NCBI GenBank assembly: GCA_963815115.1
Contig: CAWFFN010000005.1
Span: 1,408,001 to 1,472,000 of the forward strand
Reading direction: 5' to 3'
Origin: an uncultured delta proteobacterium
GTDB taxonomy: Bacteria > Desulfobacterota > Binatia > DP-6
Length of the DNA: 64,000 bases
Shown: positions 1-64,000 of the stretch, one piece after another
Layout of the letters: each line of letters starts with the position of its first letter
How positions within the stretch are numbered: the first letter of the stretch is position 1
Position numbers and translations under genes: made by a program
The notes under the pieces: generated by a model
The model's database searches: none
Told to the model about the DNA's origin: nothing
The model's input: only the letters and a program-made list of their open reading frames with translations

Positions 1-1
1 G

Positions 2-3000
2 AACCAACCCGCCTGCCTGACGGACCCGTCCACCGGCCTGGTCGACTGCGGCAATTGGGCGGTCTCGGCGTCGTGGAACGTGCCGACGAACGCGACGTCG
101 GGCATCTACTTCGCGTTGCTCGTGCGCGAGGACGCCACGCCGGGGGCGAGCCACGTCGTCTTCGTCGTGCGCGACGACAACGGCGGTTCGGATCTGTTCT
201 TCCAGACCTCCGACACCACCTGGCAGGCCTACAACCAGTACGGCGGGAACAGCCTCTACGTCGGCTCGCCCGCGGGGCGCGCCTTCAAGGTGAGCTACAA
301 TCGCCCGTTCACCACACGCGGGCCGACGCCGGAAGACTGGGTGTTCAACGCCGAGTACCCCATGGTCCGCTGGCTCGAGGCCAACGGCTACGACGTGAGC
401 TACACCACCGGAGTGGACACGGCGCGGAGAGGTGCGGAGCTCCTCGAGCACCGCGTGTTCCTGTCGGTCGGCCACGACGAGTACTGGTCCGGCGATCAAC
501 GGGCCAACGTCGAGGCGGCGCGTGATGCTGGCCTCCATCTCGCCTTCTTCAGCGGCAACGAGGTGTTCTGGAAGACGCGGTGGGAGAACAGCGTCGACGG
601 CTCGTCCACGCCGTATCGCACGCTGGTCACCTACAAGGAGACGCACGCCAACGCGAAGATCGATCCGCTCCCGAACGTGTGGACGGGCACGTGGCGCGAT
701 CCGCGCTTCAGCCCGCCGGCCGACGGCGGGCGGCCCGAGAACGGCCTCACCGGCACGATCTTCACCGTCAACTGCTGCTCGGACGCGATCACGGTTCCGT
801 CGGCCGACGGCCGCATGCGGTTCTGGCGCAACACCACCGTGGCGTCGCTCGGCCCCGGGCAGACCGCTACGCTCCCTCCCGAGACGCTCGGCTACGAGTG
901 GGACGAGGATCTCGACAACGGCGTGCGTCCCCCGGGCCTGGTGCGTCTCTCGACCACCACCCTCACGGAGCCGCAGCGCCTGCTCGACTTCGGCTCGAAC
1001 TACGGCACCGGGACGGCGACCCATCGTCTGGTTTTGCACAGGCAGCCGAACGGCGCGCTCGTGTTCGGCGCCGGCACCGTGCAGTGGTCCTGGGGGCTCG
1101 ATGACAATCACGACCGCGGCAGTGCACCGCCCGACGTCCGCATGCAGCAGGCGACGGTCAATCTCCTGGCCGACATGGGCGTGCAGCCCGCCACGCGACA
1201 GCCTGGCCTGGTCGCGGCCACCGCGTCGACCGACGGTTCCCCCCCGTCTGCGGCGATAACGTCTCCGGCCGACGGCGCGGTGGTCGCGAGTGGCGGCACG
1301 GTCGCGATCAGCGGCACTGCCGCCGACGGGGGCGGCGGCGTGGTGGGCGGCGTCGAGGTCTCCGTCGACGGCGGTACGACCTGGCATCCCGCCAGCGGGC
1401 GGGCGGCGTGGAGCTACTCGTGGACGGTGCCGGTACAATCGGGCTCCATCACGCTCCTGGCGCGCGCCGTGGACGACAGCGGCAACCTGGGTGCGCCCGG
1501 CGCGCCGGTCACGGTGACGACGGGCGGCTTCCAGGACCCGAACCAGGGTCCGGGCGGACCGATCCTGGTCATCACGCGACCCGCCGATCCCTTCGGTCGG
1601 TACTACGCCGAGATCCTGCGCGCCGAGGGCCTGCAGGCGTTCGCCGTGGCGGACATCGCGAGCGTGTCGGCATCGACGCTCGCGGGCTACGACGTCGTCG
1701 TGCTGGCCTCGATGCCGCTCAACGCGGCTCAGGTGTCCATGCTGACCAGCTGGGTGACGGCGGGCGGGAACCTCATCGCGATGCGCCCTGACGCCCAGCT
1801 CGCTTCGCTGCTCGGCCTCACTGCGGCCGGCAGTCCGCTGTCCAATGCGTATCTCCTGGTCAACACGGCCGCAGGTCCGGGAGCCGGCATCGTCGGTCAG
1901 ACGATCCAGTTCCACGGCGCCGCCGACCGCTACACGACGAGCGGTGCCACCGCCGTCGCCACGCTGTACGCGAACGCGTCCAGCGCCACCGCCAACCCGG
2001 CCGTGACGCTCCGGAGCGTCGGGACGATGGGTGGTCAGGCGGCGGCGTTCACGTATGATCTCGCGCGCTCCGTCGTCTACACGCGGCAGGGCAATCCGGC
2101 ATGGGCGGGTCAGGAGCGGGACGGCACGCCGCCGCGCCGGTCCGACGACCTGTTCTTCGGGAATGCCGCGGGCGATCCGCAGCCCGACTGGGTCGACCTC
2201 GGCAAGGTCGCCATCCCGCAGGCCGACGAACAGCAACGGCTGCTCGCGAACCTGATCCTCCAGATGAACCTGGACCGCAAACCCTTGCCACGCTTCTGGT
2301 ACCTCCCGCGCGGGCTCCAGGCGGCCGTCCTGATGAGCGGTGACGACCACGGCAACGGCGGGACCGCCGGGCGGTTCGACGGCTACATCGCCGACAGCCC
2401 GCCGGGGTGCTCCGTGCCCGACTGGGAATGCGTCCGCAGCACCTCGTACGTCTATCCCGGCACGCCGAACCTGGACAACGCGGTGGGCTACAGCGCGGAG
2501 GGATTCGAGATCAGCATCCACGTGCTCACCAATTGCGAGGACTGGACCCCGGCGTCGCTGGACGCCTTCTTCGACAACCAGCTCGACGCGCTGGAGTCAC
2601 AGCTCGAGGGCCTCCCCCCGCCCGCGAGCGAGCGCAATCACTGCATCGCGTGGAGCGACTGGGCGACGCAGCCCAAGGTCGAGAACGCGCACGGCATGCG
2701 GCTCGACACCAACTACTACTACTGGCCGCCGGACTGGGTGCAGGATCGGCCGGGGCTGTTCACCGGGTCCGGCATGCCCATGCGCTTTGCCGACGTCGAC
2801 GGCACGATGATCGATGTCTACCAGGCCGTCACCCAGATGACCGACGAATCGGGGCAGACGTTCCCGTTCACGATCGACACCCTGCTCGACCGTGCCCTCG
2901 GCCCGGAGGGCTACTACGGCGTCTTCACGGCCAACATGCACACCGACAGCGAGGCGTCGGACGGCTCCGACGCCATCGTCGCCTCCGCGCAGGCGCGCGG

Positions 3001-5077
3001 CGTGCCGATCGTGTCGGGACGCCAGATGCTCGAATGGCTCGACGGGCGCAACGGCGCCGCCTTCGGCTCGATCTCGTGGAGCGTCGACACCCTGCGGTTC
3101 ACGGTCGGCGTGGCGGCGGGCGTGAACGGCCTGCAGGCGATGCTGCCGACGCACTCCGCGCGCGGCGTGCTCGGCACGATCACGCTCGGCGGGAGTCCCG
3201 TCGCCTTCACCCCGCGCACGATCAAAGGCATCGAGTACGCGTTCTTCCCCGCCGCCGCCGGCCAGTACGTCGCCCGCTACCCCGTGCCCGGCGACACCGA
3301 CGGCGACGGATGGGCGCCGCCCGCGGACTGCAACGATCACAACGCAGCGATGTTCCCCGGCGCGCCGGAGCTGTGCGACGGCCTCGACAACGACTGCAAC
3401 GGCACGGCCGACGATCCCTTCCCCGACGTCGGCGCCGCCTGCACGGTGGGTGTCGGAGCGTGCGCGGCCACCGGCCTCCGCGTCTGTACCGGCGAGGGGA
3501 CGAGCACCGTCTGCAACGCGATCCCGGGCACGCCCACGACCGAGCGTTGCGACGGGATCGACAACGACTGCGACGGGCAGGTGGACGAGGCGTTCACCGA
3601 TCTGAACACCGCGTGCACGGTGGGGGTGGGCGACTGCTCCAGGACCGGCGTGAAGGTCTGTCTCGGCAACGGATCGGGCACCACGTGCAGCGTGACGCCG
3701 GGAACGCCCACGACCGAGGTCTGCGACGGACACGACAACGACTGCGACGGTCAGATCGACGACTCGCCATCCGATGCCGGCCAGCCCTGTAACACCGGCC
3801 AGCTCGGCACCTGCGCGGCCGGCACCCGCCAGTGCCAGGGCGGCGCGTTGCAGTGCGTGCGCAACACGGGTCCTTCGGGGGAACGCTGCAACGGCCTGGA
3901 CGATGACTGCGACGGCAGCGTCGACGAGACCTTCGCCGACCTCGGTGGCACGTGCAGCGTCGGTATCGGCGACTGCGCGCGAACCGGCGTGAAGGTGTGT
4001 CTCGGCGACGGCTCGGGCACCACCTGCGGTGCGACCCCGGGAGCACCCGCAACCGAGATCTGCGACGGGCACGACAACGACTGCGACGGTCAGATCGACG
4101 ATGGGAATCCGGGGGGCGGCGGGAGCTGCACCACCGGCCAGCAGGGCGTGTGCTCGGCGGGCACGATGCAGTGCCAGAGCGGTGGGCTGGTGTGCGTCCG
4201 CAACGTCAACCCGACCTCGGAGACCTGCAACGGCGTCGACGACAACTGTAACGGTGCGGTCGACGAGGGAACCGGTGGTGGAAGCTGCACGACGGGACTG
4301 CCCGGCGTGTGTGCGGAGGGAACCCGCCAGTGTCAGGGGGGAACCCTGCTGTGCGTCGCGAATGCGGCAGTCCCCGAGATCTGTGACGGGCAGGACAACG
4401 ACTGCGACGGCGCGATCGACGAAGGCAATCCAGGTGGCGGCGCCGCCTGCACCACCGGTGAATCGGGCGTCTGCGCCGCGGGGACGATGCGCTGCGAGGA
4501 GGGAACGCTGACCTGCGTGCGCGACGTGGAGCCATCGGGCGAGCTCTGCGGCACCGGCCTCGACGAGGACTGCAACGGACAGACCGACGAGCCGGGCTGC
4601 ATCGATTGTCTCCCGGCCGACAGCGTGACGGCGCCCACCCAGACGCTGAAGACGTCGGTCAAGCTGTCGCCCACGGCCGCTCGCGACAGCGCCCAGACCA
4701 AGGGCAGCTTCCGGCTGCCGTCGGGTCTGACGCTGGCGCCGGACGGACAGGACGTGATGCTGCGGCTCACGGACGGCACCGGAACGACCTACTACTCGGG
4801 CACGATCCCCGCCGGCAGCTTCGTCGCGTCCAGCAGCCGGCGCAGCTTCAAGTTCAACGACCGGACCATGGCGCACGCGGGTGTCCGCGCGAGCAAGTTC
4901 ACCGTCGCGGGGGACGGCACGCTCGTCAAGTACAGCTTCAAGATGAAGGGGCTCGACGAGCCGCCGTTCATCGCTGGCACGGGCACGGCACTCATCAAGA
5001 TCGGCCCGCGCTGCTTCGCGGACCCGTCGGATGCGTGCACCCTCTCCGGCTCGGGCCGGGCGGCGCGCTGCAAGTGA
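2..5077 (+). CDS. Large modular protein, 5'-partial: N,N-dimethylformamidase beta-like domain, Ig-like domain, NodB-like domain, 8 MopE-like Cys/Asp repeats and a C-terminal beta domain
   Basis: Frame open from base 2 (NQPACLTDPSTGLVDCGNW...). Motifs TWQAYN, VSYNRP, GHDEYWS, GNEVFW; Ig-like VEVSVDGGTTW; eight CxGxDxDCxG repeats. Confidence 0.85.
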   Translation, partial: NQPACLTDPSTGLVDCGNWAVSASWNVPTNATSGIYFALLVREDATPGASHVVFVVRDDNGGSDLFFQTSDTTWQAYNQYGGNSLYVGSPAGRAFKVSYNRPFTTRGPTPEDWVFNAEYPMVRWLEANGYDVSYTTGVDTARRGAELLEHRVFLSVGHDEYWSGDQRANVEAARDAGLHLAFFSGNEVFWKTRWENSVDGSSTPYRTLVTYKETHANAKIDPLPNVWTGTWRDPRFSPPADGGRPENGLTGTIFTVNCCSDAITVPSADGRMRFWRNTTVASLGPGQTATLPPETLGYEWDEDLDNGVRPPGLVRLSTTTLTEPQRLLDFGSNYGTGTATHRLVLHRQPNGALVFGAGTVQWSWGLDDNHDRGSAPPDVRMQQATVNLLADMGVQPATRQPGLVAATASTDGSPPSAAITSPADGAVVASGGTVAISGTAADGGGGVVGGVEVSVDGGTTWHPASGRAAWSYSWTVPVQSGSITLLARAVDDSGNLGAPGAPVTVTTGGFQDPNQGPGGPILVITRPADPFGRYYAEILRAEGLQAFAVADIASVSASTLAGYDVVVLASMPLNAAQVSMLTSWVTAGGNLIAMRPDAQLASLLGLTAAGSPLSNAYLLVNTAAGPGAGIVGQTIQFHGAADRYTTSGATAVATLYANASSATANPAVTLRSVGTMGGQAAAFTYDLARSVVYTRQGNPAWAGQERDGTPPRRSDDLFFGNAAGDPQPDWVDLGKVAIPQADEQQRLLANLILQMNLDRKPLPRFWYLPRGLQAAVLMSGDDHGNGGTAGRFDGYIADSPPGCSVPDWECVRSTSYVYPGTPNLDNAVGYSAEGFEISIHVLTNCEDWTPASLDAFFDNQLDALESQLEGLPPPASERNHCIAWSDWATQPKVENAHGMRLDTNYYYWPPDWVQDRPGLFTGSGMPMRFADVDGTMIDVYQAVTQMTDESGQTFPFTIDTLLDRALGPEGYYGVFTANMHTDSEASDGSDAIVASAQARGVPIVSGRQMLEWLDGRNGAAFGSISWSVDTLRFTVGVAAGVNGLQAMLPTHSARGVLGTITLGGSPVAFTPRTIKGIEYAFFPAAAGQYVARYPVPGDTDGDGWAPPADCNDHNAAMFPGAPELCDGLDNDCNGTADDPFPDVGAACTVGVGACAATGLRVCTGEGTSTVCNAIPGTPTTERCDGIDNDCDGQVDEAFTDLNTACTVGVGDCSRTGVKVCLGNGSGTTCSVTPGTPTTEVCDGHDNDCDGQIDDSPSDAGQPCNTGQLGTCAAGTRQCQGGALQCVRNTGPSGERCNGLDDDCDGSVDETFADLGGTCSVGIGDCARTGVKVCLGDGSGTTCGATPGAPATEICDGHDNDCDGQIDDGNPGGGGSCTTGQQGVCSAGTMQCQSGGLVCVRNVNPTSETCNGVDDNCNGAVDEGTGGGSCTTGLPGVCAEGTRQCQGGTLLCVANAAVPEICDGQDNDCDGAIDEGNPGGGAACTTGESGVCAAGTMRCEEGTLTCVRDVEPSGELCGTGLDEDCNGQTDEPGCIDCLPADSVTAPTQTLKTSVKLSPTAARDSAQTKGSFRLPSGLTLAPDGQDVMLRLTDGTGTTYYSGTIPAGSFVASSSRRSFKFNDRTMAHAGVRASKFTVAGDGTLVKYSFKMKGLDEPPFIAGTGTALIKIGPRCFADPSDACTLSGSGRAARCK
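3370..4590 (+). repeat. Intragenic Cys/Asp-rich repeats (ExCDGxDNDCDGxxD), 8 copies
   Basis: Recurrent tgcgacgg...gacaacgactgcgacgg; units near 3540-3780 and 3880-4140 are similar at DNA level. Confidence 0.85.
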
Positions 5078-5096
5078 TCTAGCCGGCGCGACGGCG

Positions 5097-5845
5097 CTAC
5101 AGCTCCCACTCGACGGGGAACATCGGATCGGGCCGGTAGGCACAGAAGAGTCCGGTCTGCACGGCGCGGTCGAGGTGACGGCCGAGGACGGGGCACCCGG
5201 CCTCGATCCTGCGCACGACCTTGCGCACTGCCCGGGTGACGTTCAGCCGTGCCCGCTCGGCGTCCGAACCTGCCTTGCGGGCGCGTCCGCCCAGGCCGGT
5301 CGCGCGATTGAGCTCGTCGGCGAGCATCTCCATCTCCTCGCGCAGCCGGGCGGCACGTCCGATGTCGTTGAACTCCTGCGCCTCCTGCAGCTCGCCCTGG
5401 AGCTCGCCGAGCCGCGCCTTGTAGGCGCGGCGGGCGTCGGCGTCGAGCATCTCGCCGGAATCGCCGGCGTGCAGGTCCTCGGCGCCTCCGAGGTCGAGGG
5501 CATGAAATTCGTGGCCCGGGTTGCGGAAGGAACTCGAGGAGGTACGCGACGCCCTTCATGTCCTTGAGGCGCGTGAGCTCGTCGTCGCAGGTGACCCTCC
5601 ACACGTCGCCTTCGTGACGCAGGCTGGCGATGCGTGGCGCACCGACGGCTGGGGCGAGCGCCACCGCGACGGCCGCCGGTGTCCGCGACGCCGCCTCGTC
5701 TGCCGCCAGCCGCTCCTGCAGGGCGACGAGCTCGAGCCGCGCCGCCGTGGCGGCCGCTTCCGCGCTCAGCGTGGCGGCGCGCTCCCGATCGCCGCGCTTC
5801 CCGCGCGCGCGCAAGCTGCGCGCCAGCTCGTGCTGGGTGTAGTGA
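5097..5845 (-). pseudogene. C-terminal fragment of a large ATPase/TPR-type transcriptional regulator (5'-truncated, frameshifted)
   Basis: LRHEGDVWRV...DMKGVAYL followed, after frame changes, by MLDADARRAYKARL...GLGGRARKAGSDAERARLNVTRA...TGLFCAYRP. No start context or ATPase domain. Confidence 0.7.
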
Positions 5846-5947
5846 GCGGGTCCGGATCGGGTCAAGCGCACGGCGCCCGCACCCGACGTCCTTTTCCACT
5901 TCACGCGCGCAATGGATCCGTGGTAGGCGGGAGCGGGGGGAACGCCA

Positions 5948-8785
5948 GTGTTGCGATTCGCAGCTCTTGGCTCGCTCGTCGTCGCCCTCACTGGGTCGCC
6001 GGTCCGTGCCACCACCGCTCAGGATCTCTGCGGCAACCCCGTTCCCGATCCCTGCCGGATCACGACGTACCGCGCGGTGGCGCCCGGATCTGTTCTCGAC
6101 TTTCGCCCCGGCGCTCTCATCCTCGCGGCGAATGGAATCCTCGACGCCGGCGCTGGTCAGATGGGGATCGTCGCCCGCGCCGTGACGCTCGGGTCCGGAT
6201 CCCGGCTGCTCGCGGCCGGCGGCCGGGTCAGCGTCCTCGCGGAAGATCGCATCACGGTCGACGCTGCGGCCAGGATCGACGTCTCGGCCACGGGCGGCGG
6301 CGGGGCGATCGTGCTGTTCGCGCTCGCCGACGTCCTGATCGACGGCGCGCTGCGCGCGAGGGGGGTCGGGATACCCGCGTTCGGCGGATCGATCTTCGTC
6401 GCGGCCGACGCCGCGGTCCGCCTCGACGACGTGGACGCCAGCGGTGGCTCCCAGGCGTATCCGATCACAGATCGGGCGAGCGTCCGCGTCGTGGCCGGCG
6501 GCCGTGTGGATCTGAACGGCCTCGTCGACGCCTCGCACGGCGAGTGCCTGACCTGCTCGATCGACGTCAAGGCGGGCGGCGACCTCACCGCGCAGAAGCT
6601 GGACGTGCACGCGACGGGCCCGTCGGGCAACGGCGGCTCGATCACGGTCGAGAGCGAGGGCTCGATCAGGCTGAACGGTGATCTCGCTGCGCCCGGGGGC
6701 GGCGGCGACCCGGATTTCGGCGGTGGCGGCGGTGAGGTCGAGGTGACCGCGCACGACGACCTCGCGGTGAACGGCTCGATCCTCCTCGGGGGCACGGCGC
6801 CCGACGGCGATGGCGGCACGTTCGACCTGCAGGCGGGCGGTGACCTCCGGATCGCCACCTCGTCCGTGCTCGACACGGAAGGCGGTGGTGAAGGCTGCGG
6901 TGGCTCCCCCAGCTCGCTCGACGCGGGGCGCGATCTCACCATCGGACGGATCAAGGCGGGCGGCGACTCCTGCGGCGGAGGATCACTCGACGCGTCGGCC
7001 GGGCGCGACGTGACGGTGCTGGGTCGGGTCACCGCGGGCGCCAACGCGGACGGCTCCGGGGGAGACGTGACGATCACCGCGGCGCGCGCGGCGGACATCC
7101 GTGCCGACCTCGACGCCAGTGGGGCGGCGGCCGGGAGCGGGGGCTCGGTCCTGGTCGAGGGTTGTACGGTGAGCATCCTGGCCGGCGTCGTGATCCAGAC
7201 GAACGGCTCCGACGGCGGCAACACGCTGCTCGCCCATGGCCTGATGACGGTCGCGGGGCGTCTCGAAGCGGGCGGCGCGAACGTCCTCGCCTTCGGCAAC
7301 CCCGCCAGCCCGCCGATCATCACCGGAGCGGTCGTCCCCCCGACGACCCCGAGACTCGATCCGACTCTGACCCCCTGCGCCGGACTGGCCGCGTGCGGCG
7401 ATGGGACGCGCGACGCATCCGAGGAATGCGACGACGGCAACACGGAGTCCTGCGACGGATGCTCGGCCAGCTGCCAGGTCGAGCTCTGCGGCAACGGCCG
7501 GCTGGACTGCGGCGAGGTGTGCGATCCACCGGACCTCGAGCACTGCGACGCCGCCTGCCAGGTGCTGCCCCAGGCCATCGTCACGCTTCCCGGCGCGCCT
7601 CGTCGAAACGGCTGCGAGCTCGAGTGGAAGGTGGAGCTCGGCGATCCGACCCTGGACTCGCATGGCCTCCCGAAGACGACCCAGAGCTGCATCGACGGGG
7701 ATACCGCCTGTGACGCCGACGCCGCCAACGATGGCCGCTGCACGATCCGGACACGCGTCTGCCTGCGCGCCCGCGACCCGCGACTTCCCGACTGTGCGCC
7801 GGGCGCGATCGACAGCGTCAAGATGAAGTCCCCGTTGCCTCTGAATTCCGACGACCCGACCGACGTCGCCAACGCGAACGTCCTGCGCGATGCGCTGAGC
7901 GCTCTGGGCGTGACCGTGAAGCAGGGGACCACGGTCCTGCACGCCGGCGTTCCGGATCCCCAGCTCGATCACTGCACCCCGCCGCTCTCGCTGGTCGTGC
8001 CGCATGGCGCGAGGAAGGAGCGCCGCCGCTTCGACCTCGGCGCCCAGGACGTCGACGGCCACGTCATGACCGGCAACCCGCTGAGGCTCGACTGTGCCCC
8101 GAGCACCGCGGTGTGCGGAGACGGCGTCGTCGGCACGGGCGAGAACTGCGACGATGGCAACACGCAGGGGTGCGACGGCTGCTCGCCGACCTGCCATGCG
8201 GAGGCGTGCGGCAACGGCGTCATCGACTGCAACGAGCAGTGCGACGCCGGCATGCCGAACCCGCCGCCCGCGACCGGCTGCACGGCGGCCTGCACGGAGA
8301 CCCCGCCCGCACTGCGCATCCCGGGTGGCGGCGGCCGCCCGGTCGACTGCGCCCAGGAATGGGCGCTGGTCCTCGACGCGAGCGAGACCGCGGTCGACGG
8401 ACGGGGCGTTCCGAAGACCACCCAGGAGTGCGTCGACGACGATCCCCGGTGCGACTTCGACGCGACGTCCGGTACCTGTCGCCTGCACGTCTTCTCGTGC
8501 CTGGGAGGCGCTGATGTCCGGCTGGGATGCCCGGCTGCCACCGTCGCCAGCGTCGACGTGGTGCAGCCGCGCGTTTCGGACGGCGGCACGGTTCGCGATG
8601 CGCTGATCGGTGCCCTGAGCGAGCTGCACCTCCCGGTGGGTCCCGGAGAAGCGTGTACGCGGCGGGTCGACGTCGACGTGCCGGCGGGGAGGAAGGGCGC
8701 CGTGCTCAAGCTGAGCGCCGCCCTGGCCAGCGGGAAACCAGACCGCGACAAGCTGAAGGTCCGCTGCCTTCCCGCCGCCCCGTGA
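5948..8785 (+). CDS. Secreted Gly-rich beta-helix (adhesin-like) protein with Myxococcus-type Cys-rich (DUF4215-like) repeats and a duplicated Cys domain
   Basis: Signal peptide; GGxGGxIxxxA repeats; CGDG..EECDDGN..DGCS..C repeats; two PKTTQxCxDxD..CD modules. Confidence 0.8.
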   Translation: MLRFAALGSLVVALTGSPVRATTAQDLCGNPVPDPCRITTYRAVAPGSVLDFRPGALILAANGILDAGAGQMGIVARAVTLGSGSRLLAAGGRVSVLAEDRITVDAAARIDVSATGGGGAIVLFALADVLIDGALRARGVGIPAFGGSIFVAADAAVRLDDVDASGGSQAYPITDRASVRVVAGGRVDLNGLVDASHGECLTCSIDVKAGGDLTAQKLDVHATGPSGNGGSITVESEGSIRLNGDLAAPGGGGDPDFGGGGGEVEVTAHDDLAVNGSILLGGTAPDGDGGTFDLQAGGDLRIATSSVLDTEGGGEGCGGSPSSLDAGRDLTIGRIKAGGDSCGGGSLDASAGRDVTVLGRVTAGANADGSGGDVTITAARAADIRADLDASGAAAGSGGSVLVEGCTVSILAGVVIQTNGSDGGNTLLAHGLMTVAGRLEAGGANVLAFGNPASPPIITGAVVPPTTPRLDPTLTPCAGLAACGDGTRDASEECDDGNTESCDGCSASCQVELCGNGRLDCGEVCDPPDLEHCDAACQVLPQAIVTLPGAPRRNGCELEWKVELGDPTLDSHGLPKTTQSCIDGDTACDADAANDGRCTIRTRVCLRARDPRLPDCAPGAIDSVKMKSPLPLNSDDPTDVANANVLRDALSALGVTVKQGTTVLHAGVPDPQLDHCTPPLSLVVPHGARKERRRFDLGAQDVDGHVMTGNPLRLDCAPSTAVCGDGVVGTGENCDDGNTQGCDGCSPTCHAEACGNGVIDCNEQCDAGMPNPPPATGCTAACTETPPALRIPGGGGRPVDCAQEWALVLDASETAVDGRGVPKTTQECVDDDPRCDFDATSGTCRLHVFSCLGGADVRLGCPAATVASVDVVQPRVSDGGTVRDALIGALSELHLPVGPGEACTRRVDVDVPAGRKGAVLKLSAALASGKPDRDKLKVRCLPAAP

Positions 8786-8794
8786 CGGCGGTGC

Positions 8795-10261
8795 TCAGCC
8801 GCGCGCGGCCGCGGCTTCGCCGCCGACGCCGAGGGCGCGGTGCAGCAGACCAATCAGGTGAGGCCGCATGCGCCCCGCAGGTACGACGGCGTCGAGCGAG
8901 CCGACACGCCGCGCGCGTTCGACCGAGTGGACGGCGTCGAACTCGTCGGCGATCCGTCGCTGCGCCGCCAGGACCGCGTCGTCCATTGCACGCTGCAGCG
9001 CCGCCCGCGCCTCTCCGCTCGGATGCGGGCCGAGCGCACCGCGGAGGCGTTGCACGGTCGGGTCGGCGGCGGCCCGTGCCCGCACCTCGCGCGTGAGCAC
9101 GACGGCCGCGGCCGGCGCTCCTCCGATCACCGAAGCGTAGGAGCCCTCCAGCGCCGAGGCGTCGAGCGCCGGGTTCAGCGCCCTGGAGAATACGACGTAC
9201 GCGTCGCCGTGATAGCGCGAGACCACCAGGAAGCAGATCGGACCCTCGAACTCGACCACCGCGCGGGCGATCTCGGCGCCGTGCTCGAGCTGGAGGTTCC
9301 GCATCGACTCCGGTGAGCCGTCGAAGCCGGAGAGGTTGGCGAGCACGACGGCTGGCCGGTTGCCGCTCGCCGCCCCGAGCGCGCGCGCCACCTTCTTCGA
9401 GGACAGCGGGAAGAGCGTGCCGCCGGTCCACGCCGCCGGGCCATCCGACGGCCGATACCCCTCGCGGAGCACGGGCCGGCTTTCGATGCCGATCAGGCAT
9501 ACCGGGATCCCGCCGACATGCGCATCCCAGACGATGGCAGTCTCGGCGTTCGCCCACCGGCGCCAGCGCTCGAGCCAGTCGCCGTCCTGATCGATGAGGG
9601 CCTGCATGACGGCCCGCATCGCGAACGGTCGCTTGCGGCCGGCATTGGTGCGCTCGTCGAAGATGCTGCCGACGGTGGCGAAGCCGTCGTCGGAGTCGCT
9701 CACATAGGGATAGTCGCGGACGTCGCGGTCGAACGGATCGTCTGTGAGGTGCGAGCGGGGACGACGTTCGCCGGGTGCGACGTAGGTGAAGCGATAGTGT
9801 GCGTACAGGGTACGATAGGCGCCCAGCAGGTCGGGCGCGTCGTACTGCCCTTCGCCGTTGAGCCCCATCACCCGCTCATAGCCGCCGATCGCCACCTCGT
9901 CCTCCGCCGCGACGCTGCCCGAGGCCTCGAGCGCGGCCCGGCCCGTGAGAACCATCGAGGCCCCGGGCGTCATCACGAGCGCGCCGCGCGTGTGCATGAG
10001 CATCGTGGCGAGCGCATTCCAGTAGCTCTGTGCGCCCACGTTCACCCCCGACACCAGCACATGGATGACGCCGCCCCGGCGCGTGAAGGAGACGATTCGC
10101 CGCACGACACGGGCGGTCGCATCGAGATTCTCGGTTCCGCTGTCCATGGCGATGCGGGCGCCGCTCGAGATTGGCACCCACTCCAGCGGCACCCCGCGTG
10201 CCTCGGCGAGATCGATGGCGGCCACGATGCGATCGCATTCGGCACCGCCGAGCGCACCCAT
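8795..10261 (-). pseudogene. C-terminal carboxyltransferase part of a multidomain biotin-dependent acyl-CoA carboxylase, 5'-truncated
   Basis: SSGARIAMDSGTEN, GVNVGAQSYWN, LANLSGFDGSPESM motifs. Begins mid-domain immediately next to the repeat at 10266. Confidence 0.75.
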
Positions 10262-10265
10262 CTCC

Positions 10266-10353
10266 TGTTACGGAGCGTGCGAAAATGCGGCGAAGGTCCG
10301 GGATGGGGCGTTCTGTAAGCCTCCGCGGCAAAAGGCCCTTCGTCGTGCCTATC
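10266..10353 (+). mobile_element. Orphan oriIS-like end of an IS91/ISCR-type element (copy 1)
   Basis: About 85 bp clearly similar to the reverse complement of 10994-11078; ends ...TTCGTCGTGCCTATC; internal TTACGGA/TCTGTAA stem. Confidence 0.55.
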
Positions 10354-10628
10354 AGCTCCCCGCCGGACACGTCCTGGTGCTCGACGGCATCGCCTGGGGC
10401 GCCAGCGCTGGGATGCCGGGACGCCTGATCGGCATCCTCGTCGACATCAACGGCGATTTCACCAACGCACCCTGGAACGACAGCGCCATCGCCGACTCCG
10501 TCGGAGACGTCGCACACGACGTGTTCATCCCGAACATCCCAATCAAGAGCGGCGTGACACCGTGCCTGCACAGCGGCGGCACGATCACGCGCGGCATCGT
10601 TCACGGCTTCCTCACCAACGACAGATAG
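10348..10628 (+). pseudogene. 3' fragment of a hypothetical gene cut at the oriIS-like end
   Basis: Coding-like YQLPAGHVLVLDGIAW...IVHGFLTNDR* begins exactly at CCTATC. Confidence 0.45.
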
Positions 10629-10993
10629 CTTCTTCATCCAGCGGGCCGCCCGGCGCACCCGCGTCGGGCGGCGCCATCTCGCCTCTGCACGATCCGCTGG
10701 GAATTGTGAGATAAACCGATCCGGGGCCATCTGCGGAACAGCGGTGTTCGGCTCCGGCTTCAGCGCGACGCAGAATGCCTTTCGCTACGACGGATCGGGG
10801 CTTCCGGTCGACCTCGGCCCTAAGGAAATGGGTTACGACGTGTCCCAGTGCACCGGCCGCGCCGGGTCGGGACGGTAGACGCAGAAGTACCCGCGCCGCA
10901 CCGTCGCCGTCAGATGCCGGCCGAGCTCGGGATGACTCGCCGCGATCCGCTCGAGCGCGCCCTTGAGGCCCTTCGTCACCGCCACCCGAGGCC

Positions 10994-11078
10994 GATAGGA
11001 GCGATGAACGGGGTTTTGCGAAGGTTTACGGAACGCCCCATCTCGGACGTTCGCCGCGTGTTCGCCTGCTCCGTAACA
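10994..11078 (-). mobile_element. oriIS-like end downstream of the IS91-family transposase (copy 2)
   Basis: About 150 bp 3' of the transposase stop; ends ...CCGTTCATCGCTCCTATC, resembling ISCR oriIS (TTTGAAxTTCCTAT); stem TTACGGA 11026-11032 / TCCGTAA 11070-11076. Confidence 0.6.
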
Positions 11079-11229
11079 ACGCAGCGCACAATCGGTGGGC
11101 CGGGGTGGCCGCAGGGGTCCTCCCGTGGGGCCGGGGCCGCCGTCGGGAACCCGACTGGGCGGTGGTCAGTCGCCAGACATCGCCGGGCGGACACACCCCG
11201 GGCGTCGGCGCGGGCACCGGTGGACGGGC

Positions 11230-12912
11230 TCAGCTCCAGTCGAACAGGTCGGACGGCGCCGGCCGGAGCGCTGACGCCTCGGTCGGGAGCCCGAGGTGGG
11301 TGAGAATCCTCCGGATGACGACGGGGTCCTCGATGGTGGCCACGACGCGCATGCGGCCGCCACACCGGAGCACAAGCCAACACGTCCACCCCGAACGTAT
11401 GCCGCATCAGCTCCGGCCACGACCACTTGCGCGACGCCGGCGGTGGGGGCGCCTCCACGCTCACGGTGGTGGCCGGGTCTCGACTCGTCACCGGCGCCGG
11501 AGCCGACAGCGGGTTCGCTCTGGTGTCCGCCGAGCGTCACGACGGGATCGCGGTGCGCCGCAACACTCACCTCCAGTCCGCCGTCGGACGGCGGTGCGTT
11601 CGATGGAACGGGCGGAGTTGCCGACCCGCACGCGACCGCAGCGTTGCGACCGACGGGGGCGAGGGTGTCCCGCCCGTAGGCGACCGCCCGGGCGCGCCAC
11701 CGACTGTGCGGCGCTAACACACCATGGTATAGAACGAGGTTGATCGCGCGGGCGCGGCGTGAGCGCCGCCAGCCGTTCGAGCAACTCGATCGGTTCGAAC
11801 AAGAGGTGCGTGGTGCCGTCGCTCCATTCCGCCTTCAAGGTGAGGAGCACGCGGCCATCGGCGGTGCGGCTCAACCGTTCCTGCGCGATCGGCGGCCGCA
11901 GGACGTAGCGCGCGAGCTGTTCCAGCCCGTCGCGGTTGTTCGCCGCGACGGCGACGTTGGCGTGGAGATCGAAGCCGTCCAGGTGGGCCTGGCGGGTGCC
12001 GGTGGTGGTCACCCAGGGCGCGCCCGGCACGCGGCCGAGCTGCAGCACCCGCGCCCCGGCCCGCGGCCCGAGGGCGCTGCGGCCCTGGACCGCCGCACTC
12101 GTGATGCCGGCGAGCGCGAGGGACGTCTCGGCCAGGGGATCGCGCGCGTCGTCGTCTTCGGCCTCCACGAACACCCCGCGCCGCCGCAGCAGGCGCAGGA
12201 CGCGGGTGCGGATGGTGGCGACGAGCCGGGCGACCTCGGCATCGGTCGGCGCCGGGGCCGGGTGGAAGCGCAGCGTGCCGTCGGCGGCTTCCGTGAACAC
12301 GCCGTCGAGGAACAACGCGTGGCTGTGCACGTTGAGCTGGAGGCCCGAGCCAAAGCGTTGGATCACCGTCACCGAGCCGGAGTCGCCGTCGATCCCCCCG
12401 GCGCGCCGCGCCCGCCGACGATACCAGCCGAGCACGGCCCGCAGGAACACCCCGATGACGGCCCGACAGAGTGCGTGGTCGAAGGCGAGCCGGTAGCGCA
12501 GCCGGTGGGGGACGGTGAGCACCCATTGCCGGACCGGGACCCAGGGCAGGATCGCCTGGACGAGATTCGCCGCCTGCTCCGCCATGCGCCGCCCGCCGCA
12601 ACTGGCGCAGACCGCGCGGCCTTTGCAGGACAGCGGCAGGAGGCGCTCGAACGCACAGTCGTCGCACCGGACCCGCAAAAAGCCATGGACGAGCAGCCCG
12701 CAGCGGAGGAAGCCGCGGAGCTCGCGCTCGATGAAGCGGGGCAGGCCGACCCCGTCGGTGCGGGCGGCGGCCGCGGCGAGGAAGGTCTCCAGATGCTCCT
12801 GGACCACCCCGTGCAGGACCGTGTCGGCGGCGGCGCGCGGAGCGTAGGGAGCCACGGCGCGGGGCCCAGCGGCTTCCGTGCCGTGCGGCAACGCCTCGCT
12901 GCAGGACGCCAA
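11230..12912 (-). mobile_element. IS91/ISCR-family rolling-circle (HUH) transposase, frameshifted
   Basis: Zn-binding N-terminus (FLRCG..HGF.RVRCDDC..SCKGRAVCASC), RQWVLT, QRFGSGLQLNVHSH (HUH), LARYVLRPP, LYHGV and a C-terminal W..LMR.TFGVDVLAC..CGGRMR. Frameshifts near 11745, 11715 and 11370. Confidence 0.9.
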
Positions 12913-13179
12913 GACGAGCTGGCACTGGGCACCGAGGCGGCGGGGTCAACACCCGGCGCAACCGCGCGTTACACTGCCGGCCATCGGTCGGCTCGCTACG
13001 ATCTGCTACGACCGCGTGCGCGGGCCAGGCTCGATGATCAAGTCCTCGGGGAGGTCGTCGTCCTGGGGGTGTGGGTTGCGGAGGGTGACCGCCCAGCGCC
13101 GGATCGGCTTGCATCAGCGCCGCGATGCCCGTCGGAGGCCGAAGCCGGAAGTGCCACTCGTCCCGAGGGAACACCGCGG

Positions 13180-13363
13180 TCCGCGCGACGAGCGCGTCCG
13201 CGACGAGCGTGGCCATATCGTCATGCCCCCCGGGCGCATGGTCGATGCTGTCTCGGTCGCTGCGGCTGGTCCGGCCTTCGAGCCCGATGAGCCGAGTGGC
13301 CAGCCAAGACACCTCGAGCAACTCGGCCCGACCGGCTTTCACGAGCGGGAGAAAGTCGAGGTT
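13180..13363 (-). pseudogene. Phage terminase large-subunit-like C-terminal remnant
   Basis: LDFLPLVKAGRAELL...LIGLEGRTSRSDRDSIDHAPGGHDDMATLVADAL matches the LERRT..GRDSIDHP.G.HDD pattern. Confidence 0.55.
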
Positions 13364-13709
13364 AGCGGTCGCTCTTCCACCGCTCAGCGATGAACGACGC
13401 CGTGCGCGAGTTACTGCGTGCCCTGGCCCTCCCGGCTCAAGAGCAAATACATTACTGATGAGGCTTGCGAAGTGAGAGGAAGGCATGCTTGAAGGTCGGC
13501 AGGAAGCAGCGATGGATGCGTTTGCGCTGACGGATGGGTGGCCCGGATCACCACGCCGCGCGGGGGCGTCGGCGGATACCTGTGTGATCACGAGGTGAGG
13601 AAGGTAGCCGCGGCAACCCAACCCCGCCCCCTGCGCGCTCCCTCCGGGTCGTTCCCTCCGCCATGGGGCGACAGCTGGTGAGAACACCAGAGCAAACGGA
13701 GGACGCGCC

Positions 13710-14627
13710 ATGTCCACGTCGCACGGCACCGCAGCGCAGCGGGCTCTCTGGAAACTTCCCCTCGGCTCCCTGGTTCTCGTGGCCTCCGCCGGCATCGGCC
13801 TCTTCGCAGGGGATGCCACCGCCGGCCTGAGTCCCGGCCAGACCTGCGCGGCCAAGAAGCTCAAGGAGGCGGTGAAGGTGGTCGGGACGATGCTCAAGTG
13901 CGTCCTGCCACCGGGACCACCTACCGACCAGGGTGTTCCCCCGGGCCCCTGCACCCAGGCTGCCGGCGCGCGCCTCGCCGAAGCCTTCGTCAAGCTCGAG
14001 GCCAAGGGCGGCTGCGTCACCACCGACGATGCCCACTCGATCCAGCTGACGCTCGAGGACCTGGTCGCAAGGCTGTCGGTACTCCTGCCATCCGACCCGC
14101 CGTGCGCCGTTCCGGAGCAGGCGTGCGGGTCGTGCGCCGGCGGCGGCATCTGCGAGCCGGCGCTCCCCAGCAGTCAGAATCGGAATGTGTGCATCGATCA
14201 CGGGGCGATCGTCGGCCACACCTGTTCGCTGACCACGTGCGCCTCCGATGCCGATTGTCCGAAGGGCGAGGCGTGCTTCCAGCCAAGCGGGACGACCACG
14301 GAGGTCCCGCCGGTGTGCTGCTCCGTCTGTCCGGGTTGCAACGACAACGATCCCTGCACGCAGGACCTGGAGGACGGACCCCTGTGCGCGCACAGGCCCG
14401 CCCCTGACGCGATTCTGTGCGACGACGGCAATTTCTGCAACGGGCATGAGACCTGCCACCAGGCCGCCTGTAGGGCCGGGGCTCCCCCGATCTGTATTGA
14501 CGGGAACGATTGCACTGTCGACTTCTGTGACCCCATCACGGGCTGTGGGCACACGAATCTTCCACCCACCACCCCCTGCTCCCTGGGGGCTGGGGTCGGT
14601 CATTGCCAGGACGGCGTGTGCGAGTAG
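13710..14627 (+). CDS. Secreted Cys-rich protein (helical N-domain plus CxDxNxCTxD repeats)
   Basis: RBS GGAGG, hydrophobic signal, [10 protein letters not shown] / [13 protein letters not shown] / [14 protein letters not shown]. Confidence 0.75.
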
Positions 14628-14902
14628 CGCGCACGCGCGGGGCCTGAACGGCGCGGGGGTGTGCACGGCGACGTGCTGATCGTCGGCACGTCGCCGGTCG
14701 CCGGCGCGTCACCGTTCGGCGAGCAGGATGAGCTCGACGACGAACGCGGCCGAGCCGGCGCGCTCCGGACGGCGTGCAAGCGACCCCAGCGCATCAGCAG
14801 CGCCCGCCCGCTTCCTCCTCGAGCAAGCACGCGGCGTCGCACGTCGCTGCCGTAGTCTCAATTGAGCCTACCGACAAGCGGGCTGCAGGTGAAGAGACCA
14901 AG

Positions 14903-15129
14903 ATGGCGGACTGGGTGCCGCGGCGGACGGCGTGCGGCATTTGGAGCGCGGGCGCCAGCCCGATGGTCGACTTCCAGGGCCTGGTGGGGCGGCGAGCACG
15001 GACGAACCCCGGTGCGCTGCTGCGCGGCGGCTCGTTCGTCGACGGGACGTTCGCCGGCCCGCTCAGGTCTATGGCCACATCAGCTCGTCGTTCCCGGGCG
15101 GCGGCATCGACTTTCGGTGCGCGTGCTAG
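14903..15129 (+). pseudogene. C-terminal remnant of an FGE-sulfatase/C-type-lectin-fold protein
   Basis: ADWVPR..C..W...PGALLRGGSF.DG.FAGPL then, in a shifted frame, GIDFRCAC*. Confidence 0.5.
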
Positions 15130-15270
15130 AAAACTGAAGCCCTGACCCGTCGAGCCGCCATCGACGCCTCGCTCCGGAGCAGCGCGGCTCGGCCATGCGC
15201 AGAACGACGCCGGACCTGGAGCAGCCTGGGGCCGATTGCACTGCGGGAAGCCCGATCGCATACTCGAAGA

Positions 15271-15483
15271 GTGCGGCTCGGCCAACGCTTCGATGTGGCG
15301 GATTGGAACCGTCTCGACCTAGAGGCGCAGCGCGCACGCCTGCACGACGTCCCGATCGAGCAGCGTTTGGAGGAGGTGCTGGCCTGGTCGGCGGTGCTGC
15401 TGGCCGACGAGCTCGAGCGTTCGGGCGGGCGTCCCCTGGCGGAGCGTCCGGTTCCGGCGGGCTTGGGCAGCCACCTGCGGTGA
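15271..15483 (+). CDS. Small protein, putative antitoxin partner of the nucleotidyltransferase
   Basis: 70 aa; stop overlaps the next GTG (GTGA). Confidence 0.45.
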   Translation: MRLGQRFDVADWNRLDLEAQRARLHDVPIEQRLEEVLAWSAVLLADELERSGGRPLAERPVPAGLGSHLR

Positions 15484-15974
15484 AGTACGACGCCGCGGAG
15501 CTGCAGCGCGTCTTTGCTGAGCAGATCGCCGCGCTCGGCCGAGCGCTGAGCTCGATCGGAGCGGAATACATGCTCATCGGCGGTCTGGCGGTCGGAGTAT
15601 GGGCCGAGCCGCGAGCGACCAAGGACTGCGACGTATCCCTGCGGGTACGTGCGTCTCCCGCTGAGCTCCGGGACGCGCTGACGAACGCCGGGCTCGAGGT
15701 CCTGCGTGGAGACCTCGCTCGCGCGCACGCCAAGGGTGAGGCCGTCCGTCTCAGACGTCCGCGGCGAGACTGACGAACCGATCGTCGTTGATCTCCTGTT
15801 CGCCTTCCGGAGGATCTCTTCGTGTTCAAGCTCATCGCGGGCCGGCCCCAGGACATGGCAGATGCACATCGAATCTTCGCGCTTCATGGAGCCACCTTCG
15901 ATCTCGAGCGAGTCCGCCGCTGGTGCCGGGACTTCGAGGTAGAAGAACGCCTCGACGCGCTCGCCACGACCTGA
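15480..15974 (+). pseudogene. Pol-beta-superfamily nucleotidyltransferase (DUF6036/AbiEii-like) with frameshift and internal deletion
   Basis: YMLIGGLAV..WAEPRATKDCD, VDLLFA, EDLFVFKLIAGRPQDMAD. Confidence 0.7.
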
Positions 15975-16090
15975 TCTGGCCAGAGCGGAGCTTCGATGCA
16001 GTGGCGGCATGGTTCGTCGCGCCGGGAGCAGTGAAGGCCGACCATGTGCCGGAAGGTGAGGTTCACACGTGGTCCCGGTAGCGGCCGAGC

Positions 16091-16240
16091 GTGCGCTCGT
16101 TTCTCGACTGGCAGGCGTCGCTCGATCGCATCGACCAGGCGGAGGCGGCGCTCGCCGCCTCCCGGGTCCAGTTCGACCTGGCCGAGAAGCGCTACGAGAC
16201 CGGACTCGGCTCGATCATCGAGCTGACCGACGCGCAGCGG
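16091..16240 (+). pseudogene. TolC-family outer-membrane protein fragment
   Basis: AEAALAASRVQFDLAEKRYETGLGSIIELTDAQ; no N-terminal part. Confidence 0.6.
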
Positions 16241-16277
16241 CGCTTTCGGTCCGCGCGACTTTTGTCCAGCGGCCGGC

Positions 16278-17960
16278 TCACGCCGCGGGCGACGCATCTC
16301 CGCCGGGGCCGACCAGGCCTGCAGCGCGCAGAGCGCGATAGGTCGTGTAGCCGCCCGAGAGGTTCGCCGCGTCGTGGTCGTGCTGGCGCAGCAGGCGCAC
16401 GGCATAGTAGCCGCGCTGCCCCACCTGGCAGTACACGGCCAGCGGCCGATCACGCGGCAGGTCCGCATGGCGCCGACGGAGCTGGGACAGCGGGACGTTG
16501 ACCGCGCCCTCGATATGTCCGGCGGCAAACTCCTCCGCCTCGCGCACGTCGATGACGTGTCGCTCGCCGAGGCGCTGCCAGTCCGCGAGCGGCATGTCCC
16601 CGTCCAAGTGATTGGTGGCGATCATGCCGGCAAGGTTCACGGGATCTTTCGCGGCCCCGAACTGCGGCGCGTAGCACAGCTCCGCTTCCGCGAGGTCGCG
16701 CACCGTGCCGCCCATCTGGATCATCGTGGCGATCACGTCGATACGCTTCTCGACGCCCTCGAGTCCGATGGCCTGGGCGCCGAGCACCCGGCCCTCCGGG
16801 ACGGAGAACAGCAGCTTCAGATGGATCGGGCGTGCGCCGGGATAGTAGCCGGCGTGATGGCCGGGATGCAGGTAGACGCGCTCGAAGGCGGTCACGCCCG
16901 CCCGCCGTAGTCCCTTCTCGCTGGCGCCGGTGGAGGCGACGGTCAGTCCAAAGACGCCCACCACCGCCGTGGCCTGCACGCCCCGGAACTCGCGATGGCG
17001 CCCGCAGATCGCGTCCGCGGCGACGCGGCCCTGGCGGTTCGCGGGGCCGGCCAGCGGCACGATCACGTCCTGGCCCGTGACGACGTCGCACACCTCCACC
17101 GCGTCGCCCACCGCCCAGATGGCCGGGTCGGCGGTCCGCATCTGGGCATCCACGAGGATCCCGCCGCGCGGGCCGAGCGGCAGTCCGGCGGCCGCCGCGA
17201 GGCCGGTCTCCGGCCGCACGCCGATGGCCAGGATCACGAGGTCGGCCGCGAGGCGCGCGCCGGATTCGGTGATGGCCACGATGCCCGAGCCGTCGGGCTC
17301 GAAGCGCGCCAGGCCGTCGCCCAGGCGCACCGTCACGCCCTGCTCGGCCAGGTGTGCGCGCACCGGTTCCGCCATCTCGGGGTCGAGCGGCGGCATCACC
17401 TGCGGCAGCTTCTCGAGCACGGACACCGCGAGGCCGCGGCGCGCCAGGTTCTCGGCCATCTCGAGGCCGATGAACCCGCCCCCGACGACGAGCGCCCGGG
17501 CCGGCTGGCGCTGCTCGATCCACGAGCGGATGCCGACGCTGTCGGGAATGGTGCGGACGGCGAAGATACCCGGGAGGTCGATGCCCGGCATCGCGGGACG
17601 GATGGGCGCCGCACCCGGGGACAGCACGAGCGCGTCATAGGGCTCCCGGCGCACGCGGCGGTTGGCGAGGTCGAGCACCGTGATCGTCTGCGCTTCCCGG
17701 TCGATCGCGGTCACCTCGTGCCGCGTGTGGACCGCGATGGCGAAGCGCTCGCGGAAGAGGTCGCTGGTGGCGACGAGCAGCTGGCGCTGATCCGCGATGA
17801 CGTTGCCGACGAAGTACGGCAATCCACAGTTGGCAAACGACACGTGTGGCCCGCGGTCGAAGATCACGATCTCCGCCGACTCGTCGAGACGGCGCAGCCG
17901 CGCGGCGCATGATGCGCCGCCGGCGACCCCTCCGACGATGAGGACGCGCCGCCTGGCCAC
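16278..17960 (-). CDS. cdr: CoA-disulfide/persulfide reductase with C-terminal rhodanese (CoADR-RHD)
   Basis: GGVAGGASCAARLRR, SFANCGLPY, GGGFIGLE, HHAGYYPGA, ELCYAPQFG, rhodanese YCQVGQRG; GTG start at 17960. Confidence 0.9.
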   Translation of the reverse strand: MARRRVLIVGGVAGGASCAARLRRLDESAEIVIFDRGPHVSFANCGLPYFVGNVIADQRQLLVATSDLFRERFAIAVHTRHEVTAIDREAQTITVLDLANRRVRREPYDALVLSPGAAPIRPAMPGIDLPGIFAVRTIPDSVGIRSWIEQRQPARALVVGGGFIGLEMAENLARRGLAVSVLEKLPQVMPPLDPEMAEPVRAHLAEQGVTVRLGDGLARFEPDGSGIVAITESGARLAADLVILAIGVRPETGLAAAAGLPLGPRGGILVDAQMRTADPAIWAVGDAVEVCDVVTGQDVIVPLAGPANRQGRVAADAICGRHREFRGVQATAVVGVFGLTVASTGASEKGLRRAGVTAFERVYLHPGHHAGYYPGARPIHLKLLFSVPEGRVLGAQAIGLEGVEKRIDVIATMIQMGGTVRDLAEAELCYAPQFGAAKDPVNLAGMIATNHLDGDMPLADWQRLGERHVIDVREAEEFAAGHIEGAVNVPLSQLRRRHADLPRDRPLAVYCQVGQRGYYAVRLLRQHDHDAANLSGGYTTYRALRAAGLVGPGGDASPAA

Positions 17961-18170
17961 GCCCCTCACCTCGCCGCCGTGCGGCAATGCCCGGCTCCGC
18001 CGAGACCGCCTCGGTGGGCGCGCCGGTGGCCAGCTCGGGCCCGCTCCGTCTTGCGGTCCAGCGTGACAGGGCCACGCGCGCTCCGGACCGCTGCCACGTC
18101 GCGGATCGTCACCGTGGCCCCAGCGACAGAATCCGGGCGGCGCAGCGGTCTTGGAGGCATTCGTACTCAT

Positions 18171-18186
18171 AGCACTCGGCGTGCCA
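18171..18186 (-). promoter_or_regulatory. Putative sigma54 -24/-12 promoter upstream of CoADR-RHD
   Basis: Minus strand TGGCACGCCGAGTGCT (GG-N10-GC). Confidence 0.55.
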
Positions 18187-18475
18187 ACGATGCACCGCGC
18201 ATCCTCCGGGCGGCATTCCCCTCCGTGCGACGCGCGGGCGCTTCGAACTGGCGCCGGCGAGAAACTCCGGCCGAGACGAGGTCCCGGGCCGGTCTGCCAG
18301 TCCGGCGTGACCTTCAGCCGGGTTGGCAGCGAGGGTATCTGCGCGCGCAGCACCAGCGGCTCGCCCTTGCTCCTCGGTGGTGATCTTCGCTCCGTGGTGC
18401 CAGAACGTCGCGACCTATTGGGTTCTGGTATGCTGTCGAGCGGGATCGGGCGGCTCGTGGCACAGGGAGTTCACG

Positions 18476-19177
18476 ATGGACATCCATCCATTCTTCGACG
18501 CAGCCACCTCGACGCTGACATACGTCGTGCACGACGGCGGCCACGCGGTGGTGATCGACCCGGTGCGAGACTTCGATCCGCGCAACGCCGGCACCTCGTG
18601 GGCGTTCGCACAGGCGGTCGCGGACCATCTCGACGAGCGGCGTCTGGTGGTCGACTACGCGATCGATACCCATGCGCACGCCGACCACATGACGGGCCTG
18701 CCGTTCTTCGTCGAGCGCTACGGTGCGCGCACGGTCACCGGGAGCAAAATCGGCGCCATCCAGCGCATCTTCCGCGACGTGTACGATCTCGGGCCCCACT
18801 TCCCCGTCGATGGCCGGCAGTTCGACGTGCTGCTGGACGAAGGCGATCGACTCGAGTTCGGGTCGCTCACCGTCCGGGCTCTGCACACCCCGGGCCATAC
18901 CCCGGCGCACATGTCGTGGCAGATCGGCGACGCGGTGTTTCTTGGCGATACCCTCTTCGCGCCCGACTACGGTACGGCGCGGTGCGACTTTCCGGGCGGC
19001 TCCGCGGAACAGCTCTGGGACTCGATCCAGCGGCTCTACGCCATGCCGGACGGCACCCGGCTGCAGGTGAACATCCGCGCCGGCGCGCTGCCCGAACCAG
19101 CGCCGAACGGCGTGTCCTACCTGCGCATCCCCCTCGACTACCTCGGCCGGCGGCGGACGCCCGAGGTGGCTCCGTGA
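18476..19177 (+). CDS. MBL-fold persulfide dioxygenase (ETHE1/PDO/Blh-like) with an internal in-frame deletion
   Basis: [41 protein letters not shown]; HDY segment absent. Confidence 0.85.
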
Positions 19178-19602
19178 CCGAGTTCACGCCCGTCTCCTCG
19201 CTCGCCGGCGGCGCGCTCATCGGCGCCGCGGCGACGCTGCTGCTCTGGCTCGATGGCCGCATCGCCGGCATCAGCGGCATCGTCGGCGGTCTGCTGCGCC
19301 GCCGACCCGGCGACATGGCATGGCGCGCCGCCTTCGTCGTCGGTCTCCTCGCGGGTGGCCTCGTGCTGCGGCTCGTCGCCCCGGCCACGGTCGCCTTCGC
19401 GCTCCAACGTTCCCCGGCAACGCTGATCATTGCCGGCCTCCTGGTGGGGTACGGCACCCAGCTCGGCAACGGCTGTACGAGCGGTCACGGGGTGTGCGGT
19501 CTCAGTCGTGGGTCGCGGCGCTCGCTGGCGGCGACGGTCGCCTTCATGACGACGGGAGTCCTGACCGCGCTCGCGGCGCGCCTGCTCGGAGGCGCCCCGT
19601 GA
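19174..19602 (+). CDS. YeeE/YedE sulfur-compound transporter subunit (PmpA-like)
   Basis: [20 protein letters not shown]; overlaps the dioxygenase stop. Confidence 0.9.
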
Positions 19603-20051
19603 TCGCTCTGGCGGCGCTGGTGGCCGGTCTGGTGTTTGCCCTCGGCCTCGGGCTCGGTGGCATGACGCAGCCGGCAAAGGTGATCGGCTTCCTCGATGTC
19701 GGCGGCGATTGGGATCCGAGCCTCGCCTGCGTGATGGCGGGGGCGCTCGTGGTGCATGGGCTCCTCGTTCGGCTCGTCCTGCGCCGGTCGGCGCCTGTCC
19801 TGGCATCCCGCTTCGTTCTCCCCGCCCGCACCGATCTCGACGCATCCCTGATATCGGGAGGCGTGCTCTTCGGCGTCGGGTGGGGGCTCGTCGGCTTCTG
19901 CCCAGGTCCGGCGGTGACCGCACTCGGCGGCGGCATGCCCGAGGCCGTGGTGTTCGTGTCGGCCATGTTGGCCGGGATGGCGGTCGAGCACCTGGTCGCG
20001 CGCCGCCGCGCCAGCATCGGCGGAGCGGCCTCGGCTCCGGCCGTCAGGTAG
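19599..20051 (+). CDS. YeeE/YedE sulfur-compound transporter subunit (PmpB-like)
   Basis: [32 protein letters not shown]. Confidence 0.9.
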
Positions 20052-20068
20052 ACCCAAGCAGCTCGCCG

Positions 20069-20455
20069 ATGCGACGCCCCGCGCTCAACCTCGTGGTCGA
20101 TGCGATCGCGTTCGCGGGTTTCGTGTTCATGACCGCGAGTGGTGTCCTGCTGCGCTTCGTCCTGCCGCCGGGGAGCGGTCACCGCACGAGCATCTGGGGG
20201 CTCAATCGGCACGAGTGGGGGGGGATTCACTACTGGACGGCCGTCGCCCTCCTGACCGCGCTCTCGGTGCACGTCGTGCTGCACGGGAAGTGGATCGTGC
20301 ACATGGTTCGTGGCCAGCAACGCGAAGGCTCCGGCATCCGGGTCGCGCTGGGTCTCGTCGCCCTGGTGGCGATCCTGGCGCTGGCCGCCGCACCGCTCTT
20401 CAGCCCGGTTGAGCGGGTCGCACCCGCACGACGGCGGGGAGGGCACGACTTCTAG
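20069..20455 (+). CDS. DUF4405-like membrane protein (His-containing, cytochrome b-like)
   Basis: SGVLLRFVLPPG, GLNRHEWGGIHYW, HVVLH. Confidence 0.7.
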   Translation: MRRPALNLVVDAIAFAGFVFMTASGVLLRFVLPPGSGHRTSIWGLNRHEWGGIHYWTAVALLTALSVHVVLHGKWIVHMVRGQQREGSGIRVALGLVALVAILALAAAPLFSPVERVAPARRRGGHDF

Positions 20456-20630
20456 CGCGGCTCGATGTGTCCGCACGGGACGTGTGGAACCGCATCGTCC
20501 AGTTCGACACGAAAGACGGCATGTGCCGGTCGAAGACGTGGTGCGCCAGCCGTATGCCATGCCTGGATGTCGAAAATCCGTGAGGCGACTTGAAAGGTGC
20601 ACATTCAGATGAGACGATCGTGCGACAACG

Positions 20631-21038
20631 ATGAGCCCGACCCTACGAGGTGGCTTGCTCGTGCTGCTTCTCGCGACGACGGTGGGCGCTGCCGATCCGG
20701 CCGGTCGGACGCTGTATCTGCGCTACTGTGCCTCCTGCCACGGTCGTGACGGACGCGGTGACGGTCCCGTCGCTCCCGCGCTGGGTGAGAAGCCCACGGA
20801 CCTGACCAAGCTCGCTGCGGCGAACGGGGGCGTCTACAACCTGGACGCTGTCGTCGAGGCGATCGATGGAACACGCACGCTGCGCGCCCACGGGGTCTCC
20901 GAGATGCCGATCTGGGGCGAGGTCCTCCAGGCCGACCCCGCCGCGCCGCTCGAGCAACAGATCGTGGCGGGCGGGAGAGTCATTGCCATTGCCCGGTACT
21001 TGCGCTTCCTGCAAGGCGGCGGGCAGCCGTCTCACTGA
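20631..21038 (+). CDS. Periplasmic monoheme cytochrome c
   Basis: Signal peptide, YCASCHG, HG..EMPIWG. Confidence 0.9.
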
Positions 21039-21230
21039 CCGTCGATCGCATCTGCGTGGCTGCCCACCGCGGCGAGCGCATCGCCGCCCCGCAGCGACGG
21101 CGCGACTCGCTCCGGTGATGCTCACGAATCTGCCGCCACGACGTCGAGCGGGACACGCACATGGCTGTCACCATCGCGAGTGTTCTTCCATTGTTGAGCC
21201 GGGTCGCCTCTGGCCAGAGGGGAGTGAGAG

Positions 21231-21737
21231 ATGCATCTGGACGAAGTGAGCGACCGACTCATCGTTGGAGGCGCTCCATTGGCGGAGGACCTTCCGCGGC
21301 TCGTGAGTGTCGGTGTGCGCAGCATCATCGACCTACGCGGAGACGGAGAGCCCCGCCCGCAAGGGCTGCCACCGTGGGAAGAAGCGGAGCTCGCCCGGCG
21401 CGCAGGCCTCGCCTATCGCCAGGAGCCGGTGGAGCCACCGTCGCTCAGTGACGGGCTCGGGCACGCGGTTCGCCGGCTGGTTGCCGAAGGCACGCCCCGC
21501 GTCCTGCTCCATTGCACGACCGGCCGGCGGGCCACCGTTTTTGGCCTCCTCGTGCTTGCGTGCGAGCATGCGCTCACGGTGGATGAGTGCTTGCAGCGAG
21601 GCCGTTCCCTCGGCCTCGAGTTCAACACGATGCCCCGCCTCACGACCTTCCTTCGCCAGTACGTCGAACGGCACGGACGATGGTATCAGAACGCGGCGCG
21701 GGCGCTCACCCGACCCCCGAGCGACTACCAGGTATGA
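21231..21737 (+). CDS. DUF442/PTP-like sulfurtransferase-phosphatase fold protein
   Basis: GVRSIIDLR..GE and the HCTTGRRA Cys loop. Confidence 0.7.
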   Translation: MHLDEVSDRLIVGGAPLAEDLPRLVSVGVRSIIDLRGDGEPRPQGLPPWEEAELARRAGLAYRQEPVEPPSLSDGLGHAVRRLVAEGTPRVLLHCTTGRRATVFGLLVLACEHALTVDECLQRGRSLGLEFNTMPRLTTFLRQYVERHGRWYQNAARALTRPPSDYQV

Positions 21738-21967
21738 TGGTGCCACCGTGTAGGCGAGTTTCAGGAGGCCAAGGCAGTTCTCCGCCATCCATGGCCCAAT
21801 CGAACGACGCCTCGACTCCGGGCTGAGTTCTCCGGTCACGATCTGAGAGTGCGCGGTCCGGTATGACGTCCCTCGGGGACGACGTGGTGGGTAGGGACGG
21901 GAGATGTCGGCAACCTGGACATCTTCAAGGTCCCGCCGATGCTACCTTCTTCTCCTTCCTCGTCCTC

Positions 21968-21997
21968 GACCGGCGGTTCGATTCCCCCCGCCTCCAC
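21968..21997 (+). other. tmRNA 3'-end fragment (att-site-like duplication)
   Basis: GACCGGCGGTTCGATTCCCCCCGCCTCCAC equals a T-arm plus CGCCTCCA acceptor strand; no tmRNA body upstream. Confidence 0.65.
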
Positions 21998-22068
21998 TGT
22001 CGCAATGAATTCGAACCGCCGTCCGGGTCATCCAGGAGCTCAAGGAACGCGGTAGAAGACGCGCCCGG

Positions 22069-23349
22069 TCAGCGCCGGCTACGGAAGTACCTCTTGTAGC
22101 CCTCGGCCAGGGCGAGCAGGTCGGGATCGGCGTCGAACTTCGGCTGGAACTTCCGCCACGCCGCTTCACGCTTGGCCGGGATGTACTCGCTCGGCCAGTA
22201 GCCCTCGTGGGGCCGGTAGCCCTTCAGGACGTTGCGCGCCACCGTGGCCTTGTGGACCTCGTCGACGCCGTCGGCAATCCCCATGGTGGGTGCCGCCGCG
22301 TACATCGCCTGGATCGGCGTGAGGTCGGTGGTGCCCAGCGAGCCGAGGATGTGCAGGGCGTTGTAGGATACCTCACGAAGCACCTTGGCCATCGTGTACT
22401 TCACGGCGGCGATGTCGGTTCGGGCCTCCCGGGTGCTGCTGTTGTCGATCTTCCAGGCCGTCTCGAGCACGAAGAGGCGTAGCATGCGGATGGCGGCGTA
22501 GGAGTCCGCGATCGTCTCCTGCACCATCTGGTGCTCCGCGATGGTCTTGCCGTGCGACTCGCGGCTGAGCGCCCGCTCGCACATCATGTCGAAGGCGAGC
22601 TTGCACTGCGCGATGGTGCGCATCGCGTGGTGGATGCGACCGCCGCCGAGCCGCCGCTGGGCGAGCACCTTGGCACCGTCCTGCGGACCGAGCAGGTGGT
22701 CGAGAGGCACCCGGACGTCCTTGTAGATGATGTGGTTGTGGGTGCGCGGCTCCGGCTGGATCTCGACACCCGGCGTCTCGCGGGGAACCACGAACATGCC
22801 GTTCGTGCACATGACGAAGAGGATGTCGGCGACCCGACCGCCGGAGGTGAACCACTTCTCGCCGTTGATGACCCACTGGTCGCCGTCGCGCACCGCATGG
22901 GTCCTGAACAGGTTCGGGTCCGAGCCGCCCTGCGGCTCGGTCATCGAGTACGCCGAGAAGATCTCCTGGTTCAGGAGCGGCTTGAGCCAGCGCTCCTTCT
23001 GCGCCTCGGTGCCGTAGGCGGCCAGCATCTCCATGTTCCCGGTGTCGGGCGCGGCGGCGCCGAACAAGGCCGGGGCGGAGCCGTAGCGACCGAGAATCTC
23101 GTTGAGGAGGCCGAGCTTGAGCTGGCCGTAGCCGGGACCGCCGAGCTCCCCGTCGAGGAAGATGGCCCAGAGGCCCTGGTCCTTGATCTGGTCCTGGAGG
23201 CCCTTCACGAGCGCCTTGATCTTCGGGTCCTTGGAGCGGACCGCATAGGGAAACACGTAGTCGAGCGGTTCCACCTCCTCGCGGCAGAAGTGCTCCACCC
23301 AGTCGAGCTTTTTCTGGAATTCGGGTTCGGTCGAGAAGTCCCAGGCCAC
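22069..23349 (-). CDS. Acyl-CoA dehydrogenase
   Basis: APDTGNME, YSMTEPQGGSDP, INGEKWF, RLGGGRIHH, IADGVDEVH; RBS AGGAGA before GTG. Confidence 0.92.
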   Translation of the reverse strand: MAWDFSTEPEFQKKLDWVEHFCREEVEPLDYVFPYAVRSKDPKIKALVKGLQDQIKDQGLWAIFLDGELGGPGYGQLKLGLLNEILGRYGSAPALFGAAAPDTGNMEMLAAYGTEAQKERWLKPLLNQEIFSAYSMTEPQGGSDPNLFRTHAVRDGDQWVINGEKWFTSGGRVADILFVMCTNGMFVVPRETPGVEIQPEPRTHNHIIYKDVRVPLDHLLGPQDGAKVLAQRRLGGGRIHHAMRTIAQCKLAFDMMCERALSRESHGKTIAEHQMVQETIADSYAAIRMLRLFVLETAWKIDNSSTREARTDIAAVKYTMAKVLREVSYNALHILGSLGTTDLTPIQAMYAAAPTMGIADGVDEVHKATVARNVLKGYRPHEGYWPSEYIPAKREAAWRKFQPKFDADPDLLALAEGYKRYFRSRR

Positions 23350-23622
23350 GGCGTCTCCTTTGTCTCTGGTGGGCCCGATCTTCGGGACCCACGGCCTCAC
23401 GCACTCGACCCGCATGGGCCAATCCGTCATTGCGTGTATTTCGAATTACCCTTCGCCCCTACCAGCCCGCTGCCCGGCGCGTCTACCAGCCTGCCGCCCT
23501 TCCGTAAGACGCAGGAAACGGGCATGAACAGCGTCGACGCGCGATACGACTCTTGCCGTTGCGGTGCGGGACGTCTTGTCGGTTCGCACGCAGTCGCTTC
23601 GACGTTTCGCGGGGAGGTCGCG

Positions 23623-24615
23623 ATGGGTCGGATCATCGTCATGCTCGTGGTGCTTGCCGGATGCGCGACGCGGGGAGGCCACGCGCCGAGCGCGCCGTCG
23701 CTGCCGGCGTCGGCGATCGTCGCGACCATTCCCGTCGGGACGCCACCCACGCTGCTCGCGATGAGCCCCGACGGCTCGCGGGTCTTCGCGGCGTCGAGCG
23801 GCCAGCTGTCGATCATCCGGGCGAGCGATGCGCAGGTTGCGGCAACCGTGCCGATCCCGCCGTACACGAGCGGCGTGGCTGTCACGCCCGACGGCGCGCG
23901 GGTGCTCATCAACAGCGTGTCGGGCGTGTCGCTCACCGTCGTCGATGCGGCCAGCGGCGTCGTGCGGCGGCCGATCCCGCTCATCATGGATATCCATCCT
24001 GGCGGCTTCGAGCGAATCGTCGTCTCGCCGGACGGCCGGCGGGCCTACGTGGCGAACCAGGTGAAGGAGTACCTGGCGATCGCCGACCTCCGCGGCGGAC
24101 CGGCGAACGAATCGCTGCTCGACCTGCGGCCGAGCGACGTGACGCTCACGCCAGATGGTCGAACCCTCTACGTCACCGGCTGCCGGGAGTTCTGCACGAC
24201 GGGAACGGTCGAGGCGCTCGACACGGCGACGATGTCGACCGTGCGGTCGTTTGCGGTCGGCCCCTCCCCATATCGTTTCGCGCTCTCGCCCGCGGGCACG
24301 CGCGCCTACACGACGAACCTCGCCGCGCCGAGTGTATCCATCGTCGACGTCGCGGCGGGGACCGTCGTCGGAACGATTCCGGTCGGCGTCGAGCCCTCGG
24401 GGCTCGCGGTGTCACCCGACGGGACGCGCGTCTATGTCGCGAGCCAGATGGCGCGTGCGCTCACCGTCATCGATGCGCAGCATGGCGCAGTAGTCGCGAC
24501 GATGGCGACGCCGACGCAGCCGCGCGAGGTCGTCGTCAGCCCCGATGGCCGGCGCCTGTACCTGTCGACGCAGACCGCGGTGCTCGTGCTCGATACGACG
24601 CGTCTGGGAGGGTGA
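23623..24615 (+). CDS. YVTN-type beta-propeller lipoprotein
   Basis: LAGC lipobox; seven [ST]PxG..xYV repeats. Confidence 0.85.
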   Translation: MGRIIVMLVVLAGCATRGGHAPSAPSLPASAIVATIPVGTPPTLLAMSPDGSRVFAASSGQLSIIRASDAQVAATVPIPPYTSGVAVTPDGARVLINSVSGVSLTVVDAASGVVRRPIPLIMDIHPGGFERIVVSPDGRRAYVANQVKEYLAIADLRGGPANESLLDLRPSDVTLTPDGRTLYVTGCREFCTTGTVEALDTATMSTVRSFAVGPSPYRFALSPAGTRAYTTNLAAPSVSIVDVAAGTVVGTIPVGVEPSGLAVSPDGTRVYVASQMARALTVIDAQHGAVVATMATPTQPREVVVSPDGRRLYLSTQTAVLVLDTTRLGG

Positions 24616-24710
24616 CATCCAGACCGGGAGACGACCGCGCAAGAACTCGATCCAGAAGACGGCCGAGCTTCCAGGTGTGGAGGGCCGCTCCGGGTCATCC
24701 CCCGTTCCGC

Positions 24711-26747
24711 CTATCCTGGCCGGCGGGCGGTACGGAAGGTGAGGAGGCCAAGCACCACGATCGCGATCAGGAGGACGATCCACACCGCACCTTGCTCGAG
24801 CCATCGACGGGAACCGCCGCCGGCGGCGAGCCGCGCCGCCTGGCTGAACACGGGATTCGGCTCCGCGGCGCCGGCGGTCGCGTCGATGGCAGGCACGGCG
24901 AGGATGACGTCACGGGCGCGCGCGACATCGTACCGGGGCGCGCCGGCGTCGGGATCGCCGAGAAGCAGCGTGTACGCCCCCGCGGGCGCGGCGACGAAGA
25001 GGGCCGGCACGGTGACGCGCGCCGCGGCGCCGCGGAGAGCCAGGGGTGCCTCGTCGCCGTCCTCGACCTCCAGCTCGAGCGCGTCGACACGCGCCGCGGG
25101 CAGCGGGATGACGATCGCCCGGGAATCCCGCGTGTCACGTGCCAGCGGATCGGACGCGAGCACGCGCTCGCTGCCGTCGCGATCGCGAGCGGCAATGCGG
25201 GCCGTCCGGTGGAAGAACGGCGTGCCGATGTCGAGGCGCAGCGCGTTGGCAGCGAGCGGCGTGCTGGCCGGAACGAGCCGCCAGCGCGTCCGGCCGTCGC
25301 GCGTCGTCGGCGCGCCGACGGCGAGCGTCACCCAGTCGTCCGCGGCGGCCGGCTCCAGGAGGTACGGCCACTGGCGGTTCTCGGCGTCGACGATCCGCAG
25401 GTCGCCGAGGTCGGGCCGCAGGCGCGGGCCGTCGTCCGGACCGAGTCGAACGCGCACCAGACCTTCGGGCGCGGAGGGGATGGGCAGCGGACGGCGCCAG
25501 GCGAACGTGCGCGCGTCGACCACGGCGCCCGGACGCATCGCGAAGGCGAGCGCCGGAGCGTCGTCGAAGGCGGGGTTGGGGCGAATCGGACCGAGACGTG
25601 CCTCGCCGACCTCGGCGGGATCGTAGAGCCGGCCCGCCACGCCGGCCCCGGGCCCGTCGTGCAGGAGGGCCGCGAGATCATACTGCGGCGCCGCGGCGCG
25701 TCCGCCGCCGAAGCGGAGCGTCCCCGCGGGCGCGTCGCCGTTCGGGGGCAGGGCGATGAGGAGCGACCGCTGTCGCAGCAGGGCGCTCAGGCGCACCCCG
25801 CCGAGCGGCGGGCTGTCACCGTCGACGATCTCGACCCGGAGGCGGGTACCGCGGGCCGGGGCGAGATCGACGTCGGTCTGGACGAGTGGCGTTCGCGTGC
25901 CGACGCGCAGGATGCGGCCACCACCGAGACGGACGTCGGGGCTACCCGGACGCACGTCCCAGACGGTCACGCGACGGTCGAACGACGGGGTGTCGGTGTC
26001 GATGCGCAGCACCTCCGGGACCAGACCCGCAGGACGCTCGACCGCCAGCACCGTGGTGCCCGGATTCGACGTCGCGGTCACTGGCGCGAGCCCCACGACC
26101 GACGGCTCGGCACCGGGCCCGAGCGTGCGCTGGCTCTCGAGCGTGAAGCGCGGCTCCAGGAAGTCGGCCTCGTCACCGGCGATGACGACCGTGATCGTGC
26201 CACGGACGCCGCCCGGCAGCGGCACGCGCGTGTGCTCGCTACCCGCGATGCGCACCAGCGGGGCATCCTCGACCAGCAGGCGCGGATGCTGGTCCTCTCC
26301 CGCACCCGACACCGTCACGCGCCGGGTGAACTCGGTGCGCGGCGTGGCGATCACGAGCTCCCAGGCGGTGGCGGGGGCGGAATCATCCGGCAGGGCGAGC
26401 TGGTACTCCTCGCGAACCCGCGGCGGCTCGTCGGCGCGCGTCTCGTGCCAGCGCCGCACGTCGGTCACGTGCGGCTCGACGGTGCGCGTCTCCGCCATGG
26501 CGACGCCGGCGGCGCGCCCGGTGTCGACCACATAAGGTGCTTCGTTCCCATCGCGATCGAACAGGCGCACGTCGGAGAGGTCTGCCCGGCACGCGGCGAG
26601 CACCGCGGGCGGCAGGGGCAGGCGCGCGAGGCGGGCGTCGGCGACGTAGACGTCAGCCTCCTCTGGGAACAGGCGGACCAGCGCGCTGGGGTCCCCGGCG
26701 CCCGCCCTCGTCGCCAGGAGCAGCAGGACGGCGAGCAGGCCCTTCAC
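24711..26747 (-). CDS. DUF3999-like exported protein with C-terminal TM anchor
   Basis: Signal peptide; two DLxDxRxxD..PY modules and PxYD motifs; overlaps the DUF2339 stop. Confidence 0.7.
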   Translation of the reverse strand: MKGLLAVLLLLATRAGAGDPSALVRLFPEEADVYVADARLARLPLPPAVLAACRADLSDVRLFDRDGNEAPYVVDTGRAAGVAMAETRTVEPHVTDVRRWHETRADEPPRVREEYQLALPDDSAPATAWELVIATPRTEFTRRVTVSGAGEDQHPRLLVEDAPLVRIAGSEHTRVPLPGGVRGTITVVIAGDEADFLEPRFTLESQRTLGPGAEPSVVGLAPVTATSNPGTTVLAVERPAGLVPEVLRIDTDTPSFDRRVTVWDVRPGSPDVRLGGGRILRVGTRTPLVQTDVDLAPARGTRLRVEIVDGDSPPLGGVRLSALLRQRSLLIALPPNGDAPAGTLRFGGGRAAAPQYDLAALLHDGPGAGVAGRLYDPAEVGEARLGPIRPNPAFDDAPALAFAMRPGAVVDARTFAWRRPLPIPSAPEGLVRVRLGPDDGPRLRPDLGDLRIVDAENRQWPYLLEPAAADDWVTLAVGAPTTRDGRTRWRLVPASTPLAANALRLDIGTPFFHRTARIAARDRDGSERVLASDPLARDTRDSRAIVIPLPAARVDALELEVEDGDEAPLALRGAAARVTVPALFVAAPAGAYTLLLGDPDAGAPRYDVARARDVILAVPAIDATAGAAEPNPVFSQAARLAAGGGSRRWLEQGAVWIVLLIAIVVLGLLTFRTARRPG

Positions 26748-29635
26748 GGCGCCTGATCCGGCGCCGGCTCGCGGCGCAGTACGAAGCGCTGGTACGCCAG
26801 CGAGACGAGGATCAGCGACACCGCCAGTCCGAGCAGCGATGCGACGCGGTAGAGGTCCTGGAGCTCGCCCAGGTCGTACAGGAACACCTTCGCGATGGTC
26901 ACCATCATGACGCCGAGGCTCACCCAGCGCAGGCCGACGCTGCGGCGTCGCACGCCGAGCGCGAGCAGGAGGAGCGCGTAGAGCGCCCACGCGATCGAGG
27001 TCACGAGGTCGCGCGCCGGCAGGCGCTCGAGGTCGAGGCGCAGGACATCGCCGGTCGCGAACCAGTCGGCGATGGTGAGGTTCAGCCACACGAACACGAC
27101 CGCCAGCCCGGCCAGCCCGGTCGCCTCGGCTGCGAGCGGCCGGTCGGCATAGATCTGTCGCTCGGACGGACGCAGGCGCGGCACCTCGAGCGGCTCGAGG
27201 ATGCGCGCCGCGCCGAACAGCGCCGCCGCTGGTACGAGGTACGAGTAGGTGATCCAGTTGAGCACGCGCCAGCCGGAGCGCGGCCAGTACGCCAGCACCT
27301 CCGGGTTCGCGACCAGGCGCACGGTGACTGCGGCGAGGAGCGCGAGGCCGAACCACTTGAGACCTGGATGGTCGAGCCGCTGCCACAGCATCATCACCGC
27401 GACGCCTTCGAGCGCCCAGCCGATGGTGAGCCAGGAACGATCCAGCTGGATCGGCACCGCCGCCGTGATGAAGCCGAGCGCCACCGCCAGCAGCCAGACG
27501 AGCGCGCTGAGGCGCACCGGATGGTCTTCGCTCCACAGCGCCCGCGCTCGCTGCGCGACGCCGACCATCACCACTGCCAGCAGGATCGGCACCAGGCCGA
27601 TGGCATGGCGGTCCCACAGGTGGTTCCAGGTGGCGAGCAGCGAGGGCATCCAGGGCGGCGCCGCGAGCGCGGCCGCTCGCCAGGCCCAGCGGTCGTCGCG
27701 CAGGCGCGACGGGACCAGCGTGGGCCACGCCGTGAAGACGACCACGCCGGCGAGCGTGAGCAGGAGCTGGCGCACGGTATCGTCGGCGGTCGTCGCCTGT
27801 ACCCCGGGGAGTACCAGCACCGTGGCGAACAGCCAGCGTCCGTCGCCGAGGCGCGTGGCCGCGAGCGCCGCGAGCAGGCCGAGCAGCAGGGTACCGCCGA
27901 GGCGCGGCAGCACGGCCGCGTGCGCGCCGAGCGCCCACACCAGCGGGCAGCTCGCGAGCGCGACCAGCGCCGCGGCGCGCAGGTGCCACCGCTGCCCGTC
28001 CTCGCCACGACGCAGGAGCGCGCTCACCTGGAAGCCCACCGCCACCGCGATCACGATCGCGAGCCAGGCGGCGGACGACGGCGCCGCCTCGTCGCCTGCG
28101 TGCGACAGATGGAGCACGAACATGCCGAGCGCGACACCGACCGCCCCCACGGGCTGGAGCGGCCCCGTGTCGGCGCGCGTGCCCTGGCGCAGCAGCATCG
28201 CCGCCAGCGCGAGCAACCCGAGCAGCATCGGCCACGGTTCGGGATTGACGGCCCTGAGGCCGACGAAGATCAGCAAGCCCATCTGGGCGAGCGCCGCCAG
28301 CGCGGCCGCCGGCGCGACGCCGCGCCAGCCCGCCGCCTCGTCCTCGCGGATGGAGGCAACGTGGAACGGCAGGGCGAGCGCCACCGCGACCAGGGCCAGC
28401 AGCCAGTCGGTGCCACGCAGGATCGGATGCTCTCCGATCCACACCACGAGGACACCGAGTGCGGCGGCCGCGGCGGCAAGCCCGATGCCCGGCACCGATT
28501 GCACGCGCGACAGCCACGCGGCTGCGGTCGAGAGCAGAATCAGAAGGACCCCGAGCGGCAGCAAGCCCGGCAGGTCGCCGCGCCCGGCGATCTGGAGCGC
28601 GAACGCGAACGGAAGCAGGACCCCGCCCGCCTGGGCAGCGAGCCACCGAGGATCGCGCGTGCGGCCGCGCGGGCTGCTCAGGACGAAGGTGAACGCGAAC
28701 GTCGCCAGCACGGCGAGGCCGAGCACGAGCTGGCCAGGGCCCATGCGGCTGCCGATCCACAGGCCCTGGTAGATCGTGGTGCCGGCGAGAGCGAGCACCC
28801 CCAACCATGGCCAGTTCTGCTGCCGCGCCAGGAGCAGGAGCCCGAGATCGAGCAGGAGAAGGTAGCCGAACAGTCCAATCGGGTTGTCGGCACCGCTCGA
28901 GGCGAACAGCGGCGTGAGGAAGCCGCCGACCAGGCCCAGGACCGCGATCACCTGCGAGCCGTGCCGGCGTGCCAGCACGGCGCCCGCGGCGGTCACCACG
29001 GCCAGCAGCGCGAAGGTGGGAAGGTTGCCGACCAGCTCGTAGCGTGGGCCCGCCGCCCAGAAGGAGACATAGAGGATGACGACGCCGGCGCCGGCGAGCG
29101 CGTCGGCGGTCCGGCCGTAGTCGCGCCGCAGGCCACGCTCGGCGGCCAGCACGCAGCCGAGACCGACGAGGGTGCCAATCACGACCCGTAGCCAGGGCGG
29201 GATCAGGCCATGCTCGATCGAGTAGCGGAAGAAGAACAGCCCGGCGAGCGCGAGTACGACACCGCCCAGCACCGCGGCGCCCCGCACGCCGATCCAGCGC
29301 TCCCAGTCGACTTGCCCGCGCGGGGGTGGCGGCGGGGGCGCGGGTGGCCGCACGGCGTCGAAGGGAGGCGCCACGTCCGAAGGCGCTGGTTCGGACGCGA
29401 CGTCCTCCGAGGACTCGGGAGTGCCGGTCGGCTCGGCCGGCTCCGCGAGGATCTCCGCGGGCGCGGGGGTCGTCGCCGGGACCGCGCCCGCTGCCCGGAG
29501 CACCGTCATCTGGGCCTCGAGCGCGTCGACCCGCTGGCGCAGGCGCTCGTGATCGTGGACGCGCCGCAGGGCCCACAAGGCGACCGCCAAGGCGATGAGG
29601 GGCAGGAACTCCACCCGGGCGGGATATCGACTCAT
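26744..29635 (-). CDS. DUF2339 predicted polytopic membrane protein
   Basis: DWERWIG, FFRYSIEHGLIPP, GGFLTP, KVFLYDL..L..LYRVASLLGL. Confidence 0.85.
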   Translation of the reverse strand: MSRYPARVEFLPLIALAVALWALRRVHDHERLRQRVDALEAQMTVLRAAGAVPATTPAPAEILAEPAEPTGTPESSEDVASEPAPSDVAPPFDAVRPPAPPPPPPRGQVDWERWIGVRGAAVLGGVVLALAGLFFFRYSIEHGLIPPWLRVVIGTLVGLGCVLAAERGLRRDYGRTADALAGAGVVILYVSFWAAGPRYELVGNLPTFALLAVVTAAGAVLARRHGSQVIAVLGLVGGFLTPLFASSGADNPIGLFGYLLLLDLGLLLLARQQNWPWLGVLALAGTTIYQGLWIGSRMGPGQLVLGLAVLATFAFTFVLSSPRGRTRDPRWLAAQAGGVLLPFAFALQIAGRGDLPGLLPLGVLLILLSTAAAWLSRVQSVPGIGLAAAAAALGVLVVWIGEHPILRGTDWLLALVAVALALPFHVASIREDEAAGWRGVAPAAALAALAQMGLLIFVGLRAVNPEPWPMLLGLLALAAMLLRQGTRADTGPLQPVGAVGVALGMFVLHLSHAGDEAAPSSAAWLAIVIAVAVGFQVSALLRRGEDGQRWHLRAAALVALASCPLVWALGAHAAVLPRLGGTLLLGLLAALAATRLGDGRWLFATVLVLPGVQATTADDTVRQLLLTLAGVVVFTAWPTLVPSRLRDDRWAWRAAALAAPPWMPSLLATWNHLWDRHAIGLVPILLAVVMVGVAQRARALWSEDHPVRLSALVWLLAVALGFITAAVPIQLDRSWLTIGWALEGVAVMMLWQRLDHPGLKWFGLALLAAVTVRLVANPEVLAYWPRSGWRVLNWITYSYLVPAAALFGAARILEPLEVPRLRPSERQIYADRPLAAEATGLAGLAVVFVWLNLTIADWFATGDVLRLDLERLPARDLVTSIAWALYALLLLALGVRRRSVGLRWVSLGVMMVTIAKVFLYDLGELQDLYRVASLLGLAVSLILVSLAYQRFVLRREPAPDQAP

Positions 29636-29767
29636 CCGGGTCCGCCTGCAAGCCGAATGCTTTCTCGCTGCGCGGAACGGAAGGGCTCCCGGTTTCCGGA
29701 TCGTGAGACGGTTGCGGAGCGCCAGCGGGAGATCGCGCTGGCCGGCGGGTTGCAGGTGAGACGCGAG

Positions 29768-30433
29768 GTGACGTGGCTGCTCGTGCCCTTCGTCGGCGGA
29801 CTCGCCGGGTCCCTGCACTGCGTCGGCATGTGTGGCGCGTTCCCGATGGCGATCCGGCGCGAGGATCGTCCCGTGCTCCGGCAGGTCCTCTACAATCTCG
29901 GCCGCCTGAGCACCCTGGCGCTGATCGGATCGGCGTCGGGCATGCTGGGCGCCGCCGTGATCGGCTACGCGCCGCTGCGGATCGGGGCGCGGGCGCTCGC
30001 CGTGATCGCGGGCGCGGTGATGGTCGTGGTGGGGCTCGAGATTCTCGGCTTCCTCGGGCGCGTGACGGCGGGCGGTGCGACGCTCGTGCAGGCCACCTTG
30101 ACCCGCGCGCTGGCAGGCGTCCTGCGCTCGCCGTCGCTCGCGGCGCCGCTCGCCCTGGGTGTGTTCAACGCCTTCCTGCCGTGCCAGCTGATCTACGCCT
30201 TCGCCGCGCAGGCCGCCGCGACCGGGTCGCCCGCGTCCGGCCTGCTCGTGATGGTCACGTTCGGTCTCGGGACGGTCCCGGCGATGTTCGTCCTGGGTCT
30301 CGCGGGGACGCTGGCGCGTCCACCGGTCCGGCTATGGCTCCAGCGCACCGCCGCGGTCCTGGTGGTGGCCGTCGGACTCGTGACGATGCTGCGCGGCACC
30401 GCGCTGCTGGAGACGCTGCACCTGCATCATTGA
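29768..30433 (+). CDS. DsbD_2/TauE-like membrane protein (cbb3-associated)
   Basis: GSLHCVGMCG, YNLGR, FLPCQLIY, FGLGTVP. Confidence 0.85.
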   Translation: MTWLLVPFVGGLAGSLHCVGMCGAFPMAIRREDRPVLRQVLYNLGRLSTLALIGSASGMLGAAVIGYAPLRIGARALAVIAGAVMVVVGLEILGFLGRVTAGGATLVQATLTRALAGVLRSPSLAAPLALGVFNAFLPCQLIYAFAAQAAATGSPASGLLVMVTFGLGTVPAMFVLGLAGTLARPPVRLWLQRTAAVLVVAVGLVTMLRGTALLETLHLHH

Positions 30434-30849
30434 GCCGCGAGCGCGACGAGCACCATCAGACCGGCCGTCAGCACCAGCTTCAGCAGCGCGAGCACCCCGC
30501 TGGCGACGAGCACCCGCGCGGCCTGGAGCCCTCCGTTCCGATGCAGGGCCCAGGCCACCGCCGGCGGGATCGCCGCGTAGCTCACCCCGAGACGCCAGAA
30601 GTGACCGTCGTGAAGGTGGCTCCAGACCGGCCCTCCCCACACGACGAAGAGGCCGAAGGAGAGGGCGAGGATGCCCAGGAACTGCCCGCGCGTGAGCCCG
30701 AGCGCGGTCCACGGGCCAGCGAGTGGAAGCGGGCCGAAGAGCGGCGGCATGCCGAGCCCTCGATGCAATCGGCTTGCCAGCGCCCGTTTCTCGCGCCTGC
30801 GAAACTGGGCTCCCGGTGCAGCCATGGGAATGACCCTAGGTGTTTTCAT
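30427..30849 (-). CDS. Small hypothetical membrane protein
   Basis: Three hydrophobic segments; start uncertain (30849 or about 30750). Confidence 0.5.
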   Translation of the reverse strand: MKTPRVIPMAAPGAQFRRREKRALASRLHRGLGMPPLFGPLPLAGPWTALGLTRGQFLGILALSFGLFVVWGGPVWSHLHDGHFWRLGVSYAAIPPAVAWALHRNGGLQAARVLVASGVLALLKLVLTAGLMVLVALAAQ

Positions 30850-30860
30850 AGTCACCGATC

Positions 30861-30875
30861 TGGTATGGGGCTTGC
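30861..30875 (+). promoter_or_regulatory. Putative sigma54 -24/-12 promoter of the oxidase operon
   Basis: TGGTATGGGGCTTGC (GG-N10-GC) just upstream of the first operon gene. Confidence 0.6.
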
Positions 30876-30887
30876 GTTGCAGGCCCC

Positions 30888-31512
30888 GTGGTGGCGGTGG
30901 TGAACGACCGCGAACAGATCCTCGCGCAGATCGAGGAGCATCGGACCGCGCTCGCAACGCTGGAAAGCCGGCTGCGCGCCGCCGAGCCGCCCGCCGCACC
31001 ATGGCCACCCCGGGGGTTCTACCTCACGTTCTACGTCGTGGCCGGCTTGCTGCTCGGGATCCTCGGCAGCCTCACCAGCTTCCTGTTCAACGTCTTCGGC
31101 TCGCTGCTCGTGAACCAGGATCCGCTGCACATCCTGCGCGTGTACGGCACGGTCTTCCTGGGCGCCAAGGCGCTCACCACCGACGATCTCAACTTCTTCA
31201 TGCTCGTGGCCGTGGTGCATTTCTCGCTCGGCGCGGTGGCGGGTGCGGTGTTCCACGTGCTGGTCAACCGCTTCGTTCCCGACCGGCCTGCCTTCCAGAT
31301 CGTTCTCGGCGGGCTCTACGGGCTCCTGATCTGGGTGGTCAACTTCTACTGCATCCTCGATCTGGCTGCAGCCGCGTCTGGTCGGCGAGCCCTACGTGCT
31401 GGAGCTCATGCCAGCCTGGATCGCCGCGCTCACCCACCTCGTCTACGGGCTGACCCTCGGTCTGCTGCAGCCCCTCGGACGATTCGTGCCGTACCGTCCG
31501 GCGGAGGTGTGA
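30888..31512 (+). CDS. Membrane protein, first gene of the oxidase operon (one frameshift near 31360)
   Basis: Four TM segments with His residues (VVHF, THLVYG); stop overlaps the next ATG. Confidence 0.6.
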
Positions 31513-32306
31513 TGCGGGCCGCGACGATCCTGCTGGTCGGTGCCGCGCTCGCGGCTCCCGTCCGAGCGGCGGACCCCGGCGACGGCGCCGTGGTCTACGG
31601 ACGGTACTGCGTCGGCTGCCACGGTGCGTCCGGCGACGGCAACGGGCCGCGGCCGCGCCGATGCTGATCACCAAGCCGCGCGACTTCACCAAGGGCGTCT
31701 TCAAGTTCCGCTCGACGCCGGCGGGGACGCTGCCCGACGGACGCGGATCTCTTCCGCACGATCACAGCGCGGCGTCTACCGCACCTCGATGCCCGAGTGG
31801 TCGCTGCTCCCCGAGCGCGAGCGCTGGGCGCTGGTCTCAGTACGTGAAGCACTTCTATCCCGGCTGGAACGAGCGCGGCGCCGGCGCGCCGATCTTCATC
31901 CCGCAGCCCTCCGAGCGACCTCGCCAGCCCCGCACGCATCGCCCGCGGCCGCGAGCTCTACGTCATGCTCGAGTGCACCACCTGCCACGGCGAGCAGGGC
32001 CGCGGCGATGGGCCGTCGGCCGCCACGCTGTCGCCCGACGCCTGGGGCACCATCAGCGAAGCCGTTCGACTTCACCAGGGACGGCTGAAGAGCGGCGCCG
32101 CCCCCGAGGACGTCTATCGCACCTTCATGACCGGCCTGAGCGGGACGGCCATGCCGTCCTACGCCGACATCTTCGCCGCGCCGGACGGCGAGAACATCCG
32201 CGAGGGCGACGCCTGGAACCTGGTCGCCTACGTGCTCTCGCTGCGCCCGCCGGCGCCGCAGCAGGCGCAGGCCGCGCCCGCGGCCGCGAAGGAGGCCACG
32301 CCATGA
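31512..32306 (+). CDS. Diheme cytochrome c (CcoP-like role), multiple frameshifts
   Basis: Signal peptide, CVGCHG, PRDFTKGVFKFRST, TSMP, CTTCHG, GTAMP. Confidence 0.8.
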
Positions 32307-33698
32307 TCGCCACCGCGACCGTGGACGGCCGCCCGCTCGTCAACGCCGATCTGATTCGCTGGCACCTCGTCGCGAGCGCCGTCTTCTTCGCCGTCTCGCT
32401 CCTCGGCGGCCTCGCCTACGCCTTCCAGTTCAACAACCTCTATCCCTTCGCCGGCATCGAGTGGCTGTCCCCCGGCCGCGTGCGCATGGTGCACACGAAC
32501 ATGGCGGCCTACGGCTTCATCGCCAACGCCTTCATCGCGCGGCATGCTGTTCGCGATCCCGCGTCTGACCCTGCGCCCGATCCTGTCGGATCGGCTGGGC
32601 TGGCTCATCTTCGGCGCCTGGCAGCTCATCCTGGTGCTCACGATCGCGGGTCAGCTCGGCGGGCTACGGCCAGGGGATCGAGTGGGGCGAGACGCCGATC
32701 TTCGTCGACCCGCTCGTCCTCGTCGGGCTGGTGCTGCTCGTCCTGAACCTCGCGGCGCCGATCTTCCAGAGCACCGAGACGGGCCTGTACGTCAGCCTGT
32801 GGTACTTCCTCGCCGCGTTCGCCTGGACGGGCCTCGTCTACTTCATGGGCAACTACCTGCCGCAGTTCTGGGTGCCGGGCACGGCGGGCGCGGCGATCAC
32901 CGGGCTGTTCATTCACGATCTGGTCGGACTGTTCGTGACGCCGATCGGCTGGGGCCTGATGTACTTCTTCGTGCCGCTGCTGCTGCGCAAGCCGATCTGG
33001 AGCCACGCGCTCTCGCTGATCGGCTTCTGGGGCATCGCGTTCTTCTATCCGATGCAGGGCGTGCATCATTTCCTGCTGAGCCCGATCCCGATGTACGCGC
33101 AGTACGGCGCGATCGTGGCGACGATCGCCGTCGAGATCGTGGTGGTCACCGTGCATCGTGAACTTCTTCGGCACGCTGCACGGGCGCGCCGACGCCATCC
33201 GCGGCAACCTCGCGATCCGCTGGTTCTACACCGGCATGCTCATGTACGCCATCACCTGCTTCCAGTGCGCCTTCCAGGTGACGCTGACGTTCCAGAGGAT
33301 CATCCACTTCACGCGACTGGGTGGTCGGCGCACGCCCACATGGTGATGTTCGGCGTCTTCGGCTTCTGGATCATGGGCGTGTTCGTCGAGCTGTGGCCGC
33401 GCGTCGTGGGCCGGCCGTGGGTGAAGCCGCGGCTGCTGACGCTGCACTACTGGCTGACGCTCGCCGGCCTCTCCCTCATGGTGGTCGACCTGACGGCCGC
33501 CGGGCTGGTGCAGGGCTTCAGCTGGGCGTCGCTCGCGCACTGGGGCGAATCGGTCGTGGCCTCGATGCCCTTCTGGTGGGTGCGCACGGTCGCAGGTCTC
33601 GTGATCGTCGGGGGCGCAAGGGCTGCTCTTCTGGGCCATGTGGGAGACCGCGCGGGCGCCGGTGGCAGAGCCGCGCCGCCACCAAGGCGGCGGCGTGA
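32303..33698 (+). CDS. ccoN: Heme-copper oxidase subunit I, C (cbb3) family, divergent; frameshifted
   Basis: GRVRMVHTN, EWGE, HDLVGLFVTP, YPMQGVHH, AHAH; all six His ligands present across frames. Confidence 0.85.
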
Positions 33699-33707
33699 GG
33701 CGCACGC

Positions 33708-34322
33708 ATGGAACGCATCGGAGCGAGCTTCCTCATCGCCGGCGTCATCACGTTCCTGCTCGGCTTCTTCCTGCAGGGGGTGATGCCGATCATCACGTTG
33801 CGCAAGCTGCCGGTGGCAACCGTCGAGGAGATCGGCGCAGACCGTGCCGCCCGACTTCGTGCAGCTCGCCCAGGACTATCCCGACGAGTTCCAGCAAGAC
33901 CTTCGGCGCAGCCGTCGCCGGAGAGCTTCGCGCGGGCGCTGCGCGAGGGCAAGGCGACGTACATCGCCGAGGCCTGCTGGCACTGCCACTCGCAGTTCGT
34001 CCGGCCGGTGTCGAACGAGGACCTGCGCTTCGGCCCGGTCTCGACGCCGGCGGAGTACCAGAACATGATGAACCTGCCGCACCTCTTCGGCACGCGGCGC
34101 GTCGGACCCGACCTGATCCGCGAAGCGGGCAAGCACTCGAACGACTGGCAGATGGCGCATCTCTACGATCCGCGCAGCGTGGCGCCGTACTCGGTGATGC
34201 CGTCGTACCCGTGGTTCTTCGACGCGAGCGGCGGCCGACGGAGCGCGGCGCTCGCGCTCGTCAGCTATCTCCAGTGGCTGGGAAGCTGGATCCCCGAGGA
34301 CCAGCGCCCGGGAGGTCGATGA
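33708..34322 (+). CDS. ccoO: cbb3-type oxidase subunit II (monoheme), compensating frameshifts
   Basis: EACWHCHSQFVRP, GTRRVGPDL, SVMPSYPW. Confidence 0.88.
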   Translation: MERIGASFLIAGVITFLLGFFLQGVMPIITLRKLPVATVEEIGADRAARLRAARPGLSRRVPARPSAQPSPESFARALREGKATYIAEACWHCHSQFVRPVSNEDLRFGPVSTPAEYQNMMNLPHLFGTRRVGPDLIREAGKHSNDWQMAHLYDPRSVAPYSVMPSYPWFFDASGGRRSAALALVSYLQWLGSWIPEDQRPGGR

Positions 34323-34612
34323 TGCGCACCCGGAGACTCGTCGTGTTCGCCATGGCGATCGGCGTCATGGTGCTCGCCGGCGGGGCGTTCATCCACAAGA
34401 TGTTCGATTTCGCCTTCACCATGCTGGGCGACGAGGTGGCCGGCTTCGGCGTCGTTGCCGTCGCCACGTATCTGCTCGGGATGCTGCCGCTGCTCTTCCT
34501 GACGCTGTGGGCGGTGATGACCGGACGCTTCCGCGACGTCGAGCGGCCGGCCACGCGCATGCTCGAGATGGACGCTGCCATCGAGCGCGGCGGCGAGCTG
34601 GGCGATGTCTGA
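34319..34612 (+). CDS. CcoS/FixS-like maturation protein with an extra N-terminal TM
   Basis: WAVMTGRFRDVERPATRMLEMD resembles CcoS WA...GQFDD.E.PA.RIL.D. Confidence 0.55.
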   Translation: MMRTRRLVVFAMAIGVMVLAGGAFIHKMFDFAFTMLGDEVAGFGVVAVATYLLGMLPLLFLTLWAVMTGRFRDVERPATRMLEMDAAIERGGELGDV

Positions 34613-34808
34613 CGGCGAGCAGCCGACCGGCCCGGTGCTCGCGCCGCGCGGCGAGAGCCCCGCGGCCGCCTCGCGCCCCGATCCTCCCGGGGACGAGCGC
34701 CGCTGGCACATCTACGAGTCGCATCCGGCGCCCTGGTGGGTCGGTCTGATGTGGGCGGCGTTCTTCGTGTTCGGCGTGACCTATCTGATCAGGAACATGA
34801 TCCGGTAG
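34605..34808 (+). CDS. Small single-TM protein resembling the CcoP N-terminal segment
   Basis: YESHPAPWW..MW..FFVF...Y; translationally coupled. Confidence 0.5.
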   Translation: MSDGEQPTGPVLAPRGESPAAASRPDPPGDERRWHIYESHPAPWWVGLMWAAFFVFGVTYLIRNMIR

Positions 34809-34814
34809 TCGGCG

Positions 34815-36980
34815 ATGCGGCCGCCGGACGCCGGGCCAGCGTGCGCGCACTGCGGGCTGCCGCTGGGCCGCCGGGCCGTCACCGCCGCGGTGGCCGGCGA
34901 GCGGCAACGCTTCTGCTGCACCGGCTGCGTGCTCGCGCTCCAGGTGACGCGTTCGCGCGGCGAGCACGGGGTCGCCGCGGCGCTCCTCGTGCGCCTGGGC
35001 CTCGCGCTGTTCTTCACCATGAACGTGATGATGGTGAGCATGCCGAGCTACGTGCCCTTCCTGTATGGCGGCACGGACACGCCCACCGACGGGCCGCTGT
35101 TCCTGCTCATGCGAGTGCTCGCGCTGCTCCTCGCCGCGCCCGTCCTCGCCCTGCTCGGGTGGCCGATCGCTCGCGCCGGCTGGGATGCCCTGCGCGGCGG
35201 GGCGGCGAGCGCGGACCTCCTGATCGTGGTCGCGACGCTGGCGGCCTACGCGCTCTCGGCCTGGAACACCGTCGCGGGGCGGGCCGAGGTGTATGCCGAC
35301 ACCGCGTGCATGCTGCTGGTGCTGGTGACCGTCGGGCGCTGGCTCGAGGCCCGCGCGCGCGCCGAGGCCGGCGCCGCCGTGCGCGCGAAGCTCGCGCCGG
35401 CGCCGCAGGTGGCGGTGCGTGTCGACGAGGGAGCAGGGCGCCAGGGCGTCGACGTCGCCACCCTCGTGCCGGGAGACGTCGTCGAGGTCGGAGCCGGGGA
35501 CCTGGTGCCGACCGACGGCGTGGTGACGGACGGGACGGCGGGGATCGACGAATCGGCCCTCACCGGCGAGCACGTGCCCGTGCCGAAGGCCCCCGGGGAC
35601 GCCGTCGCCGGGGGAACGTGCAACCTCGACGGGCGGCTCCGGATCCGCGTGACCGCGCCCGCGTCCGCCAGCGCCGCGGCGCGGCTCGCGTCGCTGGTCA
35701 CGGAGGCTGCGCGCACGCGCACGGCGGGCCAGCGCGTGGCGGACCGCGTGGCCGCCGTGCTCGTCCCGCTCGTCATGGTCGTGGCGCTGGCGGCGGGCTG
35801 CGTGTGGGGCGTGCGCGACGGGGCCGCACGCGGCGTGCTGGTGGCGCTCGCCGTGCTGGTCGTGGCGTGTCCGTGTGCGCTCGGCATCGCGACGCCCATG
35901 GCGGTGTGGGTGGGCGTGGCCGCGGCCGCCCGCCGCGGCATCGTCGTGCGCAGCGCGCCGGTGCTCGAGCGCCTCGCGGCGGTGCGGCGCGTGCTGCTCG
36001 ACAAGACCGGCACGTTGACCGCGCGACAGCTCCGCCTCGTCGCGATCGAGCCCGCACCCGACAGCGGGCTCGACGCCGGCCAGCTGCTCGCGCGCGCCGC
36101 CGGCCTCGAGGCCGGCCTGTCGCATCCTCTCGCCCGGGCGGTGACCGATGCGGCGCTCGTTCGCGGACTTGCGGTGCCCGACGCGTCCGACCTCCTCGTC
36201 GTGCCGGGACGTGGCGTCCGGGGACGGATCGGTGGCCAGCCACACGTCATCGGCAGCCCCCGCTTCGTCGCGACCGAGCTCGGGCGGCTGGTCGCGGTGG
36301 CGGGGGGCGGAGGCACCCCGCTCGTGATGCTGTGCGCCGGGCGCGTGCTCGGCACGCTCCGCGTCGCGGAGTCGCTCGAACCCACGGCGGCCGAGGCCGT
36401 CGCCGCCCTGCGGCGTCTCGGGCTGGAGGTCGGCGTGCTCACGGGCGACGAGCGGACCGACGTGGTGCTGCCCCTGCTCGATCCCCGGGAAGCCGCGCTG
36501 GGTGGTCTCCTTCCCGAGGACAAGCTGGCTCACGTGCGGGCCGGGCGCGTGGCGGGCGTGATGATGGTGGGTGACGGCCTGAACGATGCGCCCGCGCTGG
36601 CGGCGGCGGACGTCGGCGTCGCGGTGAGCGGCGCGACCGACCTCACCCGGATCACGGCCGACGTCGCGCTGATGGGCCGTGACCTGCGGGCGCTCGCCTG
36701 GGGGGTCTCGCACGCGCGCCGGGTGGTGCGGGTGATGCGCCAGAACCTGGCATGGGCGTTCGCCTACAACGCCGTCGCCGTGGGCGTTGCGGCGCTCGGT
36801 CTGCTGAATCCGCTGGTGGCCGCGCTGGCGATGATCGGCAGCAGCGTCGCGGTGGTCGCCAACGCCCGCCGGCTCGACGCGTCCGTGCGCACGCCCGGAG
36901 GCGACGCGGCCGAGCGTGCCGACCCCGTGCCCACGGCAGCGGCGAGCGCCGGGCGCCCACCGTACCGAGCGGTCACCTGA
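34815..36980 (+). CDS. ccoI: P1B-type (copper) ATPase, CcoI/FixI-like
   Basis: CAHC..FCCTGC, TGE, CPCALG, DKTGT, HPL, GDGLNDAP, YN and MIGSS motifs. Confidence 0.88.
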   Translation: MRPPDAGPACAHCGLPLGRRAVTAAVAGERQRFCCTGCVLALQVTRSRGEHGVAAALLVRLGLALFFTMNVMMVSMPSYVPFLYGGTDTPTDGPLFLLMRVLALLLAAPVLALLGWPIARAGWDALRGGAASADLLIVVATLAAYALSAWNTVAGRAEVYADTACMLLVLVTVGRWLEARARAEAGAAVRAKLAPAPQVAVRVDEGAGRQGVDVATLVPGDVVEVGAGDLVPTDGVVTDGTAGIDESALTGEHVPVPKAPGDAVAGGTCNLDGRLRIRVTAPASASAAARLASLVTEAARTRTAGQRVADRVAAVLVPLVMVVALAAGCVWGVRDGAARGVLVALAVLVVACPCALGIATPMAVWVGVAAAARRGIVVRSAPVLERLAAVRRVLLDKTGTLTARQLRLVAIEPAPDSGLDAGQLLARAAGLEAGLSHPLARAVTDAALVRGLAVPDASDLLVVPGRGVRGRIGGQPHVIGSPRFVATELGRLVAVAGGGGTPLVMLCAGRVLGTLRVAESLEPTAAEAVAALRRLGLEVGVLTGDERTDVVLPLLDPREAALGGLLPEDKLAHVRAGRVAGVMMVGDGLNDAPALAAADVGVAVSGATDLTRITADVALMGRDLRALAWGVSHARRVVRVMRQNLAWAFAYNAVAVGVAALGLLNPLVAALAMIGSSVAVVANARRLDASVRTPGGDAAERADPVPTAAASAGRPPYRAVT

Positions 36981-37471
36981 CGCCCTCGGCCGGTTCTCGG
37001 CCTTGGAGCGCAGGGCGACCGCGAGTTGCCGGCGCAGCGCGGCGTCTTCGAGGTGAGTCCCGTTGCGGGCGCCGACAGACGCCGAACAGGCGACCGGCAG
37101 GCGCAACGAAACGCTGCCATCGCATCACGGCGTTGCTGGGGGTCTCCCGCCCGTCGCCGACGCACCAGTAGCTCTTTCGATGACTTGCGGAGACGTCGCG
37201 GCGCGCTCCGGCGTCCCGTCGCGAGGGACTCGGTCTTGCACCGTGGTCTGCCGCATCACGCGTCGCAGAACCGGACGCGGTCCGACGATCTCCGAGAATG
37301 TCGATCTCACTCGCATTCATCCGTGCCGAACCTCACTCGCCTCGGTCTCGTACCTTCGATCGACGGAGGTGCGACACCGAGCGCGCCTCTGCCCGAGGCC
37401 CCCCGCGCCCGCACGAGGCAGGGGCACCGCATCAGATGACGAAGCAACGGCTTCCCAAAAAGGAGACTGCG

Positions 37472-38020
37472 ATGAAGAACTCGATGATCATTCCCTTGCT
37501 GCTGGGTGCGTGCGTGAGCCTCAGGGCCTCCACCGCCCTTGGACAGGTGCTCTACGATGAGGATCACCTGAAGTGTTACAAGGTCGTGCGTGACGAGCTC
37601 CCGCAAGGGACACGTCTCGCGGAGCTGTCGAACCATCAGTTCGGCGACGAGAAGTGCAAGGTGCGAAAGCGCGCCTCGTACCTGTGCGCCCCCACCGTCA
37701 AGTGGAAGGTCGACGACGCGCTCGTGCCGAACGATCCGCGCGGTGACGCCCTCGACACCGACTTCCTCTGCTACAAGGTCAGCTGCCAGGACGACGAGAA
37801 GCGCGAGATCACCATCAACGATCAGTTCGGGGAGCGAAGAATCCAGACGACGAAGGCGCAGTTGCTCTGCACCCCGGCGTTCAAGGTCGGCTGGCCGAAC
37901 GTGCCGTGCGGCGGTGCGAGCGCGCCAGCTTGCGCCGGCCAATGTCCGAACCCGCCAGGGGTCCCGCCGCTGGTGTGTGCACCGGTCGGGGCCGGCTGCG
38001 GCTGCGTCCCTCAGGACTAG
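37472..38020 (+). CDS. Secreted protein with two internal repeats and a Cys-rich tail
   Basis: RBS AGGAG; (H/F)LxCYKV...QFG...LCxP twice. Confidence 0.75.
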   Translation: MKNSMIIPLLLGACVSLRASTALGQVLYDEDHLKCYKVVRDELPQGTRLAELSNHQFGDEKCKVRKRASYLCAPTVKWKVDDALVPNDPRGDALDTDFLCYKVSCQDDEKREITINDQFGERRIQTTKAQLLCTPAFKVGWPNVPCGGASAPACAGQCPNPPGVPPLVCAPVGAGCGCVPQD

Positions 38021-38164
38021 CGAGCGCGACGCGCTCACGCTCGCTGTCCTTCGACATGCGGGCGGCAGGTCTCTCCACGAGCGACCTGCCGCCCGCGCTC
38101 GTCGTGTGGGGATGTCGGCGACGACGAGAAACTCGGTTTTCAGAGCGCAACGGTCGCACGCAGG

Positions 38165-38402
38165 AAGGTTGCGGCGGCGGCGTGTAGGCGGCGCTGATCT
38201 TCAGAATCTGCGCGACCAGCGTAGGATCACCTGAATCCAGTTGCCCATGACGATGCGTCCGCCGGGGCGGGTCACGCGCACCGTCTCTCCTTGGCCACAT
38301 CATGCGGCTTGGGCGCAAAACGAGGGCCTCTCCGCTCTCGCGCATGCTCTCGGCAATGCGGATGAAATCGCCGTTTTCCCAAAGTGCCTTGTTTGGATTC
38401 AT
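38165..38402 (-). pseudogene. Class I SAM methyltransferase remnant with a large deletion
   Basis: MNPNKALWENGDF.RIAESMRESGEALV joined to MGNW..GDPTLVAQILKISAAYTPPP; SAM motif missing. Confidence 0.6.
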
Positions 38403-38433
38403 CGGATTCCTCCGCGCTGGTGACTGAGTCTGT

Positions 38434-39666
38434 TCACGCGGAGAGCCACGACCGGATCGTCTCGTACACCTCGGCCCGGCCGAGCAGATCGAGGTGACCC
38501 ATCGCGTAGGCGATCCACTGGTGCGTCTCCGGAAATCCGAGCGTCAGCTCCGGCTTCGCGTGCCGGCCGAGCGCGCTGTCGACCGGGACCAGGCCATCGC
38601 TCGAGAGCTTGCCGCCGGCCCCGCGCGACTTCGTCGCGGCGATCGCGTAGCACTGCACGCCGTCGGGCAGCTTCAGCTGGCCGCGAGGATCGCCGGCGTG
38701 CCCGAATCGATCGCGGCCCGCCCAGTGCTCGTCCATGACGTTGCCGAAGCGCATGTCCGTCACGCCGGCGCTGCGAATCTTCCCGAGGCGCGCGAGCGGA
38801 GCGCTGTACCGACTGGCGCCGAGGAACAGATCGATCCAGTGGCCCCCGCGCTCGAGGGGTGCGCCGTGGTGAGGCGAGCCGAGGCACACCAGCTTGCGCA
38901 GCTTCGGGCGCCAGGCGTGGGCCGGCGCCTCGCCGAAGTGGCACGCGCTCCGTGCCACCAGCCCGCCCATGCTGTGCGCGACGATCACCAGCTCGTCGAG
39001 AGGCGTGGGCCACGCTGCGACCAGTTGCTCGAGCAGCGCGGCCAACTCGCGCCCGTTCGCCGAGATGTGCAATCCGCTGTTGTAGTGGAGGTAGACCGGG
39101 GTGAACCCGAGATCGCGGGCGAGCGCGGCACCGTGGTCGTGGCCCCGCCGAGTCCATTGCCGATCGCTCAGGCAGGAACCGTGCACCAGGACGACCAGCT
39201 TGCTGGTGGCCTGCGGGAGGGCCAGCCGCAGCGCCTGCCGCTCGAGTTCCAGGGGATGCCCCCCGTGGCGCAGCTGCATCTCGATGGCGAGCGGGTTGCC
39301 GACCGTGGCCAGATAGTCGCCGAGCACTCCATTGAGCGCGGCGACCACCGCCTCGCGCTCCAACCCGGGCGCGCCCTCGGGCAGCAGCGGCGCGAGCAGC
39401 GGTGCGAGCTGCGCGAGCGCGACGTCGATGCCCGCGCCCACCAGCCGCGTCACGCCGCGGATGCTTCCGTAGACCGGGCCGGTGAGGAGACGGGTCGGGC
39501 GCTCGAGCGGGCGGCCCAGGACGCTCGGACCGCCGCCGATGTTGTGGTGCATGGCCTCGACCAGGTCGGTCACGCCCCTGGTCGCCTCGATCGCGAGGCG
39601 GGTCGCGCCTCGCAGATCATCGATGGGAGTGCGCGCCGTTTTCGGGGTTCGATCGCGTGCCGGCAT
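38434..39666 (-). CDS. PGAP1-like alpha/beta hydrolase
   Basis: VLVHG, YNSGLHIS, AHSMGGL, LGSPHHGAPLE, DGLVP, GHLDLL. Confidence 0.88.
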   Translation of the reverse strand: MPARDRTPKTARTPIDDLRGATRLAIEATRGVTDLVEAMHHNIGGGPSVLGRPLERPTRLLTGPVYGSIRGVTRLVGAGIDVALAQLAPLLAPLLPEGAPGLEREAVVAALNGVLGDYLATVGNPLAIEMQLRHGGHPLELERQALRLALPQATSKLVVLVHGSCLSDRQWTRRGHDHGAALARDLGFTPVYLHYNSGLHISANGRELAALLEQLVAAWPTPLDELVIVAHSMGGLVARSACHFGEAPAHAWRPKLRKLVCLGSPHHGAPLERGGHWIDLFLGASRYSAPLARLGKIRSAGVTDMRFGNVMDEHWAGRDRFGHAGDPRGQLKLPDGVQCYAIAATKSRGAGGKLSSDGLVPVDSALGRHAKPELTLGFPETHQWIAYAMGHLDLLGRAEVYETIRSWLSA

Positions 39667-39906
39667 GTGGCGTCACCGTACCCTGAAATACGCACGCCGG
39701 CATCACGCCGTGGGACGGGCGACGCGCGCCGCCGTGGGCGATCGCATCCCGGAGCCGCGGCTCGGTGACGATCCGGTCGTCCAACCTCGCCTGAACCTCA
39801 CCCAGTGTCCGCGAATCTGCTCTCCTCCCGACCAGCCCCGGCGCCGCCTTGGCCGCCCAGACCTGCCGATAGACTCGACCGGCGCGAATACTCGCGCGAA
39901 CGTCGA

Positions 39907-39940
39907 GGGGCCGGCGCCGTCGCCGGCCCCCGTTGTTTCC
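39907..39940 (+). terminator. Intrinsic-terminator-like hairpin
   Basis: GGGGCCGGCG-ccgt-CGCCGGCCCC followed by cGTTGTTTCC. Confidence 0.45.
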
Positions 39941-40035
39941 TGGGCGCCGCGTCCGGACGACCGGTTCGGTCGCCCTCGCCGGCCGGGACGGCGAGGGGCG
40001 ATTCGGACGCGGCCCGGTGAACAGGCAGGCCGGGC

Positions 40036-41037
40036 TCAAGGTCGGACAACGGCGCCGGCCTGAGGCAGTCTCGGTACGAAGCACTCGAGCCCAGCGCCCT
40101 GGGGCAGGCAACCGGGCGCGCTCACACGTCCCGCGTCATCGTCGAGATAGAAGTACCCCGCCACGAAGCACATCTCGTCCTCGGTGGTGACGCCGAAGTG
40201 CACGGGGTGATCGTCCGGATTGGTCCAGTTGCACGTGAAGCGGAAGCTCTCCCCCGCCTCGACGCGAAGGGCCTTCGGGAACCAGCGGACCTTCGCGTGC
40301 TCCCAGTCGGGCGACGCGACGAGCTCGCCCAGGTCGTTGCCGGCGGCGTCCATGTGATGCACCGAGACCAGCGTTCCGCGATGGTGCTGGTGCGTCGAGA
40401 TCTGCACGATGTTCAGCGGGACGGGCGCATGCCACTCCCCGGTGAGAGAGGCGCTCGCTTGCGGTGGGATGTCGATGTCCCAGGAGCCCACCGTGAAGCT
40501 CTGCGCGTGGTGACGCACGCTGCCCTTTTTCGCGGGAATCACGTTGAACACCGCCTCGGCCATGATCGGCTCCGGGAAGAAGTTCCGGAGATGGAGGTTC
40601 GAGTAGACGATCGCGTGCGGTTCCAGACGAACGGCGACCCCCGGCGGGAATTTCACGCGGGCGGGCGACACCTGCATGCCGAACAGGTTCGCCGTGGTGG
40701 TGAAACCGTCCTGAGGGCCGAGACCGACACAACCCGGGGCATCACGAGGACCGCTCCAGAAATCCGTCGGGCTGCGATCGTTGCCCAGATATTCCCAGAG
40801 GACGAAGTGATGCGATCCGCGCGTCGAGCGGAGCTGGAGCTCGGCGACGTCCATCGGCTTGCCGTTCGGGGTGGTCTGGTACTCGCAGACCTCGCGCTCG
40901 CCGCCCACCGGGATCGGGAACGGCGTCATGCGCATCTGGAACCCACCGGCGGGGGGCCGATGGAGATGCATCCGCTTGGCGTCGGCCGGCACGGTGAAGA
41001 TCAGGCAGAGAAGCACGATCACACCGATTGTGCGCAT
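40036..41037 (-). CDS. Secreted copper type II (PHM/DBH-like) monooxygenase
   Basis: Signal peptide; SHH, NLH, THQH and DEMC copper-ligand motifs. Confidence 0.8.
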   Translation of the reverse strand: MRTIGVIVLLCLIFTVPADAKRMHLHRPPAGGFQMRMTPFPIPVGGEREVCEYQTTPNGKPMDVAELQLRSTRGSHHFVLWEYLGNDRSPTDFWSGPRDAPGCVGLGPQDGFTTTANLFGMQVSPARVKFPPGVAVRLEPHAIVYSNLHLRNFFPEPIMAEAVFNVIPAKKGSVRHHAQSFTVGSWDIDIPPQASASLTGEWHAPVPLNIVQISTHQHHRGTLVSVHHMDAAGNDLGELVASPDWEHAKVRWFPKALRVEAGESFRFTCNWTNPDDHPVHFGVTTEDEMCFVAGYFYLDDDAGRVSAPGCLPQGAGLECFVPRLPQAGAVVRP

Positions 41038-41200
41038 GAACCAGCCACTTCGCGTGCTGCCGGCCGGATGTCAACACGCAACGCGGCGAAACCGGCCCCG
41101 ACGCGCCGACTTTACGCATGCCGAGCGCCGGTGCGGTGCGACGGGGTGGGCGCTCTTTCGACTTGACGGTGCGAACGCGAACGTGGTGACACAAGCGTCA

Positions 41201-43063
41201 ATGCGATCGTCAACGAGCCTCCTGCTGACTCTCTTCCTCGTGGCCGGGGGGCTCGACGCCCGCGCCGCGAATCTGCCCGTCCCGGCCGGTGACGCCGCGG
41301 CGCTCGTGGCGGCACTGGAGACCGCGAATGCCAACGGGGAGGACGACGTGATCGTCCTGGCACCCGGTGCCACCTACTCCCTCGCGGCACCCCACCATCA
41401 GGTGACCGGCCTCCCGGAGGTGACGGGCCGCATCGTGATCCAGGGCAACGGCGCCACCATCCAGCGCACCGGCGCCACCGAGTTCCGCATCCTGGACGTC
41501 GGTTCGTCGGGCGATCTGACGCTCGACCAGGTCACCATCAAGGGCGGGAAGGTGACTTTCATCACCGCCCCACCTCCCATCTTCAGCGACGGTGGCGCAG
41601 GCATCCGCGTGCTCGGCAGTGGCAAGCTCACCATCACGAACGGCACGGTCACGCAGAACACCTGCACGGGTGCTGTCTGCTTCGGCGGCGGGATCCTGGC
41701 CTACGACGATCAGTTTCCCGAGGTGACGCTGGTCGACAGCACGGTGAGTGAGAACGCTGCGGAGAACGGCGGTGGCATCTGCCTGCGCCACAACGACCAG
41801 ATCCTGCGCCTCACGCGGACCACCATCAACGGCAACTCCGCGAACGAGGGCGGGGGCATCGCAACGTACGGTCATGACGACGTGACGATCGTCGACAGCT
41901 CGGTTCGCGGCAACTCCGTGTCGCAGACGGCCAGCAGCGGTGGAGCCCTCGGAGGCGGGATCCTCGACGTCGGCGGCGGCACCTTCATGATCAAGGGCAC
42001 GACCATCAGCGACAACCACGCGACGGCCAACCAGAACGGCGGATTCACCGCCGTCTATGGCGGAGGGATGGGCGAGAACGGCGGCGCGACGGTCACCATG
42101 ATCAACTCGACCGTGACCGGGAACTCGGTGACGAATACCGGCACCGCGCTGGCCGGCGGCGCCGGCCTGTTCTCCGAAGGCGGGGGCAAGTGGACCCTCA
42201 ACAACGTGACGATCTCGGACAACACGATGACGGCCCAGAACGGCACGGGCGGCGGACTCGAGGCAACGCGTGGCGTCTTCACCCTCCGCAATACCATCGT
42301 CGCCGGCAACAGCGCGCCGAGCCGCCCGGACTGCTCGGCGCTGGGGAGCAATCCCTCGGGCCCCATATTCGACTCGTTCGTCCTGACCGAGGGTCACAAC
42401 ATCGTCGGCAACACCACGGGTTGCGCCGGCTTCGCCGCCGCTGCCGGCGATCTGACCGGTGCGGATCCACTCCTCGCTCCCCTCGGCGACAACGGCGGCC
42501 CGACGCGGACGCGCGCCCTCCTCGCCGGGAGCCCCGCTCTCGACGCCGGCGATCCCGGACTGCCCGGCACCGAGACGGCCTGCGAGGCCACGGACCAGCG
42601 GGGCATCGGCCGTCCGCAGGGGCTGCGCTGCGACATCGGCGCGTACGAGCGCGACGTCTCCGTCACGACGACGCTCCCCTTGGCCAGCACCACGACGACG
42701 ACGCTGCCCGGGGGGTGTGCGGCCCCGCAGGCGCCGACCTTCGTTTCGATCGACTGCCGGCTCGACGTGCTGGTTGCCCGCGTGCAATCGGCGACGGACC
42801 TGGGCCGGCTCGAGCGCAGCCTCGAGGGGATCGTCACGAAGGCGCGTGCCAAGAAGATCCAGGCCGAGGAGTTCGATGCCAGGGCACGCCGGAAGCAGTC
42901 GTTGAACGCGCTCAAGAAGGCGATCGCCCGGATGAGGAGCTTCATCCACAAGCTGCGCTCGCTGCCTGGACGCAAGGTGATCCCGCTCGCGACCTCGACC
43001 GAGCTCCAGGATGCGGCCAATCCGATCCTCGCCGACATGAAGACGCTCCGCGCGGCACTCTGA
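41201..43063 (+). CDS. Secreted right-handed beta-helix protein with choice-of-anchor-Q-like region and helical C-tail
   Basis: GGGI repeats, NTIVAGN, DPLL.PLGDNGGPT.T.ALL.GSPA.DAG, DQRG..RP...CDIGAYE. Confidence 0.85.
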   Translation: MRSSTSLLLTLFLVAGGLDARAANLPVPAGDAAALVAALETANANGEDDVIVLAPGATYSLAAPHHQVTGLPEVTGRIVIQGNGATIQRTGATEFRILDVGSSGDLTLDQVTIKGGKVTFITAPPPIFSDGGAGIRVLGSGKLTITNGTVTQNTCTGAVCFGGGILAYDDQFPEVTLVDSTVSENAAENGGGICLRHNDQILRLTRTTINGNSANEGGGIATYGHDDVTIVDSSVRGNSVSQTASSGGALGGGILDVGGGTFMIKGTTISDNHATANQNGGFTAVYGGGMGENGGATVTMINSTVTGNSVTNTGTALAGGAGLFSEGGGKWTLNNVTISDNTMTAQNGTGGGLEATRGVFTLRNTIVAGNSAPSRPDCSALGSNPSGPIFDSFVLTEGHNIVGNTTGCAGFAAAAGDLTGADPLLAPLGDNGGPTRTRALLAGSPALDAGDPGLPGTETACEATDQRGIGRPQGLRCDIGAYERDVSVTTTLPLASTTTTTLPGGCAAPQAPTFVSIDCRLDVLVARVQSATDLGRLERSLEGIVTKARAKKIQAEEFDARARRKQSLNALKKAIARMRSFIHKLRSLPGRKVIPLATSTELQDAANPILADMKTLRAAL

Positions 43064-43101
43064 CGCGGAGATTCGCCGAGCCCGCGCCGGCGTATTTTTC
43101 A

Positions 43102-43115
43102 TTGACACTCGTCAA
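43102..43115. promoter_or_regulatory. CRP/FNR-type palindrome TTGAC-N4-GTCAA overlapping a TTGACA -35
   Basis: ttgacactcgtcaa, 22 bp upstream of the ATG at 43138. Confidence 0.45.
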
Positions 43116-43137
43116 ATCCGGCGGGTACGACCGCACG

Positions 43138-44877
43138 ATGTTCCCCTGCACGTTGCCCGCCCGCAGATGCAATCGTCGGCCTTTCCGCGTCACCTCCAGT
43201 GCGCTGATCGCAGCGCTGCTCGCCGTGCCGCCGGTGGCCCGGGCCGGCACGGCCACGCTCGACACCCACTTCGGGTCCGGTGGGGTGGTGACCACCGACG
43301 TCTTCGGGCAGGGCGCCGTGAACGCGCTCGCCCTGGTCACCAACGGCCCGGCGGTTCGGATCGTTGCAGCGGGAACCAACAACAACGTCACCGTCCTGGC
43401 CCGCTACCTGGCGGACGGCAGTCTCGACTCCTCGTTCACCGACCCCGGCGGCTCGAGCTCGGTGCCGGGCATCGTATTCGGCGCTCAGGGCTCCGCCGAA
43501 GCGATCATCCGCCTCGCCAATGGCAACCTGCTGACGGGGGGCGGGAACGCGTTCACGCTCAATGGATTCCTGGCAGACGGAGCATCCGTGGGGGCCGAGT
43601 CGTTCACCAGCGCCGGCGGCTTCAGCCTGGGCTCGATGCACCAGCTCATTCCGGTAGGCGACGGCACATTCCTCGCCGCCGGTGAAGGTTACGCCAACCG
43701 GTGCGCGCTCGGAAGGCTCGACTCCTCGCTGAAGCTGGATGCCACCTTCGCGGGCGGCGGGATCACGCAGCAGCCCCTCGGCGAGCTCTCCTGTCGCGGC
43801 CTGGTACGAGACCCCGGCACGGGTCAGATCTACGTCACGGCAACCCGTACCCCGGGTGGAACCAACGGCTTCGGCATTGCCCGCTTCGCCGCGTCCGGAG
43901 CCCTCGACGCTGCCTTTGGCTCGGGCGGCGTCGCGCTGATCCCGGGAAGCGACAGCTTCTCGCTGCCCCGCGCGATGATCAGGCAGCCGGACGGCAAGCT
44001 GATCGTGGTCGGGACCGCCGGGAGCGGGATCGGCGCGATTCCGAAGGCAGCGGTCGCCGCGCGCTTCAACGGCGACGGCACGCTCGATCCGGCCTTCGGT
44101 CCGGCCGGCGTCGGGGTGACTGCCTTCGGCGACCCGAGCGGGACGATCGCATTCAACGCCACCGCGGTCGTGCTGCAGGATGACGGCCGGGTGCTCGTCG
44201 GGGGCACGGCCGTCGGTCCCTCCAACGTGAAGGACGGCGCCGGCCCCAGCGCATTCGTGCTGACGCGCTTCACCGCCGACGGCCAGTACGACGTGGCATT
44301 CGGCGATGATCCCAGCGGCACGCTCGTCGTCACTCCCTTCGGCGCCGGCGTGAGCGCCGATCTCCACGCCATGGCGCTGCAGCCCGACGGAAAGCTGCTC
44401 GTGGCCGGCGAGGCCGGCACGTTGCAAACGCGGTTCGCGCTGGCACGCTACATCGTGAGCGGCGCGTCGGTCACGCCGTCGAGCAGCACGACCACCACCA
44501 CGTTGCCGGGTGGCGGTGGAGGCGGCGGTGGCGGCGGCGGCGCGAGCGGGTGCACGGGGGCCAGCAACCTCGACATCCTGCACTGCCTCTGCGCCGCGGG
44601 CGTCGGCGCGCCGTCGTGCACCGGCCAGCCGGTGCCGGCCAGCGTCGGCAGCAACTTGGTGCGCGCGTGCGCCCAGGTCGACAAGGCGCTCGGGAAACCC
44701 GCGAAGAAGGCACGCACGCTCCTGGGTCGGGGCAAGACCCGGCTCCGGCATGCGAGCGCCACGCTACGCAGCCATCGCAGCCGGGCGAAGCTCTCCGAGA
44801 CCTGCCGCGGCGACGTCGAGTCCCTCCTGGCGGAAGGGCGCACCCTGATCGACGCGTTGCGAGCCGGGGCGCCGTGA
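43138..44877 (+). CDS. Secreted delta-60-repeat beta-propeller protein with helical C-tail
   Basis: LDxxFGxGG, QPDGK(L/I)xVxG and ARFNGDGTLD repeats. Confidence 0.85.
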   Translation: MFPCTLPARRCNRRPFRVTSSALIAALLAVPPVARAGTATLDTHFGSGGVVTTDVFGQGAVNALALVTNGPAVRIVAAGTNNNVTVLARYLADGSLDSSFTDPGGSSSVPGIVFGAQGSAEAIIRLANGNLLTGGGNAFTLNGFLADGASVGAESFTSAGGFSLGSMHQLIPVGDGTFLAAGEGYANRCALGRLDSSLKLDATFAGGGITQQPLGELSCRGLVRDPGTGQIYVTATRTPGGTNGFGIARFAASGALDAAFGSGGVALIPGSDSFSLPRAMIRQPDGKLIVVGTAGSGIGAIPKAAVAARFNGDGTLDPAFGPAGVGVTAFGDPSGTIAFNATAVVLQDDGRVLVGGTAVGPSNVKDGAGPSAFVLTRFTADGQYDVAFGDDPSGTLVVTPFGAGVSADLHAMALQPDGKLLVAGEAGTLQTRFALARYIVSGASVTPSSSTTTTTLPGGGGGGGGGGGASGCTGASNLDILHCLCAAGVGAPSCTGQPVPASVGSNLVRACAQVDKALGKPAKKARTLLGRGKTRLRHASATLRSHRSRAKLSETCRGDVESLLAEGRTLIDALRAGAP

Positions 44878-45034
44878 GCGGGAGCGCGAGGGGTCACACG
44901 ACACCGGGACGCGTGCCGCTTCATCCGCGCTGTCGCTTTCCTGGGACGGCCGCGACCGTGCTATGCCGTTTGCGCGTCGGGGTGCCTCCTCCTCGTTGCA
45001 CCCGAGCCGATCGACCGACCAACGGAGGTACGAG

Positions 45035-45911
45035 ATGGCCCAGCTGAGGCGAGTGCCCGCGAGCGCGCCGGTGGACGACGTGGTTCGCGTGCTGCGTGAG
45101 GACGGCGGGGTGATCGTCGAGAACGTCATCGACCGTTCCACCGTTGCCGCGATCAACGCCGAGGTGGACGGCTACGTCGAGGCAGCCGATCCGGCGATGC
45201 GTCATCTGAACCCCGCGATCCAGTATCTTCTTCGGCGATCGCACGAAGCACGTCGGCGGCATCGCCGGGAAGTCACGCACGTTCGCCACCGAGGTCATGA
45301 TCCACCCGCTCTACCTCGGCATCTGCGATGCCGTCCTCGGCCCCTCGTGCGCGAGCTATCAGCTGAACCTCGCCCACCTGATCGCACGCGGTCCGGGCGC
45401 GGACCACCAGTATCTCCATCGCGACGAGCTGGTGTGGAACCTGGTGCCGCGCCCACATCCCGAGCTGCAGCTCGCCTCCCTCGTGGCGCTGGTCGACTTC
45501 GACACGGCGAACGGCGCGACACGTGTCGTGCCGGGCAGCCATCGCTGGGAGCTCGACCGCCATCCCGAGGACGACGAGATCGCCGACGCCGTCATGCGCG
45601 CCGGTTCGGCCGTCGTCTACCTGGGCTCGACGCTCCACGGCGGCGGCGCCAACTCGACGCTCGATCGATGGCGCCGAGGGGTCCACATCAGCTACACGCT
45701 CGGGTGGCTGCGCACCGAGGAGAACAACTACCTCGCCGTACCGCCGGCGGTCGCGCGCACCCTGCCGCGGCGCTGCCAGGAGGTCCTCGGATACGCGGTG
45801 CACGACGCCCTGCCGCGGAACGGTGGCTACCTCGGCATGGTGTCGCTGCGCGATCCACTCGAGCTGCTCGAGGACGGGACCATCGGTGGCGACCCGCGGA
45901 CGCCGCCCTGA
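45035..45911 (+). CDS. Phytanoyl-CoA dioxygenase (PhyH) family 2OG-Fe(II) enzyme, frameshift near 45228
   Basis: QYLHRDE, NGATRVVPGSH, LHGGGAN, GWLRTEEN; RBS GGAGG. Confidence 0.88.
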
Positions 45912-46246
45912 GGCAGATGCCGGCCGCGATCGAGTCGGCGCGCCCTGAGACGGGCAACCTCCGAGAACGGGGCTGGGAAACGCGGCCTCTCTGACTCACG
46001 AAGGATACAGCCACACCAGTCCCGCGATCCCAGCGCTTGCTTCAAGTACCTGTTCGATCGGCGGACACGACGAGATTGCGCCGATGCACGAGATGCCGGG
46101 CACTGCGATCGCTGGATGACGTCCTGATCCTCCAGGTGTGCTCGACGAGGGCCGGGAGGGCGCGCCCCCAGTCCAGAACCGCCGCTTGTGAAGCCATCGT
46201 CGCATGGAACCAGGCTGGCGCTAAGCTGCGTTTCGGCTAGAGATGG

Positions 46247-47302
46247 ATGGCAATGCCGGCCCGAGTCGTCCTTGGCCGGGGGGGCCTCCTCGCCGTCGCG
46301 TGCCTCGTCGCCGCCTGCTCGGTGACGCGCCAACGGGTGGATCTAGCCATGCGTGGCGATGTCCCCGCTGCGGATCGGCAGGGGAGTCGCGTCGGTTCGA
46401 AGGTCGAGCCGACGCTAGCCCGGCGGCTCACTGCCGCATTCAGATGCCCGCAGGATGGCCGCGGCGACCACGGGCCCCAGTACTGCTGGGAACTCGGAGA
46501 GCGCCCCGATCGCGAAATCGTGGGGGGCTCTCTCGGGGTAGCTGCCAGCGTGCTGCCGGGAGTGGAGTGCGCCGACTTGTGCTCGCAAAAGCACATCTCG
46601 ATCGCGCCTATAGTGGCAAAGCTCGGCCGACCACCCGAACCCGCCGAGATTGCACGCCGGCTGGCCCCGTCAGGTCCGGCCAACGACCGGCTTCGGGACG
46701 TCGTCCGCCGCGCTTACGAGGAAGCCGTCCGGACGCGCTACCGCCGCTACGCCGACTACCTGGAGCGGGAGCTTTCGGACGCAGACTATGTCGAGATCGG
46801 ACCGGTGAGCGGCAGGGGCGCGACTCGTCGCTACGGCAGCGGTCACATCTACGAGGGCCTGAACGAAGCCCTGACCGAGATGGCCGACAGCTACGCGGCG
46901 CTCGAGTGGACGCGCTTCGAACGGGAGTGGGGGCGCGCGGCCGTCCCGACCCGTGCCGGAACGTCGCATGCGGGTTCCACGCGTCCCGACTTGCCGGCGC
47001 CGACTGTGGAGCGCGACGAGACCGGCGGCGCGTCGGCACCGACCGAGCGGGTTGATAGTCAGGCGGTCCCGCCGCCCTCGACGCGCCAGGTCGACAAGGC
47101 TTCCAGCACACCCCCTTCGGCTCCCATCGCCAGGGTCGACGATGTGCCCTGCCGTCGCTCGTGCAACCTTCGCTACCGTGCTTGCCTCGCACGATGCCGC
47201 GACCAGCCGATCACCGGGGGCGAGTACGATGCGTGCGCCTACGAATGCAGCGGCGGGTCGCTCGCCTGTCGCGGCGCATGCGGCGCCGCCGCAGTACCGT
47301 AG
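46247..47302 (+). CDS. Hypothetical lipoprotein with Cys-rich (Cx3C) C-terminus
   Basis: VAAC lipobox-like; CRRSC..CLARC..CAYEC..CRGAC. Confidence 0.55.
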   Translation: MAMPARVVLGRGGLLAVACLVAACSVTRQRVDLAMRGDVPAADRQGSRVGSKVEPTLARRLTAAFRCPQDGRGDHGPQYCWELGERPDREIVGGSLGVAASVLPGVECADLCSQKHISIAPIVAKLGRPPEPAEIARRLAPSGPANDRLRDVVRRAYEEAVRTRYRRYADYLERELSDADYVEIGPVSGRGATRRYGSGHIYEGLNEALTEMADSYAALEWTRFEREWGRAAVPTRAGTSHAGSTRPDLPAPTVERDETGGASAPTERVDSQAVPPPSTRQVDKASSTPPSAPIARVDDVPCRRSCNLRYRACLARCRDQPITGGEYDACAYECSGGSLACRGACGAAAVP

Positions 47303-47308
47303 GTCCAG

Positions 47309-49006
47309 CTACCCGATCCCGTGCTGCGCCATCCGGCGATAGAGGGTCGCCCGGCTGACGCCCAGCAGCGCCGCCGCGGCCTTCCGCTCCCCGCCGGCGC
47401 GCGCGAGCGCCGCCACGATGCGCTCGCGTTCGTCGGCGGGCAGATCACCCGCGGTGGCGACGGGCGGAGCATGCTCGAGCACCTCGGACGGCAGGTCCTC
47501 GAGCTCGATTGCGGCGCCGGCGCAGTGGATGACCGCGTAGCCGAGGGTGTTCTTCAGCTCGCGGACGTTGCCCGGCCACTCGTACGCCAGCATCGCCTGC
47601 ATTGCCTCGTCGCTCACGGCATCCACGCGACGGCCGGTGAGGGCTCGCTGCTCGGAGAGGACGTGCCGGACGAGCAGCGGAAGGTCCACGCGGCGCTCGC
47701 GCAGCGGCGGCAGATGGATGCGCCCGACGCGGATCCGGTACAGCAGATCGGCGCGGAATCGGCCGACCGCGACCTCCGTCGCCAGCTCGCGGTTCGCCGC
47801 GGCGACGATCCGGACGTCCACGGGCCGAGGCTGGGTCTCGCCGATCCGCATCACCGTCCGCTCCTCGAGCACGCGCAGGAGGGTGGTCTGGACGCGCGGC
47901 GGAAGATCGCCGATCTCGTCGAGGAACAGCGTGCCGGCGCGCGCCGCCTCGAACATGCCGGTGGAGTCGGCGACCGCGCCCGTGAAGGCGCCGCGGCGGT
48001 GGCCGAAGAGCTGGCTGGCCGCTAGCTCCTCCGAGAGGCCCGCGCAGTTCACCGCGACGAACGGACCCTTCCGCCGCGTACTCTCGCCGTGGATCGCCCG
48101 CGCCACCAGCTCCTTCCCGGTACCCGTCTCACCCTCGATGAGCACCGTGACGTCGGTCGGAGCGACCTGTTTCACCAGCCGGACGACTCGCTGGATCGCC
48201 TCGCTCCGCCCGACGAGATCGTGGAAACTGCCCTGCTCGTCCAGCAGCCGGCGGAGGCCGTGCACCTCCGAGACGTCGGTGAGGAAGAATATCTTGCGCT
48301 CGGGGGCGCGTGGGTCGTCCTCGATCTCGATCTCCACCACCGAGTCGTCGGGCGAGCTGCCGGGCAGGCGGGCGACGACCTTCTGCCGCCGCGTCGGCGT
48401 CGTCCGCAGGAGCGCTTCGACGCGGCGCCGGGCGTCGCCCGATAGCCGGAGCCCTTCCGGCCAAGGGAGGTCGAGCAGCGTGCCGGGGTCGACGCCGAGG
48501 ATGCGGCCGGCGGCGGCGTTGGCGAAGACGATCCGACCAGCTGCTTCCACGAGGACGTTGCCGGTGCGCTGGACATCGAGGACCGCGAGCAGGTCGTCGT
48601 GGCTGCGTCGTAGCGCCTGATCGAGGCCATCGCGGTAGAGCGCGATCTCGATCGTCGCGTGCAGGTCGCGCTCGTCGAACGGCTTGACGATGTACCCGTG
48701 TGGCGATACGCGCTTCGCACGCTCGAGCGTCTCCGCATCGGCGAACGCGGTGACGAAGACGACCGGTACGGCGAGCTCGGCGCGCAGTCGCTCCGCCGCG
48801 GCGATGCCGTCGGCACCGTCGCGCAGCGCGATGTCCATGAGGACCAGGTCTGGTCGCACCGCGGCGGCCTGGGCGAGAGCACTGGCATACGAGTCCGCGA
48901 TGCCGACGACCTGGTATCCGAGCCGACGCAACCGGCCCTCGACGTCGAGCGCAACGACGGCTTCGTCCTCGACGACCAGGATGCGCGTTGGCTTCGTGGG
49001 GTCCAC
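47309..49006 (-). CDS. Sigma54-dependent activator (REC-PAS-AAA+-Fis HTH)
   Basis: VEDE/LMDI/KPF receiver, GETGTGKE, GAFTGA, FLDEIG, WPGNVREL, LGVSRATLYR. Confidence 0.92.
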   Translation of the reverse strand: MDPTKPTRILVVEDEAVVALDVEGRLRRLGYQVVGIADSYASALAQAAAVRPDLVLMDIALRDGADGIAAAERLRAELAVPVVFVTAFADAETLERAKRVSPHGYIVKPFDERDLHATIEIALYRDGLDQALRRSHDDLLAVLDVQRTGNVLVEAAGRIVFANAAAGRILGVDPGTLLDLPWPEGLRLSGDARRRVEALLRTTPTRRQKVVARLPGSSPDDSVVEIEIEDDPRAPERKIFFLTDVSEVHGLRRLLDEQGSFHDLVGRSEAIQRVVRLVKQVAPTDVTVLIEGETGTGKELVARAIHGESTRRKGPFVAVNCAGLSEELAASQLFGHRRGAFTGAVADSTGMFEAARAGTLFLDEIGDLPPRVQTTLLRVLEERTVMRIGETQPRPVDVRIVAAANRELATEVAVGRFRADLLYRIRVGRIHLPPLRERRVDLPLLVRHVLSEQRALTGRRVDAVSDEAMQAMLAYEWPGNVRELKNTLGYAVIHCAGAAIELEDLPSEVLEHAPPVATAGDLPADERERIVAALARAGGERKAAAALLGVSRATLYRRMAQHGIG

Positions 49007-49010
49007 GGGC

Positions 49011-50861
49011 TCAGCGCTGCGCGACCGCGGCGTGCGGTCTCTCGACCACGGGGAAGGTCAGCGTGAACCGGGTCCCGCTGTCGCCCTCGACCGACGAGAC
49101 CCCTCCCAGCTGCCGCACGAGCGCCGCGATCAGCCTCTGTCCGAGCGACCCGGGATGCTCCTGGCCATTCGGCAGCACAGGAAGCCCGACGCCGTCGTCG
49201 GCCACGACGAGGGTCGCGGAGCCGTCCCCGCAGTGGAACGCGACGGTGATCGTCCCGCTCCGGCCGTCGGGAAAGGCATGCTTCAGGACGTTCGAGAGCA
49301 GCTCGTTCAGGACCAGCCCGCAGGCGATTGCGACGTCGAGCTCCAGGGCGACCGGGTCGACGTCGAGCGTGAGCCTGACCGGCCGGCCCACCACTCCCGC
49401 CGATGCGAGCACGTTCCGCGTGAGCCCCTCGACGTAGTCGCGGAAGTCGACCCGCGCGAGATCACCCGACCTGTAGAGCTGCTCGTGGATCAGGGCCATC
49501 GAGCGGATCCGGTTCTCGCTCTCGTGGAAGAGTCGCGCGGCTTCGGGCGATGCCGAGTCTTCGGCCTGGAGGTACAAGAGGCTGGAGATCACCTGGAGGT
49601 TGTTCTTCACTCGATGATGCACCTCGCGCAGCAGTGCCTCCTTCTCGGCGAGCGAGCGGCGCAGCTCTTCCTCGACCTGCTTCCGGCGTCGGATGTCCCG
49701 CGCCACCCACACGCGGCCTTGTGGACGTCCCGCACTGTCGTGAAGGTCTCGTGGCGTGCAGACGACCGGCAGGGTCGCGCCACTCCGCGTGACCACCTCG
49801 GCCTCGCCCGGGCCGTTGGCGCCGTTGCCTGGCCCGCGAATCACCTCTCCCACGTCGCGCCCCACCAGCTCGACCTCGCTCCACCCGAGTTGCTCGATCG
49901 CGGCCTGGTTCACCGTCTGAACGCGACCCGCCGGGTCCGTGGCAATGAGCATTTCGCCCATCGACCGGATGATGTCGTCCACGTAGGACTTCGATACCGT
50001 GGTCGTTTGGAGACGCTCCGCCATCTCGTTGAACGAGGCGGCGAGCGCCCCGAGCTCGTCCGAGGAAGTCTCCGCCACACGGACCGCCAGGTCGCCGGCC
50101 CCGAGACGGTCGGCCGCGTCGCAGAGTCCCGCGATCGGACGCGCGATCGAGCGCGTGGTGAGGAACCCGAGGAGCACGGCCAGCCCGAGCGCAAACACGG
50201 TGAGCAGCGTGTTGTCACGATCGGCCTTGGCGAGGGCGGCCTCGACCACGGCGACCGCCTCGAGCAGCTCCCGCTCGGCCGCTTCCTGGTAGCCCTGGAT
50301 GAGCGGCAACAGCACGTCGACGTAGTGGGGCTCGATCCGTTGGTCGAGGTAGCGCCCCGCCGCGTCCGGGTCCGAGGGCGCGACCTCTTCGAGCTGCCCC
50401 AGCAACGATCGGTGGGCCGCGATCTCGTCGTCGAGCCGGTCGAGCCAAGTCGAGATCTCGTACCGCTCCCGTGCGCTGGCCCGGGCGTCTCCCACTTGCT
50501 CGGCCATCGCCAGCGCGCCCTCCGTGGCGCGCCGGCTCGCTTCGAGCTGTTCCTCGAAGGTGGACAGGCCGATCTCGATGGCCTTCGACTGGCCGGCGGA
50601 TCTGGGCTGCTGCGACCGCGAGCCGCGGCGCGCCGAACGTTCGCTCCATGAGGCCGACACCAGCTCCCGTGCCGCGAGCTCCGTCTCCTTGAGTGCGATC
50701 AACATGTCGACCGCCCCCACCAGCTCCTGGATGGAGTTGCGCCGCAGGTGCTCGACCTGGACCCGCACCGCGTTGTTCGCGACCGTCGAGCGCCAGCCGA
50801 CCACGCCAACGAGCGCGGCGATCCCCAGCAGGCACAGGGAGATCTTGAGCCCGATTCGCAC
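49011..50861 (-). CDS. Membrane sensor histidine kinase (HAMP-PAS-HisKA_2)
   Basis: Two TMs, DELGALAASFNEM, EVHHRVKNNLQ, NELLSNVLKHAF, DDGVG. Confidence 0.92.
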   Translation of the reverse strand: MRIGLKISLCLLGIAALVGVVGWRSTVANNAVRVQVEHLRRNSIQELVGAVDMLIALKETELAARELVSASWSERSARRGSRSQQPRSAGQSKAIEIGLSTFEEQLEASRRATEGALAMAEQVGDARASARERYEISTWLDRLDDEIAAHRSLLGQLEEVAPSDPDAAGRYLDQRIEPHYVDVLLPLIQGYQEAAERELLEAVAVVEAALAKADRDNTLLTVFALGLAVLLGFLTTRSIARPIAGLCDAADRLGAGDLAVRVAETSSDELGALAASFNEMAERLQTTTVSKSYVDDIIRSMGEMLIATDPAGRVQTVNQAAIEQLGWSEVELVGRDVGEVIRGPGNGANGPGEAEVVTRSGATLPVVCTPRDLHDSAGRPQGRVWVARDIRRRKQVEEELRRSLAEKEALLREVHHRVKNNLQVISSLLYLQAEDSASPEAARLFHESENRIRSMALIHEQLYRSGDLARVDFRDYVEGLTRNVLASAGVVGRPVRLTLDVDPVALELDVAIACGLVLNELLSNVLKHAFPDGRSGTITVAFHCGDGSATLVVADDGVGLPVLPNGQEHPGSLGQRLIAALVRQLGGVSSVEGDSGTRFTLTFPVVERPHAAVAQR

Positions 50862-51046
50862 GTTCTGGCAGACCGCATAGCAGGACGGCGCCGGGGACAC
50901 GATGCCCCACGACGCTGTCCCCTCCCGCGCGGCCAGCGTCGAACGGCGCCCGCATCGAGGGGCGTTCCACCTTGACATTGGCGCGTTCGGCCTCGAGATC
51001 GAAGGTTCGGCTTTTGCTAGGAAGGTCGTTGGTGCCCGCTACCCGC

Positions 51047-52132
51047 ATGAAGGGATCCGGCCTCCTCGCGATCGCCTGCCTGGGGCTGCTCGCCACGGGC
51101 TGTGGCGAGCGGCGGCCTTGCGGAGCCGCGCCGGGTGGCGCGTCGAAGTCTGCCGCCCTCGGGCTCCGTCGGGCGGCGGAGAGCGTCGCGGCCATGGAGG
51201 TCCTCGGCCTTCACTGGTCCGCCGATCCGCGGCGTTCGGACGTGCTGCTCCTCGGCTATCCGGACCTGGGGCTCACGCAGATCGCGGGCGCCGAGTCCGC
51301 ATGGCCGGACGACGCGACCGGCCTCCACCACACCTACGCCGAGGACTTCGACGGCGTCGGAGCGACGTGCAACGGCGAGCTCCACTATCTCCTCGAGGGC
51401 CGGCATGCGGAGCTCACGGCACGGATGCTTGCCGCCGATCTCGATGCCCTCCTCGATCTCACCCATCCGGTCGACGTCTACACACACGCCGACTTCGACG
51501 GCCACCCCGATCATGACGAGGTGTCCAGGCAGGTGGCGGCTGCGCTCGCGCGCAGCCGGCGCGGTGCCGTCCTGCACACCACGTTGATCCATCCGCAGGG
51601 CACGGCCGACTGCATGGCGCTGTCCGCTGCGGAGTGGCCCAACCCGCCCCTCGAAGACGACGATCCATTCGCGCGTTTCACTCCCGCGCTCGACGTCGCC
51701 GCGCCGCCGCTGCCGCCGTGCGCGATCCGTCCCGACGGGGCGGCCTGGGGTCCGCTCGGGCCGCCCGACGAGCTCGTGGAGGTCCCGTCGGAGATGCAGG
51801 CGGCGGAGCCCGGCGGCAACCTCAAGTGGCGCGCCATCGCGTGCTACACCTCGCAGGTCGATTGCACGCGGCAGGACGACGGCCACTACCGCGCCTCCTG
51901 CGGATACATGCGGGCGTTCGTCAAGCGCCACGAGTTCTTCTGGACGCGCCGCTTCGGCGACGCGGCAGCCCGCGACGCCGCGGGACCAGTCCTCGTGGTC
52001 GGCGCGCATCCCGACGACGAGGCGCTCGGCGCCGCGGGTGTCATCGTGCGGGCGCGGGCGGCGGGGCGCCGCGTCGTCGTCGCGATCATCACGAACGGCG
52101 AAGGGCGTGCCCGGGCCGCCGCTCCGCGCTGA
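51047..52132 (+). CDS. PIG-L/LmbE-family deacetylase lipoprotein with circularly permuted motif order
   Basis: LATGC lipobox; RRAAES..LG, GYPD and HPDH come first; AHPDDE and TNGE lie at the C-terminus. Confidence 0.75.
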   Translation: MKGSGLLAIACLGLLATGCGERRPCGAAPGGASKSAALGLRRAAESVAAMEVLGLHWSADPRRSDVLLLGYPDLGLTQIAGAESAWPDDATGLHHTYAEDFDGVGATCNGELHYLLEGRHAELTARMLAADLDALLDLTHPVDVYTHADFDGHPDHDEVSRQVAAALARSRRGAVLHTTLIHPQGTADCMALSAAEWPNPPLEDDDPFARFTPALDVAAPPLPPCAIRPDGAAWGPLGPPDELVEVPSEMQAAEPGGNLKWRAIACYTSQVDCTRQDDGHYRASCGYMRAFVKRHEFFWTRRFGDAAARDAAGPVLVVGAHPDDEALGAAGVIVRARAAGRRVVVAIITNGEGRARAAAPR

Positions 52133-52135
52133 GCG

Positions 52136-53587
52136 TCACCACCCGCCGGAGAGCGCGTCGCGCGCCGTGGCGGCGAGCTCGCGCCAGCGTTCGCGCCCGA
52201 GGAGCCGCAACGCGGCGGCATAGACGAGGATGCCGGTGGCGACGAGAACCAGGAGCGCCGTGACGTTCGACGTCGCCACCGCGGGTCGGAGCGCATACAC
52301 GGAGGCCGCCATGAGGAGTGCAGCGCCCGTCGGCGGCGCGAGGCTGCCGGCAAGCTCTCGCACCGAGACGCCGAGAAGGCGGAATGCGGCTGCCAGCGCC
52401 ACCGTGCCCGAGACGACTGTCGCGAGCAGGAGGGCCGAGGCCGCGCCGACGGGCCCGTAGCCCGTGAGGAACCAGAGAGCGGCGGCAAGCGACGGCAGGT
52501 GCACGATGGCGAGACCCGGGATCCATCCCCGGCCGGCCCGCGGCCTTGAAGACGTCCCCCGTGGTCGCCACGAGCGCGTTCACGAGGCCGAAGATCGCGA
52601 AGATCTGGAGCGGCGCTACCATGCCGGCCCAGCGCGGTGGATAGAGCGCGGCGACCAGGACGGGGGCGATCACGAGCAGACCGAGCGATGCGGGCAGTGC
52701 GACGGTGCTGACGGTGCGCAGGACGCGGAGATACGCGGCCTGCAGGCGCGCCGGCTCGTCCCGCACCGCGACGTAGCTGGGAAAGGCCACCTGGTTCACG
52801 GTCGTCCCGAGTGCCTGCGATGGCAGGCGACCCCAGCGGAAGGCCGTCCCGTAGAGACCGAGGGCCTCGGCGCCGAGCCAGCGGCCCACGACGATGTTGT
52901 CGAGGTACGAGCCGAACAGGCCGAGAAGGTTCCCGGCCACCATGTGTCGCCCGAAGCGCGCCATCTCGCGGAACCGCACCCACGCGAAGCGCCCGAGCGG
53001 CTTCCACGGCGCGAGCCACCAGGCTGCCACACCCGTGACCGTTGCGCGTGCCAGTTGAGCGCCGACGAGGGACCAGTAACCCGCCCCGCGCAGCGCGAGG
53101 CCGATCCCGAAGAGCCCTCGGTCAGCGCCGCGGCGATGGCCACGGTGGCCTTCGTGCGGAAGGCGAGCTCCTTGGAGATGACGGCGAGCGGCGCGACGGC
53201 CAGGCCGTTGAGGACGAAGACGAGCGCCAGGACGCGCATGACCGGCACGACGTCCTGCCGCCCGAAGAGCGCGCCCGCCAGCGGCGCCGCGAGCACGGCC
53301 AGGGCGGCAACACCGAGCCCCGTGACCGGCGTGCTCCAGGCGATCGTGGCCGCCGACTCGCGCATCGCGTCCTTCCGCGCCACGAACGCCGGCAGGAGCC
53401 CAGAGTCGTGGAACGGGCCGACGAAGGCGAGCAGCAGGTTGGCCATCGCGACCAGTCCGAAGTCCTGCGGCGAGAGGACACGCGCGAGGAGCACGTTGCT
53501 CGCCATCGCGATCAGCTGCGTGGTACCGAAGGAGAAGGCGATCCACGCCGCGCCGCGGGCGGCGCGACGACCGAGCGCCGGGGTCAC
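52136..53587 (-). CDS. wzx: Polysaccharide flippase (Wzx, PST family), frameshifted
   Basis: LARVLSPQDFGLVA, KELAF, DNIVVGRWLG.EALGLY, QVAFP. Confidence 0.85.
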
Positions 53588-53613
53588 GGATGCCGGAGCG
53601 GCCTCGCGCGATG

Positions 53614-54895
53614 CTAGACGAGTCGTTTGAATACGGCCTCCAGCTGCCCTGCCGTCGCATCCCAGGAGTGGCGCGAAGCCTCGGCACGGGCGCGGCCCGC
53701 CAGCGCCTGGCGCGCCGCCGGCGACGACAGGAGGGATGCGACGCATCGGCGAGCGCAGGATGATCTCCGGGCGGGACGAGGATGCCGGCGTCCCCGACGA
53801 GCTCGGGCGTTGCGCCGCTACGGGTCGCCACCACGGGAAGGTCCATGGCGAGTGCCTCGAGCACTGGAAGCCCGCACGGCTCGGGGGCGAGCGAGGGGGA
53901 CACGAAGACGTCTGCGGCGGCGAGCAGGCGCCTCACCTCCGCGGGCGCGAGGGCGCCGAGCAGTCGCACGTCGGCGCCGGCTGCCCCGCCCGCCACGCGC
54001 TCGGCGTACTTCGGCACCAGCGCTTCGAGCTCGCGCCAGCCGGCGGCGCGCGCGCGCCCGGGACGCTCGTAGGCACCGCCCAGTTGCCCCACCATCGCCA
54101 CGACGGGCCGCAGGCCGCGTTCGGCCAGCAGGGCCGCAGCCGCGGCCAGCACGTGCTGACCCTTCTCCGGTGCGACCCGCCCCACGACGAGGACGAGCGG
54201 CCGATCACGTGCATCGAGGCGCTCGCGCCACCATGCGACCTCGTCTCCTTCGGCCGCGGCGACGGCGGAGCGGCCCGGAAACGCCCTCAGGTCCACGCCG
54301 TTGCGCACGGTGAAGGTCCGCTCCGCGAGCCGCGGTTCCGCCGCGATGACGGCGTCGCGAACGTAGTCGCTCACGGTGGTGACCGCGTCGGCGCGAAGGA
54401 GACGCCGCGCGAGCCGCGGGTGATCGTCCACCCAGACCGCGTGCAGCAGTGTGACGAGCGCGGTCCCCCGGGCGAGCAGCCGTGCGGGCAGCAGGTTCGC
54501 GAACTCATGGGTCACCTGGATCGCCTGCACCCCGGCGCGCCGCAGCGTCTCGACCCCGCGCAGAAGGTGCCAGGGATGGTGGCGCCGAGCGGACCACCGG
54601 GTCCGTCCCAGCGGTACGAGGCGGCGGAGCACCGGGTCGAGCCGGTCGGGACGGCGACGACGTCGATGCCGTCGGCCGTGGTGGCGGTGGCTTCCGCGCA
54701 CGCCACCGTGACGGACGCGCCGCGGCGCCGCAGCGCCTGGGCGGTGTTCCAGACGACGGCGTCGAGCGAGGAGTAGGACGCGTCGGCGCTCGGCAGCCGC
54801 GACTTCCACGAGCCGAGGAGGCCGACACGGAGCGGAGCGGTTGCCTCCGGCACCGGCGCTCCCCGTGCCCCGACCTGATCCGACCCAGACGTCAT
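53614..54895 (-). CDS. GT4 glycosyltransferase, frameshifted
   Basis: VRNGVD, GRVAPEKG, EPCGLPVLEALA. Confidence 0.85.
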
Positions 54896-56244
54896 CGAGC
54901 CACACCCGCGGCTGACGCTCGTCGGCTGGGGTGCGTCCCGTCGCGCTCGGCCCGTTCCAGCGCACTCGCGACCACATCGGCCACGACCGCGTGACCCGCC
55001 GGATTCCAATGGCCGTCCTTGGGGAAGTAGAGACCGTCGTCCCGGCGAGCGCGCAAGATGGGCAGCAGGTTGACGAAGGGGACCTGCTCGGTGCGTGCGA
55101 ACGCCCGTAGCCGATCGGCGAACGTGGTGTCGGTGAGCGCGCGGTCGTCCCACGCGAAGCCGAGCGACTCGAGGTAGGGCCTGGCCGCTGCCGTCACCTG
55201 CTGCGCCGCGGGCGCGAAGACCAGCACGGGCCGCGCACCCGCGTCGCGCGCGAGCGTGACGATGCGAGCGAGGTCACGTGTGACGTCGTCCCACGCTGCG
55301 TCGTACCGCCGCGGTAGCAACGCCGCATCGGCGAAGAGCCGCGGCTGCACGAGCGCCATGACCCGGAGGTAGGGCTCCGTCGCGGCGTCGTCGTCGAGCG
55401 GAACGGTTCCCTCCAGGACGGGTCGGAGCGCGTTCAGCTGGCTGGCCGGCATGGTTGCGACGGCGTCCTGGACCGTCTCGCGCCGCCCGTAGCGGTCCGC
55501 CAGCGCCAGCAGAACGGCTTTGGCCGTGTCCTTGGCTGGAGATGGCGCAGCCGCGGTGGTGTCGGGATGGAGACCCTCGGCCTGTGCGTGCGCGGAGCCG
55601 GGGCGCAGGGCCTCCAGCCTGTTCCACACGAACGGGTAGAACGCCGGGAACAAGGCGCGGGGGATGCGCGTCCACGTGGGAGACGGTTCCAGCACTGCGC
55701 GGCGAGCATCCACGAGGACACGAGACGCGAACTGCACCCCGAATTCGCGCTGCACCCAGCGATCCTGGACGTCGTTCGCCATGACCGTCACGATCACCAT
55801 GTCGGGCTCGTACGCCAGCCCGGGATCCTGCAGGTGGCCCACGTAGTCCCGCGGATTCGCCCCCGGGACGCCGAGATTCACCACCTCGTGCCGTCCTCCG
55901 TCTCGCGCGTCGAGCACGGCCTCCAGGCGCCGAGGCCACGCGTCGTGCTCCGCGACGCCGTATCCCTGTGTGAAGGAATCGCCCAGCGCGATCACCCGCA
56001 GCACGCCTGGCGGCTTGGGCGACGGCAACCGGCGCTCGCGGAATCCGAGCGCATTCAGCCGCACGTCGACCGAGAACTCCGCGTGCTCGATACGCCGCTC
56101 CTCGTTCGGGTGGCCCCGTGCCGGGGTGTAGGTCAGGTCGAAGAACGCGATCGCTCGGTCGAGCACCGCCACGGTGAGCAGGATGCTCAGCAGCACGGCT
56201 GCGAACCGTACAGACACGGCCGCGACGCGTCCGGTGACGGTCAC
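54892..56244 (-). CDS. SGNH-hydrolase-family protein (AlgX/AlgJ-like polysaccharide O-acetyl modifier)
   Basis: N-terminal TM, LGDSFTQG, NLGVPG, ND, DGHWN..GH. Confidence 0.82.
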   Translation of the reverse strand: MTVTGRVAAVSVRFAAVLLSILLTVAVLDRAIAFFDLTYTPARGHPNEERRIEHAEFSVDVRLNALGFRERRLPSPKPPGVLRVIALGDSFTQGYGVAEHDAWPRRLEAVLDARDGGRHEVVNLGVPGANPRDYVGHLQDPGLAYEPDMVIVTVMANDVQDRWVQREFGVQFASRVLVDARRAVLEPSPTWTRIPRALFPAFYPFVWNRLEALRPGSAHAQAEGLHPDTTAAAPSPAKDTAKAVLLALADRYGRRETVQDAVATMPASQLNALRPVLEGTVPLDDDAATEPYLRVMALVQPRLFADAALLPRRYDAAWDDVTRDLARIVTLARDAGARPVLVFAPAAQQVTAAARPYLESLGFAWDDRALTDTTFADRLRAFARTEQVPFVNLLPILRARRDDGLYFPKDGHWNPAGHAVVADVVASALERAERDGTHPSRRASAAGVAR

Positions 56245-56433
56245 GTCAGCGCCCTTGCTGGATCGGGTCCGCCATGCGCAGCCGTAGTCTCAGTCCAGAC
56301 ATGTGAACCCGCGCCGCCTGGGCCGAGGTCGCCAGCTGGACCACGATTGCGTGAGATGCGTTGACAACGTTCTCGGAGGGTCGCTTAGTGTTCGACGACG
56401 GCCAGGCCGTTCGGTTCGCCGCCTCGCCACCTG

Positions 56434-58111
56434 ATGGCCCAGATCATGTTCGGCGCCCGCACCATGCTCGCGCTCTCGCTGGCGATCGCCGTGCTCGGCG
56501 GCCCGTGGGCAGCACGGGCCGGCGGCGCATCGCCGGTCGCCGAGGGCGCCACCTACTTCTCTCGCCCACGGGGGACGACTCGAACCCAGGTACGACCCCC
56601 GATCGCCCCTGGCAGCACTTCGAGAAGGTGCTGAACGCCTCCAGGCCTCTGCGTGCCGGTGACACGGTCGTCCTCCTCGACGGCACCTACACGCGTCAAA
56701 CGACCGGGCTGCCCCACGTGGACTGCCGCACCGACGGGAACGCGCGGAACGGGACGCCGGGTCGGCCCATCATCGTACGCGCGCAGAACGAACGACGGGC
56801 CTTCCTCCAATCGGATGGCGACGCTCCAGGGTTCGCCATGGAAGGGTGCAGCTGGTGGCGCGTCGAGGGACTTCGGGCGGCGAGCCGGGACGCCGATGCG
56901 CCGCAGGCGGGTGGCTACCCGGTGCGTCTCTCCAAAGTCGATCACGTCACGCTGAAACGGCTGCTCGGTTCCCACAACAATCGGCGGCAGAACACGCACG
57001 TCTTCGCCGTCGAGGACAGCACGAACGTACTGCTCGAGGAGTGCGAAGCCTACTTCTTCCACCGCCACGCGTTCAGCATCTGGCGCTCGCGGTTCGTCAC
57101 GGTCCGGCGGTGCTATGCGAACTCGATGCGGTACGGGGAGCGTGGCTGCTGCAGCACGATCGACAATCGTGCGTATGGTGACGAGGCATTCTCGCTCTAC
57201 GGAACGTCGGACAGCATCGTCGAGAACAGTATCAGCGAGAACGAAGCGAACGGCTTCCAGATTCACGGCATCGCGAACCCCCTCGACCCGTCCGGGAGCG
57301 GGGGACGAGACAATCGGACCTGGGCAGCGTGTCCCTGGACGACTCCGTGCCCCTGCTCGTGTCCTCCCGGATGGTCGACGGCACGTACCGCAACGCCGGG
57401 GGGAACGAGATACGCGACTTCATCGCCGCGAGCATGAGCGGCGCTGGCATCTACCTGCGCGGAGCGACCGGAACGCTCGTCGAGCACGCGACGCTGTACG
57501 GCTCGGGTGGACCGGGTGGCCTCGTCGCCGACGGTGGCGATCCGGGGCTTGGCGGGTCGTGCGGTTCGAGCAATTCGGAGGGATGCAGTCTGATCGCTCG
57601 CTACGTGCTGTCGCTGGGCCACAAGCACGGCCACGGCTTCCTGGTGTCGGGGTACGAGAACTGGCTCATCGAGTGGTCGAACGCCTCGGGGAACCGGGTC
57701 GACTACGGGTCGCCGGAGCCCCTCGACGATGACGCCGGCCACATCAGGCGTTCCCGAACGGTCGACGCACCCGAGATGGGTCTGGGCGACGCGCAGTGTC
57801 TGATCCGGGTTCCCGAGAGCTCGACGCTGAAGAACGCTGCCAGCGGGGCGCACGACGTCGGCGCCACGATCCTCGATCGCTACACCGACGGAAAGCTCAC
57901 CCCGCAGGCCCTCTGGGACCCTGCCACCGGAGCTTTCCCGTGCGGCGCCGTGGTGGCGGGCATCAACGACGGCCCGATCCGGTGCACGAACGTCCACGAA
58001 CGCCTCCACGTCAATGCGCATGGCTGTCGTCCGCAAGCATCGGCTGCGAGCGAAGCCCCACCGGAAGCTGGTGACGATGCAGATGCCGGAGGATCGCGCG
58101 GTAGCCGGTGA
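56434..58111 (+). CDS. Secreted parallel beta-helix protein (polysaccharide-lyase-like), frameshifted
   Basis: SPTGDDSNPGT..PW, GDTVVLLDGTY, GTPGRPIIVRA, beta-helix repeats. Confidence 0.7.
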
Positions 58112-60010
58112 GCGCGCCGCGGAGGCCGCGGGCGGCCGGATCGCGCAGAATGAGTAGCATCGCACCGAGGGACGACCAGGCGTACACGATCCAGTCGACG
58201 GGACCGCGCGCCAGGTGTTCCCGGAAGAACAGGTAGCGATTGAACACCGCCATCGCTTGATGCTCGTCGCGCAGCGGCCGACCTCCTCCGGCGTGCCGAT
58301 GCTCCAGCCGAGCCTCCGGCGTGAGCACGAGCTTCCAGCGGCGAGACACCCGGTAGGAGAATTGAAGGTCCTCACCGAGCGCGTAGCCACCCAGTCGCTC
58401 GTCGAAGCTCAGGGCGTGAAGCACCTCGCGCCGGTACGCCATGTTGCAGCCGGAAAGGCATTCGACCTCCATCCTCGAGCGCGGGGAGAACACGTAGTCG
58501 GGACGTCCCGACCGTTTCACGACACCGCGGCCGTAGGTGTCGAGGAGGAAGAGCCGGCACGCCGTCCGTCGGAGAAACCCTTCACGCGGGGTCGGATCCG
58601 GAACCTGCGCCCCGCCCGCTCCGCCGATCTGTCCGGTGCGATCCTCCTCGAACGTGCGTGCAACCGCTGCCAGGTACGCCGGCTCCAGGATGACGTCGTC
58701 GTCGAGATAGACGAGAACCGAGCCGGTCGTGGTACGCGTCCCGAGATTCCGTTGGCGAGGGAGCCCGGGTAGCGAGCCGATCAGCGCGACCCGGCAGCCC
58801 GGCATGCCTCCGGCGAGGCGGTCGGCCGCGTCCCGGGCCGGCGTCGCGCTGGCATCCACGATCACGATTTCCTCTGGACGCCGGGTCTGGGACCGAAGTG
58901 ACGCGAGACACGCGGCCAGTAGCTCGGGGCGGTCCTTGGTGCAGATGACGATGGAGAGGGTGACGGGGCGGGGGCTGGTGCCGGACTCGCCGGCCGTTTG
59001 AGCCAGGTTGTTCGGGGGCCCGACCGCGTCTCCGATTGCCCCCCGCAGCAGACCGAGGCCGTACGCGAGGTGCATGCCGGCCACGGCGCCCGGCAGCAGC
59101 AGCCGCTCCCGCCAGCGCGCGCCCCGTGCGGCGCACGAGGCCCCGACGAGGACGGCGCCCACGCGCCCGCGAGCAGCGCCAGCGCGGCGTGCGCCGCCGG
59201 GACGACGGTACCGGCCACCGCGAGCCCCGCGAACGCGACGACGAGCGCACTCGGCGCGAGGTGGCGCGGCGCCAAGAAGTCGGGGTGCTTGCGCAACACG
59301 CGCATCCTGCCGCGGCCGTAGTTCCAGTACTGCCTCCACAGGCCCGCGAGCGATGCGCGCGGACGGTAGAGCTGGCGCAGCGCTGGGCACAGCATCACCT
59401 GGAAGCCACGGCGCCCCAGGCGCCAGTTGAGCTCCTCGTCCTCGCCATACGCCATGGCGGGGTCGAATCCACCGACGGACAGGAGCGCCTCGCGCCGGTA
59501 TGCGCCGCACTGCACGGTGCGGACTGGATGGTCATGTGGAAGACGGTCCGCGCCGTAGCCGCCCCCCACGCCGAGGCGTGAGGAGCGCGCGAGACCGGCC
59601 ACGCGCTCGCGCAGCGTCTCACCGACGGGCAGGAACGCCCCACCCACGGCGGCCGCCTCGGGATGGCGGTTGAGGGCCGCCACGACCTCGGCGACGTAGC
59701 CTCGATCGAGATGGCTGTGTGCGTCGACGCGCGCGACGATCTCTCCGCGCGCGGCCCGAACTCCGGCGTTCATGGCCTCGGCGTGGTTGACCGCCTGGGA
59801 GAGGAGCACGTCGACGCGGGGGTCGCGCGCCGCCCACGCCTCGGCGACTGCGCGCGTGCGGTCGCGCGACCCGTTCTCCACCACGACGACCTGCAGCCGG
59901 TCGCGGGGCCAGCGCTGTGCCGTGATCGAGGCGAGGCAGAGGTCGAGGGATCGCTCCTCGTCCCGAGCCGGCACCACCACGGACACGAACGGCTGCTGCT
60001 CGGCGTTCAT
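58011..60010 (-). CDS. Tandem GT2-GT2 glycosyltransferase (ExoA-like plus second GT2), one frameshift near 59160
   Basis: VSVVVPARDE, RVDAH, GEDEELN, QYWNYG; then SIVICTKDR, YLDDD, GCNMAYR, GED. Confidence 0.75.
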
Positions 60011-60710
60011 CGAGGGCGCTCCAGCAGCGCCGCCCAGTGTGTCCGCAGCGGCGGGAGGCGGCGAGCACGGGATAGAGCAGCGGCGTGAGAGAATGAAGGT
60101 GGCGGGCGAGTGGCGGCAGCAACGTGACCAGCCGGAAGGTTCCAGGCCACCCGGGAAACAGCCCGCGGACGGACCGTCGCGACATCGCCCGCACGTGCGG
60201 GTTCCGCGGGTTGCCGACGCGGAAATCGTACCAGAGGAGCGCGCCGCCCGGTCGGAGCACGCGTCGCACTTCGCCCGCTGCCTGCCGTGCGACCCCGTCG
60301 TCGAGGACCGAGGTGAACAGCGTGAAGCAGAGCGCGAGATCGAAGCTGGCGTCGCGGTAGGGGAGGGCCGTGGCATCGGCGACGTCGAAGGCGAGCTCGG
60401 GCCAGCGAGCATGCGCGCGCACGACGGCGTCGGTCCGGACGTCGATGCCAATGAGGCGAGCGGGCAGGGCGCCCCAGCGAACGAGGCCGGCCAGCACCTC
60501 GCCGTCCCCGCAGCCGAGGTCGAGCACGCGTCGGCTGCCGAGCGGCAGGCGCCCGGACCCCTCGAGCAACCCGGCGAGTACGCGTGTGCGCTCGTCCGCC
60601 ATGGCGCGATTGCCGGGATGGTTCGCCGCCCACTCCCGCGCGCCGCGCCCACGCTCCGCGTACCCGCGGTAGACGCGCCGCACCCGGGCGATCTCGTTTG
60701 CCACAGCCAT
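60007..60710 (-). CDS. Class I SAM-dependent methyltransferase (frameshift near 3' end)
   Basis: VLDLGCGDG, LPY.DASFD, RVLRPGG. Confidence 0.85.
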
Positions 60711-62766
60711 CACGCCACCGCCGCGGGTGTACCCGTCGGGTCGAGTCCGCTCGCATCCTCGGTCCACCCGAGTGCCGTCCGGGCGTGCGTGCAGTCGAAT
60801 CGGAGCCGCGCGCCGGCGGCGCGCATGCGGTAGGGTGTGATCGGCGACTCGCGTCCCAGGAGGCGAGCGAGTGCCGCGGCCGCGACGGCGCCGGCGCGCA
60901 CGAGAGGTTCGGGAATGCGCCGCACGCGAAGGCGACGGTCGCGCGCAAGGCGGGTCGCGAGCGTGCCCGCCGTCGTCGTCTGGTCGCTCACCACGTGGAG
61001 CACCGTGCCGGGCTCGAGCGCCGGAACGGAGCCGGCGCGGACGATCAGCTCGGCCGCGTCGTGCACCGAGATCAGCGGCGGGGCACCGGCGGGGTCTCCG
61101 AAGAACACGAGCTGCCGTCCGATCACGACGGCGTTGAGCGCGTCGATCCCGGGTCCGTCCGGGCCGACGAGGATCCCCGGGCGGACGATCACGGCGCGCA
61201 GCCCCCGTTCCCGCACCGCGTCGAGCACGAGCCGCTCGGCGAGCAGCTTGGCCCGCGTGTAGGCTCCACGCGCTTCGGGTCTCGGCTCGAGCGGCGCCTC
61301 CTCGGTGACGAGCGCATCATCGAGCGCGCCCCAGTCGAGGACGGAGAGCGAGCTCACGTGGACCAGCCGCGCGACGCGGTGCCGCAGGACACTGTCGACC
61401 ACGTGCTGCGCTCCCGCCACCGTGCCGCGTGCATGCTCCGCCCACGGTCCGTGCAGCGCGGCGCCGGCATGATAGACCGCCCGCACGCCCGCCACGGCGG
61501 CGTCGACTGCGACCGCGTCCCCGAGGTCGCCGAGGACGATGTCCACTCGGGGGTGGCGGAGCGGCCCGTCCGTGGGCGGCCGGCGGCAGAGGGCACGCAC
61601 GCGCTGGCCGCGCGCCACGAGCTGCTCCACGAGCTGGCGGCCGAGCCGGCCGGTCGCGCCGGTCACCAGCGCGTCGGCGCCGGCACGAGGACGTCGTGCC
61701 TGCTCGCGCAGCCGCTTGGCCGCGTCGGCGAGCCGGGCTGCCTCCTCGACCCAGCGCACCACGCGACGGCCGTCCTCGAGCGATGCGGGCATCGGCGTGC
61801 CGTCGGCCAGCGCGACGTAGAACCGTTCCACGGCGTGCCGCAGCCCCGCATACGGCCGCAGCCTCCCCGACACCCAGCGCAAGCCGTTCGCGGGTACCGA
61901 GCGCAGTGCGGGCCAGCCCTCGCGGAGGGCCCCGGCGGCACGGTCGAGCGCGTGGGGCAGGCCGCTGGCGCGCCGGACGGTCGCGAACATCGATCCCACG
62001 TCGGCACGCAGCGTGCCTCCGGTCGCGTGCACCGTGAAGACGGTCTGCAAGGGCCGGACGCTCCAGGATAGCCGCACGTGTCCGACCCCGCGCTCGCAGA
62101 GCACCACCACGTGCCACTCGTCGAAGCACAGGTTCGGGTCGCCGCCTCGTGACACGAAGACGGGCTCCACGCCCTCGATCTCGCCGAGCACTGCACGCAG
62201 CAGGTAGAGCCCGTGCACACCGAGGTCGCGGAACGGGTTGCCACCGTCGCGGTAGTGTTCGGGCGGCGGGCCCTCCTGCCACGACGGATAGGCCGCGCTG
62301 CAGAAGTACTCGGCGCTCACGGCTGCCCGACGCGACCGGCGGCGACGGCGTCGAGCACGTGGCGCACCTGCGGATCGGCGAGCAGCGAGTGATTCACGCC
62401 GACGCGACGACCGCGCAGCGAGGCGACCTGGGCGAGGTGCATGCAGTCGGCCTCACTGGTCGCGAGCGGCTTCTCGACCAGCACGTGGCAGTCGCGCTCG
62501 AGGGCCTCGAGCGCGACCTGCGCGTGCGTGTGGGGCGGGGTGAGGACGTGGACCACGTCGATGCCGGCGGCGACCATGGATTCGAGGTCTGGAAAGACGC
62601 GGACGCCGCGGGCACGGGCCGCGAAGTCGCGCGCCCGCGCCGCGTCGCGGTCGGTGACGCCCACCAGCACGGCGCCGGGGAACCGCGTCAGGGCGTCGAG
62701 GTGTACTCTGGCGATCGCGCCGGTGCCGACGAAGCCGACGCGGAACGGTCTCGGTGGCTGCCTCAT
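60710..62766 (-). CDS. Gfo/Idh/MocA oxidoreductase fused to an NAD-dependent epimerase/dehydratase (frame break near 62318)
   Basis: VGTGAIA, LTPP..H, VEKP, DLGVH; second domain VTGATGRLG, HVSS, YTRAK. Confidence 0.8.
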
Positions 62767-63943
62767 GCAGCCGGCGCCTCCGGCGCCGATGGGTCCGCGG
62801 CCTCCACGGCGCAGAGCCGCTCGAGGTGCGCGCCGAGTGCCTCCACGCGGGTCTCCCAGGTCTCGCTCGCCATGGCCCTGCTCCGACGGCTGCGCGCCTC
62901 CGGGCCGCCGTCCCGCAGCGCCGCCTCCACGGCGACGACCAGTTCATCCACGCCGCGAACGATCCGGCAGGAGACGTCGATCGCGGCCACCTCGGGTAGT
63001 GCGGTCGCCACGACCGGGAGGCCCGCGCTCAGGTACTCGCGGAGCTTCACGGGATCGATGTGGCGCGTGTACTCGCCGACGACGAACGGACCAGGCCGAC
63101 CGCACACCCCTTCAGCACCTCCGGAAGACGGGCGTAGGGGAGGCGGCCGAGCAAGTGAACGTTGGGCGTGCCGCGAGCGCGCCCAGGTCGGCGAGCACGG
63201 GGCCCGCCAACACGAGACTCCAGTCGGGCCGGCGATCACCAGCTCCGCGAGCAGTTCGGTGTCGATCCGCCAGTCGAGCAGGCCGACGACCGCGAGCACC
63301 GGCCGAGGCAGGCACGCCACCTCGGCTGCGACCGGGAGATCCGGGTCGAGTGCGCGCGCGAAGTGCGCGTGGTCCACCCCGTGGGGGGCATGGTGAGTGT
63401 GTCGATTCCGTTGCCGCTTCTCCGCCACGAGCGACTGCGAGGTCGCGAACACGACGTCGGCCGCCTGGCAGAGACGCGCCTCGGCCGCGGCCACGCCGCG
63501 CCGTCGTAGTCGGCGAGTGCGCCCAGTCGTCGACGCAGTAGTACACGAGCGGCCGGCCGCCGAGGGCGCGGGCGTGATCGCCGGCGGTGGGTAGGAAGGT
63601 CCACACCTGGAAGCGCTCCATCCCGAGCCGCCGGCATAGTCGCCCGACGGCCACCGGAGCACCCACCGGTTCACCGTCGCGGCCCACCGCGAGTGTGGCA
63701 ACGGCAGCACGAGCGGGCTCGCCACCCACAGATCGGCCTCCACCCGGCGCGCGCCGAGCCGCCGCGCGAGTCGGCGCGCCATGCGGCGCAGATCGCGGCC
63801 GCTGCCCAGGCGCGGCACGCGCATGGCCAGGGACTCCAGCCACAGCACGCGATTGCACTGGGCAAGCAGCCGCATGAGGTGTATGTTGCTGGTCGGATCG
63901 CGTCCCAGTCCTTCGCGAAGCAGACAATGTTCTCTCCGCTCAC
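62763..63943 (-). CDS. GT4-like glycosyltransferase, multiply frameshifted
   Basis: NIVCFAKDW, YYCVDDW, PHGVD..HF, DPVKLREYL.AGLPVV. Confidence 0.8.
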
Positions 63944-64000
63944 GCGGCCGGCGCCTGCGGCGCCGTAGTCCGTCGGAAGTCGGCCGCTCACGCGGCCTCC

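Follow-up and report, generated by a model that had tools for sequence, protein, structure and literature searches.

The LmbE-like (PIG-L, PF02585) superfamily is defined by an HXD1D2 motif and a further His residue, with two His and one Asp as the metal ligands and one Asp as the general base (PMC4101496). The characterized structures include those of BshB/BC1534 (2ixd), TT1542 (1uan), MshB (1q74, 1q7t and 4ewl), diacetylchitobiose deacetylase (3we7), LnmX (5bmo), Dbv21 (3dfi) and GalB (5cgz). In every LmbE-like enzyme tabulated, the H-x-D-D motif comes first and the third ligand is located 97–148 residues downstream (PMC4101496). In these standard-order members, the H-x-D-D half of the metal/catalytic site is provided by an N-terminal β1-α1-β2 unit that ends in TxG[DE]. 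The characterized members are, to our knowledge, cytoplasmic. The Pfam family was founded on eukaryotic PIG-L (GlcNAc-PI de-N-acetylase), which cleaves the N-acetyl group from lipid-linked GlcNAc before this lipid is flipped, and does so on the cytoplasmic face of the membrane.

Exopolysaccharides are de-N-acetylated by enzymes of other families, among which PgaB is a lipoprotein. PgaB, IcaB and PelA (CE4) and Agd3 (CE18) are periplasmic or extracellular exopolysaccharide de-N-acetylases (PMC6307706, PMC9384988, PMC12022489). Natural circular permutations are represented by saposin/swaposin and the DNA methyltransferases, and a permutation by duplication model has been presented (Bliven and Prlic, PMC3320104). 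No paper linking circular permutation to LmbE or PIG-L was found in the open-access literature searched.

The window, a stretch of 64,000 nucleotides from an uncultured bacterium, carries a gene whose product is very probably an LmbE-like metallohydrolase that has been genuinely circularly permuted, with the permuted form fixed in evolution and a predicted metal site; this degree of confidence applies to the explanation as a whole. The permutation alters the topology and not the homology of the protein, which is a new topological variant of a known superfamily and not a new kind of system. The rearrangement is common to a small group of uncultured bacteria.

Order of the motifs in the LmbE-like protein

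The open reading frame (51047-52132, + strand) runs through 361 residues without interruption, and the third-position GC of 0.80–0.95 along the gene favors this frame. Its features are the following.

51047..52132, + strand: permuted PIG-L/LmbE coding sequence, 361 residues plus stop, in a single frame; Pfam PIG-L match of 70.5 bits in two swapped stretches
51047..51103, + strand: putative signal peptide with a lipobox-like LATG-C, Cys19 codon at 51101-51103 (sequence inspection)
51113..51952, + strand: body, residues 23-302, equivalent to P0088 residues 57-334, with GYPD, HPDH and a C-terminal subdomain ending ...RHEFFWTRR
51167 (first nucleotide), + strand: RRAAES, residues 41-46 (motif scan)
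51254-51265, + strand: GYPD, residues 70-73 (motif scan)
51503..51514, + strand: HPDH (H153, D155, H156), residues 153-156, invariant in 46 of 46 homologs and aligned to TT1542 residues 90-126
Residues 260-270, + strand: K..AI.CY.SQ (motif scan)
51953..51982, + strand: linker FGDAAARDAA, residues 303-312, joining the old C-terminus to the old N-terminus
51983..52102, + strand: relocated β1-α1-β2 unit, residues 313-352 (BLASTP, 60% identity to P0088 residues 8-55; Pfam positions 1-41)
52004-52021, + strand: AHPDDE, residues 320-325, with H321 and D324 as putative ligands and D323 as the putative general base
52091-52102, + strand: TNGE, residues 349-352, nine residues ahead of the stop
52103..52132, + strand: C-terminal tail GRARAAAPR and stop, aligned to P0088 residues 48-55, pLDDT below 60

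The sequence-only reading had placed RRAAES, GYPD, HPDH, K..AI.CY.SQ, AHPDDE and TNGE in this swapped order, and all six motifs were found where it had placed them, each in a single copy and in the one frame. After the putative signal peptide, the chain starts in the loop that normally follows β2, with β1-α1-β2 encoded at the C-terminus.

The Pfam matches show the same swap. The full protein exceeds the PF02585 cut-off of 28.2 bits, and so do the two halves when searched separately, as that reading had suggested (33.3 and 41.5 bits). Profile positions 1-41 are matched by residues 316-356, and a search with only the N-terminal 298 residues places residues 34-166 on positions 47-128. With E values up to 10, PF02585 is the sole Pfam family reported in the protein, and there is no Polysacc_deac_1/NodB homology domain. 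The NCBIfam equivalogs BshB1, BshB2, MshB and Mca reach 15.7–32.1 bits, with matches confined to the 40-residue unit. These scores are far below the cut-offs of 182.5–277.15 bits, and the protein is therefore none of those enzymes.

The closest standard-order relative, P0088 (336 residues), aligns with the protein in BLASTP as two exactly complementary blocks. Residues 23-302 align with P0088 residues 57-334 (53% identity, E value 7e-93), and residues 313-360 align with P0088 residues 8-55 (60% identity, E value 1e-14). The swap is far beyond chance in this alignment, and relative to P0088 the chain is cut at one point without loss of sequence. About 45 residues of the standard N-terminus, with half of the putative metal site, are now located at the end of the chain. 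By the same alignment, the tail GRARAAAPR is the remnant of the loop after TNG[DE] in standard-order proteins.

A profile search against the Protein Data Bank gives the same arrangement. Residues 4-41 of TT1542 are aligned with profile positions 310-347, and residues 90-126 with positions 131-167. H156 is the putative third metal ligand by alignment to TT1542 and MshB. In the characterized enzymes H-x-D-D comes first, whereas here the order is reversed and H156 lies 165 residues ahead of H321. With Foldseek, no match in the Protein Data Bank was found at E values of 0.001 or below, and the top entries are LmbE enzymes (E values 0.28–0.5). This is expected, because a sequential aligner was applied to a permutant, and it illustrates how order-dependent domain models under-annotate such proteins.

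The swapped order is shared by many homologs. Of 174 proteins whose core matches the profile over 240 positions or more, 55 are permuted (including that of the window), 107 have the standard order and 10 are without the segment; the remaining 2, giants with two domains, were left out. The permuted order is thus present in 54 other 90%-identity protein clusters. These have a putative signal peptide at the start and a stop 0–9 residues after TNG[DE], with the exception of P0061, which has a longer tail. In a scan of metagenome contigs, 7 of the 80 loci listed are close relatives; five of them are permuted, L089 has the standard order, and L090 is a tandem. In the five permuted loci (L085-L088 and L091) and in G001, the order from FFW to AHPDDE is in frame. 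The permuted gene is found in 2 of the 41 relatives' genomes searched, that of the window (G000) and one genome of the same genus, and in 1 of the 401 genomes sampled from the phylum, which is the window's genome itself. The matches listed in a scan of genome contigs are mostly to generic AHPDDE, and the only broad ones (L003 and L010) both have the standard order.

An artefact of assembly or gene calling would give the same picture if the frame were a chimeric join or came from the middle part of a PIG-L protein with two tandem domains. The subfamily does include tandem PIG-L-PIG-L proteins (L090/P0265, P0156, P0199 and P0191), and single-base indels are present in neighboring genes of this assembly and of G001. 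However, a histidine kinase gene on the other strand lies 68 bp upstream and the stop of the flippase gene 3 bp downstream, so there is no room for further PIG-L sequence. Moreover, the start and stop positions of the 54 other clusters frame the same order, and the junction is bridged by independent contigs, including Logan short-read contigs from runs X2 and X3, in which no joints are reported. An artefact is already contradicted by these observations and is extremely improbable. The best-matching sequencing run contains 0.15 of the sampled words, and no RNA run is among those listed.

Conservation, predicted fold and putative metal site

Residues H153, H156, H321, D323, D324 and E325 do not vary among the 46 aligned permuted homologs, which span 56–94% identity. 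Six further Cys residues are conserved in 45–46 of the 46, or in 36 of 36 covering sequences. Both parts of the superfamily definition are present, as H321-P-D323-D324 and H153-P-D155-H156, and are aligned to the motifs of TT1542 and MshB. Relative to the characterized LmbE-like enzymes, the permuted protein also has a Cys-rich C-terminal subdomain of roughly 130 residues.

The protein is predicted to have the Rossmann-like α/β fold of the family. The AlphaFold2 model has a pLDDT of 87.7 and a pTM of 0.88, with pLDDT values of 92–98 for the strands and helix at the C-terminus (residues 311-350). When the body and the C-terminal unit were predicted as separate chains, the ipSAE was 0.96 (0.95–0.96 in three runs), compared to 0.02 for the best control; among solved complexes the mark used is reached by 116 of 157, and among mismatched pairs by 2 of 215. 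Contact agreement among the runs is at least 96%, and the partner pLDDT is at least 81. The predicted contacts with the lowest error are between residues 315-318 and 143-147 and between residues 344-349 and 65-71, and body residues 153, 155 and 156 are within the predicted interface. The C-terminal β-α-β unit is therefore predicted to dock between body strands 66-71 and 143-147, in the canonical β1 and β2 slots. The scores of both kinds of prediction may partly reflect likeness to solved or remembered LmbE folds.

This docking would restore the canonical sheet and place H321, D323 and D324 beside H153 and H156. One metal ion is predicted to be bound, and an N-acetyl (amide) group to be hydrolyzed, as in MshB or BshB.

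A real permutation in a protein that has lost catalysis and serves for binding or as a structural module, because the relocated unit forms no competent site, is very unlikely. The ligand geometry is known as predicted contacts, and AHPSNE in copy 1 of the L090 tandem protein indicates that degenerate motifs are tolerated in the subfamily. On the other hand, the ligands and the general base are unchanged throughout the permuted sequences over their whole range of identity, and the predicted docking gives canonical strand neighbors and contacts H153, D155 and H156.

The sequence-only reading had proposed a natural circular permutation with a complete metal site. The first part is borne out by the conserved clade with the same swapped order (54 other clusters, five metagenome loci and a same-genus genome), the exactly complementary blocks, the independent contigs, and the fold predictions with their control. 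The second part gains indirect support from the invariant H321, D323, D324, H153 and H156 together with the predicted docking. That reading had also named three outcomes that would count against it. Misassembly was contradicted by the independent contigs that bridge the junction, and a truncated tandem protein by the lack of room in the flanks and the clade-wide order; the predicted docking of the separate chains speaks against a C-terminal segment that does not pack.

Relatives and origin of the permutation

The sister clade of standard-order proteins (about 330 residues, for example P0088) shows 53% identity to the permuted protein in the body and 60% in the relocated unit. It shares the motifs and the C-terminal ...SCGYMRAFVKRHEFFW signature, and P0088 is without Cys at the positions of C189 and C225 of the permuted protein. 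The sister clade has the normal order and, unlike the permuted clade, a leader of 0–16 residues before β1. This leaves no space for a signal peptide, and the sister clade is therefore probably cytoplasmic. One member, P0289, joins a Wzx flippase and a standard-order PIG-L domain in one chain, the latter with 65% identity to the sister clade. The long relatives with the standard order are secreted and have several domains, among them carbohydrate-binding or Ig-like modules.

Trees of the core alignment were rooted with 10 distant rows of standard order. In them, a single branch separates the permuted rows from all others and is nested in the standard-order rows. The permuted branch (55 rows) has an SH-aLRT value of 93 in a quick tree of 138 rows. 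In a careful tree of 87 rows, the permuted rows have UFboot and SH-aLRT values of 60 and 81, with one change in 58% of the bootstrap trees. Monophyly of the permuted clade is weakly supported by this alignment. Both trees leave out P0156, P0199 and P0191 (two-domain proteins), rows without a segment hit, cores of fewer than 235 residues, and all but 10 of the distant rows; for the careful tree, the long-branched rows P0141 and P0112 were removed as well, along with alternate rows of the permuted and the short standard-order groups.

The permuted order probably originated by tandem duplication and in-frame fusion, followed by truncation of both ends. A short standard-order gene would have been duplicated head-to-tail and fused in frame. 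The first copy would then have lost its 5′ end and acquired a signal peptide, and a stop would have shortened the second at its 3′ end. The linker between the profile boundaries has 5–6 residues in 47 of the 55 permuted proteins. In 49 short standard-order relatives, leader and tail together have a median of 5, equal to the permuted linker length. The segment and the core show the same similarity gradient across clades. In addition, L090/P0265 is a natural in-frame tandem PIG-L-PIG-L protein among the standard-order relatives. It was rejected as the ancestor itself, as its two copies are sister to each other and represent an independent duplication.

Fission of the gene and re-fusion of two separately encoded halves is a less probable route, and we consider it unlikely. 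Two body-only frames derived from NCBI, P0079 (258 residues) and P0121 (249 residues), have no AHPDDE segment as called. However, the start of each is an internal Met, and a late start call or a frameshift in the gene may account for them. Moreover, the match of the linker length to the leader plus tail of the standard-order relatives, the single cut point relative to P0088 with nothing lost, and the in-frame tandem fusion in the subfamily all argue against this route. Among the best 150 of 1006 representative hits and among 36 longer proteins, no intermediates with the A-B-A or B-A-B arrangement were found. By its coordinates P0259 was a candidate intermediate, and it was rejected as an ordinary distant PIG-L protein; P0149 and P0145 were rejected as frameshifted fragments.

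The duplication and truncation reading gives an unusually clean example of this process, in which the chain is cut once, the linker corresponds to the old termini in length, and some relatives are tandem fusions. The permuted protein resembles saposin/swaposin and the DNA methyltransferases in its relationship to standard-order proteins and in the proposed duplicate-fuse-truncate route. In contrast to those cases, it belongs to another superfamily, the moved piece is the central β1 unit with the putative catalytic residues, and the permutation coincides with the gain of an export signal. The central β1 unit, with half of the active site, can thus move to the C-terminus in nature.

Putative export signal, neighborhood and possible function

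By inspection, the N-terminus reads MKGSG-LLAIACLGLLATG-C19, with an n-region, a hydrophobic run and LATG-C19. The Cys19 column holds Cys in 34 of the 35 homologs that extend over it, and position -1 is G, S or A; position -3 of the lipobox is often A, and not L, V or I. The lipobox noted in the sequence-only reading is therefore plausible. From the conserved lipobox-like Cys, the protein is plausibly a membrane-anchored lipoprotein. The putative lipoprotein signal belongs to the permuted clade, the sister clade being without a signal peptide, and it also distinguishes the protein from the characterized LmbE-like enzymes.

The gene is located between a two-gene regulatory pair and a polysaccharide locus.

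47309-49006, - strand: sigma-54-dependent response regulator, divergent upstream (Pfam)
49011-50978, - strand: HisKA_2/HAMP/PAS histidine kinase, divergent upstream (Pfam)
52136..53746, - strand: Wzx-type flippase (Polysacc_synt_3), convergent, split over three frame pieces (Pfam; tblastn against the intact L086 flippase)
53740..54977, - strand: GT4-type glycosyltransferase (Glycos_transf_1), approximate coordinates (Pfam)
54892..62320, - strand: rest of the polysaccharide locus, with an SGNH/AlgX-like protein, two GT2, a methyltransferase and an epimerase/dehydratase with a GFO/IDH/MocA-like part (Pfam; the coordinates are frame extents, not curated gene models)

The flippase gene of the window has indels at about 52527 and 53113 relative to G001. 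The convergent pair of Wzx and GT4 genes is present in all three loci with flanks (the window, G001 and L086). In L086, this adjacency is kept at 70% protein identity with a different upstream gene, ManC. The histidine kinase and response regulator pair (47309..50978) is syntenic in G001, as judged by eye, and is not kept in L086. The permuted gene itself is convergent to the polysaccharide operon, outside it, and monocistronic. A consensus scan for promoters and terminators over 50700-52500 gave 0 sites and is uninformative at 71% GC.

A tentative assignment is that the protein is a periplasmic, membrane-anchored de-N-acetylase that may act on the glycan of the adjacent Wzx-dependent locus. 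The target would be an amino-sugar residue of this glycan, after flipping, and the signal-less sister clade would act on the cytoplasmic side. The link to the neighboring glycan, which the sequence-only reading had also drawn, is strengthened by the Wzx adjacency in all three loci with flanks and by the Wzx-PIG-L fusion in the sister clade.

A somewhat more doubtful possibility, which still deserves serious weight, is that the enzyme is active and its substrate is elsewhere, in chito-oligosaccharides or environmental glycans, peptidoglycan-derived sugars, or a glycolipid. The convergent, monocistronic position of the gene and the broken frame of the flippase of the window are consistent with this. 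Furthermore, the long standard-order relatives suggest extracellular glycan processing, and one solved family member is a diacetylchitobiose deacetylase. The retention of the Wzx and GT4 adjacency beside a different upstream gene and the fusion in P0289 point instead to the glycan of the neighboring locus.

If that glycan is the substrate, the likeness to PgaB, IcaB, PelA and Agd3 is in the proposed role alone, the partial de-N-acetylation of a secreted amino-sugar polymer past the inner membrane. The CE4 and CE18 enzymes are unrelated in fold and family to the permuted protein, which matches PIG-L only. The locus here is also of the Wzx/GT type, while pga, pel and ica are synthase-dependent. 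For the Wzx-fused sister clade, which, like the permuted gene, is linked to a Polysacc_synt_3 flippase, eukaryotic PIG-L offers a close functional parallel. Compared to the permuted protein, eukaryotic PIG-L has the standard order, is an ER membrane protein, and is distant in sequence, and the permuted protein is predicted to be on the opposite side of the membrane. The locus points to an uncharacterized PIG-L subfamily that is linked to Wzx flippases where uncultured soil bacteria have polysaccharide loci, and to a candidate route to cationic, partly de-N-acetylated glycans. The finding would be of use to protein engineers and glycobiologists.

More speculatively, and rather doubtfully, the permutation might mark a change of compartment, from a cytoplasmic ancestor beside a flippase to a periplasmic lipoprotein acting after flipping. 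On the cytoplasmic face, the ancestor would have removed the N-acetyl group of a lipid-linked sugar, as eukaryotic PIG-L does. With the chain opened in a surface loop, and not at the buried central β1, an N-terminal lipid anchor would have become compatible with the fold. The protein would then be a natural case of a circular permutation enabling the relocation of an enzyme across a membrane, and a counterpart of PgaB or PelA with the LmbE fold, which we take to be CE14-type.

Motif order and integrity of the gene

The protein is encoded by a single open frame of 361 codons, 51047–52132 (+), with a third-codon-position GC content of 0.80–0.95 throughout. The PIG-L motifs, each present in a single copy, are arranged as follows.

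Residues 41–46, RRAAES
Residues 70–73, GYPD
Residues 153–156, HPDH
Residues 320–325, AHPDDE
Residues 349–352, TNGE, nine residues ahead of the stop

The sequence-only reading had described these motifs as swapped, each occurring once in one uninterrupted frame, and all are at the places that it gave. The Pfam stretches are swapped as well. The PIG-L model (PF02585) matches the protein with 70.5 bits (cut-off 28.2) in two stretches of reversed order, profile positions 1–41 corresponding to residues 316–356. When the first 298 residues are searched alone, residues 34–166 correspond to profile positions 47–128.

Two BLASTP blocks relate the protein to P0088, a standard-order relative of 336 residues. 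The body (residues 23–302) aligns with residues 57–334 of P0088 (53% identity, E 7e-93), and residues 313–360, which include the relocated β1-α1-β2 unit, align with residues 8–55 (60% identity, E 1e-14). Between them, the two blocks account for all of P0088 except the termini and residue 56. In this alignment the chain is cut at one point, within the loop that follows TNG[DE], and nothing is lost or duplicated. In a comparison of the permuted-family profile with TT1542, a solved standard-order LmbE-like enzyme, residues 4–41 of TT1542 (HPDD motif) correspond to profile positions 310–347, and residues 90–126 (HPDH motif) to positions 131–167.

In a review of the superfamily (PMC4101496), its members are defined by an HXD1D2 motif and an H motif, with the third ligand 97–148 residues past the second. 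The counterparts here are H321, D323 (the general base), D324 and H156, the last of them 165 residues before H321. These four residues, together with H153 and E325, are invariant in all 46 aligned permuted sequences.

A homolog search (E ≤ 0.001) found 151 proteins. Separate profiles of the body and of the 41-residue unit were used to classify order in the 174 proteins whose body matched over 240 positions or more. The body precedes the unit in 55 of them, the window's protein included. The unit comes first in 107 and is absent in 10, and two giants, each carrying a pair of separate PIG-L domains, were left out of the count. The permuted proteins are 56–94% identical to the window's protein. 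They have a putative signal peptide at the start and the stop 0–9 residues past TNG[DE], P0061 being the sole exception with a longer tail.

The upstream neighbor, a histidine-kinase gene on the opposite strand, ends at 50978, and the convergent flippase gene downstream has its stop at 52136, so that further PIG-L sequence cannot hide on either side. These flanking genes and the 54 other proteins sharing the order rule out a truncated middle of a tandem PIG-L protein. With regard to misassembly, short-read contigs from two runs bridge the junction without joints (51855–52247 and 51821–52107). The order from ...EFFW to AHPDDE is also repeated at the DNA level, in a single frame, in five metagenome loci (L085–L088 and L091) and in the same-genus genome G001. 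The natural circular permutation proposed earlier is borne out by the two complementary blocks and by the order common to 55 proteins, and these comparisons indicate a real, conserved natural permutant of an LmbE-like metallohydrolase.

Predicted fold and packing

The AlphaFold2 model (46-sequence alignment) has a mean pLDDT of 87.7 and a pTM of 0.88. The C-terminal unit is predicted as a strand (315–319), a helix (324–338) and a second strand (343–349), with pLDDT of 92–98. For the packing test, residues 20–306 and 307–361 were predicted as two chains together with a zinc ion. The ipSAE values were 0.95, 0.96 and 0.96 in three runs, compared to 0.02 for the best control; of the solved complexes, 116 of 157 reach the ipSAE mark, as do 2 of the 215 mismatched pairs. 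Contact agreement between the runs is at least 96% and partner pLDDT at least 81.

The lowest-error contacts are those of residues 315–318 with 143–147 and of 344–349 with 65–71. They give a predicted sheet order of 66–71 / 343–349 / 315–319 / 143–147, or 3-2-1-4, the strand order of a Rossmann-like sheet. The interface includes body residues 153, 155 and 156, and the HPDH loop is predicted to lie against the relocated unit. The predictions support, but do not prove, that the C-terminal unit packs into the body, as the sequence-only reading would require, and both the AlphaFold2 and the split-chain predictions may recall solved LmbE folds.

Distribution and origin of the permuted order

With the query used, the permuted gene was found in 2 of 41 relatives' genomes (its own and one of four other same-genus genomes). 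Of 401 genomes sampled from the phylum, a single one gave a match, again its own. The three other PIG-L genes of this genome all have the standard order, and no close paralogue of the permuted gene was found there. At 50% clustering, a single permuted full-length representative is present among the best 150 of 1006 hits, so the clade is narrow and probably young. Circular permutation in nature is a familiar phenomenon; a search of open-access papers turned up none on a permuted protein of the LmbE/PIG-L superfamily. The value of this clade lies in its clean evolutionary record and in a possible link between permutation and a change of compartment.

Trees were built on the body regions, with 10 distant standard-order rows as the root. 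The permuted rows fall together on one side of a branch, with a standard-order clade of ~330-residue proteins (including P0088) as sister, and the two groups are nested within a set of long, secreted proteins of standard order. A quick tree of 138 rows gives SH-aLRT values of 93 (permuted group) and 99 (sister clade). In a careful tree of 87 rows, the permuted group has a UFboot of 60 and an SH-aLRT of 81, and 58% of bootstrap trees have one change. The best estimate is a single origin, for which the body alone gives weak support; the shared cut point, which also bears on it, is a rare character in itself.

A model of permutation by duplication is described in PMC3320104. Three observations, linker length, similarity gradient and tandem fusions, favor this route here. 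The linker from the old C-terminus to the old N-terminus has 5–6 residues in 47 of the 55 permuted proteins. This equals the leader plus tail of short standard-order proteins (median 5, n = 49), matching the expectation for an in-frame head-to-tail fusion. Median identity to the window's protein (unit/body) is 78/63% in the permuted clade, 68/54% in short standard-order proteins, 66/49% in long ones and 49/30% in the outgroup. The gradient is the same for both parts, which places the source of the unit within this subfamily and not in some foreign PIG-L protein.

In-frame tandem PIG-L fusions are present among the relatives. One is P0265, encoded by locus L090 (505–3093, +) in an open frame of 863 residues, counted from stop to stop; it is a secreted protein in which two complete PIG-L domains follow each other. 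A signal peptide is followed by PIG-L (AHPSNE), polyproline, PIG-L (AHPDDE), polyproline and a C-terminal He_PIG Ig-like domain, with ~35 prolines in each run. Copy 1 is decayed (AHPSNE for AHPDDE), and copy 2 has HPEH for HPDH. The copies are each other's closest kin, and this independent duplication is therefore an example of the route, not the ancestor. No half-truncated duplication intermediates were found among the best 150 of 1006 representative hits or among 36 longer proteins.

Two NCBI-derived ORFs, P0079 (258 aa) and P0121 (249 aa), are relevant to a rival origin by fission and fusion. They contain the body only (MALLGL... to ...EFFWT...), with the AHPDDE unit at neither end as called, and could be genes whose start was called too late, genes with a frameshift, or truly split forms.

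GT2, nucleotidyltransferase, C-methyltransferase and SDR genes lie downstream of the L090 tandem gene. The giants P0156 (2095 aa), P0199 (2727 aa) and P0191 (2061 aa) have two PIG-L domains 500–900 residues apart. Many other standard-order relatives are secreted multidomain proteins of 500–3000 residues, with CBM, fibronectin-type, sialidase-like or DUF modules (Pfam).

Polysaccharide locus and putative role

At the N-terminus of the permuted proteins, a basic n-region is followed by a hydrophobic run and [GSA]-Cys. This cysteine is present in 34 of the 35 sequences covering its column, which suggests that the proteins are lipoproteins. A further six cysteines are also conserved, a pattern to be expected of an exported protein. 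In the sister clade only 0–16 residues precede β1, leaving no signal peptide.

In all three loci with flanks (the window, G001 and L086), a Polysacc_synt_3 flippase gene and then a GT4 glycosyltransferase gene lie tail to tail with the permuted gene. L086 is 70% identical, and its upstream gene differs (ManC). Further along the window's locus are an SGNH/AlgX-like protein, two enzymes of the GT2 type, a methyltransferase and an epimerase/dehydratase.

52136–53746 (−), Wzx-type flippase, in three frame pieces
54892–56244 (−), SGNH ORF, with a GDSL/SGNH lipase-like domain (residues 84–177) and an AlgX-type SGNH domain (residues 303–437)

The second ORF is a candidate O-acetyl-modifying enzyme of the locus. 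A sister-clade cluster, P0289 (822 aa; 22 member sequences), is a flippase-PIG-L fusion.

P0289 residues 32–324, Polysacc_synt_3 (Wzx-type) flippase
P0289 residues 490–677, standard-order PIG-L

Its PIG-L part is 65% identical to P0088, and its flippase part 33% identical to the flippases beside permuted genes. P0289 is a Rosetta-stone protein that connects this PIG-L subfamily with glycan flipping. The permutant is probably exported as a lipoprotein, and its gene is linked to a polysaccharide locus of the Wzx-dependent type.

The flippase/GT4 adjacency, the P0289 fusion and the export signal together point, tentatively, to an enzyme that may de-N-acetylate an amino sugar of the adjacent locus's glycan on the periplasmic side. 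Other glycans may instead be its substrates. The periplasmic role would be analogous to that of PgaB and PelA, exopolysaccharide de-N-acetylases of the unrelated family CE4. For the sister clade, the site of action would be the cytoplasmic side, next to the flippase, much as eukaryotic PIG-L acts before GlcN-PI flips. Thiol-pathway identities are excluded, since the NCBIfam models score far below cut-off for the window's protein.

Residues 78–263, 258–480 and 452–582 of the intact L086 flippase correspond to window frames −1, −3 and −1, respectively. Compared with G001, the window carries an additional C within a C-run near 52527 and lacks one base near 53113; the flippase is in one frame in both G001 and L086. 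The split gene is either a recent pseudogene or the product of two assembly indels. The permuted gene of G001 (L083, G001:C4) has three single-base deletions relative to the window at ~2180–2340, corresponding to window positions 51729, 51758 and 51883, leaving ~50 codons out of frame and a garbled stretch visible in its protein, P0024. Together with the flippase indels, these deletions suggest indel-prone assemblies in the genus rather than decay.

Upstream ORFs at 38434–45911 have Pfam matches to a PGAP1-like α/β hydrolase, a copper monooxygenase C-terminal domain, a right-handed β-helix, a DUF5122 β-propeller and a PhyH dioxygenase, and look like a secreted-protein region unrelated to the permuted gene.
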